64,000 bases of DNA. Source: a virus. Taxonomy: Duplodnaviria; Caudoviricetes. Position numbers and translations under genes: made by a program. Below the pieces are notes generated by a model that saw nothing but the letters and a program-made list of their open reading frames with translations, had not been told where the DNA came from and searched no databases. This document shows, piece after piece, positions 1-64,000 of the stretch. The stretch spans positions 32,001 through 96,000 of IMG/VR virus record IMGVR_UViG_3300028549_001457. One strand, 5' to 3'. Position 1 is the first letter of the stretch; each line of letters begins with the position of its first letter.

Positions 1-1
1 A

Positions 2-553
2 CAGGACTTCGCTAGACTTCAGGAAACCCTTCCCGAAGGTGGCGCTCTCGATCTTTCTTCTATCCTGTCCGAAGAAGCCATGGATGAGAAGGCTGAGCAG
101 CTCCCTGAGGGTGGCGAAGGTGAAGACCCAGCGTTGAACTTCATGCCCGAGGGTGATGACTCAGGGGAGCATAAGTCCGCCAGTATTGCGGCTGAGGATG
201 TCGATGATGGATCCTTTGAGCGCGATCTACTCGGTTCGCTCCAGGGGGTTGATTGTGCAGATCAGGCTTCAGACCCAGCCCTGCCTGAAGAAGTTGACCC
301 TCTTCTGAATCAGGTCGATATTGATGAACCTGACTATGCAGACATCCCCTATGACATCTTAGGCGCACTGGCACCCGCTGCTGGCGCACCCAGCAATGTT
401 TCCGCTGCTCCCAAAATGGCTGGGACTTCTAAGGTTGCTTCTGCGCCTAAGACTGCTGGAGCACGATTTGTCCCCTCAGGTGCCATGGCCCCTGCCTCTC
501 AGGACGATCAGCAGGTAACTCGCCTTTCCGCCCTGCTCAAAGATTTCAGCTAA
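2..553 (+). CDS. Acidic scaffold/prohead core-like protein, 5'-truncated by the window edge
   Basis: The frame of ORF 80..553 is open from base 2 (QDFARLQETLPEGG...). Very acidic, low complexity, immediately upstream of the decoration and capsid genes. Confidence 0.5.
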   Translation, partial: QDFARLQETLPEGGALDLSSILSEEAMDEKAEQLPEGGEGEDPALNFMPEGDDSGEHKSASIAAEDVDDGSFERDLLGSLQGVDCADQASDPALPEEVDPLLNQVDIDEPDYADIPYDILGALAPAAGAPSNVSAAPKMAGTSKVASAPKTAGARFVPSGAMAPASQDDQQVTRLSALLKDFS

Positions 554-563
554 GTTCTATAAA

Positions 564-594
564 AACCTCAGGGAGTTATAAGCTCCCTGAGGTT
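564..594 (+). terminator. Hairpin AACCTCAGGGAG-ttataag-CTCCCTGAGGTT after the scaffold gene
   Basis: Perfect 12-bp inverted repeat 11 nt after the stop codon; T-run at about 610-620. Confidence 0.65.
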
Positions 595-763
595 AATCAT
601 TGAAACATGTTTTTTTCTTTATATGTAATTCTCGTGAAATTTAGGTTTCCGAGGTTAGCTCTTGACACATTCTAAAATTGATAAATCGAGCGGTCCTCAT
701 GCCAACGGGCATCCTTGAGGGACTCGACATCTACCATCCGTTTAATTCCCAGAAGGAACTATT

Positions 764-1234
764 ATGACGGATTTCTATACCCACCAGCTTGTAATCTTGC
801 TGCCTGGTACCAAGAATGGTTTCGTTAAGCCTAACGTAAACTTTACTGGTGACACGGAAGCAGATCGGCTCCTCATGGCTCCCTACATTTCGGGAAGTCC
901 TGTTACCATGACGGGCGATCTAACCATCGGTATCGCAAACGCGACAGACAAAGTCATTGGTCTGCTCGTCTATGACGGTGCTGGAACCTCCCCCCTCGAT
1001 GGCATGGGCGGCGGCGATCAGAGCGGAGTCCTGACCTATGTTTATGGTCTGGCCACCGTTAAGGTCCCCTCTCGCGTTCTAGCGAGTGGTATCACTTTCG
1101 CTGTTAACGATGAAGTTTGTGCGACTGCCACTGGCAAGCTCACGAACGTTGTTGGCACCGGAACCGTTATCGGAACGGTAATTTCTGCTGTTGATCAGGC
1201 CACCGATGGCCTAGTCGTTCAGATGTCCATCTAA
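764..1234 (+). CDS. Head decoration / capsid-stabilising protein
   Basis: 156-aa beta-rich, Gly/Thr/Val-rich ORF directly upstream of the MCP; RBS AAGGA. Confidence 0.65.
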   Translation: MTDFYTHQLVILLPGTKNGFVKPNVNFTGDTEADRLLMAPYISGSPVTMTGDLTIGIANATDKVIGLLVYDGAGTSPLDGMGGGDQSGVLTYVYGLATVKVPSRVLASGITFAVNDEVCATATGKLTNVVGTGTVIGTVISAVDQATDGLVVQMSI

Positions 1235-1245
1235 GGGAGCGAGAT

Positions 1246-2121
1246 ATGGCTGGTCTATCTAGTAACGCCGAACTCAACACCCTGATCGGGCAGTTGATTC
1301 AAACCAAACAGGGCCGTGCAAAGATTGCTGCTGCAATCGGCCCCGAACTCCGCAGACGCCGCGACTACCTCGCAGTGGGCCGCAAGGCTTTCCACGTTGA
1401 TGAGCTTCCTCCTGGAACCAACGCCATTTATGATTTCGACGTTGATGTTAAGGGATGGCTGATCTCCGAAGAAGGTCAGGCTCCTGAAGAGCAACAGCGC
1501 CCCAAGCGCGTCCTGGTCAAGACCCAGGAAATCGTTTCTCGTCCGAAGGTCTCCTTCGCTCAGATCCGTGAACGCCGCTATGATATCGTCAACCGTGTCA
1601 TCGAGAAGGCCAAGTCTGAAGTGCTAGCCGCTGAAGATTCTCGCATCTTCTCTCTTATGGCCAAGGCTGGCGAAGCTGTCACAGTTGACAGTGAGTACTA
1701 CAATGCTGCCGTGCCCGTCACTGGTGGTGTGCTCAATCAGGCTTCCCTGTCCACCGCTCTCGGCAAGATCGTTCGTCATGATCTGCCCCAGGGCTTCATC
1801 TTCGTCAATCCTCAGCGTCAGGTAGATTTCACCACCTGGACTGATGGCACCTTTGACCGTCAGACCCAGCGCGAAGTGCTGACCTCTGGCGTCCTCGGCT
1901 ATGTGTATAACATGGCAGTGGTTCAGTCCCGCCTCGTTCCCGTGAACAAGGTTTGGGTAACTGGCGTCAAGGAATTTACAGGTATCATGCCTGAGAAGCA
2001 GGCCCTCACCACTCTGTCCAGCGACACCGTCACTGACCTGAGCGTGGGCTTCGTAATCTTTGAAGACATTGGATTTTACCTCTGGAATTCGGCTTCGGTA
2101 GTTGAACTGGATTTCGCGTAA
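1246..2121 (+). CDS. Major capsid protein (HK97-like fold)
   Basis: 291 aa; position after scaffold and decoration genes; HK97-like pattern (FVNPQ...YNMAVVQSRLVP...VIFEDIGFYLWN); C-ending codon bias; strong downstream terminator. Confidence 0.8.
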   Translation: MAGLSSNAELNTLIGQLIQTKQGRAKIAAAIGPELRRRRDYLAVGRKAFHVDELPPGTNAIYDFDVDVKGWLISEEGQAPEEQQRPKRVLVKTQEIVSRPKVSFAQIRERRYDIVNRVIEKAKSEVLAAEDSRIFSLMAKAGEAVTVDSEYYNAAVPVTGGVLNQASLSTALGKIVRHDLPQGFIFVNPQRQVDFTTWTDGTFDRQTQREVLTSGVLGYVYNMAVVQSRLVPVNKVWVTGVKEFTGIMPEKQALTTLSSDTVTDLSVGFVIFEDIGFYLWNSASVVELDFA

Positions 2122-2141
2122 GTTTTAACTTCTTTAGAGCT

Positions 2142-2168
2142 TGGGGGCTTCGGCCCCCATTCTTTTAT
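2142..2168 (+). terminator. Rho-independent terminator TGGGGGC-TTCG-GCCCCCA plus T-rich tail
   Basis: 7-bp stem with cUUCGg tetraloop 20 nt after the MCP stop. Confidence 0.85.
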
Positions 2169-2208
2169 TCTTAAAATGGTTTTGTATCTATATCTGGAGG
2201 TTTAGGCC

Positions 2209-2301
2209 GTGTCGGATCTTTGTCCCTGTGGAAATACGTCACTCACCAAGGTCCCTTTCTGTGAATCTTGTGCTGCGGAGGCCTTAAATGTCCATGCCTA
2301 A
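2209..2301 (+). CDS. Unannotated 30-aa Cys-rich micro-ORF (MSDLCPCGNTSLTKVPFCESCAAEALNVHA)
   Basis: GTG start with GGAGG 8 nt upstream; CxC...CxxC motif; overlaps the start of the next gene. Confidence 0.45.
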   Translation: MSDLCPCGNTSLTKVPFCESCAAEALNVHA

Positions 2302-3514
2302 GTTAGACCCCAAGAATGTCACCTGGAATGATCACTTCTTTGATGACCCCCTTACACCCAAAGCTGCGTATCTCTTAGGTCTTCTAGCATCCGATGGGAA
2401 TATCTACAGGGGTCGCGCTTCTCATACAGGAGCTACCACTCTCGGTTTAATAGATAAAGAACATATGGAGCTTATAGCTCATATGCTGGGTTCTACCAGA
2501 CCACTATACTGTAACGTTAAAGGTAGATTTAAACTATGGGTTCTAAAACTTCCATCTGATCACGCCTATAATAGGCTTCTAGAGCTTGGGATGACTGAGA
2601 ATAAAACGTATGGTCTCAAGGTTGTTATTCCAAGTGATCATTTCTGGGAGTTTTTACGTGGCTTTACCGATGGGGATGGTTCAATCGATACACCAAAGCC
2701 CAATGGGACTCAAGCTCTACGGTGGAGGATATTTTCTCATTCAAACAATAGAGCGTGGTTAGAATTGATCCTAAGTCAGATTCAGTCAAAGCTCTCTAGT
2801 GTTTCTGGTGCCCTCGATGAAAAATCAACACAAAATCTCACAACCCTAAATATTGCAGGTAGCTTACAAGCTCTTCAAGTATTATGTGAAATATACCGGA
2901 ACTCAGAGGTCCCCCGGCTGGAAAGGAAGTTTGAGAAATTTGAAAGCTATCTTCGACATATCATGTCCAATTATGGTTCAGCAACCCGCCTATGGCTTCT
3001 TCAAAATAAGTCAGCCACACCCGAGTTCGTTCAAGATTTAGTGGGGGGTATCATTCATACTACCACGACATCCGTAGATTTAATCCAAGGGCTAACCTAC
3101 CTAACCCTTCCTGGGGGTCTTCCTCAATCTGTAATATACTTCAACCTAAGTTCGGGGTTTTATGATCAAGCTCTCTCTGAGAGAGTGTCTCTTAGGACCA
3201 TGGCCAGACATTTTAGTCTTGATCAATCAAAAGCGATGATTCTAAAAATAACCGCACAGCTTTCATCACGCGCAAAAAGAAGGGGCTTTAGTAGATCAAA
3301 TAGATCTCTAGCTGTTGTTAGGTTGGTGGAGGAGATTAAGCTTGGGGTGTATGATTCTGATTTGGAGAGCTGTACGTCAGTTTCAAAGTTTCTAAAGTTT
3401 AAGTTGGCCGAATACGGTGAGCCAGAGGCTGACGCCTCCTACCCCGAAAACGAAGCCTACACACGCAGAAAACAACTTTTACTGGACAAAACTTCTCAAG
3501 CCTCCGTATCTTAA
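2288..3514 (+). CDS. LAGLIDADG homing endonuclease-like protein with a ~180-aa C-terminal extension
   Basis: Two LAGLIDADG helices, AYLLGLLASDGNI and FLRGFTDGDGSI; GGAGG RBS. Confidence 0.85.
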   Translation: MSMPKLDPKNVTWNDHFFDDPLTPKAAYLLGLLASDGNIYRGRASHTGATTLGLIDKEHMELIAHMLGSTRPLYCNVKGRFKLWVLKLPSDHAYNRLLELGMTENKTYGLKVVIPSDHFWEFLRGFTDGDGSIDTPKPNGTQALRWRIFSHSNNRAWLELILSQIQSKLSSVSGALDEKSTQNLTTLNIAGSLQALQVLCEIYRNSEVPRLERKFEKFESYLRHIMSNYGSATRLWLLQNKSATPEFVQDLVGGIIHTTTTSVDLIQGLTYLTLPGGLPQSVIYFNLSSGFYDQALSERVSLRTMARHFSLDQSKAMILKITAQLSSRAKRRGFSRSNRSLAVVRLVEEIKLGVYDSDLESCTSVSKFLKFKLAEYGEPEADASYPENEAYTRRKQLLLDKTSQASVS

Positions 3515-3530
3515 ATCATGGGGGTTTGGG

Positions 3531-3947
3531 ATGCCGCTTCAAGTCTACTTTGATCACGAGGGCGATTTTTACTCCAGAATGGGTCCGTTCTTCGCCACAC
3601 GAGCCCACGTAAGGGAGATGGGTGGTTGGCAATTCTACACCCTTCCAGGGGCTATGTGGCTTGTAATCTCCTCTGATAGTAATCAGATCCAAGGCTTCTG
3701 TTCCCTAGTGCCCAAAAAGGGGTATCTTCTACTGGATAATCTCTTTATTCTCCCTGAATATCGTGGGCTAAAACTATCAAATCGACTATTGGATTCTGTG
3801 CTTGCAGAGGGGTTTCAGCAAGAGATTAGATGTATCACGAACAACCCCCACCAGTTGGCAAAATTTATCCGCCTTGGTTTTGAGTCCGTGGGGGTTCGGG
3901 GAGGTTTTACCCGGTTAGCTCGAAAACCCCGGAGTGTATCTATTTAG
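3531..3947 (+). CDS. GNAT-family acetyltransferase
   Basis: Motif A LDNLFILPEYRGLKLSNRLL and motif B AKFIRLGF; likely start ATG 3531 (track ORF 3417..3947 overlaps the upstream gene). Confidence 0.8.
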   Translation: MPLQVYFDHEGDFYSRMGPFFATRAHVREMGGWQFYTLPGAMWLVISSDSNQIQGFCSLVPKKGYLLLDNLFILPEYRGLKLSNRLLDSVLAEGFQQEIRCITNNPHQLAKFIRLGFESVGVRGGFTRLARKPRSVSI

Positions 3948-3962
3948 TGGGGGTTATCTAAA

Positions 3963-5207
3963 GTGTCAACAAAAGTCTATCTGGACATGGATGTCCTGCA
4001 AGCAGCTCAGGGGCGGATTTCATTTATTTTTGATAAATTCGAAAATATTTGTGTTTCTTTTTCAGCCGGAAAAGATAGCACCGTAATGCTCCATTTGGTT
4101 ATGGATGAAGCAAAAAGGCGACAACGCAAGGTCTCAGTCCTTTTTATTGACTGGGAGGCTCAGTTTAACCTTACAATAGACCACTGTAAAGCCTGTTTTG
4201 ATCTATATGCTGAGTGGGTCATCCCTTATTGGGTGTGTCTTCCGCTTAAGACTACAAATGCTTGTAGTATGTATGAGCCCGAGTGGACATGCTGGGAGGT
4301 CGCCAAGAAGCCGCTTTGGGTGCGAGATATCCCCGAATGGGCTATCTCAGATCACACATACTTCCCGTTCTTTTACGAGGCCATGTCTTTTGAAGAGTTT
4401 GTCCCTCTATTTGGAGAGTGGGTGGCGAGTGGCACCCCCACTGCAGTCTTGGTTGGGATTAGAACCGCAGAGAGTCTAAATAGATGGAGAACACTATTCT
4501 CGGAAAGTAAAACGTGTTTTGAAGGTCACCAGTGGACTACCAAACTATCTAATAATGTTTTCAATATGTATCCCATTTATGATTGGAAAACTGAGGATAT
4601 TTGGGTATACCATTCCACAACGGGCTTTCCCTATAATGGGCTATATGACTGTATGTTTCAGGCAGGGCTTTCCGTGTCTCAGATGAGAATCTGTGAACCC
4701 TTTGGTGATGAACAACGCAAGGGTTTATGGTTATATCATGTGGTAGAGCCCGAAACGTGGGCAAAGCTTTTGAGTCGCGTGGGCGGAGTTAACACAGGGT
4801 CCTTATATGCGGGTCAGCATAAAGGGATGCTTGGTGATGGCGCTATTGTAAAGCCCGAGGGATTTACCTGGAAAGATTTTGCCAAGCATCTTTTGGATTC
4901 CATGCCCACCCCTACCGCAGAGCATTATAAGAATAAGATCACGGTTTGGTTGAAGTGGTATCAGGATCATGGTTTTAAAGGATTCTTCCCAGTAGGATCT
5001 AACGATATTCTTGATGAACTTCCGGGGGATACTGGGGCGAAAGATACCCCCACCTGGAGGCGGGTGTGTAAAATGCTTCTTAAGAATGACTATTGGTGTA
5101 AAACCTTGGTTTTTTCACCCACTAAACAATCGTCGTTTGAGAAGTATTTGAAATTAATGCATAAGCGAAGAAAGACTTGGGGGATCTTTGATGATGTCTC
5201 TGAGTAA
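3963..5207 (+). CDS. ibrA: IbrA/YbdN-like PAPS-reductase-family (PP-loop) protein, DUF3440-type C-terminus
   Basis: PP-loop SFSAGKDS; VGIRTAESLNRW; YPIYDWKTEDIW; MRICEPFG..QRKGLWLYH..EPETW. Confidence 0.85.
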   Translation: MSTKVYLDMDVLQAAQGRISFIFDKFENICVSFSAGKDSTVMLHLVMDEAKRRQRKVSVLFIDWEAQFNLTIDHCKACFDLYAEWVIPYWVCLPLKTTNACSMYEPEWTCWEVAKKPLWVRDIPEWAISDHTYFPFFYEAMSFEEFVPLFGEWVASGTPTAVLVGIRTAESLNRWRTLFSESKTCFEGHQWTTKLSNNVFNMYPIYDWKTEDIWVYHSTTGFPYNGLYDCMFQAGLSVSQMRICEPFGDEQRKGLWLYHVVEPETWAKLLSRVGGVNTGSLYAGQHKGMLGDGAIVKPEGFTWKDFAKHLLDSMPTPTAEHYKNKITVWLKWYQDHGFKGFFPVGSNDILDELPGDTGAKDTPTWRRVCKMLLKNDYWCKTLVFSPTKQSSFEKYLKLMHKRRKTWGIFDDVSE

Positions 5208-5244
5208 TCGTCCCGCTAAGATATCTTCTAAGAAAAGGCTATAA

Positions 5245-5868
5245 ATGTTATCTAAAATAATTGACCTTCTGAATGACTCCGAAAAGCTCCCCCTAGATGA
5301 GCGGGTTGATTTCCTAAATGCTGTTAAAGTAGCTGCCCATGCGGTTAGTCCTTTTAAAGCACATCCCGTGGATTGTGTTTTATGGGCCAAGTGCGACTCT
5401 GTTGTTGCGAATGATTACAATCCCAATGTAGTAGCCCCCCCTGAGCTGGCTCTGTTAGAGCTTTCAATTATTTCCGATGGCTACACTCAGCCCATCGTCT
5501 CTTGGAGAAATGGGGACGCGCTTGAGGTTATTGATGGTTTCCATAGAAATCGGGTAGGGAAGGAAAGCCCCCTCGTTAAGGAAAAACTCCTCGGGTATCT
5601 TCCCGTGGTTATTGCTAATGCTGACCGAGTTAATTCTGGTGATCGAATGGCTTCTACCATTAGACACAATCGCGCTAGAGGTAAACATAAAATTACGGCA
5701 ATGTCTGAAATTGTAAGGTCTCTAGCCAAACGCAATTGGTCAAATGAAAAAATCGGGAAAGAACTCGGTATGGACCCCGATGAGGTTCTACGGTTTCGTC
5801 AGATTGGTGGGCTAGCTGAGGTTTTTGGGGATACTCAATTTTCCCAAGCCTGGGACGTTGAGCCCTAA
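5245..5868 (+). CDS. ibrB: IbrB/YbdM-like ParB/Srx-domain protein
   Basis: ANDYNPNVVAPPE, DGYTQPIV, VIDGFHR, STIRHNRARGKH, KELGMDPDEVLR; adjacent to the IbrA-like gene. Confidence 0.88.
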   Translation: MLSKIIDLLNDSEKLPLDERVDFLNAVKVAAHAVSPFKAHPVDCVLWAKCDSVVANDYNPNVVAPPELALLELSIISDGYTQPIVSWRNGDALEVIDGFHRNRVGKESPLVKEKLLGYLPVVIANADRVNSGDRMASTIRHNRARGKHKITAMSEIVRSLAKRNWSNEKIGKELGMDPDEVLRFRQIGGLAEVFGDTQFSQAWDVEP

Positions 5869-5888
5869 CCAGAACCATTTATGTGTTC

Positions 5889-5920
5889 AAAAGGCCTCTT
5901 CGGGGGCCTTTTTTGTTTTT
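5889..5920 (+). terminator. Terminator AAAAGGCCTC-TTCG-GGGGCCTTTTTT
   Basis: Stem with UUCG loop and T-tail after ibrB. Confidence 0.85.
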
Positions 5921-6116
5921 ACTGTTCATAACAAAGGAAAGTGATGGTTTTTTGAGGGTATTCTAGATTTTGGCTCCAACATGTACATTTAATATGGTTA
6001 TGGGATTTTTTCCAGTTGTATTTACTCTATAATGGGGGGTGAATCAATCATTTTTTATGTGGTTGTTCACAAAAACATTTTTTTCTTTTAAATGAGCACT
6101 ATAAGGAGCCTCAAAT

Positions 6117-6740
6117 ATGTCAGAACAGACGCACATCTTAAATCGCATGGTGATTTTCACTGAAATCCCTGGAAGCCCACGGCTTCCGCAGGGGACATGC
6201 ATCACCTCCAAAAAGGTTGAGGGGTCTATTGAGTATGACGTTATCGCTCTTACTCCCTCCGGTCAGAGGTATGAGTTCAAGTCCACGCACATTGAAAACC
6301 TAATCAAAACACCCTGGGTTGATTGTGCTGTAGCCCCAACAGTTGAGAAGGTGCCTGCCTCCAAGCCTCCTGTGGAGGTTCCCAATCCTTTCACTCTAGG
6401 GGATGTTGCTTCGGTTGAGCACGGCCTCATGAATGATGCCCTTCCTACTGTGGATGTCACAGGGTCCAGCGCTAGTGAGACTTTTGGGGTGCAAGTAGCT
6501 CCTGAAGTTGAAGTAGCTCCTGAAGTTCCTGAAGTTGAAGTAGCTCCTGAAGTTCCTGAAGTTGAAGTAGCTCCTGAAGTTCCTGAAGTTGAAGTAGCTC
6601 CTGAAGTTCCTGAAGTTGAAGTAGCTCCTGAAGTTGAAGTAGCTCCTGAAGTTGAAGTAGCTCCTGAAGTTGAAGTAGCTCCTGAAGTTGAAGTAGCTCC
6701 TGAAGCCCCCGTAAAATCTCGTAAACCTAAAAAGGGTTAA
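6117..6740 (+). CDS. Hypothetical protein with a Glu/Val/Pro tandem-repeat tail
   Basis: AAGGAG RBS; (EVAPEV/PEV)n region followed by basic tail KSRKPKKG. Confidence 0.75.
6493..6705 (+). repeat. In-frame perfect tandem repeat built from 9-bp blocks GAAGTAGCT and CCTGAAGTT (27-bp and 18-bp units)
   Basis: Directly visible: four 27-bp EVAPEVPEV units, then about five 18-bp EVAPEV units. Confidence 0.95.
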
Positions 6741-6742
6741 CA

Positions 6743-7369
6743 TTGAAATTAACTCTACGAGAGTTAAGATCCGCTAGTGTCCTAGGGCCGCTAGCGGATC
6801 TTTTACATACAGGTACCACTCTCAAGGAGTTGATTCACTCGTCCCCAAATAGGTCCTATGAGGGTCCTGGGAAAGCCTGCTCTGTCACATATAAAAGTTT
6901 CAATAAATCGGGAGGGGCTTGGTTTGTAACCTACCAAGTTTTTGGTACAAAATCCGAGTCTGACCCCAGAGGGTGGAAGGTTAGGGTTCGCTTCTTTCCT
7001 GAAGCTCACGTTGCCGACCCGTTAGATCTTGACGTTGACGTTAGTTGTGATTGCCCTGCATTTTTATACTGGGGTGCCCAGTGGAATACCCATCAAAAAG
7101 ATGCCCTTGAGCGGCAGCGTCCCGAGTTAGTGGCCCCTCACCCAGTTGGAGTTGAGTTTATAGATAAGCGAGGGAACCCCAGAAAGCATAATGTCCCTCG
7201 TGATTATGTTATCTGTAAACATATTAAGGCTGTTTCCGAGCGGGTTGGCGGGTTATTAGAACGTCACCTCAAGAAACACACCGAGGATTCTGATTTCCAA
7301 GACAAAATATATCAGCAATCTCTTGAAAAAGTTAAGGCAAAAAGCTCCCCCGAGCCAACTCAGAGCTAG
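6743..7369 (+). CDS. SWIM-type zinc-finger protein
   Basis: VSCDCPAFLYWG ... ICKHIKAV (CxC...CxH). Confidence 0.6.
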   Translation: MKLTLRELRSASVLGPLADLLHTGTTLKELIHSSPNRSYEGPGKACSVTYKSFNKSGGAWFVTYQVFGTKSESDPRGWKVRVRFFPEAHVADPLDLDVDVSCDCPAFLYWGAQWNTHQKDALERQRPELVAPHPVGVEFIDKRGNPRKHNVPRDYVICKHIKAVSERVGGLLERHLKKHTEDSDFQDKIYQQSLEKVKAKSSPEPTQS

Positions 7370-7412
7370 ACTTCATAGATCCCTTTTTGTGTATTGCGGG
7401 TGGGGGGTTTAG

Positions 7413-8378
7413 TTGGAAGCCTATTGTTTTGGGCCACAGGGGTTTGAGCTAGAGTTATCGCCTGAGTTTACCGGGCCGATAGAGTTGATATCTTTTCAGG
7501 GGGTTCAAGTTCTACTAAATGGGGTTGCTATACTCCCTACGTCAATATATACGTCTGGAACCCATGCTGTTTTTATCCTCAATCAGACTATTCGGCCAGC
7601 GGATGCCCTTAAGGTTAAGCTTCTGGGGGTTGACGTTGACGCCTCCCAAAAGCCTCTGCTTAGTTCGTTAATCCCTGTTGCAAACACGCTTCTGGACTAC
7701 AGTAGGTCCATCTCCTCACGTGCCTTTCATAAATCTACCGAAGTTTCACCCTTGTCAGGCGAAGGTTCCTATCGACCCTACTTATCAAATGCTTCCATTA
7801 AGGACTCCCTCACCACGACTCCTTGGACTAGAACTCCATTCACGCATACCAATTTTTTAGGTCAGATTAGTGACCATACTCGAATATTTATTGATAATAG
7901 TGGTAGTAAGATTTCTTCTGATATTTTGGTTGATTCTAACCCTGGTAGAATGGGGGAGACTATAACCTGCTCTGTTCAGATGAAGACTCCTCAGGGCGTT
8001 GGGGCGGTTATTGAGATCATAGGGTCCTCAATAGCTACATCTTCCGTGTTTACTTCAGATGATTGGGTTCAGCATAGTCTGAGTTATACGCTCCCTCAGG
8101 TTTCCCCCCTTTCAGTAAGTCTCTCAGCAACTCGTATTGGGTTGTCCGAAAAGCCTTATGCATGCTTTAGAAATTTAGAGGTTTCTTCAGATTGGAGAGG
8201 AATCCTTTTTCAGGACCCCCTTAAATCAGCAACCCAATGGGTTGTTTCTGGGTCGGCTATCCCAGGCTCAGATGCTTTTGATATAGCTACTTGGAGGGAG
8301 TTATTTCTTCCAGGCCAGTTGAGCGCCTCCTGCGCTATTCTTTCAAATGACCGCCTAACTATCACACCCCTCCCATGA
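7413..8378 (+). CDS. Putative virion protein with a possible jelly-roll carbohydrate-binding-like domain
   Basis: Beta-rich, Ser/Thr-rich; TCSVQMKT...DDWVQHSLSYTLP segment; structural context. Confidence 0.4.
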   Translation: MEAYCFGPQGFELELSPEFTGPIELISFQGVQVLLNGVAILPTSIYTSGTHAVFILNQTIRPADALKVKLLGVDVDASQKPLLSSLIPVANTLLDYSRSISSRAFHKSTEVSPLSGEGSYRPYLSNASIKDSLTTTPWTRTPFTHTNFLGQISDHTRIFIDNSGSKISSDILVDSNPGRMGETITCSVQMKTPQGVGAVIEIIGSSIATSSVFTSDDWVQHSLSYTLPQVSPLSVSLSATRIGLSEKPYACFRNLEVSSDWRGILFQDPLKSATQWVVSGSAIPGSDAFDIATWRELFLPGQLSASCAILSNDRLTITPLP

Positions 8379-11300
8379 CCGTAAAAAAGCTTACAAAGGT
8401 GTCTGAACACCCTACTCAGATGAGTAGCTGTGATCGTTTATGCTTCACATCTGCTTCTGGTGGCGTCCTATTTTGGGTTGCGTATATTGTTGAAGGGGGT
8501 CATTTAACCCTCTCCAAGTATTCTTTAGATGATCTAGCTAATTCTGCGAATCCAACCCCCCTTGGGACCCATAGAATTTTGTCTAAAGTTGCTCGTTGGG
8601 CAAACCCAACACTCATTAAGTTAAATGACTCTCTGTTATATCTCATATATGAGTCCTCGACAGTCTACACAGCCCCTCGCAATCTATTTTATATTTCAAT
8701 TACGCTGTCTAATGGTATCCCCACGTTTGGGGAGCCTATTCAGATCGCTCAGAATCCAGGGTATTCTTTCCAGTATGACTGGTACTTAGATGCACAAGTT
8801 CATTTGGTGGTTGCCAACTTTTCGGGTGTCACCCATGATTGCCCCACGCTTCAGCATATTATTCTTGAAGGGTCCTCTTCAGATTTAATAACTTTGCCAC
8901 CGTCTACAAGTGTTTGTGGGTTAACATTTGCGTGTGATTCCTCCGGTTTGGCGACTCATATCATCTACGGGGCGGTTCAAAATTACTCGCAAAGCTATAT
9001 TTACCAACATTCGTTTTCGGGGACTTCTTTTGGACCTCAGGAGACGCTCACTAGCTCTACGCTCGAATTGGTTAATGATCTAACTTCCGTATCTATTGCA
9101 GGAACCCCCCTTATAATCTACAGCGCACTAACTTCAGGTAATCAGATAACCCCGCAGTTATATTATATCTTTGGGGGTGTTCACGCACCGCTAAAATTTA
9201 ATAGCGCTGAATCTGCAACTAATTTAAACCTCTTCCATGAGGATTCGTCTGGAAATTGTCTGTTTTATTTTGTAACCCATAATGTCTCTAGCCATCCACG
9301 GTCTTTATTCTATTGTAATGTCTCCTGTGATGGGGCTACTGTAGTTTTTTCTGATATTGAGTATAGACAGCCTTTTAATTCTAAAGTTTTAGGAGTGGCC
9401 TTTGGGGAGCCCATAGACTCAGTCTGGGCCGACCATACTAGGGCTGGAACCCTCCTACTTGACTATGACGCTTCAACCTCTCAGCTATGCTATTTTGATC
9501 CTCTTAAGGAAGGGGTTACTCTTTCAACATACCCCTTACTTGTCTCAGGCCATCCTCGTGGGTCTAGCTTCTTGATATCCTGCACAGAGGTTAACCCAGA
9601 AGGTCTTCATCTAGATTACTCCTGGGTTGTTGTTGAATCTGATGGGTCTCCGTGGTCTTTTGGGGACCCTGGGGTTTCCTTTGGATCTCCAAGTGCAGCA
9701 CAGACTCAAGTCTTCGTTGCCTCGGATGCCCCCGCCAACGTATATATCAAGCTTATCGCAAAAACAGGCTCTCACCAGTTTAGCTCCAATATTGTTACTA
9801 TCTCTATGGAGGCGCACAATCCACCTAGCATATCTGTCTTGGATGCCTCTACCGAGTGGCACACCCCCGTTAACCTAGATATATCTGTAACACACGCTCC
9901 GGATTACCCTGTTTCACTTACTGTTGATGGGTCTGGGATTCCATTTAAAGTGGCTCTTGGCGAGATTACTAGCAGATCCTTGTCACATACAGAAACTGTT
10001 TTTACGGTTCCCCTTACCCCCATACACCCTGATATCAATGGTGAGACTTTAACCTTTGTTGCCACCGCAAAGGAGTCTGTTGCTACTTCCACGATGTCTT
10101 TTCAGTTATCTATAGGGGCGCTACCCATATCCCTTCTAGGCTCAAAAACTCTCGTAAGATCGACCTACAACGGCACCCTCCGAACTGGAAATTATGGCCT
10201 AGGTTACTCCCTTAAAAATGCTACTGCACTGCCTTCGGACTTTACTAATGTGGTGCGATGCGTTCTGCCTTCAGGGGACTTCGCCTGGGCGTTTATGGGT
10301 TCTCATACTGTTCTTTGGGTTCTGGACTGGGACTCGGAGGAACACTGTTACTTAGTTAGTTACAAGGACATTCGTGATGTCGCCATAAACTCCTCAGGGT
10401 ATACAGGGGTTCTTACGGATGACTCTTTTATGGTATTTAACACCCGTGCGGGTATTACGGCTGATGATAGTCCAGATTCGTCTCTCTTCCCGATAAATTT
10501 CACATATCAAGATGTTCCAGACACTACTTATACTCTCGTAGCTCCTGCTTTAAATGCTGGGCTAAGGGTTTTTGCAACGGGAAACCCTCTAGTTTGGGTT
10601 ATAGCAACCTCCACGGCCCTCATATTTATATCAGTGGACCAGATGTCTTCTGAATTAATTGACCTAACCGATTTAGGGTGTGGGGAGGGCTCTCAGTTTA
10701 AGCACGTGGTCCCCCATAAGGTCGGTGGTCTTAGGGAGGGGGGTTTTCTAGTGGTAGTTCAGAACCCCTCTGGGGACGCTACGTGTATGCTTGTAGATTT
10801 GGCTACTAGGTCTACAAGTAAGGTTTGGCAGGGTCCTGAGCTTACTTCAAGTTACCTAACAACGGCAACTTTATTTGATTCTCCAGATCCCATAACCCCC
10901 ACACCTCCAGATCCTCCAGATCCTCCAGATCCTCCAGATCCACCGGACCCCGAAACATTATTTACTCTAGGAATCTGGGGTAATCTGCCCGACCAGTATC
11001 CCGGCTTAATGATTATCGAATTAGCCACACAGACGGGTGACGTAGCTCCACCAGTCACCATTGAATTGTATGTCAATCGTCCCTATAATTATGACAAACC
11101 TGTAACAATTGAACTCCCATTTGAGAATATTGAACAATCTGGAATTTCAATCTTTATTAATAGTCCAATTGCCGAAGAAGCCGGGGAGAATACAGGATAC
11201 TATGTAAACGAAGTTTATCAGGCTCTAGGAGATCCTAAAGCAGTTGTGATTCTAGGTCCAGAGGATTTTTCGATTCGAATGACTTTCAGAGATATTTATT

Positions 11301-11722
11301 CTCCGGATAGCTTTATTACTCATCTAGCTCCTATTTTATCATTTACGGGAATTGCAGGAGATCCGGGCGAAGAGATTGAACAGTCTACCTTTGTAGAGTG
11401 GATAATTCTAGATAATCCGCGTTATCTCTACCAAGGTACGAATCTAGCGGATTTCAAAGTAGTCTCAAATTTTGGTTCAGAACCTATTTGGTCAGTAGAT
11501 TTCAGAGCAGATGGAATTGGTTCTGAAATTGGAGACCCAGAAAACTATGATCAGTGGTTTGTTTTAACTTCCACCGTTGGAGAAGTAGTTACAGCCGATT
11601 ACAATTTTGGAGGTGGTTTAGATGGAACAGTTATCCAACTAACAGCTCAAAAATCCGGTAGTTGGTCGCATCCAGATGTAACTTACTCTTTCCCAATTAA
11701 CTGCGATATCATGTATGGGTAA
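8375..11722 (+). CDS. Large multidomain virion (head fibre/appendage-like) protein with a Pro-Asp linker
   Basis: 1115 aa, beta-rich, PKD/Ig-like segments, (PPD)n linker; ATGA overlap with the upstream gene. Confidence 0.5.
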   Translation: MTVKKLTKVSEHPTQMSSCDRLCFTSASGGVLFWVAYIVEGGHLTLSKYSLDDLANSANPTPLGTHRILSKVARWANPTLIKLNDSLLYLIYESSTVYTAPRNLFYISITLSNGIPTFGEPIQIAQNPGYSFQYDWYLDAQVHLVVANFSGVTHDCPTLQHIILEGSSSDLITLPPSTSVCGLTFACDSSGLATHIIYGAVQNYSQSYIYQHSFSGTSFGPQETLTSSTLELVNDLTSVSIAGTPLIIYSALTSGNQITPQLYYIFGGVHAPLKFNSAESATNLNLFHEDSSGNCLFYFVTHNVSSHPRSLFYCNVSCDGATVVFSDIEYRQPFNSKVLGVAFGEPIDSVWADHTRAGTLLLDYDASTSQLCYFDPLKEGVTLSTYPLLVSGHPRGSSFLISCTEVNPEGLHLDYSWVVVESDGSPWSFGDPGVSFGSPSAAQTQVFVASDAPANVYIKLIAKTGSHQFSSNIVTISMEAHNPPSISVLDASTEWHTPVNLDISVTHAPDYPVSLTVDGSGIPFKVALGEITSRSLSHTETVFTVPLTPIHPDINGETLTFVATAKESVATSTMSFQLSIGALPISLLGSKTLVRSTYNGTLRTGNYGLGYSLKNATALPSDFTNVVRCVLPSGDFAWAFMGSHTVLWVLDWDSEEHCYLVSYKDIRDVAINSSGYTGVLTDDSFMVFNTRAGITADDSPDSSLFPINFTYQDVPDTTYTLVAPALNAGLRVFATGNPLVWVIATSTALIFISVDQMSSELIDLTDLGCGEGSQFKHVVPHKVGGLREGGFLVVVQNPSGDATCMLVDLATRSTSKVWQGPELTSSYLTTATLFDSPDPITPTPPDPPDPPDPPDPPDPETLFTLGIWGNLPDQYPGLMIIELATQTGDVAPPVTIELYVNRPYNYDKPVTIELPFENIEQSGISIFINSPIAEEAGENTGYYVNEVYQALGDPKAVVILGPEDFSIRMTFRDIYSPDSFITHLAPILSFTGIAGDPGEEIEQSTFVEWIILDNPRYLYQGTNLADFKVVSNFGSEPIWSVDFRADGIGSEIGDPENYDQWFVLTSTVGEVVTADYNFGGGLDGTVIQLTAQKSGSWSHPDVTYSFPINCDIMYG
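10904..10951 (+). repeat. 9-bp tandem repeat CCTCCAGAT x4 plus a degenerate copy (PPDPPDPPDPPDP)
   Basis: Directly visible. Confidence 0.9.
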
Positions 11723-11785
11723 TGGGTTTTAAGTAATGCGATCATATCTCTACATAGTTCTTTTAATAGATAGACGGAGATCCTC

Positions 11786-12013
11786 GTGCCTCTTTACTCT
11801 CTAGTTTGCACAACTTGCCACGCTAAGGTTTGTAGGGTGTCTACTCCAACCAAGGAGTTCCCGCCCTGTAAAGTGTGTGGGGGGTCTCTAGAATCCGAGA
11901 TTCCCGTGGAGTCTTTAGTCGAGACCCCTGGGAATATGGGTCGTAAATTAGCCCGTCAGTTTGGGCAAAAGAATAAGCAGTTAACCCATAAACATAACAT
12001 TAGGACCACTTAA
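11786..12013 (+). CDS. FmdB-like zinc-ribbon protein
   Basis: MPLYSLVCTTC...CKVCGG pattern. Confidence 0.65.
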   Translation: MPLYSLVCTTCHAKVCRVSTPTKEFPPCKVCGGSLESEIPVESLVETPGNMGRKLARQFGQKNKQLTHKHNIRTT

Positions 12014-12880
12014 ATGTCGCTAACTTTTACTAGAAACGCTCAAATGGGTCCACAGTCTATGTTTATTACTGTGGTGGTTCCTAATGGGTTGTCGGATAGG
12101 CCCACTGCCGCCGCCGTTCAGAGTGTTTCATATACAGTCTACCAAGGCACCGCTCCTAACTTAACGACCTACTCTGAGTATAACCTAGAGGCCCAGCTAT
12201 CCCCCGATAAGGCAGGAACTTACTACGCCCCTTATACGGTTCCTATGGATGCCCCTTTCGGGCCATACACGCTCACCTGGAAAATCAACCTCGTGAATGG
12301 GGATACACACTTTGTAGATCAGCTTTTTTATATAGAAGATGTTAAGGCTTTTCAGTCTGAAGGGGCTTCCGCCCTTGTTGTGCTTGATGGTGTTACCGTT
12401 AACGCTAGAGTTATGCGCCTCATTAAACATCTGCGTGTTGCCCTACGAGATAACCAACCCGATAGGAACTACCATGCAGTTCCCCCCAGGTCTTCCCGCG
12501 AGGTCCAGGCTTTCAGCAACCGTGTGGGTTTCATCTGGACGGATGAAGAGTTGCTCTCCTACCTGCAGCTATCTCTTTCTGAACTCAATTCAAACAACCC
12601 TAAGACAAGTAGGACATTTCAGTTAACGGATTTCCCCGATTTCTGGTTGGCAGTGGTTGTGGACATCGCCTGTGTTCGAGCTATTATGGCCCTGGCAATT
12701 AACTGGGTTCAAGATGAATTCGGGTATAGTATCTCAGGATTATCCCTTGACCTTTCAAAAGCTGATAAATTAAGTGCCCTTCGATCAGCTATTGAAGGAA
12801 CCCTCAAGGACAAGAAAGATAACGCCACGGCCTGTCGCCCCATCTCACGGGGTGTCGCTCCCGCAAGGTGGAATATCTAA
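12014..12880 (+). CDS. Head-tail adaptor / neck protein
   Basis: N-terminal Ig-like part plus helical connector-like part (LRVALRD..., WTDEELLSYL, DEFGYSISGLSL); position. Confidence 0.55.
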   Translation: MSLTFTRNAQMGPQSMFITVVVPNGLSDRPTAAAVQSVSYTVYQGTAPNLTTYSEYNLEAQLSPDKAGTYYAPYTVPMDAPFGPYTLTWKINLVNGDTHFVDQLFYIEDVKAFQSEGASALVVLDGVTVNARVMRLIKHLRVALRDNQPDRNYHAVPPRSSREVQAFSNRVGFIWTDEELLSYLQLSLSELNSNNPKTSRTFQLTDFPDFWLAVVVDIACVRAIMALAINWVQDEFGYSISGLSLDLSKADKLSALRSAIEGTLKDKKDNATACRPISRGVAPARWNI

Positions 12881-12933
12881 ATTGAAGGCCCTCACAAAAC
12901 TCATCCTGTATCCTCTTTATAGGGGGAGAGTTT

Positions 12934-14203
12934 GTGTGGGATTTGCCTAAAATTCGCCATGAGCTTCTTCTTTTTAAGAAGAAACCTCAGCAGGCTGTTC
13001 TATCTCGGGACTTCCCTGAGTTACACGCGGCTATTTTAGCGATTACCTCGCATTTCCCAGAATGTGTGTCTTTTTCTCATAGGCTCCGACTAATTTTGGC
13101 AGGGGATATTGAGATTCCGGTTTGCCCCTTGTGTGGGGCTTTAACCTCATGGGTGCAGGGGCGCGAATGGTCCACATATTGTTCAAGGGTGTGTTCAATT
13201 AGGGCAAAATATGGAGTTGATAACTACTCTCAAGTTCCGGCTTTTAAGGAAAAACGAATTAAAACCAATCTATCCCGGTATGGCGTAAGCAATATATCGC
13301 AATTAAGGGTTACCCAAGACAAAATCAGACAAACATCTCTAAACACATTTGGGGTGCCACACCACCTTATGGCCTTTCAGTAAGATAATTAGCCTGGACT
13401 CTTCACTTCAGACGTCCGAACATTCAAGGATGCACCTAGATATGTATATACCTTCTCGGAGACTAGCTTTTGAGTATAATGGCCTTTACTGGCATTCTTC
13501 TCTTCAAGAGTGTATGTATCCTGGGTATCACCTTGATAAGACGCTTGAGGCCGAGCGCCTAGGGATTCGCCTAGTCCATATTTGGTCAGACGATTGGATC
13601 CTTAAACCAGAGATCATGCAGGCTAAAATAAGGTCACTCTTAAATATAAAACCCCCCTCCACGGTGTATGCTAGAAATTGTGCTGTAATGGTTCCGACTG
13701 CATTGCAGAAACAGGAGTTCTATCAGAAGAATCATATCAAAGGGGATGGCGCTGGGAGGGTCTCATATGCGCTTCAAGCCTCTGACATGTCTATTGTAGC
13801 CATGGCTACGTTTAAGGTTCTCGGTGAAGGTGTCTTTGATTTAAATCGTTTTGCGGTGGACATTTCAACACACGTACCTGGGGCCTTTAGTAAGCTTTTA
13901 GCTCATTTTAAACGAAATAACGACTGGACCTCCATAACAACCTATGCAGACAGGTCCTGGTCGCAAGGAAATGTCTACAAAGTTTCAGGCTTTACCTTGG
14001 CTCACACTACTCCTCCAGCATTCCATGGTCTTGAGTATGGGTTTTCCCAACGTGTATCTCGTAGGGCCTACACTCATGCACGACTAGCCAGCAGGTTTCC
14101 CCAGTCATATGACCCCACAAAAACGCAGCTAGAGAATATGGATTTGGCAGGGGTCCCCGTGATATATGATTGTGGCAATTATGCTTTCACTTTAAGTAGG
14201 TAG
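12934..14203 (+). pseudogene. Hef-like endonuclease gene (Zn finger, YGVxN repeats, PD-(D/E)xK-like domain, Mom-like GNAT domain) split into ORFs 12934..13383 and 13349..14203
   Basis: CPLCG...YCSRVC, KYGVDNYSQ, RYGVSNISQ in ORF1; LDMYIP..LAFEYNGLYWHS, NHIKG, LNRFA, TYADRSWS, IYDCG in ORF2; frames differ by +1 at about 13380. Confidence 0.7.
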
Positions 14204-14210
14204 GTATTCT

Positions 14211-15545
14211 TTGGATATATTCACTCCAAATCCTTTAAGTCTACAGCTCATTCCCGCATGGGATAGCCAAGCTGTAGATTTAGTTTGGAAGGTTAGTAAA
14301 GATCCACTAGTAGTGGGCTATCATGTTTGGAGAGCGCAAAATGCGCCTTCCAACTTCGTAAAAATTACAGATATCCCCCTTCAGACACCTTTCTTTAGGG
14401 ATGTTACCAGGATTCTCCCTGCAACGGATGTTCCCACCCAATGGGTGAGCCCACCCAATTCAGGCAATGGCGTTATAGCTGTTCGTGCCAGCAAAGTCCC
14501 TTTAGTGCGCCCCTCATTGGATTCTGCCAATAAACCTATGCTAGCCTCGGCAATGGACGTCCGTGTGTTTGAGGCAGGTTCCCCAGGTTCCCCCTATCAG
14601 ATTGAGAGAGTCGATCCTCATTCAGGTTTAATTATGTTTGGCAGTCGCTCGATACTCAATGAGTCCTGCGATTTTAGAGAGGCGGTTCCCACCCCTGTAA
14701 GCCTAGGAGAGCTAACCATTAATTACTTTTACGTAGATAGGTTCACTGACTCAATGTTTGGGCGTGATCTTTACTACAAAGTGGTCGAGGTTTTTGCAGA
14801 TGGGTCCGAGGGAGATCTGAGCGCCTACCCTCCGATATCCAATTTAAGCCTCGATCCAGGCGATATTTTCTGGCGTGAGGCTATGCGTAGAAATCGTTTT
14901 ATCTTTGAACAGGTTGGTGAGCCTGCATACGTGCTTCTGCGAAAATCAACTGGAAAGTTATGCTCTTGCGTGGATACGGACACCTTGAAACCCCGAACTA
15001 CATGTATGGCTTGTTGGGGGGTTGGGTATGAAGGTGGGTATGACGGGCCGTATCCCATTACGTTTACTCCTCCAAATGCAGCATCCCATACCAAACAAGG
15101 GCCAGATGGTCGATTTAAGACACGGTCTGCCCAGTCTTTTATTGGACCCTCTCCCATATTATCTTCTGGCGACCTCCTGTTTAGATTTACGGGGGAGCGG
15201 CTAGTCGTTCTAGATGTGGAACGAACTTCCGTTAGGGGTACCACCCTCCAGCAAACTTACACAGCGGATTTAATTAATCCCGCTGATTTTAGGAATAAAA
15301 TTCAAATAACTAATAAAAACTACCCAATTATTGCTATAAGTACGGATAGACCGGCCCCTAGAAATACGGATAACTCATTCGAAGACCCCATTCCCGCGAA
15401 TATTTCTTTACTTGAGGGTGTTTCTTCTATAGAAGTCTCTGATCCAGCGCTCGATTCTACACAAATTGAAAATCAAATACCTGGGAATCTTAGAGAGAAT
15501 ACCCTTCCTTCCGTGTCCCCCGTGTTTGAAAATTGGTCTTTTTGA
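14211..15545 (+). CDS. Head closure / neck protein with an FN3-like N-terminus and a Cys motif
   Basis: VDLVWK..DPLVVGYHVWR (FN3-like); LCSC...CMACWGVGYEGGY; position. Confidence 0.55.
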   Translation: MDIFTPNPLSLQLIPAWDSQAVDLVWKVSKDPLVVGYHVWRAQNAPSNFVKITDIPLQTPFFRDVTRILPATDVPTQWVSPPNSGNGVIAVRASKVPLVRPSLDSANKPMLASAMDVRVFEAGSPGSPYQIERVDPHSGLIMFGSRSILNESCDFREAVPTPVSLGELTINYFYVDRFTDSMFGRDLYYKVVEVFADGSEGDLSAYPPISNLSLDPGDIFWREAMRRNRFIFEQVGEPAYVLLRKSTGKLCSCVDTDTLKPRTTCMACWGVGYEGGYDGPYPITFTPPNAASHTKQGPDGRFKTRSAQSFIGPSPILSSGDLLFRFTGERLVVLDVERTSVRGTTLQQTYTADLINPADFRNKIQITNKNYPIIAISTDRPAPRNTDNSFEDPIPANISLLEGVSSIEVSDPALDSTQIENQIPGNLRENTLPSVSPVFENWSF

Positions 15546-15552
15546 GGTTCCC

Positions 15553-16638
15553 ATGACTTACTTTGACGAAGATGCTCTTTATGAAGCTCGTCAGACAGCT
15601 TATGATTGGCACGGGGGGCAGTGGTCCCCCTTGTATTCATTTGCCTCTAGTGGCACAATCACATCCAAGGGCTCTCTCTTAGGTGAGATTGATAGTTGTA
15701 TTGCTTCGGCTACAATGCGTCCAGAACACTTTGATTCTAACGAACTCATAAAATTGCAGGAGTTACGGGCTTTTGTTGAATCGTCCCCCGAGACAGATGA
15801 GGATTCAGATGAGAGCGCCCCATCAAAGTCTGTTACAGGGTCCCTTCATGATGCTGAGGTTTCTGTTCCAGTAGTTTCAAAAGCTCTCACCATTTTAAGT
15901 GATGAAGTTCTCCCAGCGCTGCAGACAAATCCTACTTTTAGTAAGTATATGCCAAGGCTTACTACTCTTAAAAATAGACTCGCGCTGGCGTTATCTGTTG
16001 TTTCTGAAAACGAGGACGTTTTCACCCCCGAGGAGCAACGTTCTTTTGAGCCACTTGTAGAGGCTGTTCTAATATTAAGGCAGGCCCTCCGAGCCAAACA
16101 AAAACCCACTTCGCCCATGGTGGAGGATGTCATTCATGGCTTTCATGACGTCTACGTGGCTGCTGTCCGTCGATTACAGGCTTCCTTACCCACCCCCGAG
16201 CGATTTAGAACGGCTTCTAAAAAGGTTTCTATGAATCAGGAAGATTTCATCCAAGATACTCCCAAGATCCTGGGTACGCCAGGGAAGGACCCAGACACTA
16301 CTAATTTCTTTGATGATCGTGAACTCTTTAGAAAATTTTATTCTCAATTTTATGAGGGAGCTGTCCTGATTGCCGATGACGGGACCTATTATCAAGTGCT
16401 AGAGCTAGTGACTACTTCGGGTAACTTTGTTGCAATGATGCAGGATGTTCTTCACCCTCAAATTGTATTTACCATTAGCGTTAATGATCTAGTCGCCCAC
16501 ACCTGGAAGTGGGTATCTCCTTTTGATGTGGTGGTTAACCCAGATCTAGCTCCCAGTCAGGTTTCTTCTATTGCTGATCTTGTGTCCGTAGGCGATCTTG
16601 AGAAACCAGAAATTCCAGAACGCTGGCTATCCTATTAG
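15553..16638 (+). CDS. Modular hypothetical protein, possibly internal head
   Basis: Likely start ATG 15553 with GAGG RBS (track ORF starts at 15466); DWHGGQWSPLYSFASSG module; RTASKK linker. Confidence 0.6.
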   Translation: MTYFDEDALYEARQTAYDWHGGQWSPLYSFASSGTITSKGSLLGEIDSCIASATMRPEHFDSNELIKLQELRAFVESSPETDEDSDESAPSKSVTGSLHDAEVSVPVVSKALTILSDEVLPALQTNPTFSKYMPRLTTLKNRLALALSVVSENEDVFTPEEQRSFEPLVEAVLILRQALRAKQKPTSPMVEDVIHGFHDVYVAAVRRLQASLPTPERFRTASKKVSMNQEDFIQDTPKILGTPGKDPDTTNFFDDRELFRKFYSQFYEGAVLIADDGTYYQVLELVTTSGNFVAMMQDVLHPQIVFTISVNDLVAHTWKWVSPFDVVVNPDLAPSQVSSIADLVSVGDLEKPEIPERWLSY

Positions 16639-16653
16639 TATTTATTTAACAAT

Positions 16654-16692
16654 GAAAAGTGGCTCTCTTTTAAAGGGGGCCACTTTTATTTT
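16654..16692 (+). terminator. Terminator AAAAGTGGC...GCCACTTTT
   Basis: Inverted repeat with T-tail after the 16638 stop. Confidence 0.7.
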
Positions 16693-16758
16693 TGTATCTA
16701 TTTAAGGGTTCTTTAATGGTATATCCCAGAAGTTGTTCCGTTTTTTGTTTTTGATAGT

Positions 16759-17856
16759 ATGTCCAACCTATTCATCCTTGACTCTTCGACTATGCCCGTA
16801 GCATTGTTGGGGGGCTTACAGAAGGGAATCAATATGTCTTCAAATTTTAAACAGGGTCGCGGCCTAGATGTAGGGACTGGGCTTATTATTGCTGCTTCTG
16901 GCAACCCTCAGGGGATCGCCTACCGCGAGTTTAGAAATGCCTATGTAGCCATTCCCGACGAGAATAGGGCGATGCTTGAATTGACAGGGACCCCCTTTAT
17001 TGAAGTTGGGGATCAGGTTTTTGCTGTAGGGGATGATGCAGTTGATTTGGCTTTCAATACCCACGCTGAAATCCATCGACCCATGGCCAAGGGGCTAATT
17101 CACCCTAGCGATATAAAAGCCAAGCCTGTGCTAACAGCTATCTTCGACGCACTTCTTGGAGCCCCCGTTAAATCTGGAGAACCTGTATTCTTCTCAACTC
17201 CAGCAGATCCTGAGGGGTCCTCTGGGGCTAATATTTATCACTCTAAATTAATTAGTGAGATTCTTCTGAATATGGGTTTTGACCCCAAGCCTGTTATTGA
17301 GGGGGTGGCTGTTTGTTATGCAGAAGGCCGAGAGGATAAGTTTACTGCGCTAACTATCAGTTGGGGGGCAGGCATGTGCAACGTTGCCCTTTGCTACAAA
17401 TCCCTCCCCGTCTTTACACTTTCTGTTGCTCAAGGTGGTGACTGGATTGATGCTCAGTCTGCCAAAGCTTCTGGAGTTCCCACTCAGGATATCACTGTTT
17501 TGAAAGAACAGGGTGTCATAGATGTTTCAACAGGCCTGTGCTTGAGTGATCTAACAGATCAACAGAAACGGGAAGCTGAGGCAATCAGTACCCACTATGA
17601 ACATCTCGTAAGAACCGTAATTCAGACCATTAAGGTTTTTATTGAGTCTAATCCCACACGCCGTGTTAATATCCCTGAAGTTCCTATTATTCTTTCTGGT
17701 GGGACCGCCAAAGCTGTGAACTTTCAAAAGTTGTTCGAGCGTGTTTGGGCAGAATGTAATATGCCTTTAAATGCAAAGTCCTTTAGACTGGCTGAGCCCG
17801 TTCAACATGCTGTTGCAAAGGGACTCTTTCTATATAGCCAGTTGCAGAAACGATAA
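16759..17856 (+). CDS. Actin-fold ATPase (Mad28/MamK/ParM-like)
   Basis: Phosphate-1 GLDVGT, connect-1 IEGVAV, phosphate-2-like ISWGAGMCNV, GGDWID, adenosine motif ILSGGTA, connect-2 AVAKG; start may be ATG 16834. Confidence 0.8.
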   Translation: MSNLFILDSSTMPVALLGGLQKGINMSSNFKQGRGLDVGTGLIIAASGNPQGIAYREFRNAYVAIPDENRAMLELTGTPFIEVGDQVFAVGDDAVDLAFNTHAEIHRPMAKGLIHPSDIKAKPVLTAIFDALLGAPVKSGEPVFFSTPADPEGSSGANIYHSKLISEILLNMGFDPKPVIEGVAVCYAEGREDKFTALTISWGAGMCNVALCYKSLPVFTLSVAQGGDWIDAQSAKASGVPTQDITVLKEQGVIDVSTGLCLSDLTDQQKREAEAISTHYEHLVRTVIQTIKVFIESNPTRRVNIPEVPIILSGGTAKAVNFQKLFERVWAECNMPLNAKSFRLAEPVQHAVAKGLFLYSQLQKR

Positions 17857-17871
17857 CCAATTTGATTATCT

Positions 17872-17908
17872 AGAAAAAGCACCCCTTTTTACAGGGGTGC
17901 TTTTTTCT
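17872..17908 (+). terminator. Bidirectional-type terminator AAAAAGCACCCCT...AGGGGTGCTTTTT
   Basis: 13-bp inverted repeat after the actin-like gene. Confidence 0.85.
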
Positions 17909-17970
17909 GTAGTCCCTGCAACCCACGTAGCCCCACCTACGGTAGAAAACCCTTTATGTAGGAGTCCTTC

Positions 17971-19551
17971 GTGCCCATTTTTTTGGATCAAACGCTTAGA
18001 AAAGCATTATTATCTAAAATACGAGACTCTTTTGGTCGAGACGAAGGTTTGGCAGGTAGGGTTCGTGTATTGGATCAGGAAACCTTTCTCCCAGAAGCCG
18101 AGAATCAAGTTATTATGACGGATCTTCAGGTTGCAAATGAGTCCCTCGACGCTTCCAATAGAGTTACTGAGCTATCTGGCAGAGTTACCTTTGCCCCTCT
18201 TACCCGGCCAGACACATCGTTTCTTTTCTGGGCTCAAGAAAACCCAGAAGAACCCCAAATTATGGATCACGGGTTTTATGAGTTAACCCTTCATAAGGTG
18301 GCTTTACAGACACCCTCCCCCTCTGCCCCAGACACTTCCTGGGAACTTCAGGTAGAGGCAATTAAGCGAGTTACCGAAAAGCGTCAGCCGTGGTCAGGTC
18401 TTAGGATAGTGTTAGGACCCTCCGTAGATCTATCTACAGTGTCTATGTCCGATTTAACTATTCGTCAAAGTGTCATCACCCTGGAACCTCACACGGATTT
18501 TTCCCTGGTCTCTGACACCCTGTATCTAAAACGATATGACCCACATACGTATATTTTATACAAGGGTGTTGATATTACAGATGAGTGCAGCTTTCTTGAA
18601 CTGGTATCTAACGAGTTGACATTTACCACAATAGCTCCTCCCATACAGTTGCCCGAGGGCGTTTGTTTAGAATCCGTTTCCGTGTTCAATCTTACTCTTA
18701 ACAGGCCCCTCTCTAAGGGCTGGAGTGTTACTCAAAGCGGTAAGCTTATTTGGGATCTCCCCACACATAGAGGAACCTCTGTTCTCATCCAATATTACCA
18801 GAAAACCCCTCTTAGAATGTGGGATTTGCCCAAAGAATTTCAGTTTCCATTAGAGTCCACCCCACTAACCTATTCCACAGGTAAGTCTTCTCTTCTAGTT
18901 GTCTCCAATTTGCGCGGTGCCCTGGATCCTTCCACCTACGAGATCCGCAACCTAGTATTGCGTATTTTAGAACCTCTTCCTAATGAAGCACTTACTGTAG
19001 ATTATAGATTCCATTTTAAATCTCTAGGTCAGTTCCGGGTGGATCCAGCTAGCATTACCTGTCAGATAATCCCTGGCATCAGCCTAACGTTTACGGACAA
19101 CTTTTCTGATGGCGACAGAGCCGTTGTAATTAAACATGATCAGGTAAAAAACATAGGGCAAGAGAATGGTGGGACCAATAAGGTTGAGCTATCTCTAAAA
19201 TTGAGGTCCGCTGATGACCTAACACTTGAGAGAATGACCGCCAGGGTTTTCTTTTTATTTACAGACCAAATAAGTTTATTTGAGTTAACTAACCAAGGGG
19301 TTAGTCTAGAGAACTCAGTTTCCTACGCACGTTCTTATGAAGAGCGTGATGGCAACGCTGATAAGTGGGCTGTAAATACCTTTAGGTTGACCATTCATCA
19401 TACTTGGAGATATCTCATCCCCTATGTTTCAGATTTAAACACCCTAGATTTAGCCACAGGTTTCATTGAAGTTTCCGGGGATACTGGTGCTCCAACCTTT
19501 AGGGAGTTAATTGTTTCAACCACAAAAGATTCATGGATTCAGGCTTACTAG
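17971..19551 (+). CDS. Tail completion / terminator-like protein with a large central insertion
   Basis: Position before the sheath; N- and C-terminal terminator-like segments (VELSLKLRSADDLTLERM...FRLTIHHTWRY). Confidence 0.45.
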   Translation: MPIFLDQTLRKALLSKIRDSFGRDEGLAGRVRVLDQETFLPEAENQVIMTDLQVANESLDASNRVTELSGRVTFAPLTRPDTSFLFWAQENPEEPQIMDHGFYELTLHKVALQTPSPSAPDTSWELQVEAIKRVTEKRQPWSGLRIVLGPSVDLSTVSMSDLTIRQSVITLEPHTDFSLVSDTLYLKRYDPHTYILYKGVDITDECSFLELVSNELTFTTIAPPIQLPEGVCLESVSVFNLTLNRPLSKGWSVTQSGKLIWDLPTHRGTSVLIQYYQKTPLRMWDLPKEFQFPLESTPLTYSTGKSSLLVVSNLRGALDPSTYEIRNLVLRILEPLPNEALTVDYRFHFKSLGQFRVDPASITCQIIPGISLTFTDNFSDGDRAVVIKHDQVKNIGQENGGTNKVELSLKLRSADDLTLERMTARVFFLFTDQISLFELTNQGVSLENSVSYARSYEERDGNADKWAVNTFRLTIHHTWRYLIPYVSDLNTLDLATGFIEVSGDTGAPTFRELIVSTTKDSWIQAY

Positions 19552-19560
19552 GAGGACACC

Positions 19561-19926
19561 TTGCCCCTGATCGAATTCATTTGCCCTCAATGTAGTCTAG
19601 CTTGGGCTCATAGGTCCCCAACTATTTCTAGTGAACATAATACCCAGGTTTGCAAAAGGTGTGGAGCTACTGTAGCAAGACAGGGGCTTCCTTCCTCTCT
19701 TGCTATTCAAAGGGCCGGGACAGCATCTGCTACTACGGACCATATTGTTGGACAAGATGCCGCTCAACGCTGGGATGAGTTCCATGGGAAAAAAGAGGCT
19801 AGGGACTCCATCCGTAAAGAACTAGGGACACAGGCACTCTCCCAGACCTCTGATGGGACGTTTACGGCTGCTTCCCAAGAGCGTCTACAAACGCGCAAGC
19901 AAGCATATAAATTCCTAAATGAATAA
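19561..19926 (+). CDS. FmdB-like zinc-ribbon protein with a helical C-terminus
   Basis: MPLIEFICPQC...CKRCG; GGAGG RBS. Confidence 0.65.
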   Translation: MPLIEFICPQCSLAWAHRSPTISSEHNTQVCKRCGATVARQGLPSSLAIQRAGTASATTDHIVGQDAAQRWDEFHGKKEARDSIRKELGTQALSQTSDGTFTAASQERLQTRKQAYKFLNE

Positions 19927-19996
19927 TTTTCCTTTATTAGAATGACTCGATGAGTCTGAGTGCCCCGCCCTCTATCTTAACTTTAGGAGCTTTAAT

Positions 19997-22900
19997 ATGG
20001 CCAGTAACCTACCTGCAGGGTATAATCCTCCAAGTGTCTTCACACAGACCTCCATTGATTTTGCCCAGCCCATTGTCTACGGAAACAACAAGACCGTAAC
20101 TATCATTGGTGTGGCTGATGAGACTAAGTCAGCGGTTGCTGTTGAAATGATTCGTGGATCGAGTTCCACCCTTGACAACCCCATTTATGGTTATGATGTG
20201 TCCTCGGATGTTACTGGGACCAACGCAACGTTCCAAGTCAGACCCTTCCCTATCGTGGATGGAACTGGGGTTGGGAGAGTCACCAAGGATCCTACGTCAG
20301 TTACTGTGTATGTTAATGGTGAGATCGCTAATGTAGTGTCCGTAGATGGTGCGATGGGTCTTATCACCCTCCAGACACCTCCCATGCTGAATGACATTGT
20401 AACCATTAATTACTACTTCAAGAAGAAGGATACCTTTATTTCTGGTGAGGATCTTTCTTCAGCGGTTCCTGTGTCAGCCAAGCTAACCCAGGCTCTTACA
20501 TCAGGCGCAAACCCCACTACGCTACACCTCTCCCTGACTAACCCCGGCCCCATGAGTAATTATATTTCATCAACCGGGAAGGGTGTCTCAATTCTCTTTA
20601 GGAATACCAGCGTTGGGTCTGGGGTTAACAACGCCGTGCAGGGTAATGGTACGGACACCCTTACTATTGATGTGCGTAATGCCCCGGTAGCCCCCGCCAC
20701 TGAAGGGACCATTCGTACAGCTAGCGAGTTAGTTGCATTAATCAATACTTATGCCTTTACCCTTTCTGGGGGTCAGGTTATCGCTTCTTATACTGGGAGC
20801 AACCTCCAGGTTGATCCTGCGGTTCTAAGCGCTACTGCGGTTGGGTTTGCTGGCGGTATCGGCCAGTCTTCCGCTAAGGTCTTCCAGGTAGAAAACCTCC
20901 CCATAGTTGATGGCACCAACGGGGGTATCACTACTACTACCGCAGCTCACATTAGCGCCTATGTAAACTCACATCAGGTGGTTGTAAAATCCGTAGATGG
21001 CATTACTGGCCTCTTCACGCTAGAAAACCCAGTCCCTGAGGGTGCCACTCTGACCGTGGATTATTACACCAATACTTACCGAGATACAGCAGATACACTC
21101 CCCTATAAGGATGCCATCAGTGTGCAGCAGTGTGGTTTTAGCGCACGAGGTATTGATTTCATTGCTGATTCTGATTTTGTGTTAGCAAATGATACGATTC
21201 ATTGGGGTAACTCTGCGGTAGTTTCTTCGGTATCTACAACCTCTACCTACACACCCTTTGGACCTAAGATCACCACTCAGGTATACGATAACAAAGTTTA
21301 CCTCGTTAAAACGTCCCAGGGTGCTTGTGATGGTCAGAATATCGTCTTCACACTACCCTCTCCCCCCATGGACGGGGCTGGTAATGGCATCGTAACCGAT
21401 GACCCCGAGAAGATCGTTGCGTATGTTGGTGTTGATGCCTACCATGCGTATCAGAATGGCCCCGTGGCTGTTATTCGGGTTACCGGAGCTACCTCGCAGT
21501 TTATGCTGCAGAGCGCACCTCCTGCAAATACCAACGTGTATGTAACCTACTACGAGTCTCTGATCAATGATGCTACTATCACGCTCACTTGCGTGGCATC
21601 AGGTCCTGCCCAAATCGGAACCTACACCGCAGTCTCCTCTAAGGGGGCCGTGCTTGGGTATTCCATCGACCAGAACGTTTCTAATGCCGATTTTGGACTT
21701 TCCTCATTGATTTTCCCAAACTCTGGCCGTGCTGATCTCATGGGTGTTCCAGGATACTCTCCTCAGGAGGTCATTACGCTGACCTTCACGGATTCCTTCA
21801 ACTACACCGTGACATCTGATCTTGGTGCGGCAGGGACCCACGGGACAGGTTGCCTGAACCAGACTTATATTGATGCCCTTACAGGTGTTCGCTTCACCCT
21901 CTTAGATCCTTCTTCGGGTGCCGATCTAACCGCCTTTGGTTGGACAAGCCCTGTTAGCAGCCCCTATGTCTTTGCAGCGGGTGACACCATTACTCTAACC
22001 GGGGTATCTTCTTTCACCACGGGTAATTTTGAGCGGCTCTTCATCCCTGGCGTTAAGATGGTTGTGAGTGATGCGTTGGGTGTGGCTTCTGGGGATACCG
22101 CACAAGTGGCCACTTACAATAAGGCTGGTAATGAGCCTAATATTGGTGACGTATACTATGTGACGTATACATATGCTAAGCCAGCTTCGGCTTATGACCT
22201 CCAAGTATACTTTAGTACTCAGGAGGAGAACGTCTACGCGGATTATGGCTACCCCAGCCCCTCAAACAAGCTTGCTTTAGCCGCTTGGGTGGCATTCCGT
22301 AATGGTGCTAAGGTTGTGGGCCTTCTACAGGTTACCAAGGATTATGGCCTTACAGATGCCAGCGACTCTAAGTATTATGCCGCTTTAACCAAGCTCCAGA
22401 CGCTTTACCCTGGGATGTCCCGCAAGCCTCAGATTATTGTTCCTCTGAATACTTCCCAGAGTTTTATCCCTTACCTCAAGAAGCATGTGGAAACTCAGTC
22501 TTCCATTAAAATGCGTGGGGAGTGCGTTGGGTTCTTTGGCTTCGCTAATAACACAAACCCCTCCACGGTTATCTCTCTTTGTCAGGCAAATAGCTCTGAG
22601 CGCATGGTTGCTGTTTATCCTGATGGTGGTATTATCACTATCACCGATAATTACGGCAATAGTCGTGATGTGGTTGTGGATGGTAGCTTTGTGGCAGTTG
22701 CTGTGGCTTCTCTGTATGGGGATCCTCAGTGGGATGTTGCAACTCCTCGCACCCGTAAGCCCCTGTATGGCTTTAAGAGGCTCTTCCGCCGCCTTGATCC
22801 CAATGTCCTCAATTCAGTGGCTCAGGCAGGTTGCACCCTAGTGGAACAGGTTGGCGTGACTACTCGTGTTCGTCATGCTATCACCACGGACCCCAGCAAT

Positions 22901-23203
22901 GTGCTTTCCGTGCAGCCTAGTGTGACCTTCCTCAAGGACGAAATTCAGGCTGACCTTCGTGATCTCCTTGATCCTTTTGTCGGGAAGAAGTTCCTCAACT
23001 CGGTTCTTACTGATATGAAGTCCAAGATTGTTTCCTACCTTAAATCCAAGATTGACTCCGAGATTATCCAGACCTACGGAACCATCACCGTGTCTCGTGA
23101 TGAGTCTGATTCTCGTATTGCTCGTGTGCAGGCGTCCTACATTCCTGTAGGTGAGCTTACTTATGTCATGTGCGACCTGTTAATAAGGTCCCGTGCAGAG
23201 TAA
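19997..23203 (+). CDS. Contractile tail sheath protein (1068 aa)
   Basis: N-terminal GYNPPSVFTQT; C-terminal sheath domain (GCTLVEQ...VRHAITTD...SYIPVGELTYV); AGGAG RBS. Confidence 0.9.
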   Translation: MASNLPAGYNPPSVFTQTSIDFAQPIVYGNNKTVTIIGVADETKSAVAVEMIRGSSSTLDNPIYGYDVSSDVTGTNATFQVRPFPIVDGTGVGRVTKDPTSVTVYVNGEIANVVSVDGAMGLITLQTPPMLNDIVTINYYFKKKDTFISGEDLSSAVPVSAKLTQALTSGANPTTLHLSLTNPGPMSNYISSTGKGVSILFRNTSVGSGVNNAVQGNGTDTLTIDVRNAPVAPATEGTIRTASELVALINTYAFTLSGGQVIASYTGSNLQVDPAVLSATAVGFAGGIGQSSAKVFQVENLPIVDGTNGGITTTTAAHISAYVNSHQVVVKSVDGITGLFTLENPVPEGATLTVDYYTNTYRDTADTLPYKDAISVQQCGFSARGIDFIADSDFVLANDTIHWGNSAVVSSVSTTSTYTPFGPKITTQVYDNKVYLVKTSQGACDGQNIVFTLPSPPMDGAGNGIVTDDPEKIVAYVGVDAYHAYQNGPVAVIRVTGATSQFMLQSAPPANTNVYVTYYESLINDATITLTCVASGPAQIGTYTAVSSKGAVLGYSIDQNVSNADFGLSSLIFPNSGRADLMGVPGYSPQEVITLTFTDSFNYTVTSDLGAAGTHGTGCLNQTYIDALTGVRFTLLDPSSGADLTAFGWTSPVSSPYVFAAGDTITLTGVSSFTTGNFERLFIPGVKMVVSDALGVASGDTAQVATYNKAGNEPNIGDVYYVTYTYAKPASAYDLQVYFSTQEENVYADYGYPSPSNKLALAAWVAFRNGAKVVGLLQVTKDYGLTDASDSKYYAALTKLQTLYPGMSRKPQIIVPLNTSQSFIPYLKKHVETQSSIKMRGECVGFFGFANNTNPSTVISLCQANSSERMVAVYPDGGIITITDNYGNSRDVVVDGSFVAVAVASLYGDPQWDVATPRTRKPLYGFKRLFRRLDPNVLNSVAQAGCTLVEQVGVTTRVRHAITTDPSNVLSVQPSVTFLKDEIQADLRDLLDPFVGKKFLNSVLTDMKSKIVSYLKSKIDSEIIQTYGTITVSRDESDSRIARVQASYIPVGELTYVMCDLLIRSRAE

Positions 23204-23221
23204 CTAGGTAGTCAATTTTTC

Positions 23222-23255
23222 AATACAAAAGGCCTCAGAAGAGGCCTTTTGTATT
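23222..23255 (+). terminator. Perfect 15-bp stem terminator AATACAAAAGGCCTC-agaa-GAGGCCTTTTGTATT
   Basis: Directly visible after the sheath gene. Confidence 0.9.
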
Positions 23256-23341
23256 TAGTATTCCCACCAGAGGCTTTAATGCTCACGAAAGTTATTTAAT
23301 TCCTTTCTTTGAATGGGCTGTTTTTCTAGGGGTTCATAAAC

Positions 23342-24745
23342 ATGCGTGATTATTTAGAATTAGACACGACACCTATCGATGAGCCCTGTGCTCAAGTTGG
23401 ATCTGAGGACTACTCTAAAAATGCACGATTAGAGTGTAAAGCTCTGGCCGCACAACTAATTCGCGTCTTTGGGGAGCCCCCTGCGGGAACCTCTTATACG
23501 GTTCGCTCCAATCCGCATGACTTTGGGACCTACCTAGAGCTTGCTATTCGTTTTGATGACGAAGATGAGGTTGGGTCTAACTATGCCTATGAGGTTGAGG
23601 GCAACTTACCTCAGGTCTGGGATGCTGAAGCTAAATCCTTTCTGGCATCTGGGGGCTACTCCGTTAAAGGTGAGTTGGATTCCACGGACTCGCGTTGGGC
23701 GTCTCGAATGGTTCGAAAAGAAGCCTCTCGTATGTCTAGCTATAAGTTAGCAGATTTTGTTGAAGATTTAGGTGATGAAGATCCCTCTGAGTCAGAATAC
23801 ATTGTTTCTAAGACATACGAGGTTGTTACACAAGAATCTGCCGAAGAGGGTGACTTTGCAGATTCGGGGTTTGTTTTTCAAGATGAGCCTATGGATCGCT
23901 CTGATGTGGTGCGTGAGCTTAGGCGTGAGGGATACATCTCTCCTAGTGCTTCCTTCCTAGGGGGGCTGCGCTGGGTGTCAACGGAGCCCGAGCAAGACTA
24001 TTCCGATGGGAGCTACACCACATACTCCCTGCACATTAAAGATATTTCCGGAGACGAATGGAAGTCGCTTCTGGTAGAAGCGGGTCTTTTTAGAAGTATG
24101 GGCATTACTGGGGGATCCAAACGATCTGTCTATGATGACCCCGACCCTATTGAAGAACCCTATAATTATGATACTGACCCTGGACCCTCCTATCCGGGTA
24201 GTAATGTGCAGGCATCTGTGAAGAAGGCTTACGGAGATGATGATGGGTTTAGTGACTATAATGATTATCTAGACGGGGATGACCTGGAGAACCTGGGTCA
24301 ACAGGAATCCTGGGAGCATTCTAGAGCTGAGATGGCAGATGATGACCATGACGAGGAAGTGGAAGAAGATTCTGAGATCCGGGTAGATACGTGGTTTGAA
24401 CGTGATCGCGCTAGTATTGTTGTTTATAAGGGAGATACCGAAATTGCAGAATGGTGGGATGATGACGTTCGCCAGATGTTCGAGGACGGTTTCTTCAACA
24501 ATAGAAATCTAGAGAAATCTGTTATTGATTATTGTAAGTCTGTTGGTATTATTCGAGAACCCAGGAGGTTTGATGAAACCTCGCATTATCGTTCATCATC
24601 CAGATTAGTTTATGAGGATTGTGGGGTCCCTCCAAATACTTCAACAGCTACTATGGACCACAATTCGGAGCTTAGGGCTTTAGCCGCTCAGATCCAATCT
24701 ATGAGTGGAACTTCTTTTAACCCCAATAGTCCTCTCAAGGATTAG
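23342..24745 (+). CDS. Highly acidic modular protein (putative internal head protein)
   Basis: 467 aa, Asp/Glu-rich modules separated by basic Ser/Ala linkers; C-terminal motif shared with the next ORF. Confidence 0.7.
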   Translation: MRDYLELDTTPIDEPCAQVGSEDYSKNARLECKALAAQLIRVFGEPPAGTSYTVRSNPHDFGTYLELAIRFDDEDEVGSNYAYEVEGNLPQVWDAEAKSFLASGGYSVKGELDSTDSRWASRMVRKEASRMSSYKLADFVEDLGDEDPSESEYIVSKTYEVVTQESAEEGDFADSGFVFQDEPMDRSDVVRELRREGYISPSASFLGGLRWVSTEPEQDYSDGSYTTYSLHIKDISGDEWKSLLVEAGLFRSMGITGGSKRSVYDDPDPIEEPYNYDTDPGPSYPGSNVQASVKKAYGDDDGFSDYNDYLDGDDLENLGQQESWEHSRAEMADDDHDEEVEEDSEIRVDTWFERDRASIVVYKGDTEIAEWWDDDVRQMFEDGFFNNRNLEKSVIDYCKSVGIIREPRRFDETSHYRSSSRLVYEDCGVPPNTSTATMDHNSELRALAAQIQSMSGTSFNPNSPLKD

Positions 24746-24773
24746 ATTTCTTCTTTGGTATAAGGAGCATATT

Positions 24774-25544
24774 ATGCTTAAAATTGCCGCCGCCGATAAA
24801 TCTTGGCTACAGCACCTCGTCTTGGCAGAACGCCGCCGCCTTGCTAGCCTTCACCACGCTGCGCTTATCGCTAACACTGAAACCGCTATTCAGGATCATG
24901 AAGGTGATGCTGGCTACGAGGCCGCGTTATCCGATAAGAAGCAGGCTCCTAAGACAGCCGCATTTGGTGGCCCCAATAACCCAAGGGTTGGTCAGAATGA
25001 CCTTGAGACTTTCAATGTTGCTTGTGAGCATGTGGAAGATCAGCATCCAGAAATGGACCCAGCCAAGGTGTTTAATATCCTAAATGCCGTGATGGAGCCC
25101 GGTCTTTCTATTACCGAGCTTCTCACTAAGGCTGATCCCATGCTTCGCACGGCTTCTAAGACTAAGAAAGCTGATGCCGAGAAGGACAACACCGATACAG
25201 CTATTGAAGATCACAAGGGGGACCCCATTTATGAGAACGCACTGGATCCCAAGGTTGGGGGCCGTAAGCGTTCAGGTTTGGTTGATGACGCCAAAGAATT
25301 TGAACAGAATCCAGCAGCCTGGAGGCAGAAGAACCCAGGTCAGTTAGACCCTCCCCCTTCTGAACTAAAATTTTCATCAAAAAAGACCTCCGCTGACCTC
25401 AAGGTGGATGATTCTGGTAATCCCCCCAACACCTCAAAGGCTACCCAGGATCATGACTTTGAACTGAAGGCTCTCGCAGCTCAGGTTCAGAGTATGCTAA
25501 GTGGTAAAACAGCATTTGATCCCAACGATCCCCTTAAGGATTAA
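24774..25544 (+). CDS. Modular hypothetical protein with repeated NTxxAxxDH motifs
   Basis: Start ATG 24774 with AAGGAG RBS (track start 24705); C-terminus paralogous to that of 23342..24745. Confidence 0.7.
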   Translation: MLKIAAADKSWLQHLVLAERRRLASLHHAALIANTETAIQDHEGDAGYEAALSDKKQAPKTAAFGGPNNPRVGQNDLETFNVACEHVEDQHPEMDPAKVFNILNAVMEPGLSITELLTKADPMLRTASKTKKADAEKDNTDTAIEDHKGDPIYENALDPKVGGRKRSGLVDDAKEFEQNPAAWRQKNPGQLDPPPSELKFSSKKTSADLKVDDSGNPPNTSKATQDHDFELKALAAQVQSMLSGKTAFDPNDPLKD

Positions 25545-25550
25545 TAAGTC

Positions 25551-25589
25551 TATATTAAAAAGCCCCACTAAGTGGGGCTTTTTAATATA
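25551..25589 (+). terminator. Perfect 18-bp stem bidirectional terminator
   Basis: TATATTAAAAAGCCCCAC-taa-GTGGGGCTTTTTAATATA. Confidence 0.9.
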
Positions 25590-25645
25590 TATAGTTTTCC
25601 TTTTAATGGAGTTTTCATTTTTAACTCCAAGAAAGGAGTTCAGTT

Positions 25646-25846
25646 ATGCAGGTTCTACGATTAGATACAGATATGATTAGAGTTACTGTAAAAGATAACA
25701 CATTTGAGTTGACTCAGGATGAATTAGATCTCCTGTTAGGGCTGTTCATCCCCCTAGCAACACCCAAGGAACGTCATATATTCTCTCTTTTTCAGCGTCT
25801 TTCTCCAGAGGGCATGGAAAGCATGGGTATGCTGTTAAAGCCATGA
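25646..25846 (+). CDS. Small hypothetical protein
   Basis: AAGGAG RBS; 66 aa. Confidence 0.6.
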   Translation: MQVLRLDTDMIRVTVKDNTFELTQDELDLLLGLFIPLATPKERHIFSLFQRLSPEGMESMGMLLKP

Positions 25847-25859
25847 CTCCTTTTATTAG

Positions 25860-26246
25860 ATGGGGGACTTTCTAATGGCTTCAATTTTACATGTTAACCA
25901 GATTCCTGATCAGGGCATTATGCGGGTTCGTTTTCGCTGGGATGCTATTGACCCAACTGATGCTGTGCTCACACGTAAACTAGGGGAGCCCAGGGTAGCT
26001 ACTGGTGGGGTTTTTACGGACCCAACTGATTCTACATTTACTTGGCAAGAGCCTGATGGCTATACTCCTTTATTTTCCTTTGGAGCAGCCTTCCTGGAAA
26101 ATGGATATGATTCAACCAAAGACCCGCTAGCCCAAAGACGGGCAACTGTTTGGGGAACTGTTATGAAGGCTAGGTTAGAGGCCTCTCTTCTTAAACTAAG
26201 AGCTGCTGGGGATACATTTTCTCTTGATACCTCTGTTAACATCTAA
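25860..26246 (+). CDS. Hypothetical protein (possibly structural)
   Basis: Intact ORF upstream of the tube gene; start may be ATG 25875. Confidence 0.6.
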   Translation: MGDFLMASILHVNQIPDQGIMRVRFRWDAIDPTDAVLTRKLGEPRVATGGVFTDPTDSTFTWQEPDGYTPLFSFGAAFLENGYDSTKDPLAQRRATVWGTVMKARLEASLLKLRAAGDTFSLDTSVNI

Positions 26247-26360
26247 TTTGCCTTTAATGTGTGACAGGTTTTTAAAACCTGTAATTACTTCCAATGGCGT
26301 ACCCGCCGACTAAAATTTTTAAATTTGAATCTTTCTTTTAGTTAGGACAGGAGCTTTAAT

Positions 26361-27041
26361 ATGCCACTGGATACTGGATATCTATTCCGCCAAGGGGCAA
26401 ACGGCCAAACCAAAACCGTGACCTCGCAGCGCAACCGAATTTACTCCCCTCACGTTGGACAAACTGGTCTTAGGATTATTGGCGTCCTAGGTGACTTTAA
26501 GGTTAATGAGAGCCGTAAGATTGATACTGTTCGTGGTATTGGTTTTGGGGATCAGATTGCCGAGTTGGTTCCCGGAAACACGGATGCCACCAAGATCTCA
26601 GTTACTCGTACGGCCCTGTATCTCCAGAACCTCATGCAGACTTTTGGGTATAAGGCAGGCTCCTCGGGCCTTGTTCGCTCTCTTAAACATCACAAGTGGC
26701 CCTTTGACATCCGTCAGGAAATTGTTTTCTCCGAGATTGCTTCTGAGGCACAGGATGCTGGGCAGTCCCAAAGGTGGGCTCCTGAGAACCCTGAGGGTGG
26801 TTTAAATAACACGGGTGATACAGGTGATATCCGTGCGATTTTCACGATCTTTGAGGGATGCTGGATGGATTCTTATGACTACACATTTAATAATGAAAAC
26901 GTGGTTGTCACTGAGAATTGCGGCATTCAGGTCAGTGACATCTTTGATGGTAATGACTCTGTCTATGGCATGTTCCTAGACAGCGGAAACAATAAATCTG
27001 ATGCAACAGGTCGTTCCATGAGATTCTCCGGGAATAACTAA
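26361..27041 (+). CDS. Tail tube protein
   Basis: IGVLGDFKVNESRKIDTVRGIG...ELVPG; WPFDIRQ; FEGCWMDSYDY...TENCGIQV; RBS identical to the sheath RBS. Confidence 0.85.
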   Translation: MPLDTGYLFRQGANGQTKTVTSQRNRIYSPHVGQTGLRIIGVLGDFKVNESRKIDTVRGIGFGDQIAELVPGNTDATKISVTRTALYLQNLMQTFGYKAGSSGLVRSLKHHKWPFDIRQEIVFSEIASEAQDAGQSQRWAPENPEGGLNNTGDTGDIRAIFTIFEGCWMDSYDYTFNNENVVVTENCGIQVSDIFDGNDSVYGMFLDSGNNKSDATGRSMRFSGNN

Positions 27042-27061
27042 GTCTAACGTAATGTTTCATA

Positions 27062-27090
27062 AAAAAGAGGGGCTTAGGCCCCTCTTTTTA
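27062..27090 (+). terminator. Terminator AAAAAGAGGGGC-ttag-GCCCCTCTTTTT
   Basis: 12-bp inverted repeat after the tube gene. Confidence 0.88.
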
Positions 27091-27109
27091 TCTTAGGTAG
27101 GGGGTTTTT

Positions 27110-27469
27110 ATGACTGTCAAGACTTTATGCTCTTCCGTGGTAGGGCTTTTAGGGGCTATCCTGGATGTCTTCAAGAAACTAGTTTCTCTTAGGCCCATTG
27201 AATACTTTAAGGGTCTCACTAATAAGAACAACCCTCATTCATCCCATCGATTTGTAAATCTCATTTGGGGGTGTGGTTCCTTCTTTATGTTTTGGGCAAT
27301 TAGCTTTATCCAGGTTACCCGAGACGTAGCTTTTAGATTTGGGGCTTTAGAGTATACCTTTATTGGTGCAATGGCTGGTATTAGCACCATATCTGCGATT
27401 GTGTCCAAGAAGAAGGATCAACCCAAAACCCCTTGTTCAGATACTGTTGCTTCTGAGGATGACAAGTAA
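27110..27469 (+). CDS. Small membrane protein (holin-like)
   Basis: 119 aa, two hydrophobic segments, charged C-terminus (SKKKDQ...EDDK). Confidence 0.4.
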   Translation: MTVKTLCSSVVGLLGAILDVFKKLVSLRPIEYFKGLTNKNNPHSSHRFVNLIWGCGSFFMFWAISFIQVTRDVAFRFGALEYTFIGAMAGISTISAIVSKKKDQPKTPCSDTVASEDDK

Positions 27470-29222
27470 TTTTTTCGGTATATTGATAGAGAGGTTGTTT
27501 AACTTGTTCATACAGCCAGAGTGTCAAGAGTTATCTTTTGAGACAGCAGGACTCACTTGGTATCTAAAAAACCGTCCCTTTTTTGAGACAGCAACCTTTT
27601 TAGCTGATCATCAAGGTGATCTAATACTGAGTAAAATAGCGGCTAAGGTCTCGGGGGTGTCTGGTGGGTCCTCCAGACATCAGCTTTCTCCAGAACAAGC
27701 TCGGTTGGTTATTTCTAAGCTAACAGCACCTCAGCTCATGGAACTGGATTTAAAATTTAAAAAAGCCGTTACTAAATTCATAAAGAGAGATCTTTCGTTT
27801 GTTGTACCGGCTCCATTAGGGCTTCCTCATTGGAAGCAGCCTCTGGCCGCTAAGGATCGCCTTTCTTCCGAGAACAGAGGTCTTCTGGATCATGCCATAC
27901 AGAAGGCTCATCATGAGCTACGCAACCCCGATCTAGCTAAATCTAGAGCACTATCTAACTTTGAGACTGTACAGCGAGGTTTAGTTAAAGCAAAGCAAGA
28001 GGAGGCAGATCGCCAAGAGGATCCAACACGGGCGTATGGAGATCTCTACCCAATGAGTGATCAATCTTCGCCTTCGCCCCTTAAGCACACCCAGGAGGTT
28101 AAAGAGCGTTTGTTCGTGTTATCGGATACACTTCAGCTTCTCTGGCCGATTATTTCCAGTAATCTCTTAACACTTCATGGGACCTGGGCGGGGAACTCTG
28201 TTGCGCTACGCTATGTGAGCAAGAAGGAAATTCTAGCTTTAAACCAAATGGTTTCTACGCAGTCTGTTAGGGAGCGGTTATTTTGTGCAATGTCTATTGT
28301 TTCCATAAATGATACGTGGTGTCTATCATCATCTACTCATGTAAACCCTCTGGCACTCAGCGTGGTAGATAGCTGGGCTGAGGAAGACCTATCAAGATTT
28401 TATGATATCTTTTCAGGTATTCGATCCTTCGCAGAATCTCTAATGCCCTATATTGAAGCTCTGCCCTTTACTAAGCTTTTTAGAGATTTCTGGGACCTTA
28501 ATCGTGGTAGGGATAGGTGGTGGCAAGAATGCTACACAGGTGTCCCAGGGACAGGGACACTTCCCCCCTCTGAGCACATTGATCTTTTCTCCCAGGAATG
28601 TCTCCTTGATGAAACAGCGGTTGGGAAGATTGAGGCCGATGATACTCTTTCTTTCCAAGTAGCTGGTATGAGTCATGAATTAGCTCAGGGGATTCAGAAG
28701 AAAAACACTGAGTTAGTTGAGGCCAGAGGCCTGCAGATTAATTATATGTTGTTCAATGAGGTGCCTGAAATTAAGGAAACGCAGGAGGGCGTCCTAGCTC
28801 TTCCCGGAGAGACCAGTAGGGATGAGATCATCTCCGTTGCTCAGGATATGCTTCAGGGTAAGATGGATTTCCACGATACTATGTTAGCTGTTATGCGCCA
28901 GCGCAAGGAGGCCATGCAAACAACCTCCTTCGCGCCCCCTGAGCCCCTTCCAGCCCCTGCAAGTGATGCTGACGCCTACGAGGGTGGGTCCCATTATGCA
29001 ACGTCTCAGGAAATCCAGGAGATGCATCGAGCTTCCACTGCACATAGGGTGGCTGTGGATAACATCACTCTGGCGTTCTCTCAGGATGTTGTTGAAAATA
29101 TTGCTAAGGCTAGGAAACGAAGCCTTCTCATCCAGGGCGTAGATCCCTACCACGAAAGGGACGAATCTGAGGACCTTGGGAGGGCCTCGTTGATTAGTAG
29201 GGATAAGTCCTATAGAGAATGA
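27363..29222 (+). CDS. Putative tail assembly chaperone-like protein (true start probably about 27459-27504)
   Basis: Between tube and tape measure; helical; CAMSIVSIND segment resembles NVLCQLND in the next ORF. Confidence 0.4.
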   Translation: MVQWLVLAPYLRLCPRRRINPKPLVQILLLLRMTSNFFGILIERLFNLFIQPECQELSFETAGLTWYLKNRPFFETATFLADHQGDLILSKIAAKVSGVSGGSSRHQLSPEQARLVISKLTAPQLMELDLKFKKAVTKFIKRDLSFVVPAPLGLPHWKQPLAAKDRLSSENRGLLDHAIQKAHHELRNPDLAKSRALSNFETVQRGLVKAKQEEADRQEDPTRAYGDLYPMSDQSSPSPLKHTQEVKERLFVLSDTLQLLWPIISSNLLTLHGTWAGNSVALRYVSKKEILALNQMVSTQSVRERLFCAMSIVSINDTWCLSSSTHVNPLALSVVDSWAEEDLSRFYDIFSGIRSFAESLMPYIEALPFTKLFRDFWDLNRGRDRWWQECYTGVPGTGTLPPSEHIDLFSQECLLDETAVGKIEADDTLSFQVAGMSHELAQGIQKKNTELVEARGLQINYMLFNEVPEIKETQEGVLALPGETSRDEIISVAQDMLQGKMDFHDTMLAVMRQRKEAMQTTSFAPPEPLPAPASDADAYEGGSHYATSQEIQEMHRASTAHRVAVDNITLAFSQDVVENIAKARKRSLLIQGVDPYHERDESEDLGRASLISRDKSYRE

Positions 29223-29258
29223 ATTCCTTAACCGCCTTTTTACAGGGAGACTACTTAA

Positions 29259-29927
29259 ATGGATCGCACCGTTTCTTTGCCCATGGATCTTTTGGAGACC
29301 TTGGAACAGCATTTACACGCAGGTATGGATTCCACCAAGCTCTTTGAGGTGGCCCCTGGATTTTCTGTAGCATTTAGAACCCTTACAGGGGAGGAAGAGA
29401 TTGAGTGCAGAACTTCCGCCGCTGAATTTAGGGGACCCGCGTATATTTACACGTATAAGACAAAAGTCCTCTCCAATGTTCTTTGCCAGCTTAACGATAT
29501 TAAGCTACCCCCAAGTGCTACAATTAAGATGCCCAAGAAGCGCACAGATGATCTAGGTAGGGTGGAGGAGATTCTTACAGACGTCCCCCTAGCATCTCAT
29601 CTAGAGGGGATCATTCTCACCTGGAGTAAGGGCCTCATTGACATTTGCTTTAAGCTTTGGTCAAAGCATCAAGAAGAGCAGCTCTATAAGTATATCGCTC
29701 CGTTTAACCAGGATGATCTCTTTACGGTTGAAGAGAAAATGCTAGCTAAAGAATATGAACAACTTCTAAATGAGAATAACTCTGCAACGGCTGCTATGAC
29801 ACCCTCTGAATTAGTGGTTGCTGTTCAGAACACGACCCCCGGCTCAGACCTCGTTAAAATTGGGGCTCAGGTAACCAAGCATGTAGACCCTCATATTGAT
29901 TTTAGTGAAGAGGCTGAAGAGAAATAG
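29259..29927 (+). CDS. Tail assembly chaperone
   Basis: FRTLTGEEE...KVLSNVLCQLND; directly before the tape measure gene. Confidence 0.55.
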   Translation: MDRTVSLPMDLLETLEQHLHAGMDSTKLFEVAPGFSVAFRTLTGEEEIECRTSAAEFRGPAYIYTYKTKVLSNVLCQLNDIKLPPSATIKMPKKRTDDLGRVEEILTDVPLASHLEGIILTWSKGLIDICFKLWSKHQEEQLYKYIAPFNQDDLFTVEEKMLAKEYEQLLNENNSATAAMTPSELVVAVQNTTPGSDLVKIGAQVTKHVDPHIDFSEEAEEK

Positions 29928-29968
29928 TCAGCACGGCATAAATTTAACACCTTTATTGGGATTTAGCT

Positions 29969-32900
29969 GTGGCTGATGGACCTGATATTACTAGAGTTAC
30001 AAGCGATGTGGCCTCTCTTTCGACAGCGGTAGGAGGGGTTATATCGCAATTGGGTCTCTTAGAGGCTCAGATGTCTGCAATTGCAGGGTCTTTCACTAAA
30101 TTTTCAACGACTACTGAAAATGCTTTCAAAACTATTGGGAAAATGTCCAAGGGGCTTACGGGGGTCGGCACCGAGTCCAAAAAGACTAAGAAGGTCTTAG
30201 AGCAAACCTGGGTTGATATTATTGATGATGACATCGTTAAAGCTCTAGACAAACAGCTCAAAGCCATCGACAGGCTTACGGTAGGGACCAAGGAATTTAG
30301 TGAAAATCTAGAGACTATCTCAAAGCAGGGCTCAGAGTTTGAAATTATTGACTCAGCAGATTTAAACCAGCAATTAAATGCTTTACAAGCCATTGATAAA
30401 AAGCTCAATCAAGTTGCTGGCAATATTAATAAAATGGCTTCATCTAAGATCGGCCTATCTATCCAAGATAGCGGGGCTGCTGTTAAAGAAATCAACTCAA
30501 TCATGGGTCAAATGGAGGCCCTTAAACTCCAGGCGGGTGTTGCACGTAGGTCCCTGGAGAGTTCGTTTGATATTGACACGGATCCATTTGTTAAAAAATT
30601 GAAAGAACTTAATCCGGCATTCTCAGCAGAATTCACCAAAATTAGAGACAGTGCTGCTACAAACGCGGCTGAGTTGCGGAAGCTCTATGCGACCAGTATG
30701 GTCCCAGAGTTAAGCGCCGAAGACGTTCATAAACTTTCGGGTGGGAGCAACATTGACCCCAAACATTATCAGCAAGCTCTGCAGGCTCAGGTAGCTGCTG
30801 GGGGTGCTGATGATGTATCCGCCCAACTACAGAAAGCAGGCAAGAGCCTCACAACAGTGTTTGACCCCTCCGCTACTGAGGAGCAAAAGAAACAGATTCA
30901 AGCCTGCCTGGAGTTAATGGAGCTTGAAAATACTAGTCTAGAGCAAGCTATCGCGTCCCAAATGCTACTCAATTCAGCTACAAGTAAGCTTCCCGAGATT
31001 CATGAGCGTTCTGTAAAAGCCATGACGCAGGAGAAGAAGCTAGCTTCCGATATTGCTAAAGCCAAGATAGAGCAGGCCGGGAAAGGTGGCATAGGTGCTA
31101 TATTAGGAGGGTTCAGCGAGGGTGGTTTCCGAGGCGGGATGTCCGCTATGGCACACTCGGTTGAAAATAAACGAAGGGCCATCTTATCCTCCGGGCTTAG
31201 TACCGATGAGAAATCTGCCGAGATGCGGAAAGCTGGGTATAAAGTAACCACGAATGATAGGGGTGAAACGTCCTACAAAGCAAATTTCATGACTTCCATG
31301 AAACAGGGCATTTCTCAGTTAGCGAATAGGGGTGCGGGGAGTCTTATCAAAGGTGAGGGTGCCGAGGCATTCAGTGGCCTTATAAGGGGCGCTCAGGGCG
31401 CGGAGGCTGGTTTAGGGGCTGTTGGTGGTGCTGCAGAAGGGGCTGGCCTTGCAGCCGAAGGAGCCGGTGCTGGAATGAGTGGAGCTGGCGCTGCAGTGGG
31501 TACTTTTGGCGCTGTGCTTGGTGTTGCGGCTGGAGCTGTTGTAGGTATTATTGCTATATTTAAAATTTTTGCGGCTGTAATGGACCATGCCGCTAAGAAT
31601 TACAGAGAAGTTAAACAAGTTGGAGGTGTCTCCGGGATGTTAGGTCGAAGGGATCTAGGAGGAGCCATAAATTTAAAAGAAGATGCTGCAGCATTTAGGA
31701 AAAATTTAGTTAAGGGTGGTGGGAGTGCTCTACAGCCTTCATTATCACAAGATGGTTTCTACATGCTTGTTGAGAAGAAACTAGAGGTTTTGGGTGCTGC
31801 CCAACAAGCTGGCCTTAGTGGGGCAACCTTTCAGGAAGATGTTAATAGGAAAAACAAGAAGGGTGACTTCGGAAGTATTGATGCTGAAGAGTATAGTGTG
31901 ACCGCTAAATACCTACAGACTGCTGCAGAAGCCGCAGAGTTGCTTGGTAAGGACCTAAAAGAAGCTGCAAATGAAGTTGCAACTCTTCACGAAGAGCTGT
32001 CTCTGTCATTTGGTGGGGTCGAGATGTTCCTTATGAACATTACCAGATCGGCCACTCAAGCAGGGGTGTCTAACGAAAAATTCATGAAAATAACGCGCAG
32101 TCTTGCGAATGAACAGACAAACTACGGAACCGAATTAAAAAACACTTCTAGGATTCTTTCTACATTAGGGGAGAGTGGGCGGTATACGTCCGAGACCCTG
32201 AAAAAATCTTTCGAGACACTCATTCCCGATAAACAAAGTATTGAACAGAAGGTTGTCGCAAATTCTATGGCTATGCAAAACTCGGGAGTAAAGGCCAGTG
32301 TTATTGGGTCCATTAAGTCTGCGATAACTGATCTCGATACACGTGAAGCTGAGTTGCAAGCAATTATAGATGCAAACCCAACATCCTCAGCGGCTCAAGA
32401 TGCCAAAAAAGAACAACAATCCATGGTTGTGAAGCGGAGTGGCCTAAAAGAAAACCTATCCGCGTGGTCTTCTGGAAATGCGTATGCTGCTGCTGGGGCG
32501 CAGGATTACCTCCCTACCACTGCTAAGCTAACCGCAGCCATTGGCGCTATGGGGGCACAGATGCCCATGCTTAGGGAGGGTATGAAGAGAGGTCTTGGGT
32601 TAGACCAACTTCTTGAGGCGGCTAGGTCACTGGACCCCACTACACGTAATATGCTAGCCACTGTGTATGGCATTAAAGATCCTGTAGAGGCCCTCGCTCA
32701 GTTGAAGCCTCTACTAGAGGGTGCTGCAGCAAAAATTAAGAACGCCTTTTTTGATGCCGATGGAAAAAAACGCAGCACCCTTGGGTCTGATGAGGAGAGT
32801 ATCAACCGATTCACTGAAATACTTACTTCCGCTGGCATGTCTGAGAAAGAGGCTAGGGAGAAGGTTGCCTCATTAGCCAGTGGCAATGATGACGGAACAG

Positions 32901-34147
32901 GAACCAGTGGTAATGCGGTTAGGAAGGCTATTGAAGGGCTCTTCAAAAACTCTCAAGGAGAGCTTGCTCTGTCCAATCGGAATATTGCGCTTGCAGAGAA
33001 GAGTGGTGCAAAAGCTGAAGAGGAGACCCGCGTTAGGCAGACGGAGGCCGAGAAGCTTAGAGCTACCTTGGCCCAATCTAACGTAGCATCTACGGACACC
33101 GCTGATAAGATTAAACAATGGATGGAGCCGTTGTTAGAAACTGGGAACGAGTGGTTAGCTACCATGACAGCGGGTTTCTCCGCAGCGTTTGATAAGTTTG
33201 GGAATGGGGTGCGTGATCGGGAAAAAGCCGCTGCAGCAAAGCGGCAAGATGCCATCATTTCAGGGGCAGAATCGTCTATTTCTGATGCTCAGGATGCCAT
33301 CAACAAAATTGATTTTGCCGCAAATGCTCGGGATGAGCAGGATCCAGCCAAGAAACAGTTAGCTTCTGAGTTAGGTGAGTCGAAAAAACAATCTGAAATA
33401 GAAGTTGAAAGGACCCGTAGGGTACATGGTCTCGGGTCTGATCAACATAGGGAGGCCGTAGCTAACCTAGAAAATGTGTCCAAAGCTAGTGCAGAAGCTA
33501 CCAAAGCATGGCGGGATTCTCGGTATACCTCAGAAGAAAAAGCTGAACTAGACAAGCTTAAGAAGACTATAGCCTCTAAAAAAGCGCTAATAGATCGCAC
33601 ACAGTCTGGTGAGGGTGCGGCAAAACAATACGGGGCTTTTGCAATAAGAGCAACGGATGATGAAGCTAAAGTTCTCACAAAAAACTTAGATAGCTCCCGT
33701 GCTATGAGCAAAGATTCGAAGTTATTCGAGTCGAAATTATTTACCAAAGATCTAGGGGCTGAAATGGAGCTAACCCCTGAAGAGTTGAAAGATGCTAGTG
33801 GTGAACGAAAAATTAAGAGTCTTAATTTTGAGGCACTCGGTAAACTAAAACCAGATCAACTTGCAGCAGCAATTGGTGTTGGCGATAAGGGTCTAGGAGA
33901 GTCTGGACGCAGCGCTCTGTTATCCGCAGCACAATCTGCAGAGGGTAAATTTAGCGGAAAAGAAATGGAAATGTGGCGTAATATTTTAAGCGTGTTAGAA
34001 TCTATGAATGGTAAGCCCACTGGAAACTCTAATGTTATAAATGTTGGGACTCCGGGGGTTGAAGCTTCTCGAAGTGGTGGTTCTAAAGCCTTTACTGTTC
34101 CATCCGGAACTCCCAGAGTGGATAACTCCGGCGACAACTATACCTAG
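29969..34147 (+). CDS. Tape measure protein
   Basis: 1392 aa, Ala/Lys/Glu-rich helical, Gly/Ala-rich hydrophobic segment at about 31390-31590; position. Confidence 0.85.
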   Translation: MADGPDITRVTSDVASLSTAVGGVISQLGLLEAQMSAIAGSFTKFSTTTENAFKTIGKMSKGLTGVGTESKKTKKVLEQTWVDIIDDDIVKALDKQLKAIDRLTVGTKEFSENLETISKQGSEFEIIDSADLNQQLNALQAIDKKLNQVAGNINKMASSKIGLSIQDSGAAVKEINSIMGQMEALKLQAGVARRSLESSFDIDTDPFVKKLKELNPAFSAEFTKIRDSAATNAAELRKLYATSMVPELSAEDVHKLSGGSNIDPKHYQQALQAQVAAGGADDVSAQLQKAGKSLTTVFDPSATEEQKKQIQACLELMELENTSLEQAIASQMLLNSATSKLPEIHERSVKAMTQEKKLASDIAKAKIEQAGKGGIGAILGGFSEGGFRGGMSAMAHSVENKRRAILSSGLSTDEKSAEMRKAGYKVTTNDRGETSYKANFMTSMKQGISQLANRGAGSLIKGEGAEAFSGLIRGAQGAEAGLGAVGGAAEGAGLAAEGAGAGMSGAGAAVGTFGAVLGVAAGAVVGIIAIFKIFAAVMDHAAKNYREVKQVGGVSGMLGRRDLGGAINLKEDAAAFRKNLVKGGGSALQPSLSQDGFYMLVEKKLEVLGAAQQAGLSGATFQEDVNRKNKKGDFGSIDAEEYSVTAKYLQTAAEAAELLGKDLKEAANEVATLHEELSLSFGGVEMFLMNITRSATQAGVSNEKFMKITRSLANEQTNYGTELKNTSRILSTLGESGRYTSETLKKSFETLIPDKQSIEQKVVANSMAMQNSGVKASVIGSIKSAITDLDTREAELQAIIDANPTSSAAQDAKKEQQSMVVKRSGLKENLSAWSSGNAYAAAGAQDYLPTTAKLTAAIGAMGAQMPMLREGMKRGLGLDQLLEAARSLDPTTRNMLATVYGIKDPVEALAQLKPLLEGAAAKIKNAFFDADGKKRSTLGSDEESINRFTEILTSAGMSEKEAREKVASLASGNDDGTGTSGNAVRKAIEGLFKNSQGELALSNRNIALAEKSGAKAEEETRVRQTEAEKLRATLAQSNVASTDTADKIKQWMEPLLETGNEWLATMTAGFSAAFDKFGNGVRDREKAAAAKRQDAIISGAESSISDAQDAINKIDFAANARDEQDPAKKQLASELGESKKQSEIEVERTRRVHGLGSDQHREAVANLENVSKASAEATKAWRDSRYTSEEKAELDKLKKTIASKKALIDRTQSGEGAAKQYGAFAIRATDDEAKVLTKNLDSSRAMSKDSKLFESKLFTKDLGAEMELTPEELKDASGERKIKSLNFEALGKLKPDQLAAAIGVGDKGLGESGRSALLSAAQSAEGKFSGKEMEMWRNILSVLESMNGKPTGNSNVINVGTPGVEASRSGGSKAFTVPSGTPRVDNSGDNYT

Positions 34148-34157
34148 GTGATTTGGT

Positions 34158-35324
34158 ATGTCTGATTTCCTATATAATCCAGGTGCCCCTGGCCCCATGA
34201 TGCTCAAAGGGGGTAGCTTTACAGGTTCTGATGCCCATGAACGTGCTCAGAACCCTGCTCTGCGTTTCGCTGACCACATTGTAAAATTTAAATTAACCCT
34301 ACCCACCCTCAGTAGTCATAAGCTAACCCCCCAATATCAAGCTCTCTATGAGGCGTATGAACAGCTTCAGGGGCAGGGTAGAGGTAATTCGTTTGTGTTA
34401 TATGCCCTCCTACAAGACTTTAATGAATCTGTTGAGCAAGCTATTACTAATAAACGATCCAAGGGTGGTTTTGTTGAAAATCACTGGGGGCCTCGCCCCT
34501 CGCTGGTCTCTGCGTCAGGGATCGTGGGGGTGCATCTTTCCGCTTTTGGGTTAACCCCTTTTCAAGTTGAGGACCCAGACGGTCAGTCCGAGACTGTCCT
34601 CTACTGGGACCCCACCACCAATATGACTCTTTCAGGGACTCCTTCAGCTTCAGCTCCAAGTGGGCAGAACTCTCAGTGGATGTCGAAACAGCTCCAAACT
34701 CTTGGAAATACGCTCATCAATCAGATAGGGGCTAATTCTTCTGGGGCTACCGGAGATCTCCTACAGTCTGTTAATTTTGGGGCCAGCACGGGATCTTCGG
34801 GATCCCCTAACTATCAGACCATTGATCAGAATCAGGCTGCTAGAACTGGCACTAATGCAGCCTTCAGAAAATTTAGAATGATTCTAGATCTTTTTAAGAT
34901 GAATGGTGTTATCTTCGATACGATTCCTAATCCGGACATATACCCATCTACTTTGGTTGCGTCAGATGTTTATTACGACACAAAGCTCAATAAATATGTT
35001 AAACCACCGTCTATTGTAGACCAGCAAAGGACGTTAGGTGACCTAAGTAATTTAGATGCTTTAAGACGAGACGAAAACCTAGCTCCGGGTAATGTTCGAG
35101 CTGTTCTCCCTATTGAAATGTATGTTAAAGACACCGTCTACACAGGGTTTTTTGAATCGTTTAATTATCAATTATCGGAGGAAGCTCCGTTTTCAGCGCA
35201 CTATGACTTTACCTTTAAAGCTAAGAACACTCAAAGAACTGCTGTATTCTACCCAGATGGGACTGCGGGTAAAAAGCCTTACTCACTTATCATAAATCAG
35301 AATATGACACCTGGGTCGAGGTAA
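34158..35324 (+). CDS. Tube-like baseplate / tail tube initiator protein
   Basis: GGFVENHWG...VSASG; YTGFFESFNYQLSEEAPFSAHYDFTF; follows the tape measure gene. Confidence 0.55.
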   Translation: MSDFLYNPGAPGPMMLKGGSFTGSDAHERAQNPALRFADHIVKFKLTLPTLSSHKLTPQYQALYEAYEQLQGQGRGNSFVLYALLQDFNESVEQAITNKRSKGGFVENHWGPRPSLVSASGIVGVHLSAFGLTPFQVEDPDGQSETVLYWDPTTNMTLSGTPSASAPSGQNSQWMSKQLQTLGNTLINQIGANSSGATGDLLQSVNFGASTGSSGSPNYQTIDQNQAARTGTNAAFRKFRMILDLFKMNGVIFDTIPNPDIYPSTLVASDVYYDTKLNKYVKPPSIVDQQRTLGDLSNLDALRRDENLAPGNVRAVLPIEMYVKDTVYTGFFESFNYQLSEEAPFSAHYDFTFKAKNTQRTAVFYPDGTAGKKPYSLIINQNMTPGSR

Positions 35325-35325
35325 T

Positions 35326-37098
35326 ATGAGTCTTTTTTCGTTTCTTGGATTTGGGGGGGCTACCACAGAAAGCTCCCCTCCCCCTAGTCAGGGGATGACC
35401 ACGGCTCAGCTTCAACGTGCGGCTATCACAAAGCCTTCCAAAAGTATCGCGCTGGGAGGGGGGCTTCCAGCCTTAAATTGGGGGTCCATTCAGGGGGTTA
35501 TTGGGAGTGCTCAGAATTTAACAAATGGAGCCTCCCAGAACTCAGGCGGGTCTTTTGCCACATCCGCCTCTAACATTGCGTCCGAGTTCCTGGGGGGTAA
35601 TGCCGCGAAAGGTGCTGCCGGTCTTTTTACGGATGACAAGGGAAACCCCTCAAGCCCTATCATGGGGCTGGTTTCAGGGGGACTAGGGGCTCTCACATAC
35701 AGCCTAGTTAGCGGTGCTACTAGGGAGTCTGTTTTTGGAACCGCCATTTCTGCTGGAAGCAATCTAAACCTAAAATCTGTTCAGAATTTCCTAGGTCAAG
35801 CGCAGAGTGTTACCCATAAACTCACGGATACATTTGGATTCTTATTTCCATCTGCTTCGGATTATAACGAGGTTTCGCTTCTAGCTAGAGTTAAGCCCCT
35901 TGGGAGTGATAGCAACATAAAATATTCTGTAGCACCTTTTATCCCCACGCTTTCTGGGCATGAAGTTTCCTGGCAACGAAACGGGGAGGGAACAGATGCT
36001 ATTTCTCAGATTAAAAAATCTCATGCCGTTGCGTCTCGTATGAGTTTTAGGTTGGATGGTCGCAATACAGTTATGTCTTTGTTAGTTGGACCTAAGCAGG
36101 TTGGCATAGCCAGATCTCAAGTCATATCTAACTCTGTTTCTAGAACTGGCTTTATCGTCAATCCCACTGGACCTGGGGAGTTTGATGTCTCCGTATCGGG
36201 CACTACTGCTGGGTTTTATGAGCAAGGGGGTCTCACCACCCGAGAAACAAAGACTGTAGCATACTCAAATCTACTCCTACTGTATAACTTCTTCCTTAAC
36301 AATGGATATATTCTTGATGATGAGACTAGCGCTAAGCAATCTGATGATCCCAATATGCCCATTAAGTCTGTATATAGCCCTCCAGACTTTAGCGATGATA
36401 GCCCAGTTAGGCGTATTAATTCAATGAGTTATGTGGCAATTGAGTGGCAGAAGTGGGTTTGGTGGGGCTATTTTAAATCTTTTAAAATTAGCGATATTGC
36501 CGATGCCCCCTACACGCTCAATTATGATTTTACATTTAGGGTTTGTCATGAGACCGATTTGTTTAAAATAGATAATTTACGTGGGGACTCTAGGCAGACC
36601 CCAAAAGTAACTGGGCATGTTACGAAGGGCTACTCCCCAGAACGTGCGCTTGCGTCTAAAGTCTTAGGGGGTAAGCCACCCGCCAATCTAGAAGACCCAA
36701 ATCCCAAACATAAAAATGTCATGATGAGTAATTTTATGTTTGACGATGATACTAGCCCCCTGTCCGCTCTAGACCAACGGGTCTCCCTCGATCAGGCTGC
36801 TTATAGGTTATCTATTGCGGGTTACTCGCTAAATTTCCAATCTGGTCCGCAAGGTATGAGGTTTTTTGGACAGAATCCCGATGGGGTTGGGATTGACCTC
36901 TGCGGACGAGCTAACGAGCGTTCCCTTACGATAAATAATCCAGGGGCTTCCCCCGTCCGATACATCAATACTGCCACGCAATCTTCGGATGTATCTGGCA
37001 ATCCCGTCATATATGGGGTTGTTAAAGCTGGTCCCGATGGTATCTCCTCTTCGTATACTCAAGAAGGCACCTTAGCAGATCCCCCCAATAATATATAA
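35326..37098 (+). CDS. Second tube-like baseplate protein
   Basis: TGFIVNPTG...VSVSGTTAGF; WGYFKSFKISDIADAPYTLNYDFTF. Confidence 0.55.
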   Translation: MSLFSFLGFGGATTESSPPPSQGMTTAQLQRAAITKPSKSIALGGGLPALNWGSIQGVIGSAQNLTNGASQNSGGSFATSASNIASEFLGGNAAKGAAGLFTDDKGNPSSPIMGLVSGGLGALTYSLVSGATRESVFGTAISAGSNLNLKSVQNFLGQAQSVTHKLTDTFGFLFPSASDYNEVSLLARVKPLGSDSNIKYSVAPFIPTLSGHEVSWQRNGEGTDAISQIKKSHAVASRMSFRLDGRNTVMSLLVGPKQVGIARSQVISNSVSRTGFIVNPTGPGEFDVSVSGTTAGFYEQGGLTTRETKTVAYSNLLLLYNFFLNNGYILDDETSAKQSDDPNMPIKSVYSPPDFSDDSPVRRINSMSYVAIEWQKWVWWGYFKSFKISDIADAPYTLNYDFTFRVCHETDLFKIDNLRGDSRQTPKVTGHVTKGYSPERALASKVLGGKPPANLEDPNPKHKNVMMSNFMFDDDTSPLSALDQRVSLDQAAYRLSIAGYSLNFQSGPQGMRFFGQNPDGVGIDLCGRANERSLTINNPGASPVRYINTATQSSDVSGNPVIYGVVKAGPDGISSSYTQEGTLADPPNNI

Positions 37099-37132
37099 AA
37101 GTAAGTATCTTCTTAGTAGAGGGGTCTCGGAT

Positions 37133-40100
37133 ATGGATGGCAAGTCAAAAGATACGTATACAATCCCACGCTCATACCCAGGGACTCCTATACCGGATAC
37201 AGATGCAGGTGGCGCTCCTTCAGGTGTGCTTGCAGACCCTGTAACTAAAGATGCCCCTTCCACTAAAGAGTTTACGCCCACCGCTGCAAAGCCCATGTAT
37301 GACTTTTTCTTTTCCGAGGTGTTCCAGCAGCTACCAAAGCTACGATTAGCTCCTGATCTTTTAGTCTATGTTAATAGGGCTAGAACCATCACTACATGGA
37401 CGGGGATTTCTTTTGATATAAACGACTGGTTGGTTTCAGCAAATGGCGGGTCCGGTATGGATCGCCAGCACATGTGTACTCTATCATTTTATGTCCCACG
37501 ACACCTTGAGACCTTATTTATTGGGTTAGGGGGCCGCTTTGTTCTTCGCCCGTTTCATGAGATTGAGGTTTATGCTAAGGGACGGTTCCTTGTTGACGGT
37601 AAAACTTTGGCTACTTCGGATGCAGAGCTATACGGGGATTATTTAGACCCCTCTGATCCGGATATCCCCACGGCTAGGTATTACCGAATTTACTGGGGGT
37701 ATGTTGCCTCCATCACTTCTGAATGGCTTGAGGGAGATTACCAATATACCATTCAGTGTGCTCCAATTCTTCGACTGTTTGACCTAACGCACTTACGTCA
37801 GAGTAGCACCGCCATGTCTGCTGCAGGGACCCAGACGGGGATATCTGCCCATGGCAACCCTGGCATGGTAGGGAACCCGCTTCAGATTATTCTAGCCGTA
37901 TACAATAGAGAAGTGGGTGTTTTAGAGGAGTTGAATACTACCACTTTTACGGATGGCACAAATAACGTTGCCCCGTCTTTGAGGGATTCAAATAGCTACC
38001 GGAGGCTGGCTGGTAGAGCCTTTGCTACATGGCAGGCTAGGCTTGAGGAAGTGAAAAAACGGACTACATTCTACGGGCTAGCCTACCGAGACCCTGTTAC
38101 GTTAGAGCTAACCACGGATAAGTTGGATTTCTATAAACTCTTGAGTAAGGAGGCTGGCAGAGACCCCATGTCTACCATCCCCGTGAATGTGTCAAACGGA
38201 ACTCAAGTAGGGCCTTATGATGGGTCCTTTCAGGATAGGCATATGGGTTTTAGCTTTTGCCTCCAAGACTTTGCTATGGCTAATTTCTCACCCTTCTTTC
38301 CTATTAGTCAGTTTCAGCTATTTCACTTGAACGAGAACACCAAGCGTGGGGAAATTCTAGCGCAAATGGCTGATCTAATGGGTTATGAGTTCTATCAAGA
38401 TTTAAATGGTAATGTTATTTTTAAGCCGCCTTTCTATAATATGGACGTTCGTTCAGATGCTGTATTTAATATCAATGATATTGATATCCTTTCTGAACAA
38501 CTAATCGAAGATGAGTCCCAGATAACTACTACAAATGCTCTTGTAATGGGGAGTAAGCATGACATGATCCAGAATTCTATGTCGAAGGATGTTCGCCCCC
38601 AAGCTCAGGCAATAGACCTCCGACTTCTGGCTAAGTATGGTCAGCGTTTTAAACAAATTGAATTACCAATGCTGCGAAATCCTCAGGAATGCTATGCCTA
38701 CGCAGTTATATCAATGGCAAAAGAAAATCGACGATTCACTCAGATTAACATTCAAATACCCGCTAGACCTGAGTTAATGCTCGGGTTCCCTGTTTACCTC
38801 CAGGGTAGAGACTGTTTTGGGTATCTAGAACGCATTCAGTGGTCCTACTCAGCGGGGAACGACTTTACGTTTAGTCTGTCCCTTACTAGTGTGCGTAGGC
38901 GAATGTATATGGATAAATCTAGGTATAAGTGGATTATGGGTAGTCGTATGCGGGATGTACTCAAAGATCCCAGCTCTAACGAACCCACCCCCACCACCGA
39001 AGCTTCTAAAACTCCCGTTCAGAGTGCCGAAAAATCAAACGCGGAACCAGCAGATAAACCTAAAGCTAGTGATAAGGCTGTTGTTAAGACCCCTTCTAAT
39101 CCCCTAAACTTATACACAGAGTTAATTAGGGTTGCCTCCTCCAAGGTTGGAGTGGGAGGGGAGGATACTAGTCAGGACCCCGCTGTAAACGCCTTTAGAC
39201 ATGCTGTATGGGGGGATGCAACAAAGGGAACAGAGCAATGGTGTATGGCTTTTGCTCAGTATTGTGTTGCAGAGGTCGCCAACATTCATGATAAAGCCTC
39301 TACGTTGCCAGTGACAGGGGGGTCTCAAGATGCTTTTAATTTAGCAGTCCAGCGTTTTCCAAAATACGCGATTTCTGCATCTGAATTTATGCATAATTCT
39401 GATAAAGCCAGCCGGGTGGGGCCTGGGTGGATTATTATCTGGAGACACAATAAACCCCCCACTCCAGGGGCTGGTCATACCAGTATTGTTCAAACAATCC
39501 ATGATAACCGAAAAACCTGCACTTCTATAGATGGGAACGCTGCGGGGGGTAAAGTGGTGGTCAATAGGCCACGCACACTTCCTTTTCAGCCGAATCCCAA
39601 TAAGGAATACCCGTATGATCTTGAGTTAGTTGGGTTCATAGATCCCTGGGGCGTTGGTGGCGTAAAACCCGCAGCCCCTCATGCTCTCACAAGTGATTCT
39701 ACTAGTGGGGTTCCCTTTGATTCGGGAACATTATACTCCCGCAATGCAGCCTCATGGAGTTCTTCCGGTGCTCCTGGGCGAGACGCTTCCAAGAAAGATC
39801 TCCTAGATCTAGTCCCGTTAGCTAATGCAGTGCTACAAACGTTCCCTCCTTCCGTAAAGGCCGTTGAGGACGATACGTCAACTGAAAAAGAACGGGGTGA
39901 TGCCGAGAAGGTCGCTGTTTCAGAAGGTCGCGGGAAGGCTCTCGATAAAGCTGCTGCAACTATTCAAGCCAAGGAACAGGCTCTCCTAGAAGCTCAGGCG
40001 GCATTTAAGGTAGCGAAGGAGGCAGCGGATGCTAAAAAGCTGCAATTAGATACTGAATTAAGTGACGCGCTTCAGTATGAGGCAACCCTCATGACCGCTA

Positions 40101-41926
40101 CTGAGGAGCAGGACTGGGGGCTTGCACCATTCATAAATTTACCCGAGAATCAAGAAATTGGTGAAAAATATATAGAACTTAGAGACGCTGCCCAATCAGC
40201 TAAAATAGCATACTTAAATGCCGGTTTCTTTGACGGGAAAGCTTCTAAAAAATTAATGGCAGATACCCTTTACGCGGAATTCCTTAAGTATAAAGATTTG
40301 CAGGTTGAAACGTATAAAACATCTCTTTCTAATGATATAGCTTCTAAACGTAAACTCTGCGAGTTGTTTGACTCATCCCCAGAAGGTCTAGCGAAGAGGT
40401 CCTCCTTTGATACTCTTTCGAAGGCCACCTCAGAATTGGCCGCGAGTAGGCAGGCTTATGTAGACACTAACTCTATTATCCAGATGGAGTCTGCAGGCAT
40501 TTCAACCAACTTAAAAAATAGTATCCAAGGGGAGGGGTTGGATACGTCCGTGGATGATGTCCTAGATTGTGATCCCGACATGCAAATTTTTGCTTTTGGG
40601 CAGGATACCTTTAGAACCCCCGCCCTTAAAGGTGGTGTGGATGAAAAAGAATTTAAAAAAGAGACTGTTAGGCAAACCACACTAAATAAGGCAACGTTCT
40701 TTAGGCCAAATACGTTTAATCCATACAGGATTGTCATAGATGCCCGGATGATGGGCAGACTTGCCCCATATTCCAATAAAGATTCATCTATGTCTACAAA
40801 TTCGGGAAATTATGCTAAGGGGGACCTCAACAGTATTGGGAGTCAGGCTACCACAGGTAAGACTTCCCAGGATGCTGAGAATATTATAAAAGCTAGAGAG
40901 CAGGCTGTTGCCGCTGCAAAACTAGCCGAGGCTAAAAAGTTGGATATGGAAAAAGCTAGTAGAACCAATGTGGTTAAGTCCTCCGTTTTAGATTCTTGTC
41001 AGACCGCCTATGACGCCGCCCTAGCTAAGTATCCCGAAGAGATCCTTAAATTAATGACTTCAGCCTGGGCCTCCGAGCTAGAGGCTACTGCAACATGCTC
41101 TTTATTTTTGGGGCAAATCAGCTACCCTCCAGATGCATCTGCCTTTGCTAGTATTACTTCAGCTCAAGAAGCTCTATTGAACTATGTATGTCCGTCTAAG
41201 GTAGCAGCATTCAAGAAGGGGTGGGATACAACGGGGTCCTTTAAATCCCCTAAGGACCCTCTATATGACTCTGTTCTTGTTGATTATGCTGATGCCCTTC
41301 TTGAACAAGCCAATAATACTGTTAGTTTCTACCAAGAATTCGCTGTGGCAAAGGCTAATCTTGAGAGGGCTACAAAAGAGGCTCTGGAGGCTCAGCTTGA
41401 CGTAACTACTAACCAAGATGAGCGCTATCGAATAGATGCCGCAGCTTCTTCCGCATCACGGAAGGCTACTGCGTTGAGTAGGAATGTTACCGCAAATGCG
41501 GCTCCAATTAGTGCTACAGCTATGACCCCTGCAGAGTATATGGCAAGGCTGTGCTTCTCCCAGCCCTATACCGATGCTAATGGGTTTGAGCAAATCCCAG
41601 GGTTTCCTTGGGGGAGAACTGCGGATGTTTGTCAAACTGCGGCTTCGCTTAGGTTGGACTCGACTGCGTTGCAATTTACCCAAATGACGCCCCATCTTTC
41701 GTCTACGGATACTATCCCAAGTAGGGGGGGATTCTCACTCCCACCTCTTAAAACAGCACCACTTGATACGGCTACGTATGTTAATAGCAACCTAACTAAG
41801 TCTTCAGAAGTCCAACTCTCAGCCTCAAGAACCGACTTTGGGGGTTCATGGAGGGATTTCGCCCCGCCCCCTTCAGGGTCAGGAGAACGGGTGCCTATTG
41901 ATACGTCTACTGGGACTCGTTCATAG
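37133..41926 (+). CDS. Baseplate hub protein (gp27/gpD-like) with an embedded CHAP peptidoglycan hydrolase domain
   Basis: Hub motifs (GYEFYQDLNGNVIFKPPFYN; ARPELMLGFPVY); CHAP: EQWCMAF...GHTSIV...IDGN. Confidence 0.75.
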   Translation: MDGKSKDTYTIPRSYPGTPIPDTDAGGAPSGVLADPVTKDAPSTKEFTPTAAKPMYDFFFSEVFQQLPKLRLAPDLLVYVNRARTITTWTGISFDINDWLVSANGGSGMDRQHMCTLSFYVPRHLETLFIGLGGRFVLRPFHEIEVYAKGRFLVDGKTLATSDAELYGDYLDPSDPDIPTARYYRIYWGYVASITSEWLEGDYQYTIQCAPILRLFDLTHLRQSSTAMSAAGTQTGISAHGNPGMVGNPLQIILAVYNREVGVLEELNTTTFTDGTNNVAPSLRDSNSYRRLAGRAFATWQARLEEVKKRTTFYGLAYRDPVTLELTTDKLDFYKLLSKEAGRDPMSTIPVNVSNGTQVGPYDGSFQDRHMGFSFCLQDFAMANFSPFFPISQFQLFHLNENTKRGEILAQMADLMGYEFYQDLNGNVIFKPPFYNMDVRSDAVFNINDIDILSEQLIEDESQITTTNALVMGSKHDMIQNSMSKDVRPQAQAIDLRLLAKYGQRFKQIELPMLRNPQECYAYAVISMAKENRRFTQINIQIPARPELMLGFPVYLQGRDCFGYLERIQWSYSAGNDFTFSLSLTSVRRRMYMDKSRYKWIMGSRMRDVLKDPSSNEPTPTTEASKTPVQSAEKSNAEPADKPKASDKAVVKTPSNPLNLYTELIRVASSKVGVGGEDTSQDPAVNAFRHAVWGDATKGTEQWCMAFAQYCVAEVANIHDKASTLPVTGGSQDAFNLAVQRFPKYAISASEFMHNSDKASRVGPGWIIIWRHNKPPTPGAGHTSIVQTIHDNRKTCTSIDGNAAGGKVVVNRPRTLPFQPNPNKEYPYDLELVGFIDPWGVGGVKPAAPHALTSDSTSGVPFDSGTLYSRNAASWSSSGAPGRDASKKDLLDLVPLANAVLQTFPPSVKAVEDDTSTEKERGDAEKVAVSEGRGKALDKAAATIQAKEQALLEAQAAFKVAKEAADAKKLQLDTELSDALQYEATLMTATEEQDWGLAPFINLPENQEIGEKYIELRDAAQSAKIAYLNAGFFDGKASKKLMADTLYAEFLKYKDLQVETYKTSLSNDIASKRKLCELFDSSPEGLAKRSSFDTLSKATSELAASRQAYVDTNSIIQMESAGISTNLKNSIQGEGLDTSVDDVLDCDPDMQIFAFGQDTFRTPALKGGVDEKEFKKETVRQTTLNKATFFRPNTFNPYRIVIDARMMGRLAPYSNKDSSMSTNSGNYAKGDLNSIGSQATTGKTSQDAENIIKAREQAVAAAKLAEAKKLDMEKASRTNVVKSSVLDSCQTAYDAALAKYPEEILKLMTSAWASELEATATCSLFLGQISYPPDASAFASITSAQEALLNYVCPSKVAAFKKGWDTTGSFKSPKDPLYDSVLVDYADALLEQANNTVSFYQEFAVAKANLERATKEALEAQLDVTTNQDERYRIDAAASSASRKATALSRNVTANAAPISATAMTPAEYMARLCFSQPYTDANGFEQIPGFPWGRTADVCQTAASLRLDSTALQFTQMTPHLSSTDTIPSRGGFSLPPLKTAPLDTATYVNSNLTKSSEVQLSASRTDFGGSWRDFAPPPSGSGERVPIDTSTGTRS

Positions 41927-41985
41927 CGTTAAGCGGTTGTCTAGATTGGTGTTCGTTAAGTTAATCTGTATCTCATTTATACGAG

Positions 41986-44589
41986 TTGGCCCACATGAAT
42001 TTTACCACCATTTTCCCTAAGTTTTCTTCTCCGAGTGGCACTGCTTTTGAGAATCAAAGGTCAGTTGGGATTGAAGTAGCTAAAGTTATCTACGTGGATT
42101 ATGAGTTGGTTCTTGTGGATGTGTTAATTTTAAATCAGAACAGCACCATTAGAGGTATCTCAAATTTTTTAAGTAGTGACTCATCAGACTCTTCTGAAGC
42201 TGGGACGCTCCCCTCTCAAGGGAGCTTTGTGCTGGTTGGTTTAATCTCTAAAGCAGGATCTGCTCAAGAATGGGCCGTGCTGGGAACTCTGAAGTCGGGG
42301 TATAGATCTGGTCAGGCTCTTATAGCTACGAGAGACGCTCCAGAGGACCCACACGAGAATCTTCTGCATCGGCAAATCTCTCGTAAAATCACAGAGTCTG
42401 AATTTCAAATTTCTGCTGGGGCCGGTGGGGAGGCTCTGTTTGACGAAGGTTGGGGGTTTCTTTCCAAAGACATCTCTGAAGTTAAAACTGACTCCATTAC
42501 AGAGACTGTGGCGTCAAATCTCCATAATGTGTATACTCAGTCCTTTAACGGGAGAGTTCAGCAGGGTGCCGCTGTTCGGATGCTCCCTGATACATCAGGG
42601 TTATACGCACATCCTACTGGACTGTCGTTTCAGTATGTAACCCCAGATGGTGCCGACCCAGCTCTACGGTATAAATCTGCGGAAACTCCAGGTCTCATTG
42701 TAACGGAAGAAGTGCATGTTTTTCACGATACCACTGATTTGATTCCCGATTTAACCCCCCATCTACATGGGGTTATGCCCATACATACGGCTGATGTCAA
42801 TGCTATATCCTCCATCAGTAAGAAAAGCGCACCCTGGTCTCAGGTTAGTTCAGATAGGCCTCCAGATACACAAGAGATTACGCACCCTCTAGAGGATAAC
42901 CCGGACAGGGTTGATCCTAATCAGAAGCTCTATACGTCCGATTTGCTTTCGATCCAACATCGTAGAGACCTTAGATACACTCATGATTCCAATCTTGTGG
43001 GTGTTTTTGAATCAGATAAGTCTAGATACCTCTCAGTTCTGGTTCCCCATGTTGCTTCTAAATTTTCAACGGATTTTAATCATACTCAGATCCCGTTGTA
43101 TGACCCGCACCCGCACCCTGAGTTTAGGCTAAGAGTTCCTGTAAGAGCTGAGTATTCTCCTCTGCTTCATAACCAGACCGCCTATTATCAGACGAAAGAG
43201 GGGTACCAGATTTGGGTGATGGGGGCAACCCTTCAGCATGAAAGAAACCCCCTCACGGGTGCTACCACTTTTGATAAAGGTGCTGGTCGCTCGGCTGAGA
43301 TCTTTACTCTAGGAGGCATTGAAGCCACACTAGGTAAGACACGTGACGAAGGGGAGAGCCTGTCCCTCACAACAATAGGTCAAATTTTCGCGCATATTGG
43401 GGCTGATTCAGGGAAACGTCCACATGAGCGACGATCTCTAGAGGCTCTTGATAGGGTCACAGGGCAAAAAATAAGTCTGGACGCTTATAACTTTGATTCA
43501 ATCCCTGGCCCAGGTGACTCCAAGACCTATCAAACAAAAACAGCCTCTGAAAATCTATCTATGGTTTTAACTATGGATGGGGGGGTGTCTGCCCGGTTTG
43601 GGGCAAGAAATAAGGCTGTTCAACGTAAATTTGTGAGGAATGGGACTTCAGATGCTCCTGGTAGGACTATTGGAGGTAAGGACGTTCATGATGCTAAGCG
43701 TGAAGTCTATGGGGGAGTTAATGACCCATATCAATTTCACGATCTAACGCAAACAGCCGTAGAAAATTGTTCTGTTGACCCATGTGAACTGGGGGCCACT
43801 TCTTTGGAAGGGTTTGATGCGGATGTTCATGGCCGTTCATGGGATTTCCATCTGTGTAACGATTGGTTTATGCGTGTTGGTAAAAACAGTGACTCCGGAA
43901 CTTCCTGGACTATGGATACAGATGGAGGTTTGGTCTGGTGGTTAGGAAAAGATGACTCCGGGCGATCTCTCACAATTCAGACAGATGGCGGTGCTCAAAT
44001 TCGCCTCAAAGCTGATTCAGAATCAGGTGAAGCTCTCAATTTATATATTACAGGGAATGTTAACGAGTATATAGAAGGGAGTGTTACTAGGGTTATTGAG
44101 GGGGATCTGCATGAACATATCAAGGGAAGCCGAACTGTCGAAATTGACGTTAACGACACCCTGATGGTCGCAGGTAACTACACCCCCATATTCAAAGACT
44201 ACACCCTTCTGTGTAGTGGTTCTGGTGTCATGGGTTTTGGCCTGGGGCTAGATTTCACTGTGACAGGGGCTTCTAAATTTGATTATCAAGGGGCTCTAGT
44301 TACTAATGTTTTGGGGGCTTCTAAAACAACCGTGTCTGGGGCGGCTACAGAAACATATCTGGCTGCTAAGACAACCTCAATTAATGGCATTTCAACGACT
44401 TCAGTTAAGGGTCTAGCTACTGAAACCTACAAGGGCGGCTTAACTACCTCTATTACTGGGCCTTGGAATGTCTCTGCAACTTCCACAGGGACTCTTAAGA
44501 CTTCAGGCTTGTTTATTCTGCAGGGTTCTGCGATGACTATTGGTGGGGCTGGTCCTGTTACTATTAAGAGTCCGTTAAGTTTGGGGTAG
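41986..44589 (+). CDS. Central baseplate spike (gp5/gpV/VgrG-like)
   Basis: N-terminal OB-fold-like region; C-terminal 8-residue beta-helix repeats (ITGNVNEYIEGSVTRVIEGDLHEHIKG); followed by PAAR. Confidence 0.75.
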   Translation: MAHMNFTTIFPKFSSPSGTAFENQRSVGIEVAKVIYVDYELVLVDVLILNQNSTIRGISNFLSSDSSDSSEAGTLPSQGSFVLVGLISKAGSAQEWAVLGTLKSGYRSGQALIATRDAPEDPHENLLHRQISRKITESEFQISAGAGGEALFDEGWGFLSKDISEVKTDSITETVASNLHNVYTQSFNGRVQQGAAVRMLPDTSGLYAHPTGLSFQYVTPDGADPALRYKSAETPGLIVTEEVHVFHDTTDLIPDLTPHLHGVMPIHTADVNAISSISKKSAPWSQVSSDRPPDTQEITHPLEDNPDRVDPNQKLYTSDLLSIQHRRDLRYTHDSNLVGVFESDKSRYLSVLVPHVASKFSTDFNHTQIPLYDPHPHPEFRLRVPVRAEYSPLLHNQTAYYQTKEGYQIWVMGATLQHERNPLTGATTFDKGAGRSAEIFTLGGIEATLGKTRDEGESLSLTTIGQIFAHIGADSGKRPHERRSLEALDRVTGQKISLDAYNFDSIPGPGDSKTYQTKTASENLSMVLTMDGGVSARFGARNKAVQRKFVRNGTSDAPGRTIGGKDVHDAKREVYGGVNDPYQFHDLTQTAVENCSVDPCELGATSLEGFDADVHGRSWDFHLCNDWFMRVGKNSDSGTSWTMDTDGGLVWWLGKDDSGRSLTIQTDGGAQIRLKADSESGEALNLYITGNVNEYIEGSVTRVIEGDLHEHIKGSRTVEIDVNDTLMVAGNYTPIFKDYTLLCSGSGVMGFGLGLDFTVTGASKFDYQGALVTNVLGASKTTVSGAATETYLAAKTTSINGISTTSVKGLATETYKGGLTTSITGPWNVSATSTGTLKTSGLFILQGSAMTIGGAGPVTIKSPLSLG

Positions 44590-44593
44590 TATT

Positions 44594-44866
44594 ATGGCAG
44601 ATGTAGGGTTAGCTCAGTTGGGAAGCCTTTCCTCGCATGGGGGTGTGATTACTTCCGTATCCTCCACAATCTTGTGTGAGGGAAAGCTAGTGGCGTGTGT
44701 AGGGGATGTTCACACATGCCCGATAAAAGGTCATGGGTCCACCCCTATTGTAGATGGCAACCCAGGTGTTATTGTAAATGGAAAAATTCTAGCACGTATT
44801 GGTAGCACAACAGGCTGTGGTGCTACCATAACCACTGGCTCAGTTTCAGTCACCACAAATGGATAG
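44594..44866 (+). CDS. PAAR-repeat spike tip protein
   Basis: AQLGSLSSHGG, VACVGDVHTCPIKGH, ARIGSTTGCGA. Confidence 0.9.
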   Translation: MADVGLAQLGSLSSHGGVITSVSSTILCEGKLVACVGDVHTCPIKGHGSTPIVDGNPGVIVNGKILARIGSTTGCGATITTGSVSVTTNG

Positions 44867-45146
44867 GGGGTCTAACATGTCTGAAGAAACCGAAGCAGCT
44901 TTGAAAGAAATCAACACGGGGTCCACTTTAGATGGCCTTTTTAGAATGGGATTCACCATTCTAGGGGACTCCCGTGACTTTACAAATGGATCTATTCAGG
45001 TGACGCTAGGAAGGGGTCAGGAGCGCCTTTCCTGGACCTTGCCCATGAAGGTCGCAAAGGTTGGTGTGGACACTCCTGAGGGCGCATCTTACCTCCAGAT
45101 CCCCATTGATCATATTTCTTTTGATGTGGTCTATCCGATCAAGTAA
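44859..45146 (+). CDS. Small hypothetical protein
   Basis: Intact ORF in the baseplate operon; start possibly 44877. Confidence 0.55.
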   Translation: MDRGSNMSEETEAALKEINTGSTLDGLFRMGFTILGDSRDFTNGSIQVTLGRGQERLSWTLPMKVAKVGVDTPEGASYLQIPIDHISFDVVYPIK

Positions 45147-45156
45147 GTGAGGGCAA

Positions 45157-45852
45157 GTGGCGTTTAACGGTCAGGGACAATGGCGGCAAAAGAGCTGGGA
45201 GGCCTTCCAGAAATGGGTGGAGGTCCAGCAGAAAGCTATTGACCAACGCCTGCACCTCCTGAGATTTAAATCTGCCGTATCCAGGCGGAGGTTATCGAGT
45301 CTCCTAGCACAAACTCCTCCCGTGTTTACCTCAGATGTTCAAGAAACTTCGTCATTTGCGGTTACGGGTGATGACAATCTGCCCCCTTTTAAGGGGGAAT
45401 GGAAGTTAAGGGACGTCTCTTTAGCTGGACCCACCATAATAGCCCCACACCAGAAACCTAAGGAATCTACTGGTAAAGAGGTAATTGGAATTAAAAGTCT
45501 CTTCTACCGGGAAATACGTGCGATTGAGTATGTGGAACATTTAATCCAAAAAACTAGGTATGAAATTGAACAAATTGAAAATGAGATTTATTGGTTGGAA
45601 TGCAGTGAAAAAAAGTTGGCTAGACATTTTGCAACTGTAAACACTCAATTCAATGATGTGGAGTTCTCAGACAGCCTCATTAAAGAGGGGTCCCTTATTC
45701 GTTTAAGTCTTTTGGAGGATGCTCCTGATGCACTCGTTCAAAAACATAAAGAGGGGCAGATTCTTTTGGAAGCCTACGAAAAAGACCAGAAGAATCCCCC
45801 ACTTCCACAAAACTTGCCCACATTATCCACTCAGGACGATTACAGGACCTAA
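45157..45852 (+). CDS. Hypothetical baseplate-associated protein (coiled coil)
   Basis: Operon position. Confidence 0.5.
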   Translation: MAFNGQGQWRQKSWEAFQKWVEVQQKAIDQRLHLLRFKSAVSRRRLSSLLAQTPPVFTSDVQETSSFAVTGDDNLPPFKGEWKLRDVSLAGPTIIAPHQKPKESTGKEVIGIKSLFYREIRAIEYVEHLIQKTRYEIEQIENEIYWLECSEKKLARHFATVNTQFNDVEFSDSLIKEGSLIRLSLLEDAPDALVQKHKEGQILLEAYEKDQKNPPLPQNLPTLSTQDDYRT

Positions 45853-45883
45853 CTTCCCACTAACTTTTTAGAGTGTTCCCCCA

Positions 45884-46678
45884 ATGTCCTATGATTTTAA
45901 AATAACTAATAAAACTTGTGATCACATCCTTAGGGGTGTCCCTTGTTTTATCTCGGACATTGATGGGATGACACTGCTTCCACGAAACGATCCTTCCCAA
46001 TACGTTATCTCAGACCCTGTGCCTGCGGGGGTTTCTGAACTAAAGCTATATAACCAACTAACACATACTTGGACTACTATTCCTAAGGATCATCCTGATT
46101 TGGGGTGGAAGATCACGGTATATCCCCTAATTGAGGGCTACCCGGATATGGGGTCCGCAATGATGGTCCGTTTTAATAAGCGTCAACAGAGTACCCAAGG
46201 GATTTGGAGACTTTCCTATCAAGTTTCAGCCGCCTCGTGTTTTAAGTGTAAGGGAGCTGGGGTTCTTCCAGACATTGAGCTGATTGGTGATCCCGATAAA
46301 GCGTATTATGTGCAGCATGAAGCCAAATTAGCTCAGGATTTCCTTAAATTTTTATTAACCCCAAAAGGTTCTGACCCATACTATCCCTGGATAGGGACAG
46401 ATTTTGCGGATCTCCCAGGGTCTAAACTAGATCTCAGGGATTTTGAGGCTCAGATAATTAAACAAGTTCAAGCTACTGCAGATATTATTAAGAATCTTCA
46501 GGCTCAGCAAGCAAAGTTACCAGACCAGACTGTTTCGCAACGAGAACTCCTACACTCGGTAACCCTAGTCAAAGTTCAACAGTCCCCCGCAGATCCTCGA
46601 CAAATGCTTATTAAGATAGAACTAATGACCAATAGTCGAACTTCCACAAATATTCAATTTCCCCTAAGCCGTGGATAA
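45884..46678 (+). CDS. Baseplate wedge protein, gp25/W-like C-terminal domain
   Basis: KLAQDFLKFLLTPKGSDPYYPWIGTDF...IKIELMT; CxxC motif CFKC. Confidence 0.7.
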   Translation: MSYDFKITNKTCDHILRGVPCFISDIDGMTLLPRNDPSQYVISDPVPAGVSELKLYNQLTHTWTTIPKDHPDLGWKITVYPLIEGYPDMGSAMMVRFNKRQQSTQGIWRLSYQVSAASCFKCKGAGVLPDIELIGDPDKAYYVQHEAKLAQDFLKFLLTPKGSDPYYPWIGTDFADLPGSKLDLRDFEAQIIKQVQATADIIKNLQAQQAKLPDQTVSQRELLHSVTLVKVQQSPADPRQMLIKIELMTNSRTSTNIQFPLSRG

Positions 46679-46681
46679 CCT

Positions 46682-49600
46682 ATGAATGCTCCCATTATTA
46701 AGTCTCCTGCGCTACTCCCAGGCTCCCTGGATTACACAGAGATTACAAGCCCAAATCTCAATCTGGTCATTCAAACACCGCCAACTGCCGTGTTTGTTCA
46801 AGCAGTTGTGCAGGGGGAGCAGGCCGCTACATTCCAGTCGAATCTTCTTCTTTTTACTCCGCCTTATATCTCAGGTGCTTCCGATCATTTCTTCTCCCTT
46901 GATATCGCGCTAGGGGCTAAGAATAACACTGTTATAATCAACTATTTTAATACCTACCCGAGTGACACTCCCGCAAATCTTGCCTCTGCCAAATCACCCG
47001 ATGCAGAAATCCGTCTTTTTCTAGATCAAACAAGTTCCCTCATAACCCCTCCAGCACCTCCATCGGGTTTTGATATTGCTCAAAGAGCTGTTGAAGTAAG
47101 GGTCACGTGGGACAAAACATTAGATGATGATTACATAGGGTCCAATTTCTATTTAGCTTCTTCCTCAGGTGGGCCTTATTATAAAGTTAATACCGCCCTC
47201 CTGACAGCGTTGGACCCCTCATCGACTACAAATCGTTTGTTGTTTAATATCCCTATTTCGGCACTTCCAGCAGAGTATGTTGGCACCGCAGATACTGCGG
47301 CTCAGCCATTTTATGCCGTAGCAACCAATGTTATTCAGGCTCAATCTGGGATTATCATGGAATCTCCATATTCCATGGAATTCGAGATCAAATTCTATAA
47401 TTTCCCTACCATTTATACGTCCCCTCTAAATAGGTCTCAACAAGAGGTGCAGGTTAGCCTGCTCAACTCAATACACAGCTACGACTTACAGCATGATTTA
47501 AAACCAGGATCAATCCTCCAAGATGTGTTTGTAAACCCTGTATCTACAGAGCTGGCTAGGGTTTACCAGAGAATGCACTTCTACCATTATGCTGGGTTTA
47601 TTTCGACCCTCCTTAAGTATGAGGATGAAAATGGAGATGGCTTCACTGACACCTTAGCTCAATCCCCTCTCCGCCAAACTCTTCAACAGGCTTTTAGCCT
47701 ATCCTCAGCAACTGAGGTTCAGAATTGGATTGACGATGCGTTTGACCGCTTGGCATCTAAATTCTATGCTCAGCGAGAAGGGTCTAAGTCAGCTAGTGGT
47801 AGGGTTACTTTTTATACTAAAGCTAAGCCAACTCAGACTATCGTAATACCCTTGGGTACAATCGTGTCCTCAGAAAGTTCCCTGCTCAGCGGAGCAACTC
47901 CAGTCTCTTATGTAACTACTGAAACTGGGAGCATCCCTTTGGATTCAATCGGGTCCTACTATAATGCTGATTTAGCTAGATGGGAACTTCAAGTCAGTGT
48001 CGTAGCACAGCAAGCAGGGTCTGCCGGGAATGCTTCTGCGGGGACCGTTAGCTCGGTATCCGGGCTTCCTGGGTCCTTTAAAGTTGTTAACGAATTAAAT
48101 CTCTTTGGTGGCGCTGATGCGGAGTCTAATCTTAATCTAGCCGCTAGATTAAGAAATACATATTTGTCTCGTGATCCTGGAAGACGGGTTGGTATTCAGG
48201 CTTGGATGTCTAAAGTTCCAGGCATCTATAGTTGTAAAGTAGTTGCAGCATCGGATAAATATATGATGCGTGACTATGATAGCGTTCGTAAATTGCATGT
48301 ATATGGTCGTGCGGATGCTTATGTAGATTCCAGGGCGTCTTCCGAAAAGACTCAAACTCTTGTTGTGGCACCCGTAGCCATTTCTAGCCTTGATGCGACA
48401 ACAACTGTAACTGCCTCCAACATTACTTCCTCAGACTGGGCGTTTACTATACAAGACTATCGACTCACCTCTGAAACCCCTGTATATCAAGTCTTACAGG
48501 TTAGAAATGTTAGTAAGAGTATCGATTATAACATCTCCACATGGAGTTCTAGCCTAGCTACAACAGGCTCCATTACAATTCATTTGGACCCCTCCCTTCA
48601 AACTGGGCTCTCTTCAGGTAGTGTTACACCTTCTGCAACGGATACCCTCCAGATTATCGTGAGGATTCTCTCAAACACGGGGTTTGAGTTTAACTACCAG
48701 CCCGTTCTATCTGTCAACTCTCTAGAAGGTGAGGATATTAGTCTTGGAGGGGCTGGGAGTATTGACGTTTCTTCTACTTTAATCGTAGAAACCCAGGACC
48801 CACTTGGGATCGGGGGGTCTGTTAGAGACGATAAACGTCTATACATTATCCCTAAAATTGAGTCTCATATAGAGCCTTTCACATTTCCTTCCGCAGATCC
48901 CCTAAACCCTTCTGCACCTATTATCTACACCGCGTCCACCCCAGGTGTTGTCCCCTTTTCTGTGGGGGTCCCTACATTAGTGGACACCCTAAACCCCAGC
49001 CTTATCTTGATTGAGGGAACCCATTATACCCTTCAAATGACTGATGACCAGAGGCTTAGGGTTATCAAAGCTCCAGCACTATCCTCTATCGGGGCGTATG
49101 AGCTGACCTATCAAGCCTATCAAGTTTTCCCCCGAAAATTTAAGGTTATAGCGGAACCCTTGGTTCTTTCAGGAACCACCCCAACATACCTCATGAACGT
49201 GGGTGTTAATCCAGACCCCTCCACTCTTGTGGTTCATACGGATATTCTCGGAACTAATACTCTGGTTCGTGGTGTTCATTATAGTGTGACGCCCTACGAT
49301 GATACGACTGTGGTTGCCGCAGCATCTACGAGTGGATCCAGTAGCCCATATGACTCTGACTATTGGGCGGCTAGTCCTTCTTTATTATCTAGTCTGTCCT
49401 CCTCGCAAGCTTCCGACCTAACAAGCGCAACGGGTATTATTAACTCTAATCTGGCCCTGCTTCCTGATGGGTCTACTGTGTATGTGGATTATGAATACTA
49501 CGAAAATATAACCTGCAAGTATTCTGTTGATCAGGGTGTCATTGACGCGCAGGCTTACGCGGATACACAAAAGAACTGCACGATGAACCTACTGGTAAAG

Positions 49601-50260
49601 CGGTGCAATTATGTTCCGGTTACTTTAGAGCTTACAGTGACTCTAGCGACTGGTGCAGATCAAGCAACTGTTGAAAATAGCATACGCACACAGATCTCCA
49701 ATTTATTTAATAATTTATCCGTTGGAGACGGTATTCATGAAGTAAATATTATCAGAGCGGCTACTTCAGTCAGCGGGGTTTCAAACTTACAGATCCCTCT
49801 TAATCGTATGTCTTTTGCTGACGGGGCGCACATTAACCAAGAGAATCTCCCCACCTGGGCACTGGCTACAGACCTTATTGGGGTCCCCTCTACATCGGCA
49901 CCAATTTATAAGTGTAATACTCAATCTTTGTATGCTAGCCTAGATGGGGGCGGAAATTGGTGGCAGTATGTCTCGGTATATGAAGATGGTATTGCATTGG
50001 ATAGGTCCTCCACACAAGCCGAGTTTATTTCTAACTCACCCGGATCAAATGGGACGTTCCTCCTTCTAAGGAACCCCGTAACGTATACTCTTGATGTTTA
50101 CATTAAGCCAAATCGAACCTCAGAGCAAAATAGTGACATTAATTCGCACGTTCACACCCTAACTTACTACGTATACGGGGATAGTTCCACGCATGATATT
50201 CCTGGTATGGATTTAAGCATACTGACCTTGGGGACCCTCAGCCTTAAGTTTGTGGAGTGA
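46682..50260 (+). CDS. Baseplate wedge J/gp6-like protein
   Basis: DLKPGSILQDVFVNP; REGSKSASGRVTF; QQAGSAGNASAGTV; GGADAESN..LAARL; FN3-like N-terminus. Confidence 0.85.
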   Translation: MNAPIIKSPALLPGSLDYTEITSPNLNLVIQTPPTAVFVQAVVQGEQAATFQSNLLLFTPPYISGASDHFFSLDIALGAKNNTVIINYFNTYPSDTPANLASAKSPDAEIRLFLDQTSSLITPPAPPSGFDIAQRAVEVRVTWDKTLDDDYIGSNFYLASSSGGPYYKVNTALLTALDPSSTTNRLLFNIPISALPAEYVGTADTAAQPFYAVATNVIQAQSGIIMESPYSMEFEIKFYNFPTIYTSPLNRSQQEVQVSLLNSIHSYDLQHDLKPGSILQDVFVNPVSTELARVYQRMHFYHYAGFISTLLKYEDENGDGFTDTLAQSPLRQTLQQAFSLSSATEVQNWIDDAFDRLASKFYAQREGSKSASGRVTFYTKAKPTQTIVIPLGTIVSSESSLLSGATPVSYVTTETGSIPLDSIGSYYNADLARWELQVSVVAQQAGSAGNASAGTVSSVSGLPGSFKVVNELNLFGGADAESNLNLAARLRNTYLSRDPGRRVGIQAWMSKVPGIYSCKVVAASDKYMMRDYDSVRKLHVYGRADAYVDSRASSEKTQTLVVAPVAISSLDATTTVTASNITSSDWAFTIQDYRLTSETPVYQVLQVRNVSKSIDYNISTWSSSLATTGSITIHLDPSLQTGLSSGSVTPSATDTLQIIVRILSNTGFEFNYQPVLSVNSLEGEDISLGGAGSIDVSSTLIVETQDPLGIGGSVRDDKRLYIIPKIESHIEPFTFPSADPLNPSAPIIYTASTPGVVPFSVGVPTLVDTLNPSLILIEGTHYTLQMTDDQRLRVIKAPALSSIGAYELTYQAYQVFPRKFKVIAEPLVLSGTTPTYLMNVGVNPDPSTLVVHTDILGTNTLVRGVHYSVTPYDDTTVVAAASTSGSSSPYDSDYWAASPSLLSSLSSSQASDLTSATGIINSNLALLPDGSTVYVDYEYYENITCKYSVDQGVIDAQAYADTQKNCTMNLLVKRCNYVPVTLELTVTLATGADQATVENSIRTQISNLFNNLSVGDGIHEVNIIRAATSVSGVSNLQIPLNRMSFADGAHINQENLPTWALATDLIGVPSTSAPIYKCNTQSLYASLDGGGNWWQYVSVYEDGIALDRSSTQAEFISNSPGSNGTFLLLRNPVTYTLDVYIKPNRTSEQNSDINSHVHTLTYYVYGDSSTHDIPGMDLSILTLGTLSLKFVE

Positions 50261-50263
50261 TTT

Positions 50264-51100
50264 GTGGCATCTTTTTGGTTATCTTCTAATCTCACAACTC
50301 AAAATTGGATGTCGGATAGGTCCGAGTTTATCTTTGCATGCATTACTGCACGGATCTCTGACTACTACCAAGGCCAGATGAGTGATCAATTAGAATACTC
50401 CCAAATTATACATGGTGTGGCTGAGGAGATAGCTAAGGCAGATGCCTTTAGTAATTTTTTGTATGAGCAAAATTCAGCGTCCTTACGAAGCCCTTTGTTA
50501 GCGCATACTACCGAGGCACCTCTTTTTAATCTCCCCGTGTCCTTCCCCAGGCCTCTTTGGTATGACTCATTCTACTTGGATTTTCTCACGAAATTAGCTA
50601 TGTTGTTCTCTCAGTCTAGCACTACCAAGACTATTGAGAGTCTTTTTAAAGCATACTTCCAAGAACCCTATAGTTTACTCTCCCCTAACGTGTCCGTCTC
50701 TGAACTATGGTCGATTCATGGGGCTGACACGGCTGACAATATTGTGGATCAACATATTGCCAATGTCAGGCTTCCCGACCTACATACAATGGATCAAACC
50801 ACGTTAGATATGTTCACGGTGTTTGATCAGGTTAGGCAAGCTCATACTGTTTTGAGAATTGTTGCCTCTCCCGTTCCAGCAGAATTTATTCATGGGGCAA
50901 CTATTCAAGATCCTTTTTATCTTAAGATGTATATACTAGAGGATCGAAATCCTGTAGTTACTCTTAAATGGTCCGATTATAGTAGTTGGTTTAAGGTTTT
51001 TACAGGGTCCTTTATTCAAAGATCACAGGCTCAGTCCGGTGTCTTTGCTCCAGGAATTCTTCCAGACGCACGATATCGAACAAGTTACACTTTTATTTAG
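50264..51100 (+). CDS. Baseplate wedge I/gp7-like protein
   Basis: Follows J; DQVRQAHTVL motif. Confidence 0.55.
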   Translation: MASFWLSSNLTTQNWMSDRSEFIFACITARISDYYQGQMSDQLEYSQIIHGVAEEIAKADAFSNFLYEQNSASLRSPLLAHTTEAPLFNLPVSFPRPLWYDSFYLDFLTKLAMLFSQSSTTKTIESLFKAYFQEPYSLLSPNVSVSELWSIHGADTADNIVDQHIANVRLPDLHTMDQTTLDMFTVFDQVRQAHTVLRIVASPVPAEFIHGATIQDPFYLKMYILEDRNPVVTLKWSDYSSWFKVFTGSFIQRSQAQSGVFAPGILPDARYRTSYTFI

Positions 51101-51109
51101 TGAGGGATC

Positions 51110-51727
51110 ATGTCCAAGTTTACGGGTCACTTTTCAGCCTTTCTAGCAGAATCTCCCTCAGAAATAGTCTGGGAGAAGAAAAATGTTGAAGTTATCGTAG
51201 GCGGGTGGCTACTCGCCTGGGCGATGGCTTCCCAGTCTATTAGTGTGAATGCAACTGGTGGTGGGAGTCCCATCCTAGTTCCTGATTACCCCATTTGGGG
51301 TCTGGCAGTTGGCAACGCTTCCCCTTCGTCTCTCCCAACCTCTGACGATGCTAGAAAGTTGATGTCGCGCTTGGTGCAGGAGGCTTTTAGGAAGGCATCA
51401 TCATATATTTACTTTTTAGATCCAACCGCTTACTCAGTTGGCCAAAAATTACCTGTTCCGAATATTACCCCATACCTTGAAATTCAAACTATATTTAATA
51501 GTAATACTGATGTTATTCTTCAGGCAACACCAACGATTACTGAAATGGGTCTCGTTGGGGGGACTACTCAGTCGTATGCAGATCCAACTACTGACTTAAA
51601 TCTTGGCGGTGGCCCCGTTAACCAGCCCGGTGGGGGTATTCTCCTTGATTATGTCAACCCAGAGCCCTTTCAAATTCCTTTGGGCCGTGACTTCGTGGTT
51701 GCGGTGGTTTTGGACTTCTCGCACTGA
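51110..51727 (+). CDS. Baseplate / tail-collar-like protein
   Basis: WGLAVGN...LVQEAFRK...TEMGLVGG pattern. Confidence 0.5.
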   Translation: MSKFTGHFSAFLAESPSEIVWEKKNVEVIVGGWLLAWAMASQSISVNATGGGSPILVPDYPIWGLAVGNASPSSLPTSDDARKLMSRLVQEAFRKASSYIYFLDPTAYSVGQKLPVPNITPYLEIQTIFNSNTDVILQATPTITEMGLVGGTTQSYADPTTDLNLGGGPVNQPGGGILLDYVNPEPFQIPLGRDFVVAVVLDFSH

Positions 51728-51813
51728 TCGCTTTAGGGGAACTTCTAGAAGTCTTGACCCCCTTTTGGTCGCATCCTAAGACTGCATCTGATTAGGTAAA
51801 GCTTTATCCTCTT

Positions 51814-54800
51814 TTGGAGAGGATGGGTTTCATGGTTAGATCCTTTGGCTCCAAGACATCGCGTGTTTTTGATTTAGATGCTAAATCCCTTCAACTGTTA
51901 GTCGCCCGATCCGGGAAGGCTATTACAGATGCTGAGGGAATTCTAATTCAAGATTTACAAGCACTTAAACTGAGTCAGTTCACTAACACACTAACCTTTT
52001 CAGGGTGTGTGGACCTTCCTCCTTTTAGGCTCCCAGATCCTGATGTCGATACTAGCATCACTTCAAATTTCCTGATAATTCCCCCTTTCAGAGCCCTTGT
52101 TAATAACGATCTTATTTATGTCCAGGGTACTAAAAATCCTCTAGCCCCACTGAGCCTCGATAACTACGTAGAGCTTCCTCCAGCGCCCTCCGCCTCTTAT
52201 GGAATCGTGGTTATTTACCTAGAAGCTTGGTACCAGGTTCTGGAAGAGCAGGCTTCTAATCTAAACCAGGGTTTCTATCCTAACAATAGCCCCACGTTTA
52301 ACCCCTCAACGGACGCTAGATACTTCTTCCCCTATGGTAATACTCTAGCGCATGTTAACTGGATTACTCAACCTAAATTTGCCGATGACCTCGTGGACCC
52401 CCTGGCTGGGGTTACAAGTGGTCGCGTTCAGCTTCAATATGCGTTAAGAGCTACTCAGGTCATTCCTCAACAGGGGGTGACACCCGAGGAAACCCTAAGT
52501 CTATCATTCACCCCTCACCTTAAAAATTTTGGGCTAACCCATCCAGGGGTTTTAGGGTGGACGTTTGTATCTCCTGACCCCTCTAAAAATCCTGGGTTCG
52601 TGTTCGCGGGGGATAAAGATCCAGGGTTATATACGTGTTCAAGTAACCAGCTTTGCAATCTCAGAACTGTTGACGGTAATACATATGCGATACCTCTGGC
52701 AATCATGTATCAAAGAAATTCGGGTATTTGGTCCCCTGTTGGGAACCCCCACGGAACGGATATTATTGGTATAGACCATGCCGGTGCGGTAGCTTCAGGA
52801 AAGAGTGGGCGTCCTGATGGTTTATTCTATGATAAGCCATCCCCCGATGATTTTGTTGACACACGCTCTACCTTCCTGGGGGGCTCTCTAGAAGACTACG
52901 CTTCCGTTATTAAACAGGCTTCTTGTAGGCTTTGGGAAGGGTCCCTTCGATTAAAATTGGCTGAGCCTCCTGTATCAGATACAAATGCTCATCAGTTAGG
53001 TCAAACTCTTCTAAGTCAAGAGTTACTAGGAACTACTATAACTTCACCCCTGGTCTTATCAGACTCACTTGCTCGTATATCTGCCAATTCCGAGCCACAT
53101 ACCTCATGGACTTCAGATCGCTCCCCAGACACTATCACCTATATGGTGTCCCCGTCTATGAAAGATCTTCTAAGCTCGGGTGTCCCCTCTAGCAATCTCC
53201 TAACATGGGATTCTGGGGACCGAGTCACAATTACGTATCCCAATACTACTGCGGTTATTGAAACTGTAACAATATACACATTTAATCAACAGGCTCAGAT
53301 TTTAAGGGTTCCACCCTCGTATATATCCGTAGATGGGTTAGGGTCCAACCAACTTCAGCTCAACTTTTTAGACATAGGCGTTGATCTTAGATTTAACCTA
53401 AGCAAGCCTATCTGGGTTGTTGTAGCCGTTAGAAGTGCTAATTCTTTTGAGCATCTAAGATATGTCCCCCAGACTGTCCATACCCCGCTATATTCCCACG
53501 GAGGGTCGCTACTACCTTGTGGGGCTGTTTCAGACTATTCAATGGTTCCACACGATTCTGTAGTTCCTGGGACAACTCTTAAACTACGTTCGTATAAGCG
53601 CAATTATGATCCAAATGCTTTTGGGACAGTTAGACTAGTTAAAGTCCCCTTATCCACTCTACATATTCCAGCTAGCGGAATTGGCCCCGTAGCCGCAGGG
53701 GTTCACCCTGTCATTGGATTCTCTGCCAGCTCTCAGCCTGTCAGCACTCCTGCCATCACTCTTTCTTGGGGCATTGAGAACGCTACCCGTGCTACATTAA
53801 AGAATGTTACTACAGGATTACCCATTGGGGAGGTCCCCACAACAGGGTCTATCAACATCCAAATTCTCCAGACTACGGACTTTTTGTTAACCGCTTATAA
53901 TGGTGATCTGGAATCATCTACCACATTAACCGTTACCCCATCAAGCGAGACTTCTGGGGGGTCTAGTCTATCGGGTCAAACTGTTTATACTAGCTATGTA
54001 GCTCCTGGGGGTCCACTTAACCCTGAAAATATCCAGACCCCCTACTCCATCGCATACCTTAACTTAGCCCCAGGTTTTGGGGACCCTCTTAAGCATGTTA
54101 TGGTGGGGTGTTTAAAGGCAACCTTATTCCAGACTAACTCTTTGGGGGAGACGCTCACAACAGACTTGCAGATTAGACATCAATACTTTAATAATGAGAC
54201 TTCAAACACTAGCCTTACAAATGCTGAAATAGGTGTTTTTGGGCAATGGGGCTCTTTTGATCTAGGCTACATTGAGTTTGAAATTCTCGTAGTGGGTGAG
54301 AAGACTTTTCACTATAACCCTACCGTGCAGGGGATTACATCGGTTACTTCTATAGTAGCCCCTTCCCAGAATGGGTACCTATTCTTTAGTGACCCAGCTA
54401 GCAGCGACTCTCAGAATTATTCATTTCAGTCATATCCTGAGTATGCGTTATCAGCTCTGAATATTGTTGTATCAGCCCCTGCAAATGACTGGACGCACAC
54501 GCAAACCATCCTGAATGATGATGGGACCACATCCCAGACCACTGTTACTCAGAAATTAAGTGGGGTTTTTGAGGGTGTCTTTGGGTTTGGGGGTCAGTCT
54601 TTCGTATTTGTTAAACTAGTTGATAACCCATTCTATCGAACGGTTCCATGCAACGTTCAGGGGTTGGGTACCCCTCTTCTTCATATAAACATCCCACAAA
54701 TAACCCTTCTTCAAGTTGAGGATGTCCTAGTTCTAGCACAAACTACGTCTCTCTTAACTCCTGACTCGACCACTTTGCTTAGTTATACATATGTCCCCTA

Positions 54801-56202
54801 CCAAGGGGAGGGAGATGCTGAGGATACTTACACCCTTACATACCTTAATGATCAGGCTCAGGTAACTACGTTTGGCACGGGTACTCAGGTGATTCCCGGT
54901 TTATTGAGCACTTCTTCTGTCAATCCTATGTTCCCTATAGCAAGCTCCCTACCAGCAGTAACTGGTTGGAAAGACTCTGATTTAACCTCGTCTAAGTTTG
55001 AGGTTTCGGGGTCCTATAGTGGCCTCGGAAACCCAGTATATTCCACAACTGATTTTCTTCAAACCACACCTGTTGCATCCATGTCGGGTAACCTAAAACA
55101 CTTATTAAATATATCCTCAGATAACACCCCAGCGTTATCTCCTAGATCTGAGGGTCTCAGAGGATTCACCAAAAATATTGTGTCTTTTGCATATGTTATT
55201 GATGAACCACAGGTGGTCCCCTCATACCGACAGTTAGATCTGTCCACAAGTAAAGATCTGGTATACTGGGTTGACGTCTTAACTGGAGACGATTCTAATT
55301 CTGGGTTGACCCGAGAAGCCCCTCGAAAATCTATTCAGTCTTTGATTAACTCTCTTCCCGCTGTAATTCATAACGCTATAACTATTAACGTTAACGGACT
55401 GACTACCATCTCAACAGATGTAATCCCATCTATTAATTTATCCTCCGTTACACCCTACGGGTCCCCTCGGAGCGGTCACGTATACTCTCTTTTGCATACG
55501 TCTTTTAATACGCAAGGGGATGGGGTAGTTATTATTCAGAAGGACCCCACCACCAATACCAGCGCTTCTATTGTTATTCCAGAGGGTACTCCCTTTGTGG
55601 ATTACCCCATTTATGGTTGGCTACATACAAATGGGAATCTGGTTATTAAAGGTTTTTCTAATACCTCCGTGGATTCTATTATTCTAGCCGCTTACCCCGG
55701 AACAACCGTCTCTATAGAAGAGTGTGCATTTGATGGGGGTGAAATTCAGATCCTAAGTTATGGTGCTAATGTTTCAGTTGCCTCATCTAGCCTCAGTAAC
55801 CCTACTAAACATGCTATTCTAGCTACTTCAGGGGGTTCTGTAACGTTGGGTGAAAAAATGGTTGTTAATAAATCTTCTTCACTATGGGATGGGACTCATT
55901 ATGAGTTCTTCGTGGCTGAAAAAAATTCATCTATTATATTCACCCAGCAGTTCAGTGCTCAGAGTTTCCCCACTTATTCTTCGTCGGAACAACCGGGTAC
56001 TTTCCAAGAGTTTCTAGTTAAGCAATACTCAGTGTTAGACACCAGCGCCATTCCAGGGTTTTCTTTCTATTATAATAGAGAGACCGTTAAGCTTTTAAGT
56101 TTTTCAAATTTAATTTACAAAGGTCTACCCTGGTTTGCCCCTTCTGAGACTAGCGGTGTCCTTCCGAGTGATGGCACTACTCTTTACTCTCGTATAACCT
56201 GA
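51814..56202 (+). CDS. Large tail fibre / baseplate protein with a C-terminal beta-helix (tailspike-like) domain; likely start 51832
   Basis: N-terminal FGSKTSRVFD...GKAITDAE..LIQD; YWVDVLTGDDSNSG...PRKSIQ motif near 55260. Confidence 0.6.
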   Translation: MERMGFMVRSFGSKTSRVFDLDAKSLQLLVARSGKAITDAEGILIQDLQALKLSQFTNTLTFSGCVDLPPFRLPDPDVDTSITSNFLIIPPFRALVNNDLIYVQGTKNPLAPLSLDNYVELPPAPSASYGIVVIYLEAWYQVLEEQASNLNQGFYPNNSPTFNPSTDARYFFPYGNTLAHVNWITQPKFADDLVDPLAGVTSGRVQLQYALRATQVIPQQGVTPEETLSLSFTPHLKNFGLTHPGVLGWTFVSPDPSKNPGFVFAGDKDPGLYTCSSNQLCNLRTVDGNTYAIPLAIMYQRNSGIWSPVGNPHGTDIIGIDHAGAVASGKSGRPDGLFYDKPSPDDFVDTRSTFLGGSLEDYASVIKQASCRLWEGSLRLKLAEPPVSDTNAHQLGQTLLSQELLGTTITSPLVLSDSLARISANSEPHTSWTSDRSPDTITYMVSPSMKDLLSSGVPSSNLLTWDSGDRVTITYPNTTAVIETVTIYTFNQQAQILRVPPSYISVDGLGSNQLQLNFLDIGVDLRFNLSKPIWVVVAVRSANSFEHLRYVPQTVHTPLYSHGGSLLPCGAVSDYSMVPHDSVVPGTTLKLRSYKRNYDPNAFGTVRLVKVPLSTLHIPASGIGPVAAGVHPVIGFSASSQPVSTPAITLSWGIENATRATLKNVTTGLPIGEVPTTGSINIQILQTTDFLLTAYNGDLESSTTLTVTPSSETSGGSSLSGQTVYTSYVAPGGPLNPENIQTPYSIAYLNLAPGFGDPLKHVMVGCLKATLFQTNSLGETLTTDLQIRHQYFNNETSNTSLTNAEIGVFGQWGSFDLGYIEFEILVVGEKTFHYNPTVQGITSVTSIVAPSQNGYLFFSDPASSDSQNYSFQSYPEYALSALNIVVSAPANDWTHTQTILNDDGTTSQTTVTQKLSGVFEGVFGFGGQSFVFVKLVDNPFYRTVPCNVQGLGTPLLHINIPQITLLQVEDVLVLAQTTSLLTPDSTTLLSYTYVPYQGEGDAEDTYTLTYLNDQAQVTTFGTGTQVIPGLLSTSSVNPMFPIASSLPAVTGWKDSDLTSSKFEVSGSYSGLGNPVYSTTDFLQTTPVASMSGNLKHLLNISSDNTPALSPRSEGLRGFTKNIVSFAYVIDEPQVVPSYRQLDLSTSKDLVYWVDVLTGDDSNSGLTREAPRKSIQSLINSLPAVIHNAITINVNGLTTISTDVIPSINLSSVTPYGSPRSGHVYSLLHTSFNTQGDGVVIIQKDPTTNTSASIVIPEGTPFVDYPIYGWLHTNGNLVIKGFSNTSVDSIILAAYPGTTVSIEECAFDGGEIQILSYGANVSVASSSLSNPTKHAILATSGGSVTLGEKMVVNKSSSLWDGTHYEFFVAEKNSSIIFTQQFSAQSFPTYSSSEQPGTFQEFLVKQYSVLDTSAIPGFSFYYNRETVKLLSFSNLIYKGLPWFAPSETSGVLPSDGTTLYSRIT

Positions 56203-56209
56203 GGTCCCT

Positions 56210-59200
56210 GTGGCAACTAAATTACCGTCAGTATCCGCTCAGTTTGAGATTATGCCACAAGGCACCCTCAATATAACCTTGGTGCGCGTTGCCCCCTCGG
56301 GTGGGGTGTTAACCTCAATTTCTTCATATAGGATTAGACTTTCTAAACCCAAATCCACCGGAAGTGGCGTGGATACTCTTCAGTTCACGTTAACCCCCTC
56401 GTCTACCGTAGAAACGACAATCCAGCAACAAAAATCCTGGGAAAGTATTTTAACAGGGTCAACCATTCCAGCAGATAGTGTTGCAGGATGGGTTGCAGAT
56501 TCCTACCAAGCCACGGGCTTATCCGCTAATATCCAGGCCGTTTCCGGCGACCCCGCCAACTTTATTGACTCTGATTGGTGGGGGTCTGATCGTGTATTCC
56601 CCCCAGTCTTTAATATCATTTTGTCCAGGCCAACCCTTCAAGTAGGGGATACCGCTATTTTCAGTCTTCCAGTTGGGTATACTGGGGAACAGCTTAGTCG
56701 TGTTAGGTTCTTTCCAGATTTATCTGATATGTCTGCTGCAACTGAGTGGAAATCCTACATCCCTGAGATTGAGTTCGAGTATGTGTATAGATTCTCTGGG
56801 AGTGCTCAAGTATTACTCACTGTTGCTTCAGATAACCATTCTGCTAGTCAGGGGTCATCATTTCTCCTTAGAACGGCCTCATCAACCTTAACCATTAACT
56901 CGGCACCTATCTACTCTCAAACAGGTTTTAATTCCTGGTTAGGCGTGGGGGATTCCACTGGTTTTTCCTTTACAGATACGTCTACCAATTATACCCCTGG
57001 AAACTTTGCGGTAATACTCTCGGGGGCTGCTATTTCTACTAGAAATAGAGAACTCAAAATGTTCCTAGCAACGTCTAGAACAGCGGATGCTAATACCTAC
57101 TACCAGACGTTAGCTTGGGACCTTTACCCGGTCCCTGGCCGCTATAAAATACCCTCATTTAACCCCAATGTAAACTTAACTTTTGATGCTACTAGGGCAT
57201 ACACAGATGCTTCTCTATATGCCCCTCTCAAGTTAACCAGTATGTTGTTATCTAAACTTCAGGTTGGGTATCACTATGACATAGCATTAGACACAACTGG
57301 TGGTCTAAAACCCTACGCATATTATGCAGTTGACCTACCTCCAGGATTAGTCTGCACTGCACAGGGGAGGCTCGTAGGGTCCCCTCTTCGCAGTGGGTTG
57401 TATCAGTCTTCGGTTTCCGTTATGGATTCTGAGGTCCCGCCTCAAATTGATGTTAAGACTCTAAACTTATACGTAGAAACCGACCTCAGCATTAATGATG
57501 TTCCTTTTCAATACTACGCTATCGGGGATTCTATCTCTACGGTTATTACCGCTACGGGAGGGGTTCCACCCTATAAATGGCAGATTAACGAAGGGGGTCA
57601 GGACCTTGCTGACTTTGGGCTAACATTTACCCCTGATCTCACTCAGTCTCAGATTAGTGGTGAACCCTTTGATCACGGGACCCATCACATCCCCTACAAG
57701 TTTCCAGTAACTATTCAGGCTGAGGACGCCGTAGGTAGTCTAGCCACAGTTACTTTTCAGTGTGGGGTGTTCCCTCCAGCTCTTAAGTTGGCTAAGAAAC
57801 GTCTAGATGAATTCTTTGATGGTGAGTATTGCAATCAAAGGATCTATGCAACGGGTGGGGACACTATCCACTATAACTGGAGTCTGCAATACCTAGATGG
57901 GCCTAGGGACCCTTTGGATGCAACCCGCATCCTGACCCCGCCAACTGGCCTCATTACACTAACACCTACCGGGTCTATTGGTGCTCCGAATATTGCCATT
58001 CTAAGTTATGACCCATCTGCTGTTGTTCGAGGTTCTTCTGGTGATGGTCTACCTGAAGCCTTCTACAAAATTCGGATAACCGTTCAATCTGGGGAAGCAG
58101 GCTACATTGAGACTGATTACCAAGATTTAGATTTAATTATATCTCCTTCTTTATCTACTGTTGTTATCTCTAATGATGCCCAGCTCCCTATAGCGTATCC
58201 CGGCAGATCGTGGAGTCAGCAACTCAACACGTTTACCCCTGATTCGTCTGTTGCTGTTGGGCTCCGATCTCCTTTAAAGTTCTTTGCAATGTCTCCTACC
58301 TCTGATTTGGGGCTACCATCCTGCATTACGCTCTCTCCTGAGGGGCTCTTAATGGAGAACCCCTACGAGCCCATCACCCCCAATTTAAACCGTTGGTTTA
58401 GAATATTTTTACAGGCAGGAAGATCCCAATATTTTAAGGATTTCCACTTTCAGTCTGCGGATGTCTCCACGGGCTTTTCTATACATGTGGCAGAAGCATA
58501 CCCCTTCCAGGATTCTAATGTTGTTGCAATTGCTCAACAATACCAAACTCTATGTCTTCAAAACAATGATAAGTGTATAGCATTTCAACTTTTAAATGCT
58601 TCAACTGGCCGCGTGGTCAATGACGTCGCCACATTCTCACTTGAAGGGTCTCTCCCGGCAGGGCTCTCATTTTCTTCTCAAGGGTTTATTTACGGAATCC
58701 CCACTGAAAAGGGGTCTTTTACGTTTACGGTTTCTGGCAGTGCAGGGGCGGTAAGTGCTTCCTATGCAGCCAGTATTCTTGTTAACCCTGCGGCAGCCTA
58801 TGCTACGGATTTAACCCACGATTTACGATTTGCTTTGAATAGTCAGCCATCAACTAGTCTTACTAGAGTTCTTATTGAACACTGGGCTGCAAACACTCTC
58901 CCTGAGTATGATCCTAATACTTCTATTCTGGGTCCCTTTCCAACCAGTCCAGTTGATTCGTATGCCTATGGGGATACTGTTCAGGTTGAAGTCTTCGTAG
59001 ATGACCCAGATAGGCCTCTCGTTGATTTCCCTATAGATCCGCTACATTCGGATGCTGATTACGATTCCAATGCTGTTGAATCGTGGTCCTACCTATGGGA
59101 CTTTGGGGGGCTCCCCACCGAGTCTTTCCCAGATGCGTCTGGCGGTGTGACTCAGATAAACCAGGATTACACGAGTAAAACGCCTGTTCTAAACATGCTC

Positions 59201-59413
59201 AATAACTCTAGGGCGGGACAAACCTACACGGTATCTGTGGTAGCTACCGATCTTCTAGGTATGGCGTCTGATGCTTCTGTAGTTACTTTTAACGTAGACA
59301 CATCTTGGATGAAGACCTCTTCATACACATTTGATACGACAGGCGTTCACGCACCAGATGAATCCCTTACTGATGGCGATGGGTCAACACACATTGACTT
59401 GATAGGTAGCTAA
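56210..59413 (+). CDS. Ig-domain (He_PIG-like repeat) fibre/adhesin protein
   Basis: TGG..PY...LPPGL...G.L.G.P repeats; PKD-like end (YLWDFGG...YTVSVVATD). Confidence 0.7.
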   Translation: MATKLPSVSAQFEIMPQGTLNITLVRVAPSGGVLTSISSYRIRLSKPKSTGSGVDTLQFTLTPSSTVETTIQQQKSWESILTGSTIPADSVAGWVADSYQATGLSANIQAVSGDPANFIDSDWWGSDRVFPPVFNIILSRPTLQVGDTAIFSLPVGYTGEQLSRVRFFPDLSDMSAATEWKSYIPEIEFEYVYRFSGSAQVLLTVASDNHSASQGSSFLLRTASSTLTINSAPIYSQTGFNSWLGVGDSTGFSFTDTSTNYTPGNFAVILSGAAISTRNRELKMFLATSRTADANTYYQTLAWDLYPVPGRYKIPSFNPNVNLTFDATRAYTDASLYAPLKLTSMLLSKLQVGYHYDIALDTTGGLKPYAYYAVDLPPGLVCTAQGRLVGSPLRSGLYQSSVSVMDSEVPPQIDVKTLNLYVETDLSINDVPFQYYAIGDSISTVITATGGVPPYKWQINEGGQDLADFGLTFTPDLTQSQISGEPFDHGTHHIPYKFPVTIQAEDAVGSLATVTFQCGVFPPALKLAKKRLDEFFDGEYCNQRIYATGGDTIHYNWSLQYLDGPRDPLDATRILTPPTGLITLTPTGSIGAPNIAILSYDPSAVVRGSSGDGLPEAFYKIRITVQSGEAGYIETDYQDLDLIISPSLSTVVISNDAQLPIAYPGRSWSQQLNTFTPDSSVAVGLRSPLKFFAMSPTSDLGLPSCITLSPEGLLMENPYEPITPNLNRWFRIFLQAGRSQYFKDFHFQSADVSTGFSIHVAEAYPFQDSNVVAIAQQYQTLCLQNNDKCIAFQLLNASTGRVVNDVATFSLEGSLPAGLSFSSQGFIYGIPTEKGSFTFTVSGSAGAVSASYAASILVNPAAAYATDLTHDLRFALNSQPSTSLTRVLIEHWAANTLPEYDPNTSILGPFPTSPVDSYAYGDTVQVEVFVDDPDRPLVDFPIDPLHSDADYDSNAVESWSYLWDFGGLPTESFPDASGGVTQINQDYTSKTPVLNMLNNSRAGQTYTVSVVATDLLGMASDASVVTFNVDTSWMKTSSYTFDTTGVHAPDESLTDGDGSTHIDLIGS

Positions 59414-59416
59414 CCA

Positions 59417-62400
59417 ATGGCAACTGTAGCGACTACTCCGGATGGGTCCAAATACATCATCATGGACCTTACAACAAAATCAAGAAGCTACCTATGGGTT
59501 AACTCAAGGCTAGCACTAGCCTCCGGGTTCTCATGGGGGTCTTCAAACCCCACATATACATTTAGCACCGCTCCCTTACCTCAAGTGCAGTTTGACTCGT
59601 ACCTTACCCCCATTTTTGCTAATTTGGACCTTACCACAGTCTCTGATGGCGGTTCCCAGGTAATCACAACGTCATTTGCATCTGAAACTGGGTTTGCTCC
59701 CGCAGGGGTCGCTAGGACAATTCTCTCAGTAGACACCTCTACAGGGACCCCTATATACATCCCCTACCATCAAGTATCTGTAAATGATTGGAATAAGGCT
59801 AGAACATTAAACCATAACTTTGAACCCCCTCCAACTTCCGTTCCTGAGGATGGCGAATTAGTGTATTCTGATGAGCTTGAGGGAGCTGGGCACCGAGGGG
59901 ATAAAAGTGGTGATGAAGTTTTTGAGATTCCAATTATTAGATATAATGAGGACTTGTCTGGTAATCTAAACCAGCTTCCGGTTGGTTTAGATGTTGTTAA
60001 ACACGCAGATGAGCGGTGGTTTGTTGAAGGGGACCCCTCCCATATTACTGCAACTTCGGTAGTCGTTAAACAAACGCAATCTAATCCTGTTTCTGGTCTC
60101 ACTAGAAGCCACTGGAGAAGACTCTCTTTTTCTGCGGTTGCTGAATTTGCGGTTGCCTCTGCTGTTGGAACATTGGAACTTCCCACAAAGTTGTTCTTCA
60201 ACGCTGATGCAAACCAGACGCTTCCAACGGAAAGCCTCCCGTCTGTTTACGGGATGGATCAAACTACCAACCCAAATGGGGCCTCTAACTATATTTCCAT
60301 ATTAGGCGGTACCGCTCCCTACACGTTTACCGTCAAGTCTATTACATGCTTTAACGCCCTAGGGGGTGCGGTCCCCATAGGAAGCAATCCACCTATAGTA
60401 TCCCCTGGTCTTTCCGGAGAGGGTTTACCTCAGTTTCATATCGGGTTTACGGATGATTACCTAGGAACTCCGGTACCTTTGTATCAGGGGCAGGTCCTGG
60501 GTGGGACGTATCCCGATATCAATTCAACTACGGGTAGTGGGTGGTCCTTTGTCATGCAAAGCAATCGCTGCTATGTTAAGAGCATACCCCAGATAACCCA
60601 GGGGTCGTTTAATGTAGGTTCTTTCTCCCTGCTCCCATTAACAATTAAACTGGGGGTATCCGTTGTAGACTCTAACGGACTTGCAGCTACAGGCCCCTCA
60701 GGTGAAGTGGGTGATCTTGAGTTCAGCATCCCTCTAAGGTTAGCCCCAGGAGTTCCTCAGATTGTAAATCCTCAAACGGTGCTCCCCACCGGGTCTATTT
60801 ATAATATGTCGATGGGCTACTCCTCTTCGTCCTCTACTCTTCATGGGTATCCCTTTGATCAAATAAATGCTGCAGGATTGTTTAAAACTGACGTTACGTG
60901 GTGGAGGCCTAGTATAACACCCATATGGAGAGGCGTCTGGGCCTCCTCCGCGCTATACCACCTAGGAGATGCGGTAACGTTTTCAGGAGGCTCCTACAAG
61001 GCTATTGCGGACTCTACGGGGGTTTCCCCGGATACCTCCGGGAATACTGTGTGGACCCCTCTAGGGTCAGATCCTCAGTATTCCTTTACACTAATGTGTA
61101 AAGAGGGTCTTCCTCAGGGTGGTCCGGTTGGCCCCATTCTGTTTGAAAGGTTCCCTACATACGTGGATCCATCTAACCCAAGTTACTACGATTATATACA
61201 AGTTTCCCGCAAGCTCAGTCAATTCCTGGTTGCGGGGTCCTTGGGGATAAGCGGACCCTCAGTTCATAGCCAAGTATTTGCGGTGGGGTCCCCCGTGAGC
61301 CTTTCCTTTCAGGTTTCTGGAGGAACCCCTCCATATACCTGGATCTCTGACATTAACTCATTGGGAATGACTGGTCTTCAAGGTGCTGCTTCAAGTTTAG
61401 GAAATGAGTTTTTAATTTATGGAAGTCGTGTTGCAGGTTCTCTAGAGGTCTTCCCCCAGACTAAGTCCGTAAGTATTACCGTGAAGGACTCCAGTACACC
61501 TTTCCAGCTTTCATCCTCGACGTCTATTCTCCTCACTTTTACGTCTCCTAGTAGCTTTTCTGTATTTACAGAGCCTTTTCTAGCTTCCGACTTTAAGTTT
61601 TACAGTTCTCATAACTCTTCTGTGGATCTACTTACTTCGAGAGCTTCATTTCCATGGACTAATTTTGCCGCAACGGGTTATGATTATGTAAATGATTTTT
61701 CAGATGGTCTTATCCCAGGTGGTGCCCAGATTGGGTATGTTTCTGGGGTTGACTCTGCATATACGGTAGAGTGTGTTAACCTCAACCCGAATTTATGGAG
61801 TAGTTTCAGGTATCAACTTCCCATGGGGTTATGCTTTGGAGTTAAAGCTAAATCTAATGGTGGATATAGCCCCTACCAATACTATCAGATTAAGGACATG
61901 CTGCCTGGGTCTGGGGAGAGCCTCGTTCAATATTCAGGGATTTCTGGTGAGCCCGTTCCAACTCAACAAGATAATAGTTTGTGTATCCTGGACTCTAACA
62001 ATAAGCCTAAGGGATTTCGTTTCAGCCTTCAAATAAAGGCTGGAGATATCCTCGTTGGAGCTATGAATAGACTAGGCTCCGCTACGGATCAGTTCTGGGA
62101 ACTGGGGTATATGGCCCCCCATTTTGAACTTCAGACTGGCCTAGCTACGAACCCGCCACTAGACGCTGATGCCGCTCTATCTATTGATGATGTATCTGGG
62201 AAGGGTTGTGATCTAACTAAATACTCAGCGTTTGTCTCTCGCTTAGACTCCGAGTATAACACAGGGGCGTTTGGAGTTTCAGAAGATCCTATTATTAGAT
62301 CTCATGCGTCTCCAGAAATTGGAGCATACTCTGACACGCTACAAATGACTATTAAGAAAGATGGGTATAACAGCGTAGTGGATGCTAAGCTACTGCCCAT

Positions 62401-63304
62401 CCATGAGGATTTCACCGCAAAGTTCTGGACAGCCGCTGCAGATATGTGGGGAAACCCAAGCTATTATTGGCTAGGGTCTACAAGTAAGTTTAAGACAAAC
62501 ATAGATCCATTTTCTAAGACTATGTTCTTTGGATTTACCGAGTGTGACCGTATCTTAAAGACGGGGGCATTCCCTTCTCGGACGTCCCCGCTTTTCCCCC
62601 TCATCCAAAGTTCGTTTGTTAATTTCCATCTAACAAACGCGGATGGGACTAGTCATTCTAGGAATCTAGAGCTACACCAGAACCCCCTGTTTATAACCTC
62701 TCTTGAAAGCTATTTTAAGCTTCTTACTGGAAATATGTCCGAGTTAGATGGTTGGCGAGGAGGCACACTAAATCTGTATATGGATTACGATACTACTACG
62801 GGTAAGCCTGGGCCACTTATGGACCCTGCTCCGTATAAGTATTTTAAGGGACCCTCCGTTTCTGGTAGTAAAACCCCTGGCTCGGGTTCAAGCATCTCAC
62901 ACCCAACCTTAACCGAAATAGATAGGGGGTATCGTGTAGTCATGTCCATGGATTCCCTTGGGTTGTGGACTTACCTGAACTCTAGTCAGGTTGGCGTTAT
63001 CTCGGGTCAGTCTACCTCTCAAGGGGCTCCCCTAGCTGCAGGGACTCGGCTCCATATTGTGTGGATGTTTCTACTCACTCGGCCAAATATCCTATTAGGT
63101 GACTCGGATGCTCAGACACATCTAGATCTTGATATGTTGTCAAAGGCTACTGGGTTAACCACTGCTGAACTTTCAGCCAAGTATCTAAGAGGTAAATCTT
63201 TTACAAGGGTTCCCTTGCATCTTGTAATTGAAAACGGAGTTTCCACGCTGCTGCAACCGCCGCTCATTCCTACAGGACCCTCTGTTCTTTTCTCCGCCCA
63301 ATAA
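59417..63304 (+). CDS. Ig-domain fibre/adhesin protein with a CBM5/12-like module
   Basis: GGTAPYTF and SGGTPPYTW repeats; WASSALYHLGDAVTFSGGSYKA...W at about 60924-61065. Confidence 0.7.
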   Translation: MATVATTPDGSKYIIMDLTTKSRSYLWVNSRLALASGFSWGSSNPTYTFSTAPLPQVQFDSYLTPIFANLDLTTVSDGGSQVITTSFASETGFAPAGVARTILSVDTSTGTPIYIPYHQVSVNDWNKARTLNHNFEPPPTSVPEDGELVYSDELEGAGHRGDKSGDEVFEIPIIRYNEDLSGNLNQLPVGLDVVKHADERWFVEGDPSHITATSVVVKQTQSNPVSGLTRSHWRRLSFSAVAEFAVASAVGTLELPTKLFFNADANQTLPTESLPSVYGMDQTTNPNGASNYISILGGTAPYTFTVKSITCFNALGGAVPIGSNPPIVSPGLSGEGLPQFHIGFTDDYLGTPVPLYQGQVLGGTYPDINSTTGSGWSFVMQSNRCYVKSIPQITQGSFNVGSFSLLPLTIKLGVSVVDSNGLAATGPSGEVGDLEFSIPLRLAPGVPQIVNPQTVLPTGSIYNMSMGYSSSSSTLHGYPFDQINAAGLFKTDVTWWRPSITPIWRGVWASSALYHLGDAVTFSGGSYKAIADSTGVSPDTSGNTVWTPLGSDPQYSFTLMCKEGLPQGGPVGPILFERFPTYVDPSNPSYYDYIQVSRKLSQFLVAGSLGISGPSVHSQVFAVGSPVSLSFQVSGGTPPYTWISDINSLGMTGLQGAASSLGNEFLIYGSRVAGSLEVFPQTKSVSITVKDSSTPFQLSSSTSILLTFTSPSSFSVFTEPFLASDFKFYSSHNSSVDLLTSRASFPWTNFAATGYDYVNDFSDGLIPGGAQIGYVSGVDSAYTVECVNLNPNLWSSFRYQLPMGLCFGVKAKSNGGYSPYQYYQIKDMLPGSGESLVQYSGISGEPVPTQQDNSLCILDSNNKPKGFRFSLQIKAGDILVGAMNRLGSATDQFWELGYMAPHFELQTGLATNPPLDADAALSIDDVSGKGCDLTKYSAFVSRLDSEYNTGAFGVSEDPIIRSHASPEIGAYSDTLQMTIKKDGYNSVVDAKLLPIHEDFTAKFWTAAADMWGNPSYYWLGSTSKFKTNIDPFSKTMFFGFTECDRILKTGAFPSRTSPLFPLIQSSFVNFHLTNADGTSHSRNLELHQNPLFITSLESYFKLLTGNMSELDGWRGGTLNLYMDYDTTTGKPGPLMDPAPYKYFKGPSVSGSKTPGSGSSISHPTLTEIDRGYRVVMSMDSLGLWTYLNSSQVGVISGQSTSQGAPLAAGTRLHIVWMFLLTRPNILLGDSDAQTHLDLDMLSKATGLTTAELSAKYLRGKSFTRVPLHLVIENGVSTLLQPPLIPTGPSVLFSAQ

Positions 63305-63317
63305 CTTCTTTTGTATT

Positions 63318-63354
63318 AACTTAACCAGGGTCCTAAAGGCTCTGGTTAAGTTTT
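63318..63354 (+). terminator. Hairpin AACTTAACCAG...CTGGTTAAGTT closing the structural operon
   Basis: 11-bp inverted repeat followed by TT. Confidence 0.6.
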
Positions 63355-63369
63355 CTAATGAGGGTTTCA

Positions 63370-64000
63370 TTGAGTGATCTGGTTACTGCGTTAACCAAGA
63401 TTCGAGAGGCAAAAGATCCGCTTCCCCTGCCCCCCGGAATCGAGCAATTCTGGTCAAAGGATCCTGAGGTCCAATTACGACCCTACCAGATACAAATGGT
63501 TTGGAACCTTATCCTGTGCCCCTCTTTCCTAGTTGGGGATTCGTGCGGACTTGGCAAAACACCCACGGGGGCTGCAGCTATGGCTGCAATTAAGTCTGCC
63601 CAATCAGGGGTTCGTTTTATTGTCTACACGACATCTTCTGCACAACGTCAGTGGGTGGAAGAAATCCATAAGTTTACAACTATGAAAGCACGGGCCTTAA
63701 GGGAGACTGGGGGGAAGCCTAGAGACGTTAGAAGGGGAGACTTCTGGAACTTTGTTCAAGGGCTTGATGACACAGATATTCTTGTCATGCGCTATTCTTC
63801 TCTAGTGGCTGATGGTGAGTTCCAGTCTGCATGTATTGGTGCTGTGTCAACCCCTGTATGCGCTATCTATGATGAAGCTACTTCGTTTAAATCTGGCTCT
63901 ACAGTCACCAGTAATTTAGTGCGTGAGATATCCTCTAAATGTAAATGGAGGTATGGTCTTTCAGCAACTCCTATTGAAAATCACCTCACAGAGATTTTCA
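63370..64000 (+). CDS. SNF2/SF2 helicase, 3'-truncated (absent from the ORF track)
   Basis: Manual translation from TTG 63370: LRPYQ (Q motif), GDSCGLGKT (motif I), YDEATSFK (motif II), GLSATPIENHLTEIF (motif III); open to the window end. Confidence 0.85.
   Translation, partial: MSDLVTALTKIREAKDPLPLPPGIEQFWSKDPEVQLRPYQIQMVWNLILCPSFLVGDSCGLGKTPTGAAAMAAIKSAQSGVRFIVYTTSSAQRQWVEEIHKFTTMKARALRETGGKPRDVRRGDFWNFVQGLDDTDILVMRYSSLVADGEFQSACIGAVSTPVCAIYDEATSFKSGSTVTSNLVREISSKCKWRYGLSATPIENHLTEIF

Follow-up and report, generated by a model that had tools for sequence, protein, structure and literature searches.

Why would a bacteriophage keep a gene for an actin among the genes that build its particle, and what could such a protein do in the infected cell? 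The question is raised by the virus record IMGVR_UViG_3300028549_001457 (Duplodnaviria; Caudoviricetes), which has 278,785 bp (~279 kb) and a CheckV completeness of 95%. We analyzed bases 32001-96000 of this record, a stretch of 64,000 nucleotides that we call the window and whose numbering is used throughout. The stretch is present in microbial-mat DNA runs from more than one study, and no RNA runs are found among the runs listed as containing it. A first-pass annotation had proposed that it encodes a stand-alone actin-fold ATPase, embedded in a neck/tail gene block. What is known of phage-built cytoskeletons comes mainly from tubulins (PhuZ and TubZ) and from AlpC, the actin of one prophage. 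Our full-text literature search found no description of a volactin-type actin in phages. Here, we argue that the encoded protein, P0001, is almost certainly an actin-fold member of the volactin family. The best explanation overall, which we favor over the others with some reserve, is that of a phage volactin actin that forms ATP-driven filaments and has a late spatial role.

Limits, motifs and family of the phage actin

The open frame of the actin gene spans 16759..17856 on the plus strand, and translation most likely begins with the ATG at 16834, given the AGAAGGG motif 8 nt upstream, the database gene call P0001, and the N termini of all homologs. The interval first assigned to the feature, 16693..17908, contains the gene together with both flanks (Table 1). 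An overlapping open reading frame of 115 aa (17771-18118) looks spurious. Every one of the strings initially quoted as characteristic of the protein (NAYV, RPM..GLI, EG.AV.Y.E, ISWGAGMCNV, GGDWID, and PIILSGGT) is found in the translation, and the five nucleotide-binding motifs of the actin superfamily are all kept, as had been claimed. In an alignment of 32 sequences, the invariant positions include D12-x-G14-T15 (phosphate 1), E156, S176-x-G178-x-G180 (phosphate 2), G289-G290 (adenosine), and G330 (connect 2). The profile alignment places E156 opposite the Glu of the MamK "VSEPFM" stretch. The canonical phosphate-2 Asp of other actins is replaced by Ser in P0001 and in the whole volactin family, and the GGDWID motif (201-206), like the residues listed above, is invariant across the phage, planctomycete, and haloarchaeal members. 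A full-text literature search with GGDWID-type strings returned nothing relevant.

The family assignment is clear. P0001 matches the Pfam Volactin family (PF25216) with 205.3 bits for a curated cut-off of 35 bits, over model positions 3-316 of 321, and its E value of 2.2e-60 is far past chance. The scan of the genome agrees, and the only control genome with a PF25216 match above the cut-off was that of Haloferax volcanii. The protein shares 35% identity (E 2e-68) with a family member from Haloferax gibbonsii. An AlphaFold2 model built from the 32-row alignment has the actin fold, with a mean pLDDT of 90.8 and a pTM of 0.88. Its best Foldseek matches in the PDB are MreB, MamK, BeeR, crenactin, actin, and FtsA, with TM scores of ~0.6-0.73 (0.66-0.73 for MreB and MamK) at 14-19% identity; the best 50 matches listed are actin-fold proteins, nearly all of them filament-forming. 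Together, the family match, the model, and the structural matches uphold the initial proposal of an intact actin-fold ATPase, the activity being a predicted one. Some automatic database clusters already name such viral proteins "Volactin domain-containing."

The protein had also been described as Mad28/MamK-like. This stands insofar as, among solved structures, MamK gives the closest sequence-profile match, if a remote one (41 bits, E 1.2e-9), but membership of the MamK family does not: P0001 has no match to NCBIfam NF040964, and its volactin relatives reach 24-39 bits versus a cut-off of 400. None of the named matches listed for P0001 is called Mad28. Other actin families were rejected in the same manner. 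The scores for MreB/Mbl are 23.3 bits versus 27 (Pfam PF06723) and 18.3 bits versus 293 (NCBIfam NF010539); that for Pfam FtsA is 15.8 bits versus 31.8, and the NCBIfam FtsA model has no match to P0001. Some databases label haloarchaeal relatives as "FtsA," which reflects a naming habit and not a match. A type II ParMRC partition system was discarded too: the ALP_N score is 17.3 bits versus a cut-off of 26.3, with neither a ParR-like neighbor nor a parC-like array. Searches of P0001 as a single protein gave no PDB match by phmmer and no PHROG match, and neither Pfam nor NCBIfam gave an Hsp70 or kinase family match.

A virion-gene block with terminators around the actin gene

On the scale of the region, the gene can indeed be described as embedded in a neck/tail block: the region includes a major head protein, a probable tail sheath, and a baseplate J protein (Table 1), as well as a weak match to a gp5-like spike downstream of the actin block. 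Closer to the gene, Pfam and PHROG searches of the neighbors gave weak matches or none. The identity of the flanking genes as neck and tail-terminator genes is therefore only probable. Upstream, relatives of the 444-aa protein (c444) precede the actin in 64 of the fetched loci, and an ESM Atlas search with this protein returned only unnamed viral clusters. Downstream, the 526-aa protein (c526) has no match in Pfam, PHROG, or the PDB sequences; its Atlas leads are clusters of SP10_terminator, Phage_tail_terminator_9, and T4-gp15 (feature score 0.88, TM by target 0.56-0.64). Relatives carry a conserved gene of ~216-278 aa after the sheath, of which a homolog lies here at 26361-27041. Read from these matches, the actin most likely sits between neck-side genes on one side and the tail terminator and sheath on the other.

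Table 1. Features of the actin locus and of the surrounding virion genes (window coordinates).
Feature	Position	Strand	Remarks
Major head protein	1246-2121		phrog_2522, E 3e-43
c444, probable virion/neck protein	14211..15545	+	444 aa; four invariant Cys; phrog_1004 "virion structural protein," E 1.2e-4; phage 812 chain 8q01_S, E 0.008 (weak)
P0121, clade-specific protein, candidate partner	15553..16638	+	361 aa; always just upstream of actin in this clade
Terminator-like hairpin upstream of actin	16655..16687	+	After the stop of the 361-aa gene; 15-pair stem with 6 G-C pairs, then T-run; inverted repeat I5
P0001, volactin-family actin homolog	16834..17856	+	340 aa
Terminator-like hairpin directly downstream of actin	17874..17905	+	13-nt arms, 100% complementary; A-run before, T-run after
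c526, probable tail terminator with inserted domain	17971..19551	+	526 aa; directly downstream of actin in most related loci
Zinc-ribbon protein	19561..19926	+	121 aa; Zn_ribbon_8, E 1.2e-4, below cut-off; 52 cluster members, always after c526
Probable tail sheath	19997..23203	+	1068 aa; profile of conserved C-terminal 460 aa versus C-terminal domain of phage 812/K sheath (5li2), E 0.0012
Large protein	37133-41926		Weak CHAP match, below cut-off
Baseplate J	46682-50260		E 2.5e-18

The claim that a terminator lies on each side of the actin gene was confirmed. The upstream hairpin is the second strongest terminator within 15 kb, and the relatives L003 and L007 have hairpins at both corresponding places. 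The letters of these hairpins differ between the phages, which suggests that the signals themselves are kept by selection. The promoter-like motifs reported alongside them were not confirmed: a sigma-70 scan of 16688-16833 yielded no site. By eye, one can discern a weak candidate consisting of TTGTTC, a spacer of 16 nt, and TG-n-TAGTAT. The string TTTTTGTAT, common to the relatives after the terminator, occurs only twice in the window, no more than expected by chance. Hence, the idea that the gene is monocistronic is backed by the terminators on both sides but lacks a convincing promoter; judged from the terminators, it is a fair reading. Since the actin is walled off in this clade, its dose or timing may differ from those of its neighbors, and it could be expressed at another time than the surrounding late genes.

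Was the gene rightly called stand-alone? Within 15400-19700 there is no parC-type repeat array and no centromere-like repeat, and the Pfam and PHROG searches revealed no DNA-binding or ParR-like family among the neighbors. In this sense the term is apt, but the actin is usually preceded by a small protein, c4, in the wider lineage and by the 361-aa protein P0121 here. In the large clade, c4 (~180-250 aa) has a small N-terminal domain, a low-complexity linker, and a conserved C-terminal peptide (E-P-x-F-I-P-S ... D-D-A-A-x-A-L-K-x-L-R, then basic residues), which in sequence is the build of a putative adaptor with a docking tail. We searched the six frames of the 279-kb genome and of the loci L003, L005, and L007 with HMMs of the whole of c4, its N-domain, and its C-terminal peptide, and found none (best E 0.4). 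A small gene that follows the actin in the loci L005 and L006 likewise has no relative in this genome.

P0121 occupies the position that c6 and c4 have in other volactin phages. The length of its N-terminal part varies. Its last ~147 aa recur in conserved form in only nine database proteins, apparently all from this clade; the lengths of their contigs match those of the contigs with the clade's actins. It has no match in Pfam or PHROG, and hhalign detected no kinship of this protein (cluster c54) to c4 or c6 (probability of 0.3%). Its AlphaFold2 model is poor (pLDDT 60) and consists of a helical N-terminal part, a disordered linker, a small beta domain, and a conserved tail ending in PERWLSY. 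When the model was compared by VIA-align with 48,161 chains, it gave only generic helical-bundle matches (Z up to 9.4). Predictions of a complex between the actin and the C-terminal 147 aa of P0121 scored 0.60, 0.00, and 0.00 in runs made without control runs. Three features set this window apart: its clade is divergent, another protein lies upstream of the actin, and terminators insulate the gene.

Relatives of the gene and descent of the block

P0001 belongs to a clade of 12 members, in which the 11 other, metagenomic proteins are 51-81% identical to it; the next matches are at ~36%. The contigs of three close relatives have identical neighbors in identical order. Beyond this clade, a pattern search based on the family alignment identified relatives on 347 IMG/VR contigs, many of them of 200-435 kb, and relatives also occur in the GenBank records of two huge, uncultured phages (485 and 595 kb). 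The same family is found in cells: a pattern search of species genomes gave relatives in 526 of them. The best 80 of these 526 all come from Halobacteria or Planctomycetota and share at most 38% identity with P0001, and some copies are in tandem.

The survey of synteny in related phages, which had been suggested as a check, revealed that the position of the actin is kept in most of them. We fetched 80 viral loci and had 86 in the comparison, and most of the loci compared keep the usual order of the block: c444, c6, c4, actin, c526, zinc ribbon, and sheath. Among these loci, the cluster sizes are 57 for the 444-aa protein, 61 for the 526-aa protein, 52 for the zinc ribbon, 60 for the 1068-aa protein, and 27 for a 288-aa protein. 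The viral copies L002, L009, L077, and L179 have other gene contexts. In a separate set of loci with both c444 and c526, the actin is present in 53 of 64, and c4 and c6 are still present in 4 of the 11 loci that lack it. About one in six related phages is therefore without the actin, which indicates that the gene is not needed to build the particle.

Homologs of the neighbors adjoin the actin in the distant viral clade, too. These shared neighbors suggest that the block as a whole, together with the actin, has been inherited within a large jumbo-phage lineage. At the cellular loci, no gene of the phage block was found. In a tree of 92 rows, the clade of P0001 forms one group with 100% support and a long stem. 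Support is 99 both for a purely viral clade of 48 representatives and for a clade of Planctomycetota, and 100 for a haloarchaeal clade. The haloarchaeal clade stands beside the largest viral clade with a support of 89, and the base of the tree has no settled order. In AU tests, neither monophyly of all viral rows (p 0.39) nor that of all cellular rows (p 0.285) is rejected, and hence the tests give no direction of transfer. A recent capture from a host, without conservation in related phages, had been named as an observation that would tell against a phage actin cytoskeleton. What we found is the reverse: identities to cellular proteins of at most 38%, a long-stem clade of its own, and a block order that is kept.

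The gene is under strong purifying selection. Its dN is 0.14-0.43 relative to the three nearest relatives (0.14 for the closest), with synonymous sites saturated, and the actin is at least as conserved as any gene of the block (81% identity versus 68-80% for the neighbors). We also looked at a TonB-dependent receptor encoded by the phage. Its nearest named relatives are from Holophagaceae/Geothrix (35-39%) and Bacteroidia (~32%), which are too distant to name a host.

What the actin may do, and how it compares with known systems

The explanation that we favor would run as follows. In the infected cell of a diderm bacterium, the phage would make an actin of the volactin family that binds ATP and polymerizes into dynamic filaments, as do the volactin of H. 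volcanii, MamK, or ParM. Its family and its nearest structural relatives suggest that P0001 probably forms filaments. Judged from position alone, between probable neck and tail-terminator genes, the protein would be made late. The filaments could then organize a late step in space; they might, for example, position capsids, tails, or the assembly zone, or move them. The actin would thereby fill the role that the PhuZ tubulin has in other jumbo phages, and the lack of any tubulin in the 279-kb genome is in line with such a replacement. That the phage has an actin cytoskeleton serving trafficking or assembly, as first proposed, is in our view a plausible inference; the narrower assignment of a late role in virion assembly or positioning is a tentative one. 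With similar hesitation, one may suppose that the volactin-type actin has long been passed down vertically as part of the neck/tail assembly module in a large lineage of jumbo phages, where it would join or position heads and tails or marshal finished particles; the cellular volactins of Halobacteria and Planctomycetota would then share a history of exchange with these phages.

Could the actin act on the host cell instead? It might reshape or enlarge the cell, or block its division, and so raise the yield of phage. The only family member that has been studied does act in cell shape (PMC10869688). Cellular copies exist in Planctomycetota and Halobacteria, some in tandem, about one in six relatives do without the gene, as might be expected of an accessory gene for host takeover, and the insulation of the gene by terminators permits a timing of its own. 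Yet over a long divergence the gene has kept its place within the virion block. Host-takeover genes are usually found in early regions. Moreover, the 340-aa protein has no evident membrane-binding helix or host-interaction domain, and the host probably has an MreB of its own. We regard such remodeling as rather unlikely. A function in the positioning or segregation of DNA, with filaments that move or anchor phage DNA (at replication sites or in a plasmid-like carrier state) through a DNA-binding adaptor as in ParM or AlpC systems, appears improbable in view of the surroundings of the gene, which lies among virion and not replication genes, with no centromere-like repeat array near it, no DNA-binding or ParR-like family among its neighbors, and an ALP_N score below the cut-off (see above). 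On the other side of the scale, AlpC, the known phage actin, works in this way with a co-transcribed adaptor (PMC4446434), and the clade-specific upstream protein with its conserved tail could be such an adaptor.

It is also conceivable, if very unlikely, that P0001 does not polymerize at all and instead assists assembly as a chaperone or acts as an ASKHA-superfamily enzyme. Hsp70 and sugar kinases have the actin fold too, the phosphate-2 Asp is replaced by Ser, and a place between probable neck and terminator genes would suit an assembly factor as well. But in sequence and fold the protein is nearest to the filament formers MamK, MreB, BeeR, crenactin, and FtsA, it matches no Hsp70 or kinase family, and both of the characterized proteins with the S-x-G-x-G motif do polymerize, volactin in vivo and Mad28 in vitro. 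The filament-forming phage actin with a late spatial role is thus the reading that we retain. If P0001 and its relatives polymerize, an actin-based system is at work during particle assembly across a large and widespread group of giant phages; this would offer a new model of how big viruses organize the bacterial cell. Volactin, which was studied in a single archaeon, would gain hundreds of natural variants and their partners, and the question of gene flow among phages, Planctomycetota, and Halobacteria would be raised. The sub-lineage described here, divergent and with another upstream protein and its own terminators, could help to find the essential parts of the system.

The closest characterized relative is volactin itself (VolA, HVO_2015), which forms dynamic filaments spanning the cytoplasm in vivo and aids the rod-to-disk transition of H. 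volcanii (Schiller et al. 2024, PMC10869688). P0001 resembles it in the match to PF25216, in the ~35% full-length identity to Haloferax proteins, in the S-x-G-x-G and GGDWID motifs, and in length. It differs in being encoded by a phage of a diderm bacterium, within a virion block, with other neighbors and in a separate deep clade, and the archaeal role in disk shape cannot apply to it. Nearer in context are the volactins of other huge phages (48 representatives in the tree, including LR745208.1), which are 31-36% identical to P0001 and share its position between c444 and c526, the zinc ribbon, and the sheath. In these phages, c6 and c4 lie upstream, c4 with its peptide FIPS ... ALKxLR, whereas both are absent from this genome and its close relatives; their actin genes abut or overlap the neighboring genes, whereas terminators flank the actin here.

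Among bacterial actins, MamK (PDB 5jyg and 5ljv) shares the catalytic Glu with P0001 and has Foldseek TM scores of 0.70-0.73, but the identity is ~16%, and the phosphate-2 residue is Asp in MamK and Ser in P0001. Mad28, the second actin-like filament protein of deep-branching magnetotactic bacteria, is distinct from MamK (PMC10653835, PMC12713370); it has the S-x-G-x-G form of phosphate 2 and polymerized in vitro (Awal et al., PMC10653835). P0001 has this motif in common with Mad28, with which we compared it by published description only. Mad28 is larger (~42.6 kDa versus ~37 kDa expected for the 340 aa of P0001) and is encoded in the magnetosome island. Of the phage-encoded systems, AlpC/AlpA of the Corynebacterium prophage CGP3 consists of a filament-forming actin and a co-transcribed adaptor (PMC4446434). 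The gene of AlpC, also compared by description only, is an early one whose product ties phage DNA to filaments for replication; in contrast, the gene of P0001 lies in a virion block, and we found no DNA-binding adaptor or binding-site repeats near it. Finally, the PhuZ tubulin builds the spindle of nucleus-forming jumbo phages, which serves in positioning and in the delivery of capsids (PMC8314001, PMC7950403). PhuZ and P0001 are both cytoskeletal proteins of jumbo phages, the polymer of P0001 being a predicted one, but the former is of the tubulin superfamily and the latter of the actin superfamily.

The actin gene and its neighbors

The small gene usually found upstream of the actin, c4, is the candidate partner of the actin in the large phage clade. 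Four related IMG/VR phages (L183, L194, L208 and L249) lack the actin between the 444-aa gene, c6, c4 and the probable tail terminator gene (c526), and retain those four genes. Hence, the association of c4 with the actin is not strict, and c4 may also be a neck-side protein.

The 444-aa protein, probably a virion protein, is conserved. Its cysteines C251, C253, C265 and C268 are invariant among 20 diverse relatives, and this pattern suggests a zinc site.

Insertions, gene differences and host

In the window, an HNH/homing endonuclease separates the 288-aa and 444-aa genes of the block, its second ORF matching phrog_3339 (E 1.8e-69). Since these genes adjoin directly in the close relatives L003 and L005, the endonuclease is a recent mobile insertion. 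Its gene is split over two overlapping ORFs and is perhaps frameshifted. L005 carries two further genes (see the table), and no relative of its 126-aa gene was found in the phage genome that includes the window. The terminator-like hairpin lies 3' of the pair of acidic-protein genes that follows the probable sheath gene.

The phage host is a diderm bacterium. The nearest named relatives of the phage TonB-dependent receptor are from Holophagaceae/Geothrix (35-39% identity) and Bacteroidia (~32%), distances too large to point to one host phylum.

Positions of features in the window, the phage record and the relative L005
Feature	Sequence	Position	Remarks
HNH/homing endonuclease	window	12934-14203	ORFs 12934-13383, 13349-14203
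444-aa protein	window	14211-15545	
Terminator-like hairpin	window	25551-25589	18 pairs; strongest in 15-kb stretch
126-aa gene	L005	11066-11446	directly after actin
2',5' RNA ligase family gene (PF13563)	L005	13051-13617	between c526 and Zn-ribbon genes
TonB-dependent receptor gene	phage record (G000)	27969-29825	just before window

Volactin loci in cells

Volactin-family genes occur as tandem pairs in six Planctomycetota MAGs (L136, L148, L155, L160, L162 and L166), and likewise in the haloarchaeon L103. The second copies of the planctomycetes group together in the tree as a separate sub-clade (support 100), and a conserved gene of ~290 aa lies 5' of the actin in 17 of the 20 planctomycete loci.

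What the first reader, a model, noticed from the sequence alone, without database searches (positions are those of the whole stretch)
23342..25544. Two otherwise unrelated acidic proteins end in the same ~40-aa tag, with four NTxxAxxDH motifs
Seen: ...PPNTSTATMDHNSELRALAAQIQSMSGTSFNPNSPLKD* (about 24625-24745) and ...PPNTSKATQDHDFELKALAAQVQSMLSGKTAFDPNDPLKD* (about 25415-25544). Protein similarity is high while synonymous positions have diverged, implying selection. The second protein also has NTETAIQDHEGD..YE.AL and NTDTAIEDHKGD..YE.AL. The pair sits between the sheath and tube genes, bounded by strong terminators. Inference: a portable C-terminal targeting signal (capsid loading, scaffold or tail binding) appended to variable cargo, possibly injected acidic DNA-mimic or anti-defence domains.
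Basis: partly seen in the sequence, partly recalled or inferred. Interest (0 to 1): 0.65.

Follow-up and report, generated by a model that had tools for sequence, protein, structure and literature searches.

The report
Shared docking tag, jumbo-phage bead proteins
Two neighbouring genes of an uncultured 279-kb phage, wedged between its tail-sheath and tail-tube genes, encode mostly floppy acidic proteins that end in the same conserved 40-residue tail, itself a variant of a 19-residue peptide repeated six times in three proteins; the peptide is most likely a docking handle for one common partner, but where it leads is not shown.

Summary
P0001 (window 23342-24745, 467 aa) and P0002 (24774-25544, 256 aa) share only their last ~55-70 residues (37/71 identical, E 3e-16). 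Of the 33 identical residues in the aligned 53-codon tail, 21 use different codons. The tail is a C-terminal variant of a repeated peptide, NTxxAxxDHxGDxxYxxAL. The 279-kb genome holds six copies in three proteins; the third lies outside the window.

Relatives keep both genes in the same place, and the N-helix, the repeats and the tail are better conserved than the one folded domain. The family is tiny: 23 hits among 1.84 billion representative proteins. It has no Pfam, PHROG or PDB match.

New here: three relatives carry the repeat inside a linker of a large InPase-domain polyvalent protein encoded beside terminase and portal, and a P0001-like tagged protein shares a 118-residue domain with one of them.

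I read the motif as a short docking peptide that brings modular accessory proteins to one partner, probably a virion or procapsid component (confidence 0.38). A protease-site role, a host target and a tail-assembly role are not excluded. A general portable packaging signal is only partly supported, because just two proteins per genome carry the tail. The scan has noted a different N-terminal tag in this same genome.

The parts
19997..23203 (+). Tail sheath gene (context, 1068 aa)
   Evidence: tblastn: 36% identity over 96% of the length to Tunturiibacter phage Tunturi_5 gp326 tail sheath; C-terminal third matches Bacillus phage G gp178 and mycobacteriophage sheaths.
23222..23262 (+). Terminator hairpin after the sheath gene
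   Evidence: 15-bp stem, -22.4 kcal/mol, z -7.9 against 200 shuffles.
23249..23257 (+). TTGTATTTA, a copy of the phage's recurrent promoter-like motif, 92 nt before the P0001 start
   Evidence: TGTAT[CT][TA] occurs 38 times in intergenic DNA against 14 expected, always oriented with the downstream gene. The longer form TTGTAT[CT]TA also precedes three other accessory cassettes in the structural block. Function as a promoter is inferred.
23342..24745 (+). P0001: 467-aa very acidic protein built of small domains on disordered linkers, ending in the tag
   Evidence: pI 4.23, net charge -58. No Pfam or PHROG family. AlphaFold2 mean pLDDT 51, with three folded islands separated by disordered stretches. 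Orthologues P0016-P0019, P0011 and the L007 upstream ORF.
23342..23650 (+). P0001 domain A (residues 1-103)
   Evidence: Conserved in P0016, P0018, P0019 and P0034. tblastn hit in a gut phage contig, MT836715, 40% identity, E 7e-8. pLDDT 62-81.
23789..24091 (+). P0001 domain B (residues 150-250)
   Evidence: Homologous to a stand-alone 101-aa protein of Pseudomonas phage PspYZU01 (tblastn 44% identity, E 7e-8; Foldseek against BFVD E 2e-4, probability 1.00), which lies in a block of small accessory genes.
24362..24556 (+). P0001 domain C (residues 341-405; WFERDRA...WWDDDVRQMFEDGFF)
   Evidence: 51-63% identical to an internal domain of unrelated multi-domain proteins P0020-P0025, two of which carry PF02643. 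pLDDT 70-84.
24578..24742 (+). P0001 pre-tag and C-terminal tag (residues 413-467; PPNT at 24629)
   Evidence: BLASTP to the P0002 tail E 3e-16. Tag HMM 69 bits. Predicted helix 439-455.
24774..25544 (+). P0002: 256-aa protein (N-helix, repeat 1, three-helix domain, repeat 2, insert, tag)
   Evidence: ATG with AAGGAG 7 nt upstream. Orthologues P0003-P0010, P0026-P0029. AlphaFold2 mean pLDDT 65.
24774..24869 (+). P0002 N-terminal helix module (residues 1-32)
   Evidence: The most conserved part of the protein: mean pairwise identity 0.80 among eight orthologues. Predicted helix 10-32. Also heads the minimal relatives P0027 and P0029-P0032.
24873..24929 (+). Type I repeat 1 (NTETAIQDHEGDAGYEAAL)
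   Evidence: Type I HMM 52 bits. Pairwise identity 0.71.
24990..25163 (+). P0002 central three-helix domain (residues 73-130)
   Evidence: pLDDT about 90. Occurs alone or at the C-terminus of other proteins (P0035, P0036, P0039-P0041). No informative fold match.
25188..25244 (+). Type I repeat 2 (NTDTAIEDHKGDPIYENAL)
   Evidence: Type I HMM 54 bits.
25383..25541 (+). P0002 pre-tag and C-terminal tag (residues 204-256; PPNT at 25422)
   Evidence: Tag HMM 82 bits. Pairwise identity 0.66 among orthologues. Predicted helix 221-242.
25548..25596 (+). Terminator hairpin after P0002
   Evidence: 18-bp stem, -25.2 kcal/mol, z -7.7.
25860..26246 (+). 128-aa protein, homologue of Tunturi_5 gp327 (context)
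   Evidence: tblastn E 1.5e-5. Conserved in L007.
26361..27041 (+). 226-aa probable tail tube protein (context)
   Evidence: 53% identical to Tunturi_5 gp329 'virion structural protein'. Homologous to phage G gp179 and gp180, which lie between the sheath and the tail assembly chaperones.

Best explanation
The tail is not a free-standing tag. It is the C-terminal version of a repeated short linear motif.

- Type I (internal): (P)NT[DE]xAxxDH[KE][GD]DxxY[EV]xAL, often followed by DPKVGS.
- Type II (terminal): PPNTxxATxDHx[FY]ELxxLAxQ[IML]xx[MF], then a short spacer, then [WF][DN]PND[PM][LM][KL]D at the very end of the chain.

These peptides sit in disordered segments of a small, clade-restricted set of modular proteins. 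Those proteins are P0001-like strings of small accessory domains, P0002-like proteins that also carry a conserved N-terminal helix, a third paralogue P3, and, in relatives, the large InPase-domain polyvalent protein encoded next to terminase and portal.

My reading is that the motif is a docking peptide. One partner protein recognises the His/aromatic/Leu core and, for the terminal copy, the free C-terminal Asp, so different proteins are brought to the same place. The most likely destination is a virion or procapsid component. P0001 and P0002 would then be loaded together with the polyvalent protein as internal, possibly ejected, proteins.

Shown here: the motif, its repetition, its selective conservation, its narrow distribution, its insertion into polyvalent-protein linkers, and domain exchange with those proteins.

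Inferred: that it binds a partner, that the partner is a virion part, and any ejection into the host.
For: 1. The tail and the repeats are the selected parts. Among eight orthologues, pairwise identity is 0.80 for the N-helix, 0.71 for repeat 1 and 0.66 for the tag, against 0.43 for the folded three-helix domain and 0.06 for the insert. Synonymous sites have diverged between the two tails.
2. Minimal relatives of 74-145 aa consist only of N-helix, one repeat and the tail, so these short modules carry the function.
3. The last residue is Asp in 19 of 20 distinct tails, all of which end the protein, and PN(D) is nearly fixed, as expected for recognition of a free C-terminus.
4. The motifs lie in regions of low predicted order, flanked by short helices, as short linear motifs do.
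5. Fusion evidence: three of five homologues of the 1309-aa InPase protein (P0037, P0043, P0044) carry a type I repeat in the same linker. In this genome the repeat segment is instead the separate protein P3, 54% identical to the P0037 insert.
6. The InPase protein has Pfam PF18823 (E 6e-24), matches PHROGs named minor head protein and DarB-like antirestriction, and lies two genes before the large terminase and the probable portal. Phage polyvalent proteins of this kind are predicted to be packaged in the capsid (PMC5512222).
7. The tagged P0001-like protein P0016 shares a 118-aa domain (47% identity, E 3e-31) with P0044, directly after that protein's repeat.
8. The P0001-P0002 cassette keeps its place ahead of the tube gene block in two metagenomic relatives.
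Against: - No partner is identified and no virion proteome exists. The nearest cultured relatives, Tunturi_5 and phage G, lack the family, so their data cannot help.
- Only two proteins per genome carry the tail, which is few for an address system.
- The polyvalent protein of this very phage, and P0045, lack the repeat, so the repeat is not required for whatever that protein does.
- The cassette has its own promoter-like motif and terminators, like non-structural cassettes nearby (actin-like gene, GNAT-IbrAB). Its place among tail genes therefore says little about timing or destination.
- The predicted tag helix has only modest confidence (pLDDT about 55-67), and its hydrophobic moment is no higher than in shuffles.
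- Earlier notes of this scan propose a different N-terminal tag as the capsid address in the same genome.
Confidence: 0.38

Rival explanations
1. The repeats are processing signals. The head-maturation protease, or another protease, cuts at or beside each repeat, so P0002, P3 and the polyvalent proteins are chopped into pieces. The repeat marks module borders and does not dock to a partner.
For: - In the polyvalent proteins the repeats sit at module borders and in linkers.
- Each type I repeat 2 is preceded by [AV]A[SA]xKKAD, and each tail by S[KR]Kx[AS][AS]ELK[VY].
- A [KH][KTQ]AS peptide occurs 23 times in the proteome against 6.8 in shuffles. It is concentrated in the InPase protein (4), P3 (3) and the scaffold-like protein between protease and capsid genes (2).
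I see HTAST near the protease N-terminus.
- Multiple cleavage of acidic prohead core proteins is established for T4 and SPN3US (PMC9026906, PMC10052503).
Against: - A conserved unit of 19-35 residues is far longer than known prohead-protease sites.
- The repeat itself is absent from the capsid protein, scaffold-like protein, protease and portal.
- The terminal copy cannot be a border between two modules.
- The KxAS enrichment was found post hoc, and P0002 of this genome matches it only loosely (RTAS, KTSA).
Confidence: 0.17
2. The motif binds a host protein, not a phage one. P0001, P0002, P3 and the polyvalent proteins are host-takeover or anti-defence factors that use a multivalent peptide to engage or titrate one host target, whether they are injected or made after infection.
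For: - Several copies per chain in disordered acidic segments are typical of multivalent peptide decoys.
- Domain B of P0001 is a stand-alone gene in an accessory, non-structural block of PspYZU01.
- The cassette is transcriptionally autonomous, like other accessory cassettes.
- Polyvalent proteins are conflict effectors (PMC5512222).
Against: - The family is confined to a very narrow phage clade.
- The host is unknown, so no target can be named.
- The conserved position inside the tail gene block and the link to a head-associated protein favour a virion context.
Confidence: 0.17
3. P0001 and P0002 are tail-assembly factors. They would be tethers or chaperones whose conserved ends bind sheath, tube or terminator subunits during tail assembly, and they may not remain in the virion.
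For: - The gene lies between sheath and probable tube and stays there in relatives.
- The P0002 family has two conserved ends and a middle that varies from almost nothing to about 200 residues, as a tether would.
Against: - Phage G and Tunturi_5 build related tails without the family.
- The tail-assembly-chaperone position before the tape measure is filled by other genes (window 27363-29927).
- There is no slippery-site or frameshift arrangement.
- The link to the InPase protein beside terminase and portal points to the head.
- P3 is encoded 58 kb away.
Confidence: 0.12
4. Plain paralogy. A C-terminal segment was duplicated from one gene to its neighbour, and its conservation reflects a local structural role such as self-association or hetero-dimerisation of P0001 with P0002, with no addressing function.
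For: - The two carriers are adjacent genes.
- Only two carriers exist per genome.
- The tag contains a predicted helix with a Leu/Val/Met stripe that could pair.
Against: - The same tail is attached to at least four different architectures in relatives.
- The type I repeat also occurs in unlinked genes, P3 and the polyvalent proteins.
- The fixed C-terminal Asp is not explained by helix pairing.
Confidence: 0.12

Closest known systems
Capsid targeting sequence (CTS) of phage T4 internal proteins IPI-III and Alt (Mullaney and Black 1996; reviewed in PMC9026906)
   Same: A short conserved terminal peptide is shared by otherwise unrelated phage proteins. It is thought to let a phage load variable accessory proteins through one interaction.
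   Different: The CTS is N-terminal, about 10 residues long, removed by the gp21 protease, and experimentally sufficient for packaging. The peptide here is C-terminal, about 40 residues long, a variant of an internal repeat, carried by only two proteins per genome, and untested.
Polyvalent proteins of phages and conjugative elements (Iyer, Burroughs, Anand, de Souza, Aravind 2017, PMC5512222), including InPase-domain members (Pfam PF18823)
   Same: P0001 is a string of small mobile domains on disordered linkers, encoded among late genes. Relatives of P0001 exchange a domain and the repeat with a true InPase polyvalent protein encoded beside terminase and portal.
   Different: None of the P0001 or P0002 domains matches a described polyvalent-protein domain in Pfam. 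At 256-467 aa the proteins are small. The repeat and tag are not described in that paper as far as my term searches of it went.
Processed head and ejection proteins of giant phages phiKZ and SPN3US (PMC5694885, PMC10052503, PMC7411985)
   Same: These are jumbo myophages with many internal proteins, paralogue families among them, and propeptides thought to direct incorporation before cleavage.
   Different: The head protease here is only distantly related (PHROG head maturation protease, E 5e-11). The known cut rule of those phages is a three-residue motif ending in Glu, and no shared C-terminal tail is reported. This clade is nearer to phage G and Tunturi_5 than to phiKZ.
C-terminal coat-binding helix-turn-helix of P22-type scaffolding proteins, and C-terminal cargo-loading peptides of encapsulins (from my own knowledge, not checked in a paper here)
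   Same: A short C-terminal peptide docks a protein to the inside of an HK97-fold shell.
   Different: There is no sequence similarity. A separate scaffold-like gene sits between protease and capsid genes in this phage. The genes here are not next to the capsid gene.
N-terminal MLKVS[RK][IL]L tag of the same phage
   Same: It is a second shared terminal peptide on unrelated accessory proteins in the same genome. P0002 begins MLKIAAADK, sharing the first four residues.
   Different: That tag is N-terminal, 8-10 residues long, and found on at least eight proteins clustered at 178-193 kb. It is unrelated in sequence to the NT/DH repeat. Its function is equally unproven.

Membership tests
T4-type capsid targeting sequence | N-terminal propeptide of about 10 residues | tested here: not met
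   The shared module is at the C-terminus and is about 40 residues long.
T4-type capsid targeting sequence | Followed by a prohead-protease site and removed during maturation | tested here: inconclusive
   K/R-x-A/T-S-like peptides precede repeat 2 and the tail, and KxAS is enriched in scaffold-like and polyvalent proteins. The cleavage rule of this protease is unknown and no proteomic data exist.
T4-type capsid targeting sequence | Sufficient to load a foreign protein into the head | not testable with these tools
   This needs a fusion and packaging experiment in a cultured phage of the clade. None is known.
Polyvalent proteins (Iyer et al. 2017) | Two or more unrelated domains in one chain, drawn from a pool shared among phage and plasmid proteins | tested here: met
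   P0001 has three separable domains, each with its own homologues elsewhere. P0016 shares a domain with the InPase protein P0044.
Polyvalent proteins (Iyer et al. 2017) | Contains at least one of the described effector or LPD domains | tested here: not met
   Pfam gives no family for P0001 or P0002 at E up to 0.1. Only the separate 1309-aa protein P0042 has PF18823.
Polyvalent proteins (Iyer et al. 2017) | Encoded among late or packaging genes of a portal-terminase phage | tested here: met
   The cassette lies inside the structural block between the sheath and probable tube genes. Expression timing is not resolved.
Phage scaffolding protein with C-terminal coat-binding domain | Gene adjacent to protease and major capsid genes; acidic helical protein | tested here: not met
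   The protease-to-capsid interval holds a different 468-aa acidic protein (genome 31147-32553). P0001 and P0002 lie 22 kb downstream.
Tail assembly chaperone (gpG/gpGT type) | Located between tube and tape-measure genes, with a programmed frameshift | tested here: not met
   The cassette is upstream of the tube gene. The two frames are separated by a stop codon and a 28-nt spacer with a ribosome-binding site. Other genes occupy the pre-tape-measure position.
DNA-mimic anti-restriction proteins (Ocr, ArdA type) | Folded, rigid acidic surface imitating B-DNA | tested here: not met
   The acidic stretches of P0001 (residues 105-150 and 250-342) are predicted to be disordered (pLDDT below 50). 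There is no sequence or fold match to known mimics.

The most novel reading that the evidence does not exclude
This jumbo-phage clade uses a C-terminal address built from a repeated His-containing peptide as a second protein-loading system, separate from the N-terminal MLKVSRIL-type tag. It would load modular accessory proteins, together with the InPase polyvalent protein, into the virion for delivery into the host. The minimal natural carriers of 74-125 aa define a portable two-ended handle that could be used to load foreign cargo.
Probability: 0.2. Interest if true: 0.65.

Novelty: new variant of a known kind. Interest (0 to 1): 0.42.

Why it matters
How giant phages choose which of their many accessory proteins enter the particle is largely unknown outside T4. 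A conserved peptide that links small tagged proteins to a polyvalent head-associated protein gives a concrete, short handle to test. The candidate residues to mutate are the His, the aromatic residue, the Leu and the terminal Asp.

If the peptide is a loading signal, it would be a C-terminal, repeat-derived counterpart of the T4 capsid targeting sequence. It would also show that one phage can run two address systems.

If it is a protease signal or a host-binding peptide, it still defines an undescribed short-motif family in phage conflict proteins.

The family is narrow and no cultured member is known, which limits immediate impact.

Tried and rejected
Searches that found nothing:
- Pfam and PHROGs on P0001 and P0002: no family.
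- PDB sequence search with the family profile: nothing.
- Foldseek of the P0002 model against the PDB: only a generic three-helix-bundle likeness to RuvA domain III, E above 1.
- ESM Atlas: no usable feature hits for either protein, and low-confidence models.
- Megablast and tblastn against the phage collection: no relative of P0002, and only single-domain hits for P0001.
- IMG/VR scans with P0002 and with the family alignment: nothing besides the genome itself.
- Five distant IMG/VR relatives found through the tube protein, and Tunturi_5: none carries the family. L014 showed no comparable gene order.
- tblastn of the NCBI-sourced polyvalent protein P0043 against the phage collection: no related record.

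Ideas tested and dropped:
- The P0002 N-terminus resembles the N-arm of the capsid protein (KIAAA...RRR): BLASTP finds no alignment.
- The tag helix is strongly amphipathic: its hydrophobic moment equals that of shuffles.
- CTTTAATG is a late promoter: only five intergenic copies, one of them inside a terminator loop.
- TGTAT-type motifs can tell expression timing: they precede both structural and non-structural genes.
- P3 is the scaffolding protein: another acidic protein holds that position.
- The repeat's His is a phospho-acceptor for the nearby histidine pseudokinase (L001:5654-7567): the idea rests only on proximity and an A-x-x-S-H-E resemblance in some variants, and I could not test it.

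Full report
**What is there**

The window is bases 32001-96000 of a 278,785-bp virus record with 45.5% G+C. Earlier notes of this scan describe it as an uncultured jumbo phage from microbial mats. All large genes in the window lie on the + strand and form a structural block.

- The 1068-aa protein at 19997-23203 is a tail sheath. It is 36% identical over 96% of its length to gp326 of Tunturiibacter phage Tunturi_5, and its C-terminal third matches gp178 of Bacillus phage G.
- The 226-aa protein at 26361-27041 is 53% identical to Tunturi_5 gp329. It is also homologous to phage G gp179 and gp180, the virion proteins that lie between the sheath and the tail assembly chaperones. I call it the probable tube.
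- Between them lie P0001 (23342-24745, 467 aa) and P0002. P0002 runs 24774-25544 (256 aa) from an ATG with AAGGAG upstream; the GTG at 24705 listed by the ORF finder overlaps P0001.
- A 15-bp hairpin (-22.4 kcal/mol, z -7.9) follows the sheath gene, and an 18-bp hairpin (-25.2 kcal/mol, z -7.7) follows P0002.

**The observation**

BLASTP between the two proteins finds one significant segment, the last 71 residues (37 identical, E 3e-16). In the 53 aligned codons of the tail, 33 residues are identical and 21 of those use different codons. Nucleotide identity is 58%.

The pattern N[TS]xxAxx[DE]H occurs five times in the six-frame translation of the genome, plus once with Ser in place of Ala. All six copies are in three proteins: P0001 (1), P0002 (3) and P3 (2). 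P3 is a 240-aa protein at genome 115096-115818, outside the window. A family profile and two motif-only HMMs run without speed filters find no other carrier in the genome.

**Anatomy**

Listing every copy in the family separates two forms:

- Type I is internal: (P)NT[DE]xAxxDH[KE][GD]DxxY[EV]xAL, often followed by DPKVGS.
- Type II is terminal: PPNTxxATxDHx[FY]ELxxLAxQ[IML]xx[MF], then a spacer of 5-7 residues, then [WF][DN]PND[PM][LM][KL]D as the last residues of the protein.

Type II is type I with three residues missing after DH and an extension. The 'tag' is therefore the terminal member of a repeat family.

*P0002* reads, in order (AlphaFold2 with 15 sequences, mean pLDDT 65):

| Residues | Element |
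|---|---|
| 10-32 | N-terminal helix |
| 34-52 | repeat 1 |
| 74-129 | confident three-helix domain, pLDDT about 90 |
| 139-157 | repeat 2 |
| about 163-203 | variable insert |
| 217-256 | tail, with a helix at 221-242 |

*P0001* is very acidic (pI 4.2, net -58). It consists of three small folded islands separated by long disordered acidic stretches, and then the tail (mean pLDDT 51). Each island has its own relatives:

- Domain A: a gut phage contig.
- Domain B: a stand-alone 101-aa protein of Pseudomonas phage PspYZU01, in a block of small accessory genes.
- Domain C: internal parts of several unrelated multi-domain proteins.

*P3* has a related N-terminal helix and two type I repeats. These are followed by an acidic helical stretch and a basic C-terminus that ends with a similar AFDP.

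**Relatives**

A word-indexed search of 5.8 billion proteins gave ten relatives of P0002 and ten of P0001; of the latter, four are full-length and six match only domain C. A full HMMER scan of 1.84 billion representatives with the family profile gave only 23 hits. The family is real but narrow.

Two metagenome contigs keep the gene order: P0001-like, P0002-like, small proteins, a 127-aa protein (present in L007 only), a 222-226-aa tube-position protein, a membrane protein, and in L008 the tape measure. One of them (L008) has two P0002 paralogues, one only 125 aa long.

Across relatives the tail ends proteins of at least four builds:

- P0002-like proteins.
- Minimal proteins of N-helix plus repeat plus tail (74, 125 and 145 aa).
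- N-helix plus zinc ribbon plus tail.
- P0001-like strings of domains. Some of these have zinc ribbons or extra type I repeats.

Among eight P0002 orthologues, mean pairwise identity is 0.80 for the N-helix, 0.71 for repeat 1 and 0.66 for the tail. It is 0.43 for the folded domain and 0.06 for the insert. The short modules are thus the most constrained parts.

Phage G and Tunturi_5 lack the family. Phage G goes straight from sheath to tube-position proteins. Tunturi_5 has an unrelated 828-aa acidic protein there, annotated 'DNA ejection protein' in the record; the paper describes Phold and HHpred annotation and reports no proteomics.

**The link to a polyvalent protein**

One profile hit, P0037 (1410 aa), is a homologue of a 1309-aa protein of this genome, P0042 (genome 215023-218946). 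P0037 has about 75 extra residues inserted near P0042 residue 254, and the insert is 54% identical to the two-repeat part of P3.

A further search found that three of five homologues (P0037, P0043, P0044) carry a type I repeat in that same linker, after SKLVAQLRKTA. P0042 and P0045 do not.

P0042 has the Pfam InPase domain PF18823 (E 6e-24). It matches PHROGs named minor head protein, virion structural protein and DarB-like antirestriction. It lies two genes before an intein-bearing large terminase and the probable portal. PF18823 belongs to the polyvalent proteins of Iyer et al. 2017, who argue that the phage members are packaged in the capsid and delivered with the DNA (PMC5512222).

In addition, the tagged P0001-like protein P0016 shares a 118-residue domain with P0044 (47% identity, E 3e-31), placed directly after that protein's repeat. 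The tagged small proteins and the polyvalent protein therefore draw on one pool of domains and motifs.

**Interpretation**

The properties are those of a short linear docking motif:

- It is short and lies in disordered context.
- It occurs in several copies per chain.
- It is more conserved than the neighbouring folded domain.
- It has moved between unrelated chains.
- Its terminal copy has a nearly fixed last residue.

I therefore read it as a handle for one common partner. Two facts point to a virion or procapsid partner: the fusion into proteins of a head-associated kind, and the conserved place in the structural block. I give this 0.38.

The evidence is circumstantial, for these reasons:

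- The cassette is an autonomous unit. A copy of the recurrent promoter-like motif TTGTATTTA lies 92 nt before P0001, right after the terminator. The same motif precedes three other accessory cassettes in this block and many non-structural genes, so timing cannot be read from it.
- Only two proteins per genome carry the tail.
- The polyvalent protein of this very phage lacks the repeat.

**Rivals**

- *Processing signal (0.17).* Repeats sit at module borders, and K/R-x-A/T-S-like peptides precede repeat 2 and the tail. [KH][KTQ]AS is three-fold enriched and concentrated in the InPase protein, P3 and the scaffold-like protein. However, this pattern was found after the fact, the repeat is much longer than known protease sites, and the repeat is absent from the capsid protein, the scaffold-like protein, the protease and the portal.
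- *Host-binding multivalent peptide (0.17).* I cannot separate this from docking to a phage part without experiments.
- *Tail-assembly tether (0.12).* This fits the position and the two-ended design of P0002. It does not fit the absence of the family from related tails or the link to the head-associated protein.
- *Plain paralogy with self-association (0.12).* This does not explain the spread of the motif to unlinked genes.

**Comparison with known systems**

The closest concept is the T4 capsid targeting sequence (PMC9026906). The peptide here fails its defining features of N-terminal position and short length, and removal by the protease and sufficiency for packaging are untested.

P0001 behaves like a small polyvalent protein but contains none of the described domains. 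The proteins are not scaffolding proteins, not tail assembly chaperones and not folded DNA mimics.

I found no Pfam, PHROG or PDB entry for the motif. I did not find it described in the papers I searched, but I ran no search for the motif itself.

**Verdict**

I class this as a new variant of a known kind, namely shared terminal peptides on phage accessory proteins. Interest is moderate, limited by the narrow distribution and the lack of a cultured host-phage pair.

Noticed in passing
genome 215023-218946 (L017:7024-10953), outside the window: A 1309-aa InPase-domain (PF18823) polyvalent protein with two Cys-rich repeats near its C-terminus lies two genes before the large terminase. Three of its five homologues carry a type I NT/DH repeat in one linker.
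   Followed up: partly
genome 220425-223718 (L017:12426-15719): The large terminase gene appears to carry an intein with a LAGLIDADG homing endonuclease (Pfam Intein_splicing, LAGLIDADG_3 and Hom_end; PHROG terminase large subunit).
   Followed up: no
window 44594-44866: A 90-aa ORF lies directly after the 867-aa spike-like protein, in a stretch my 110-aa ORF cut-off had left as a gap. It has Gly/Val-rich repeats and conserved Cys/His and looks like a PAAR-type spike tip. A 95-aa ORF follows at 44859-45146. Neither was checked against Pfam.
   Followed up: no
window 2183-2191, 6016-6024, 16692-16700, 23249-23257: TTGTAT[CT]TA lies in the gap ahead of four accessory cassettes inside the structural block, in three of them just after a terminator: the genes after the capsid gene, the gene at 6117, the actin-like gene and the P0001-P0002 cassette. 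Genome-wide, TGTAT[CT][TA] occurs 38 times in intergenic DNA against 14 expected, always in the sense orientation.
   Followed up: partly
window 24774-24800, and genome 178917-192934: P0002 starts MLKIAAADK, sharing MLK[IV] with the MLKVS[RK][IL]L N-terminal tag carried by seven proteins clustered at 178-193 kb. The likeness stops after four residues and may be chance.
   Followed up: partly
genome 31147-32553 (reaches window 1-553): The 468-aa protein between the head protease and the capsid gene has N-terminal zinc ribbons followed by a long acidic Gly/Asp/Glu-rich disordered region. It is scaffold-like and has four KxAS peptides.
   Followed up: partly
L008:1379-1636 and L007:1382-1645: Relatives have an 85-87-aa Cys/His-rich small protein directly after the P0002-like gene. 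It is missing from this phage, where only 101 nt separate P0002 from the next gene.
   Followed up: no
L001:5654-9819 (genome about 111.6-115.8 kb): P3 lies three genes downstream of the hybrid histidine pseudokinase noted earlier in this scan, after a 186-aa protein and a TSCPD-domain protein, and upstream of tail-fibre-like genes. Some repeat variants read A-x-x-S-H-E, faintly like a kinase H-box. There is no evidence of a connection.
   Followed up: no
window 11723-12013 and 2122-2287: Two 'intergenic' gaps contain short Cys-rich reading frames (CxxC...CxxC) that look like unannotated zinc-ribbon mini-proteins. Similar zinc ribbons recur in the 121-aa protein at 19561-19926 and in several relatives of P0001.
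   Followed up: no
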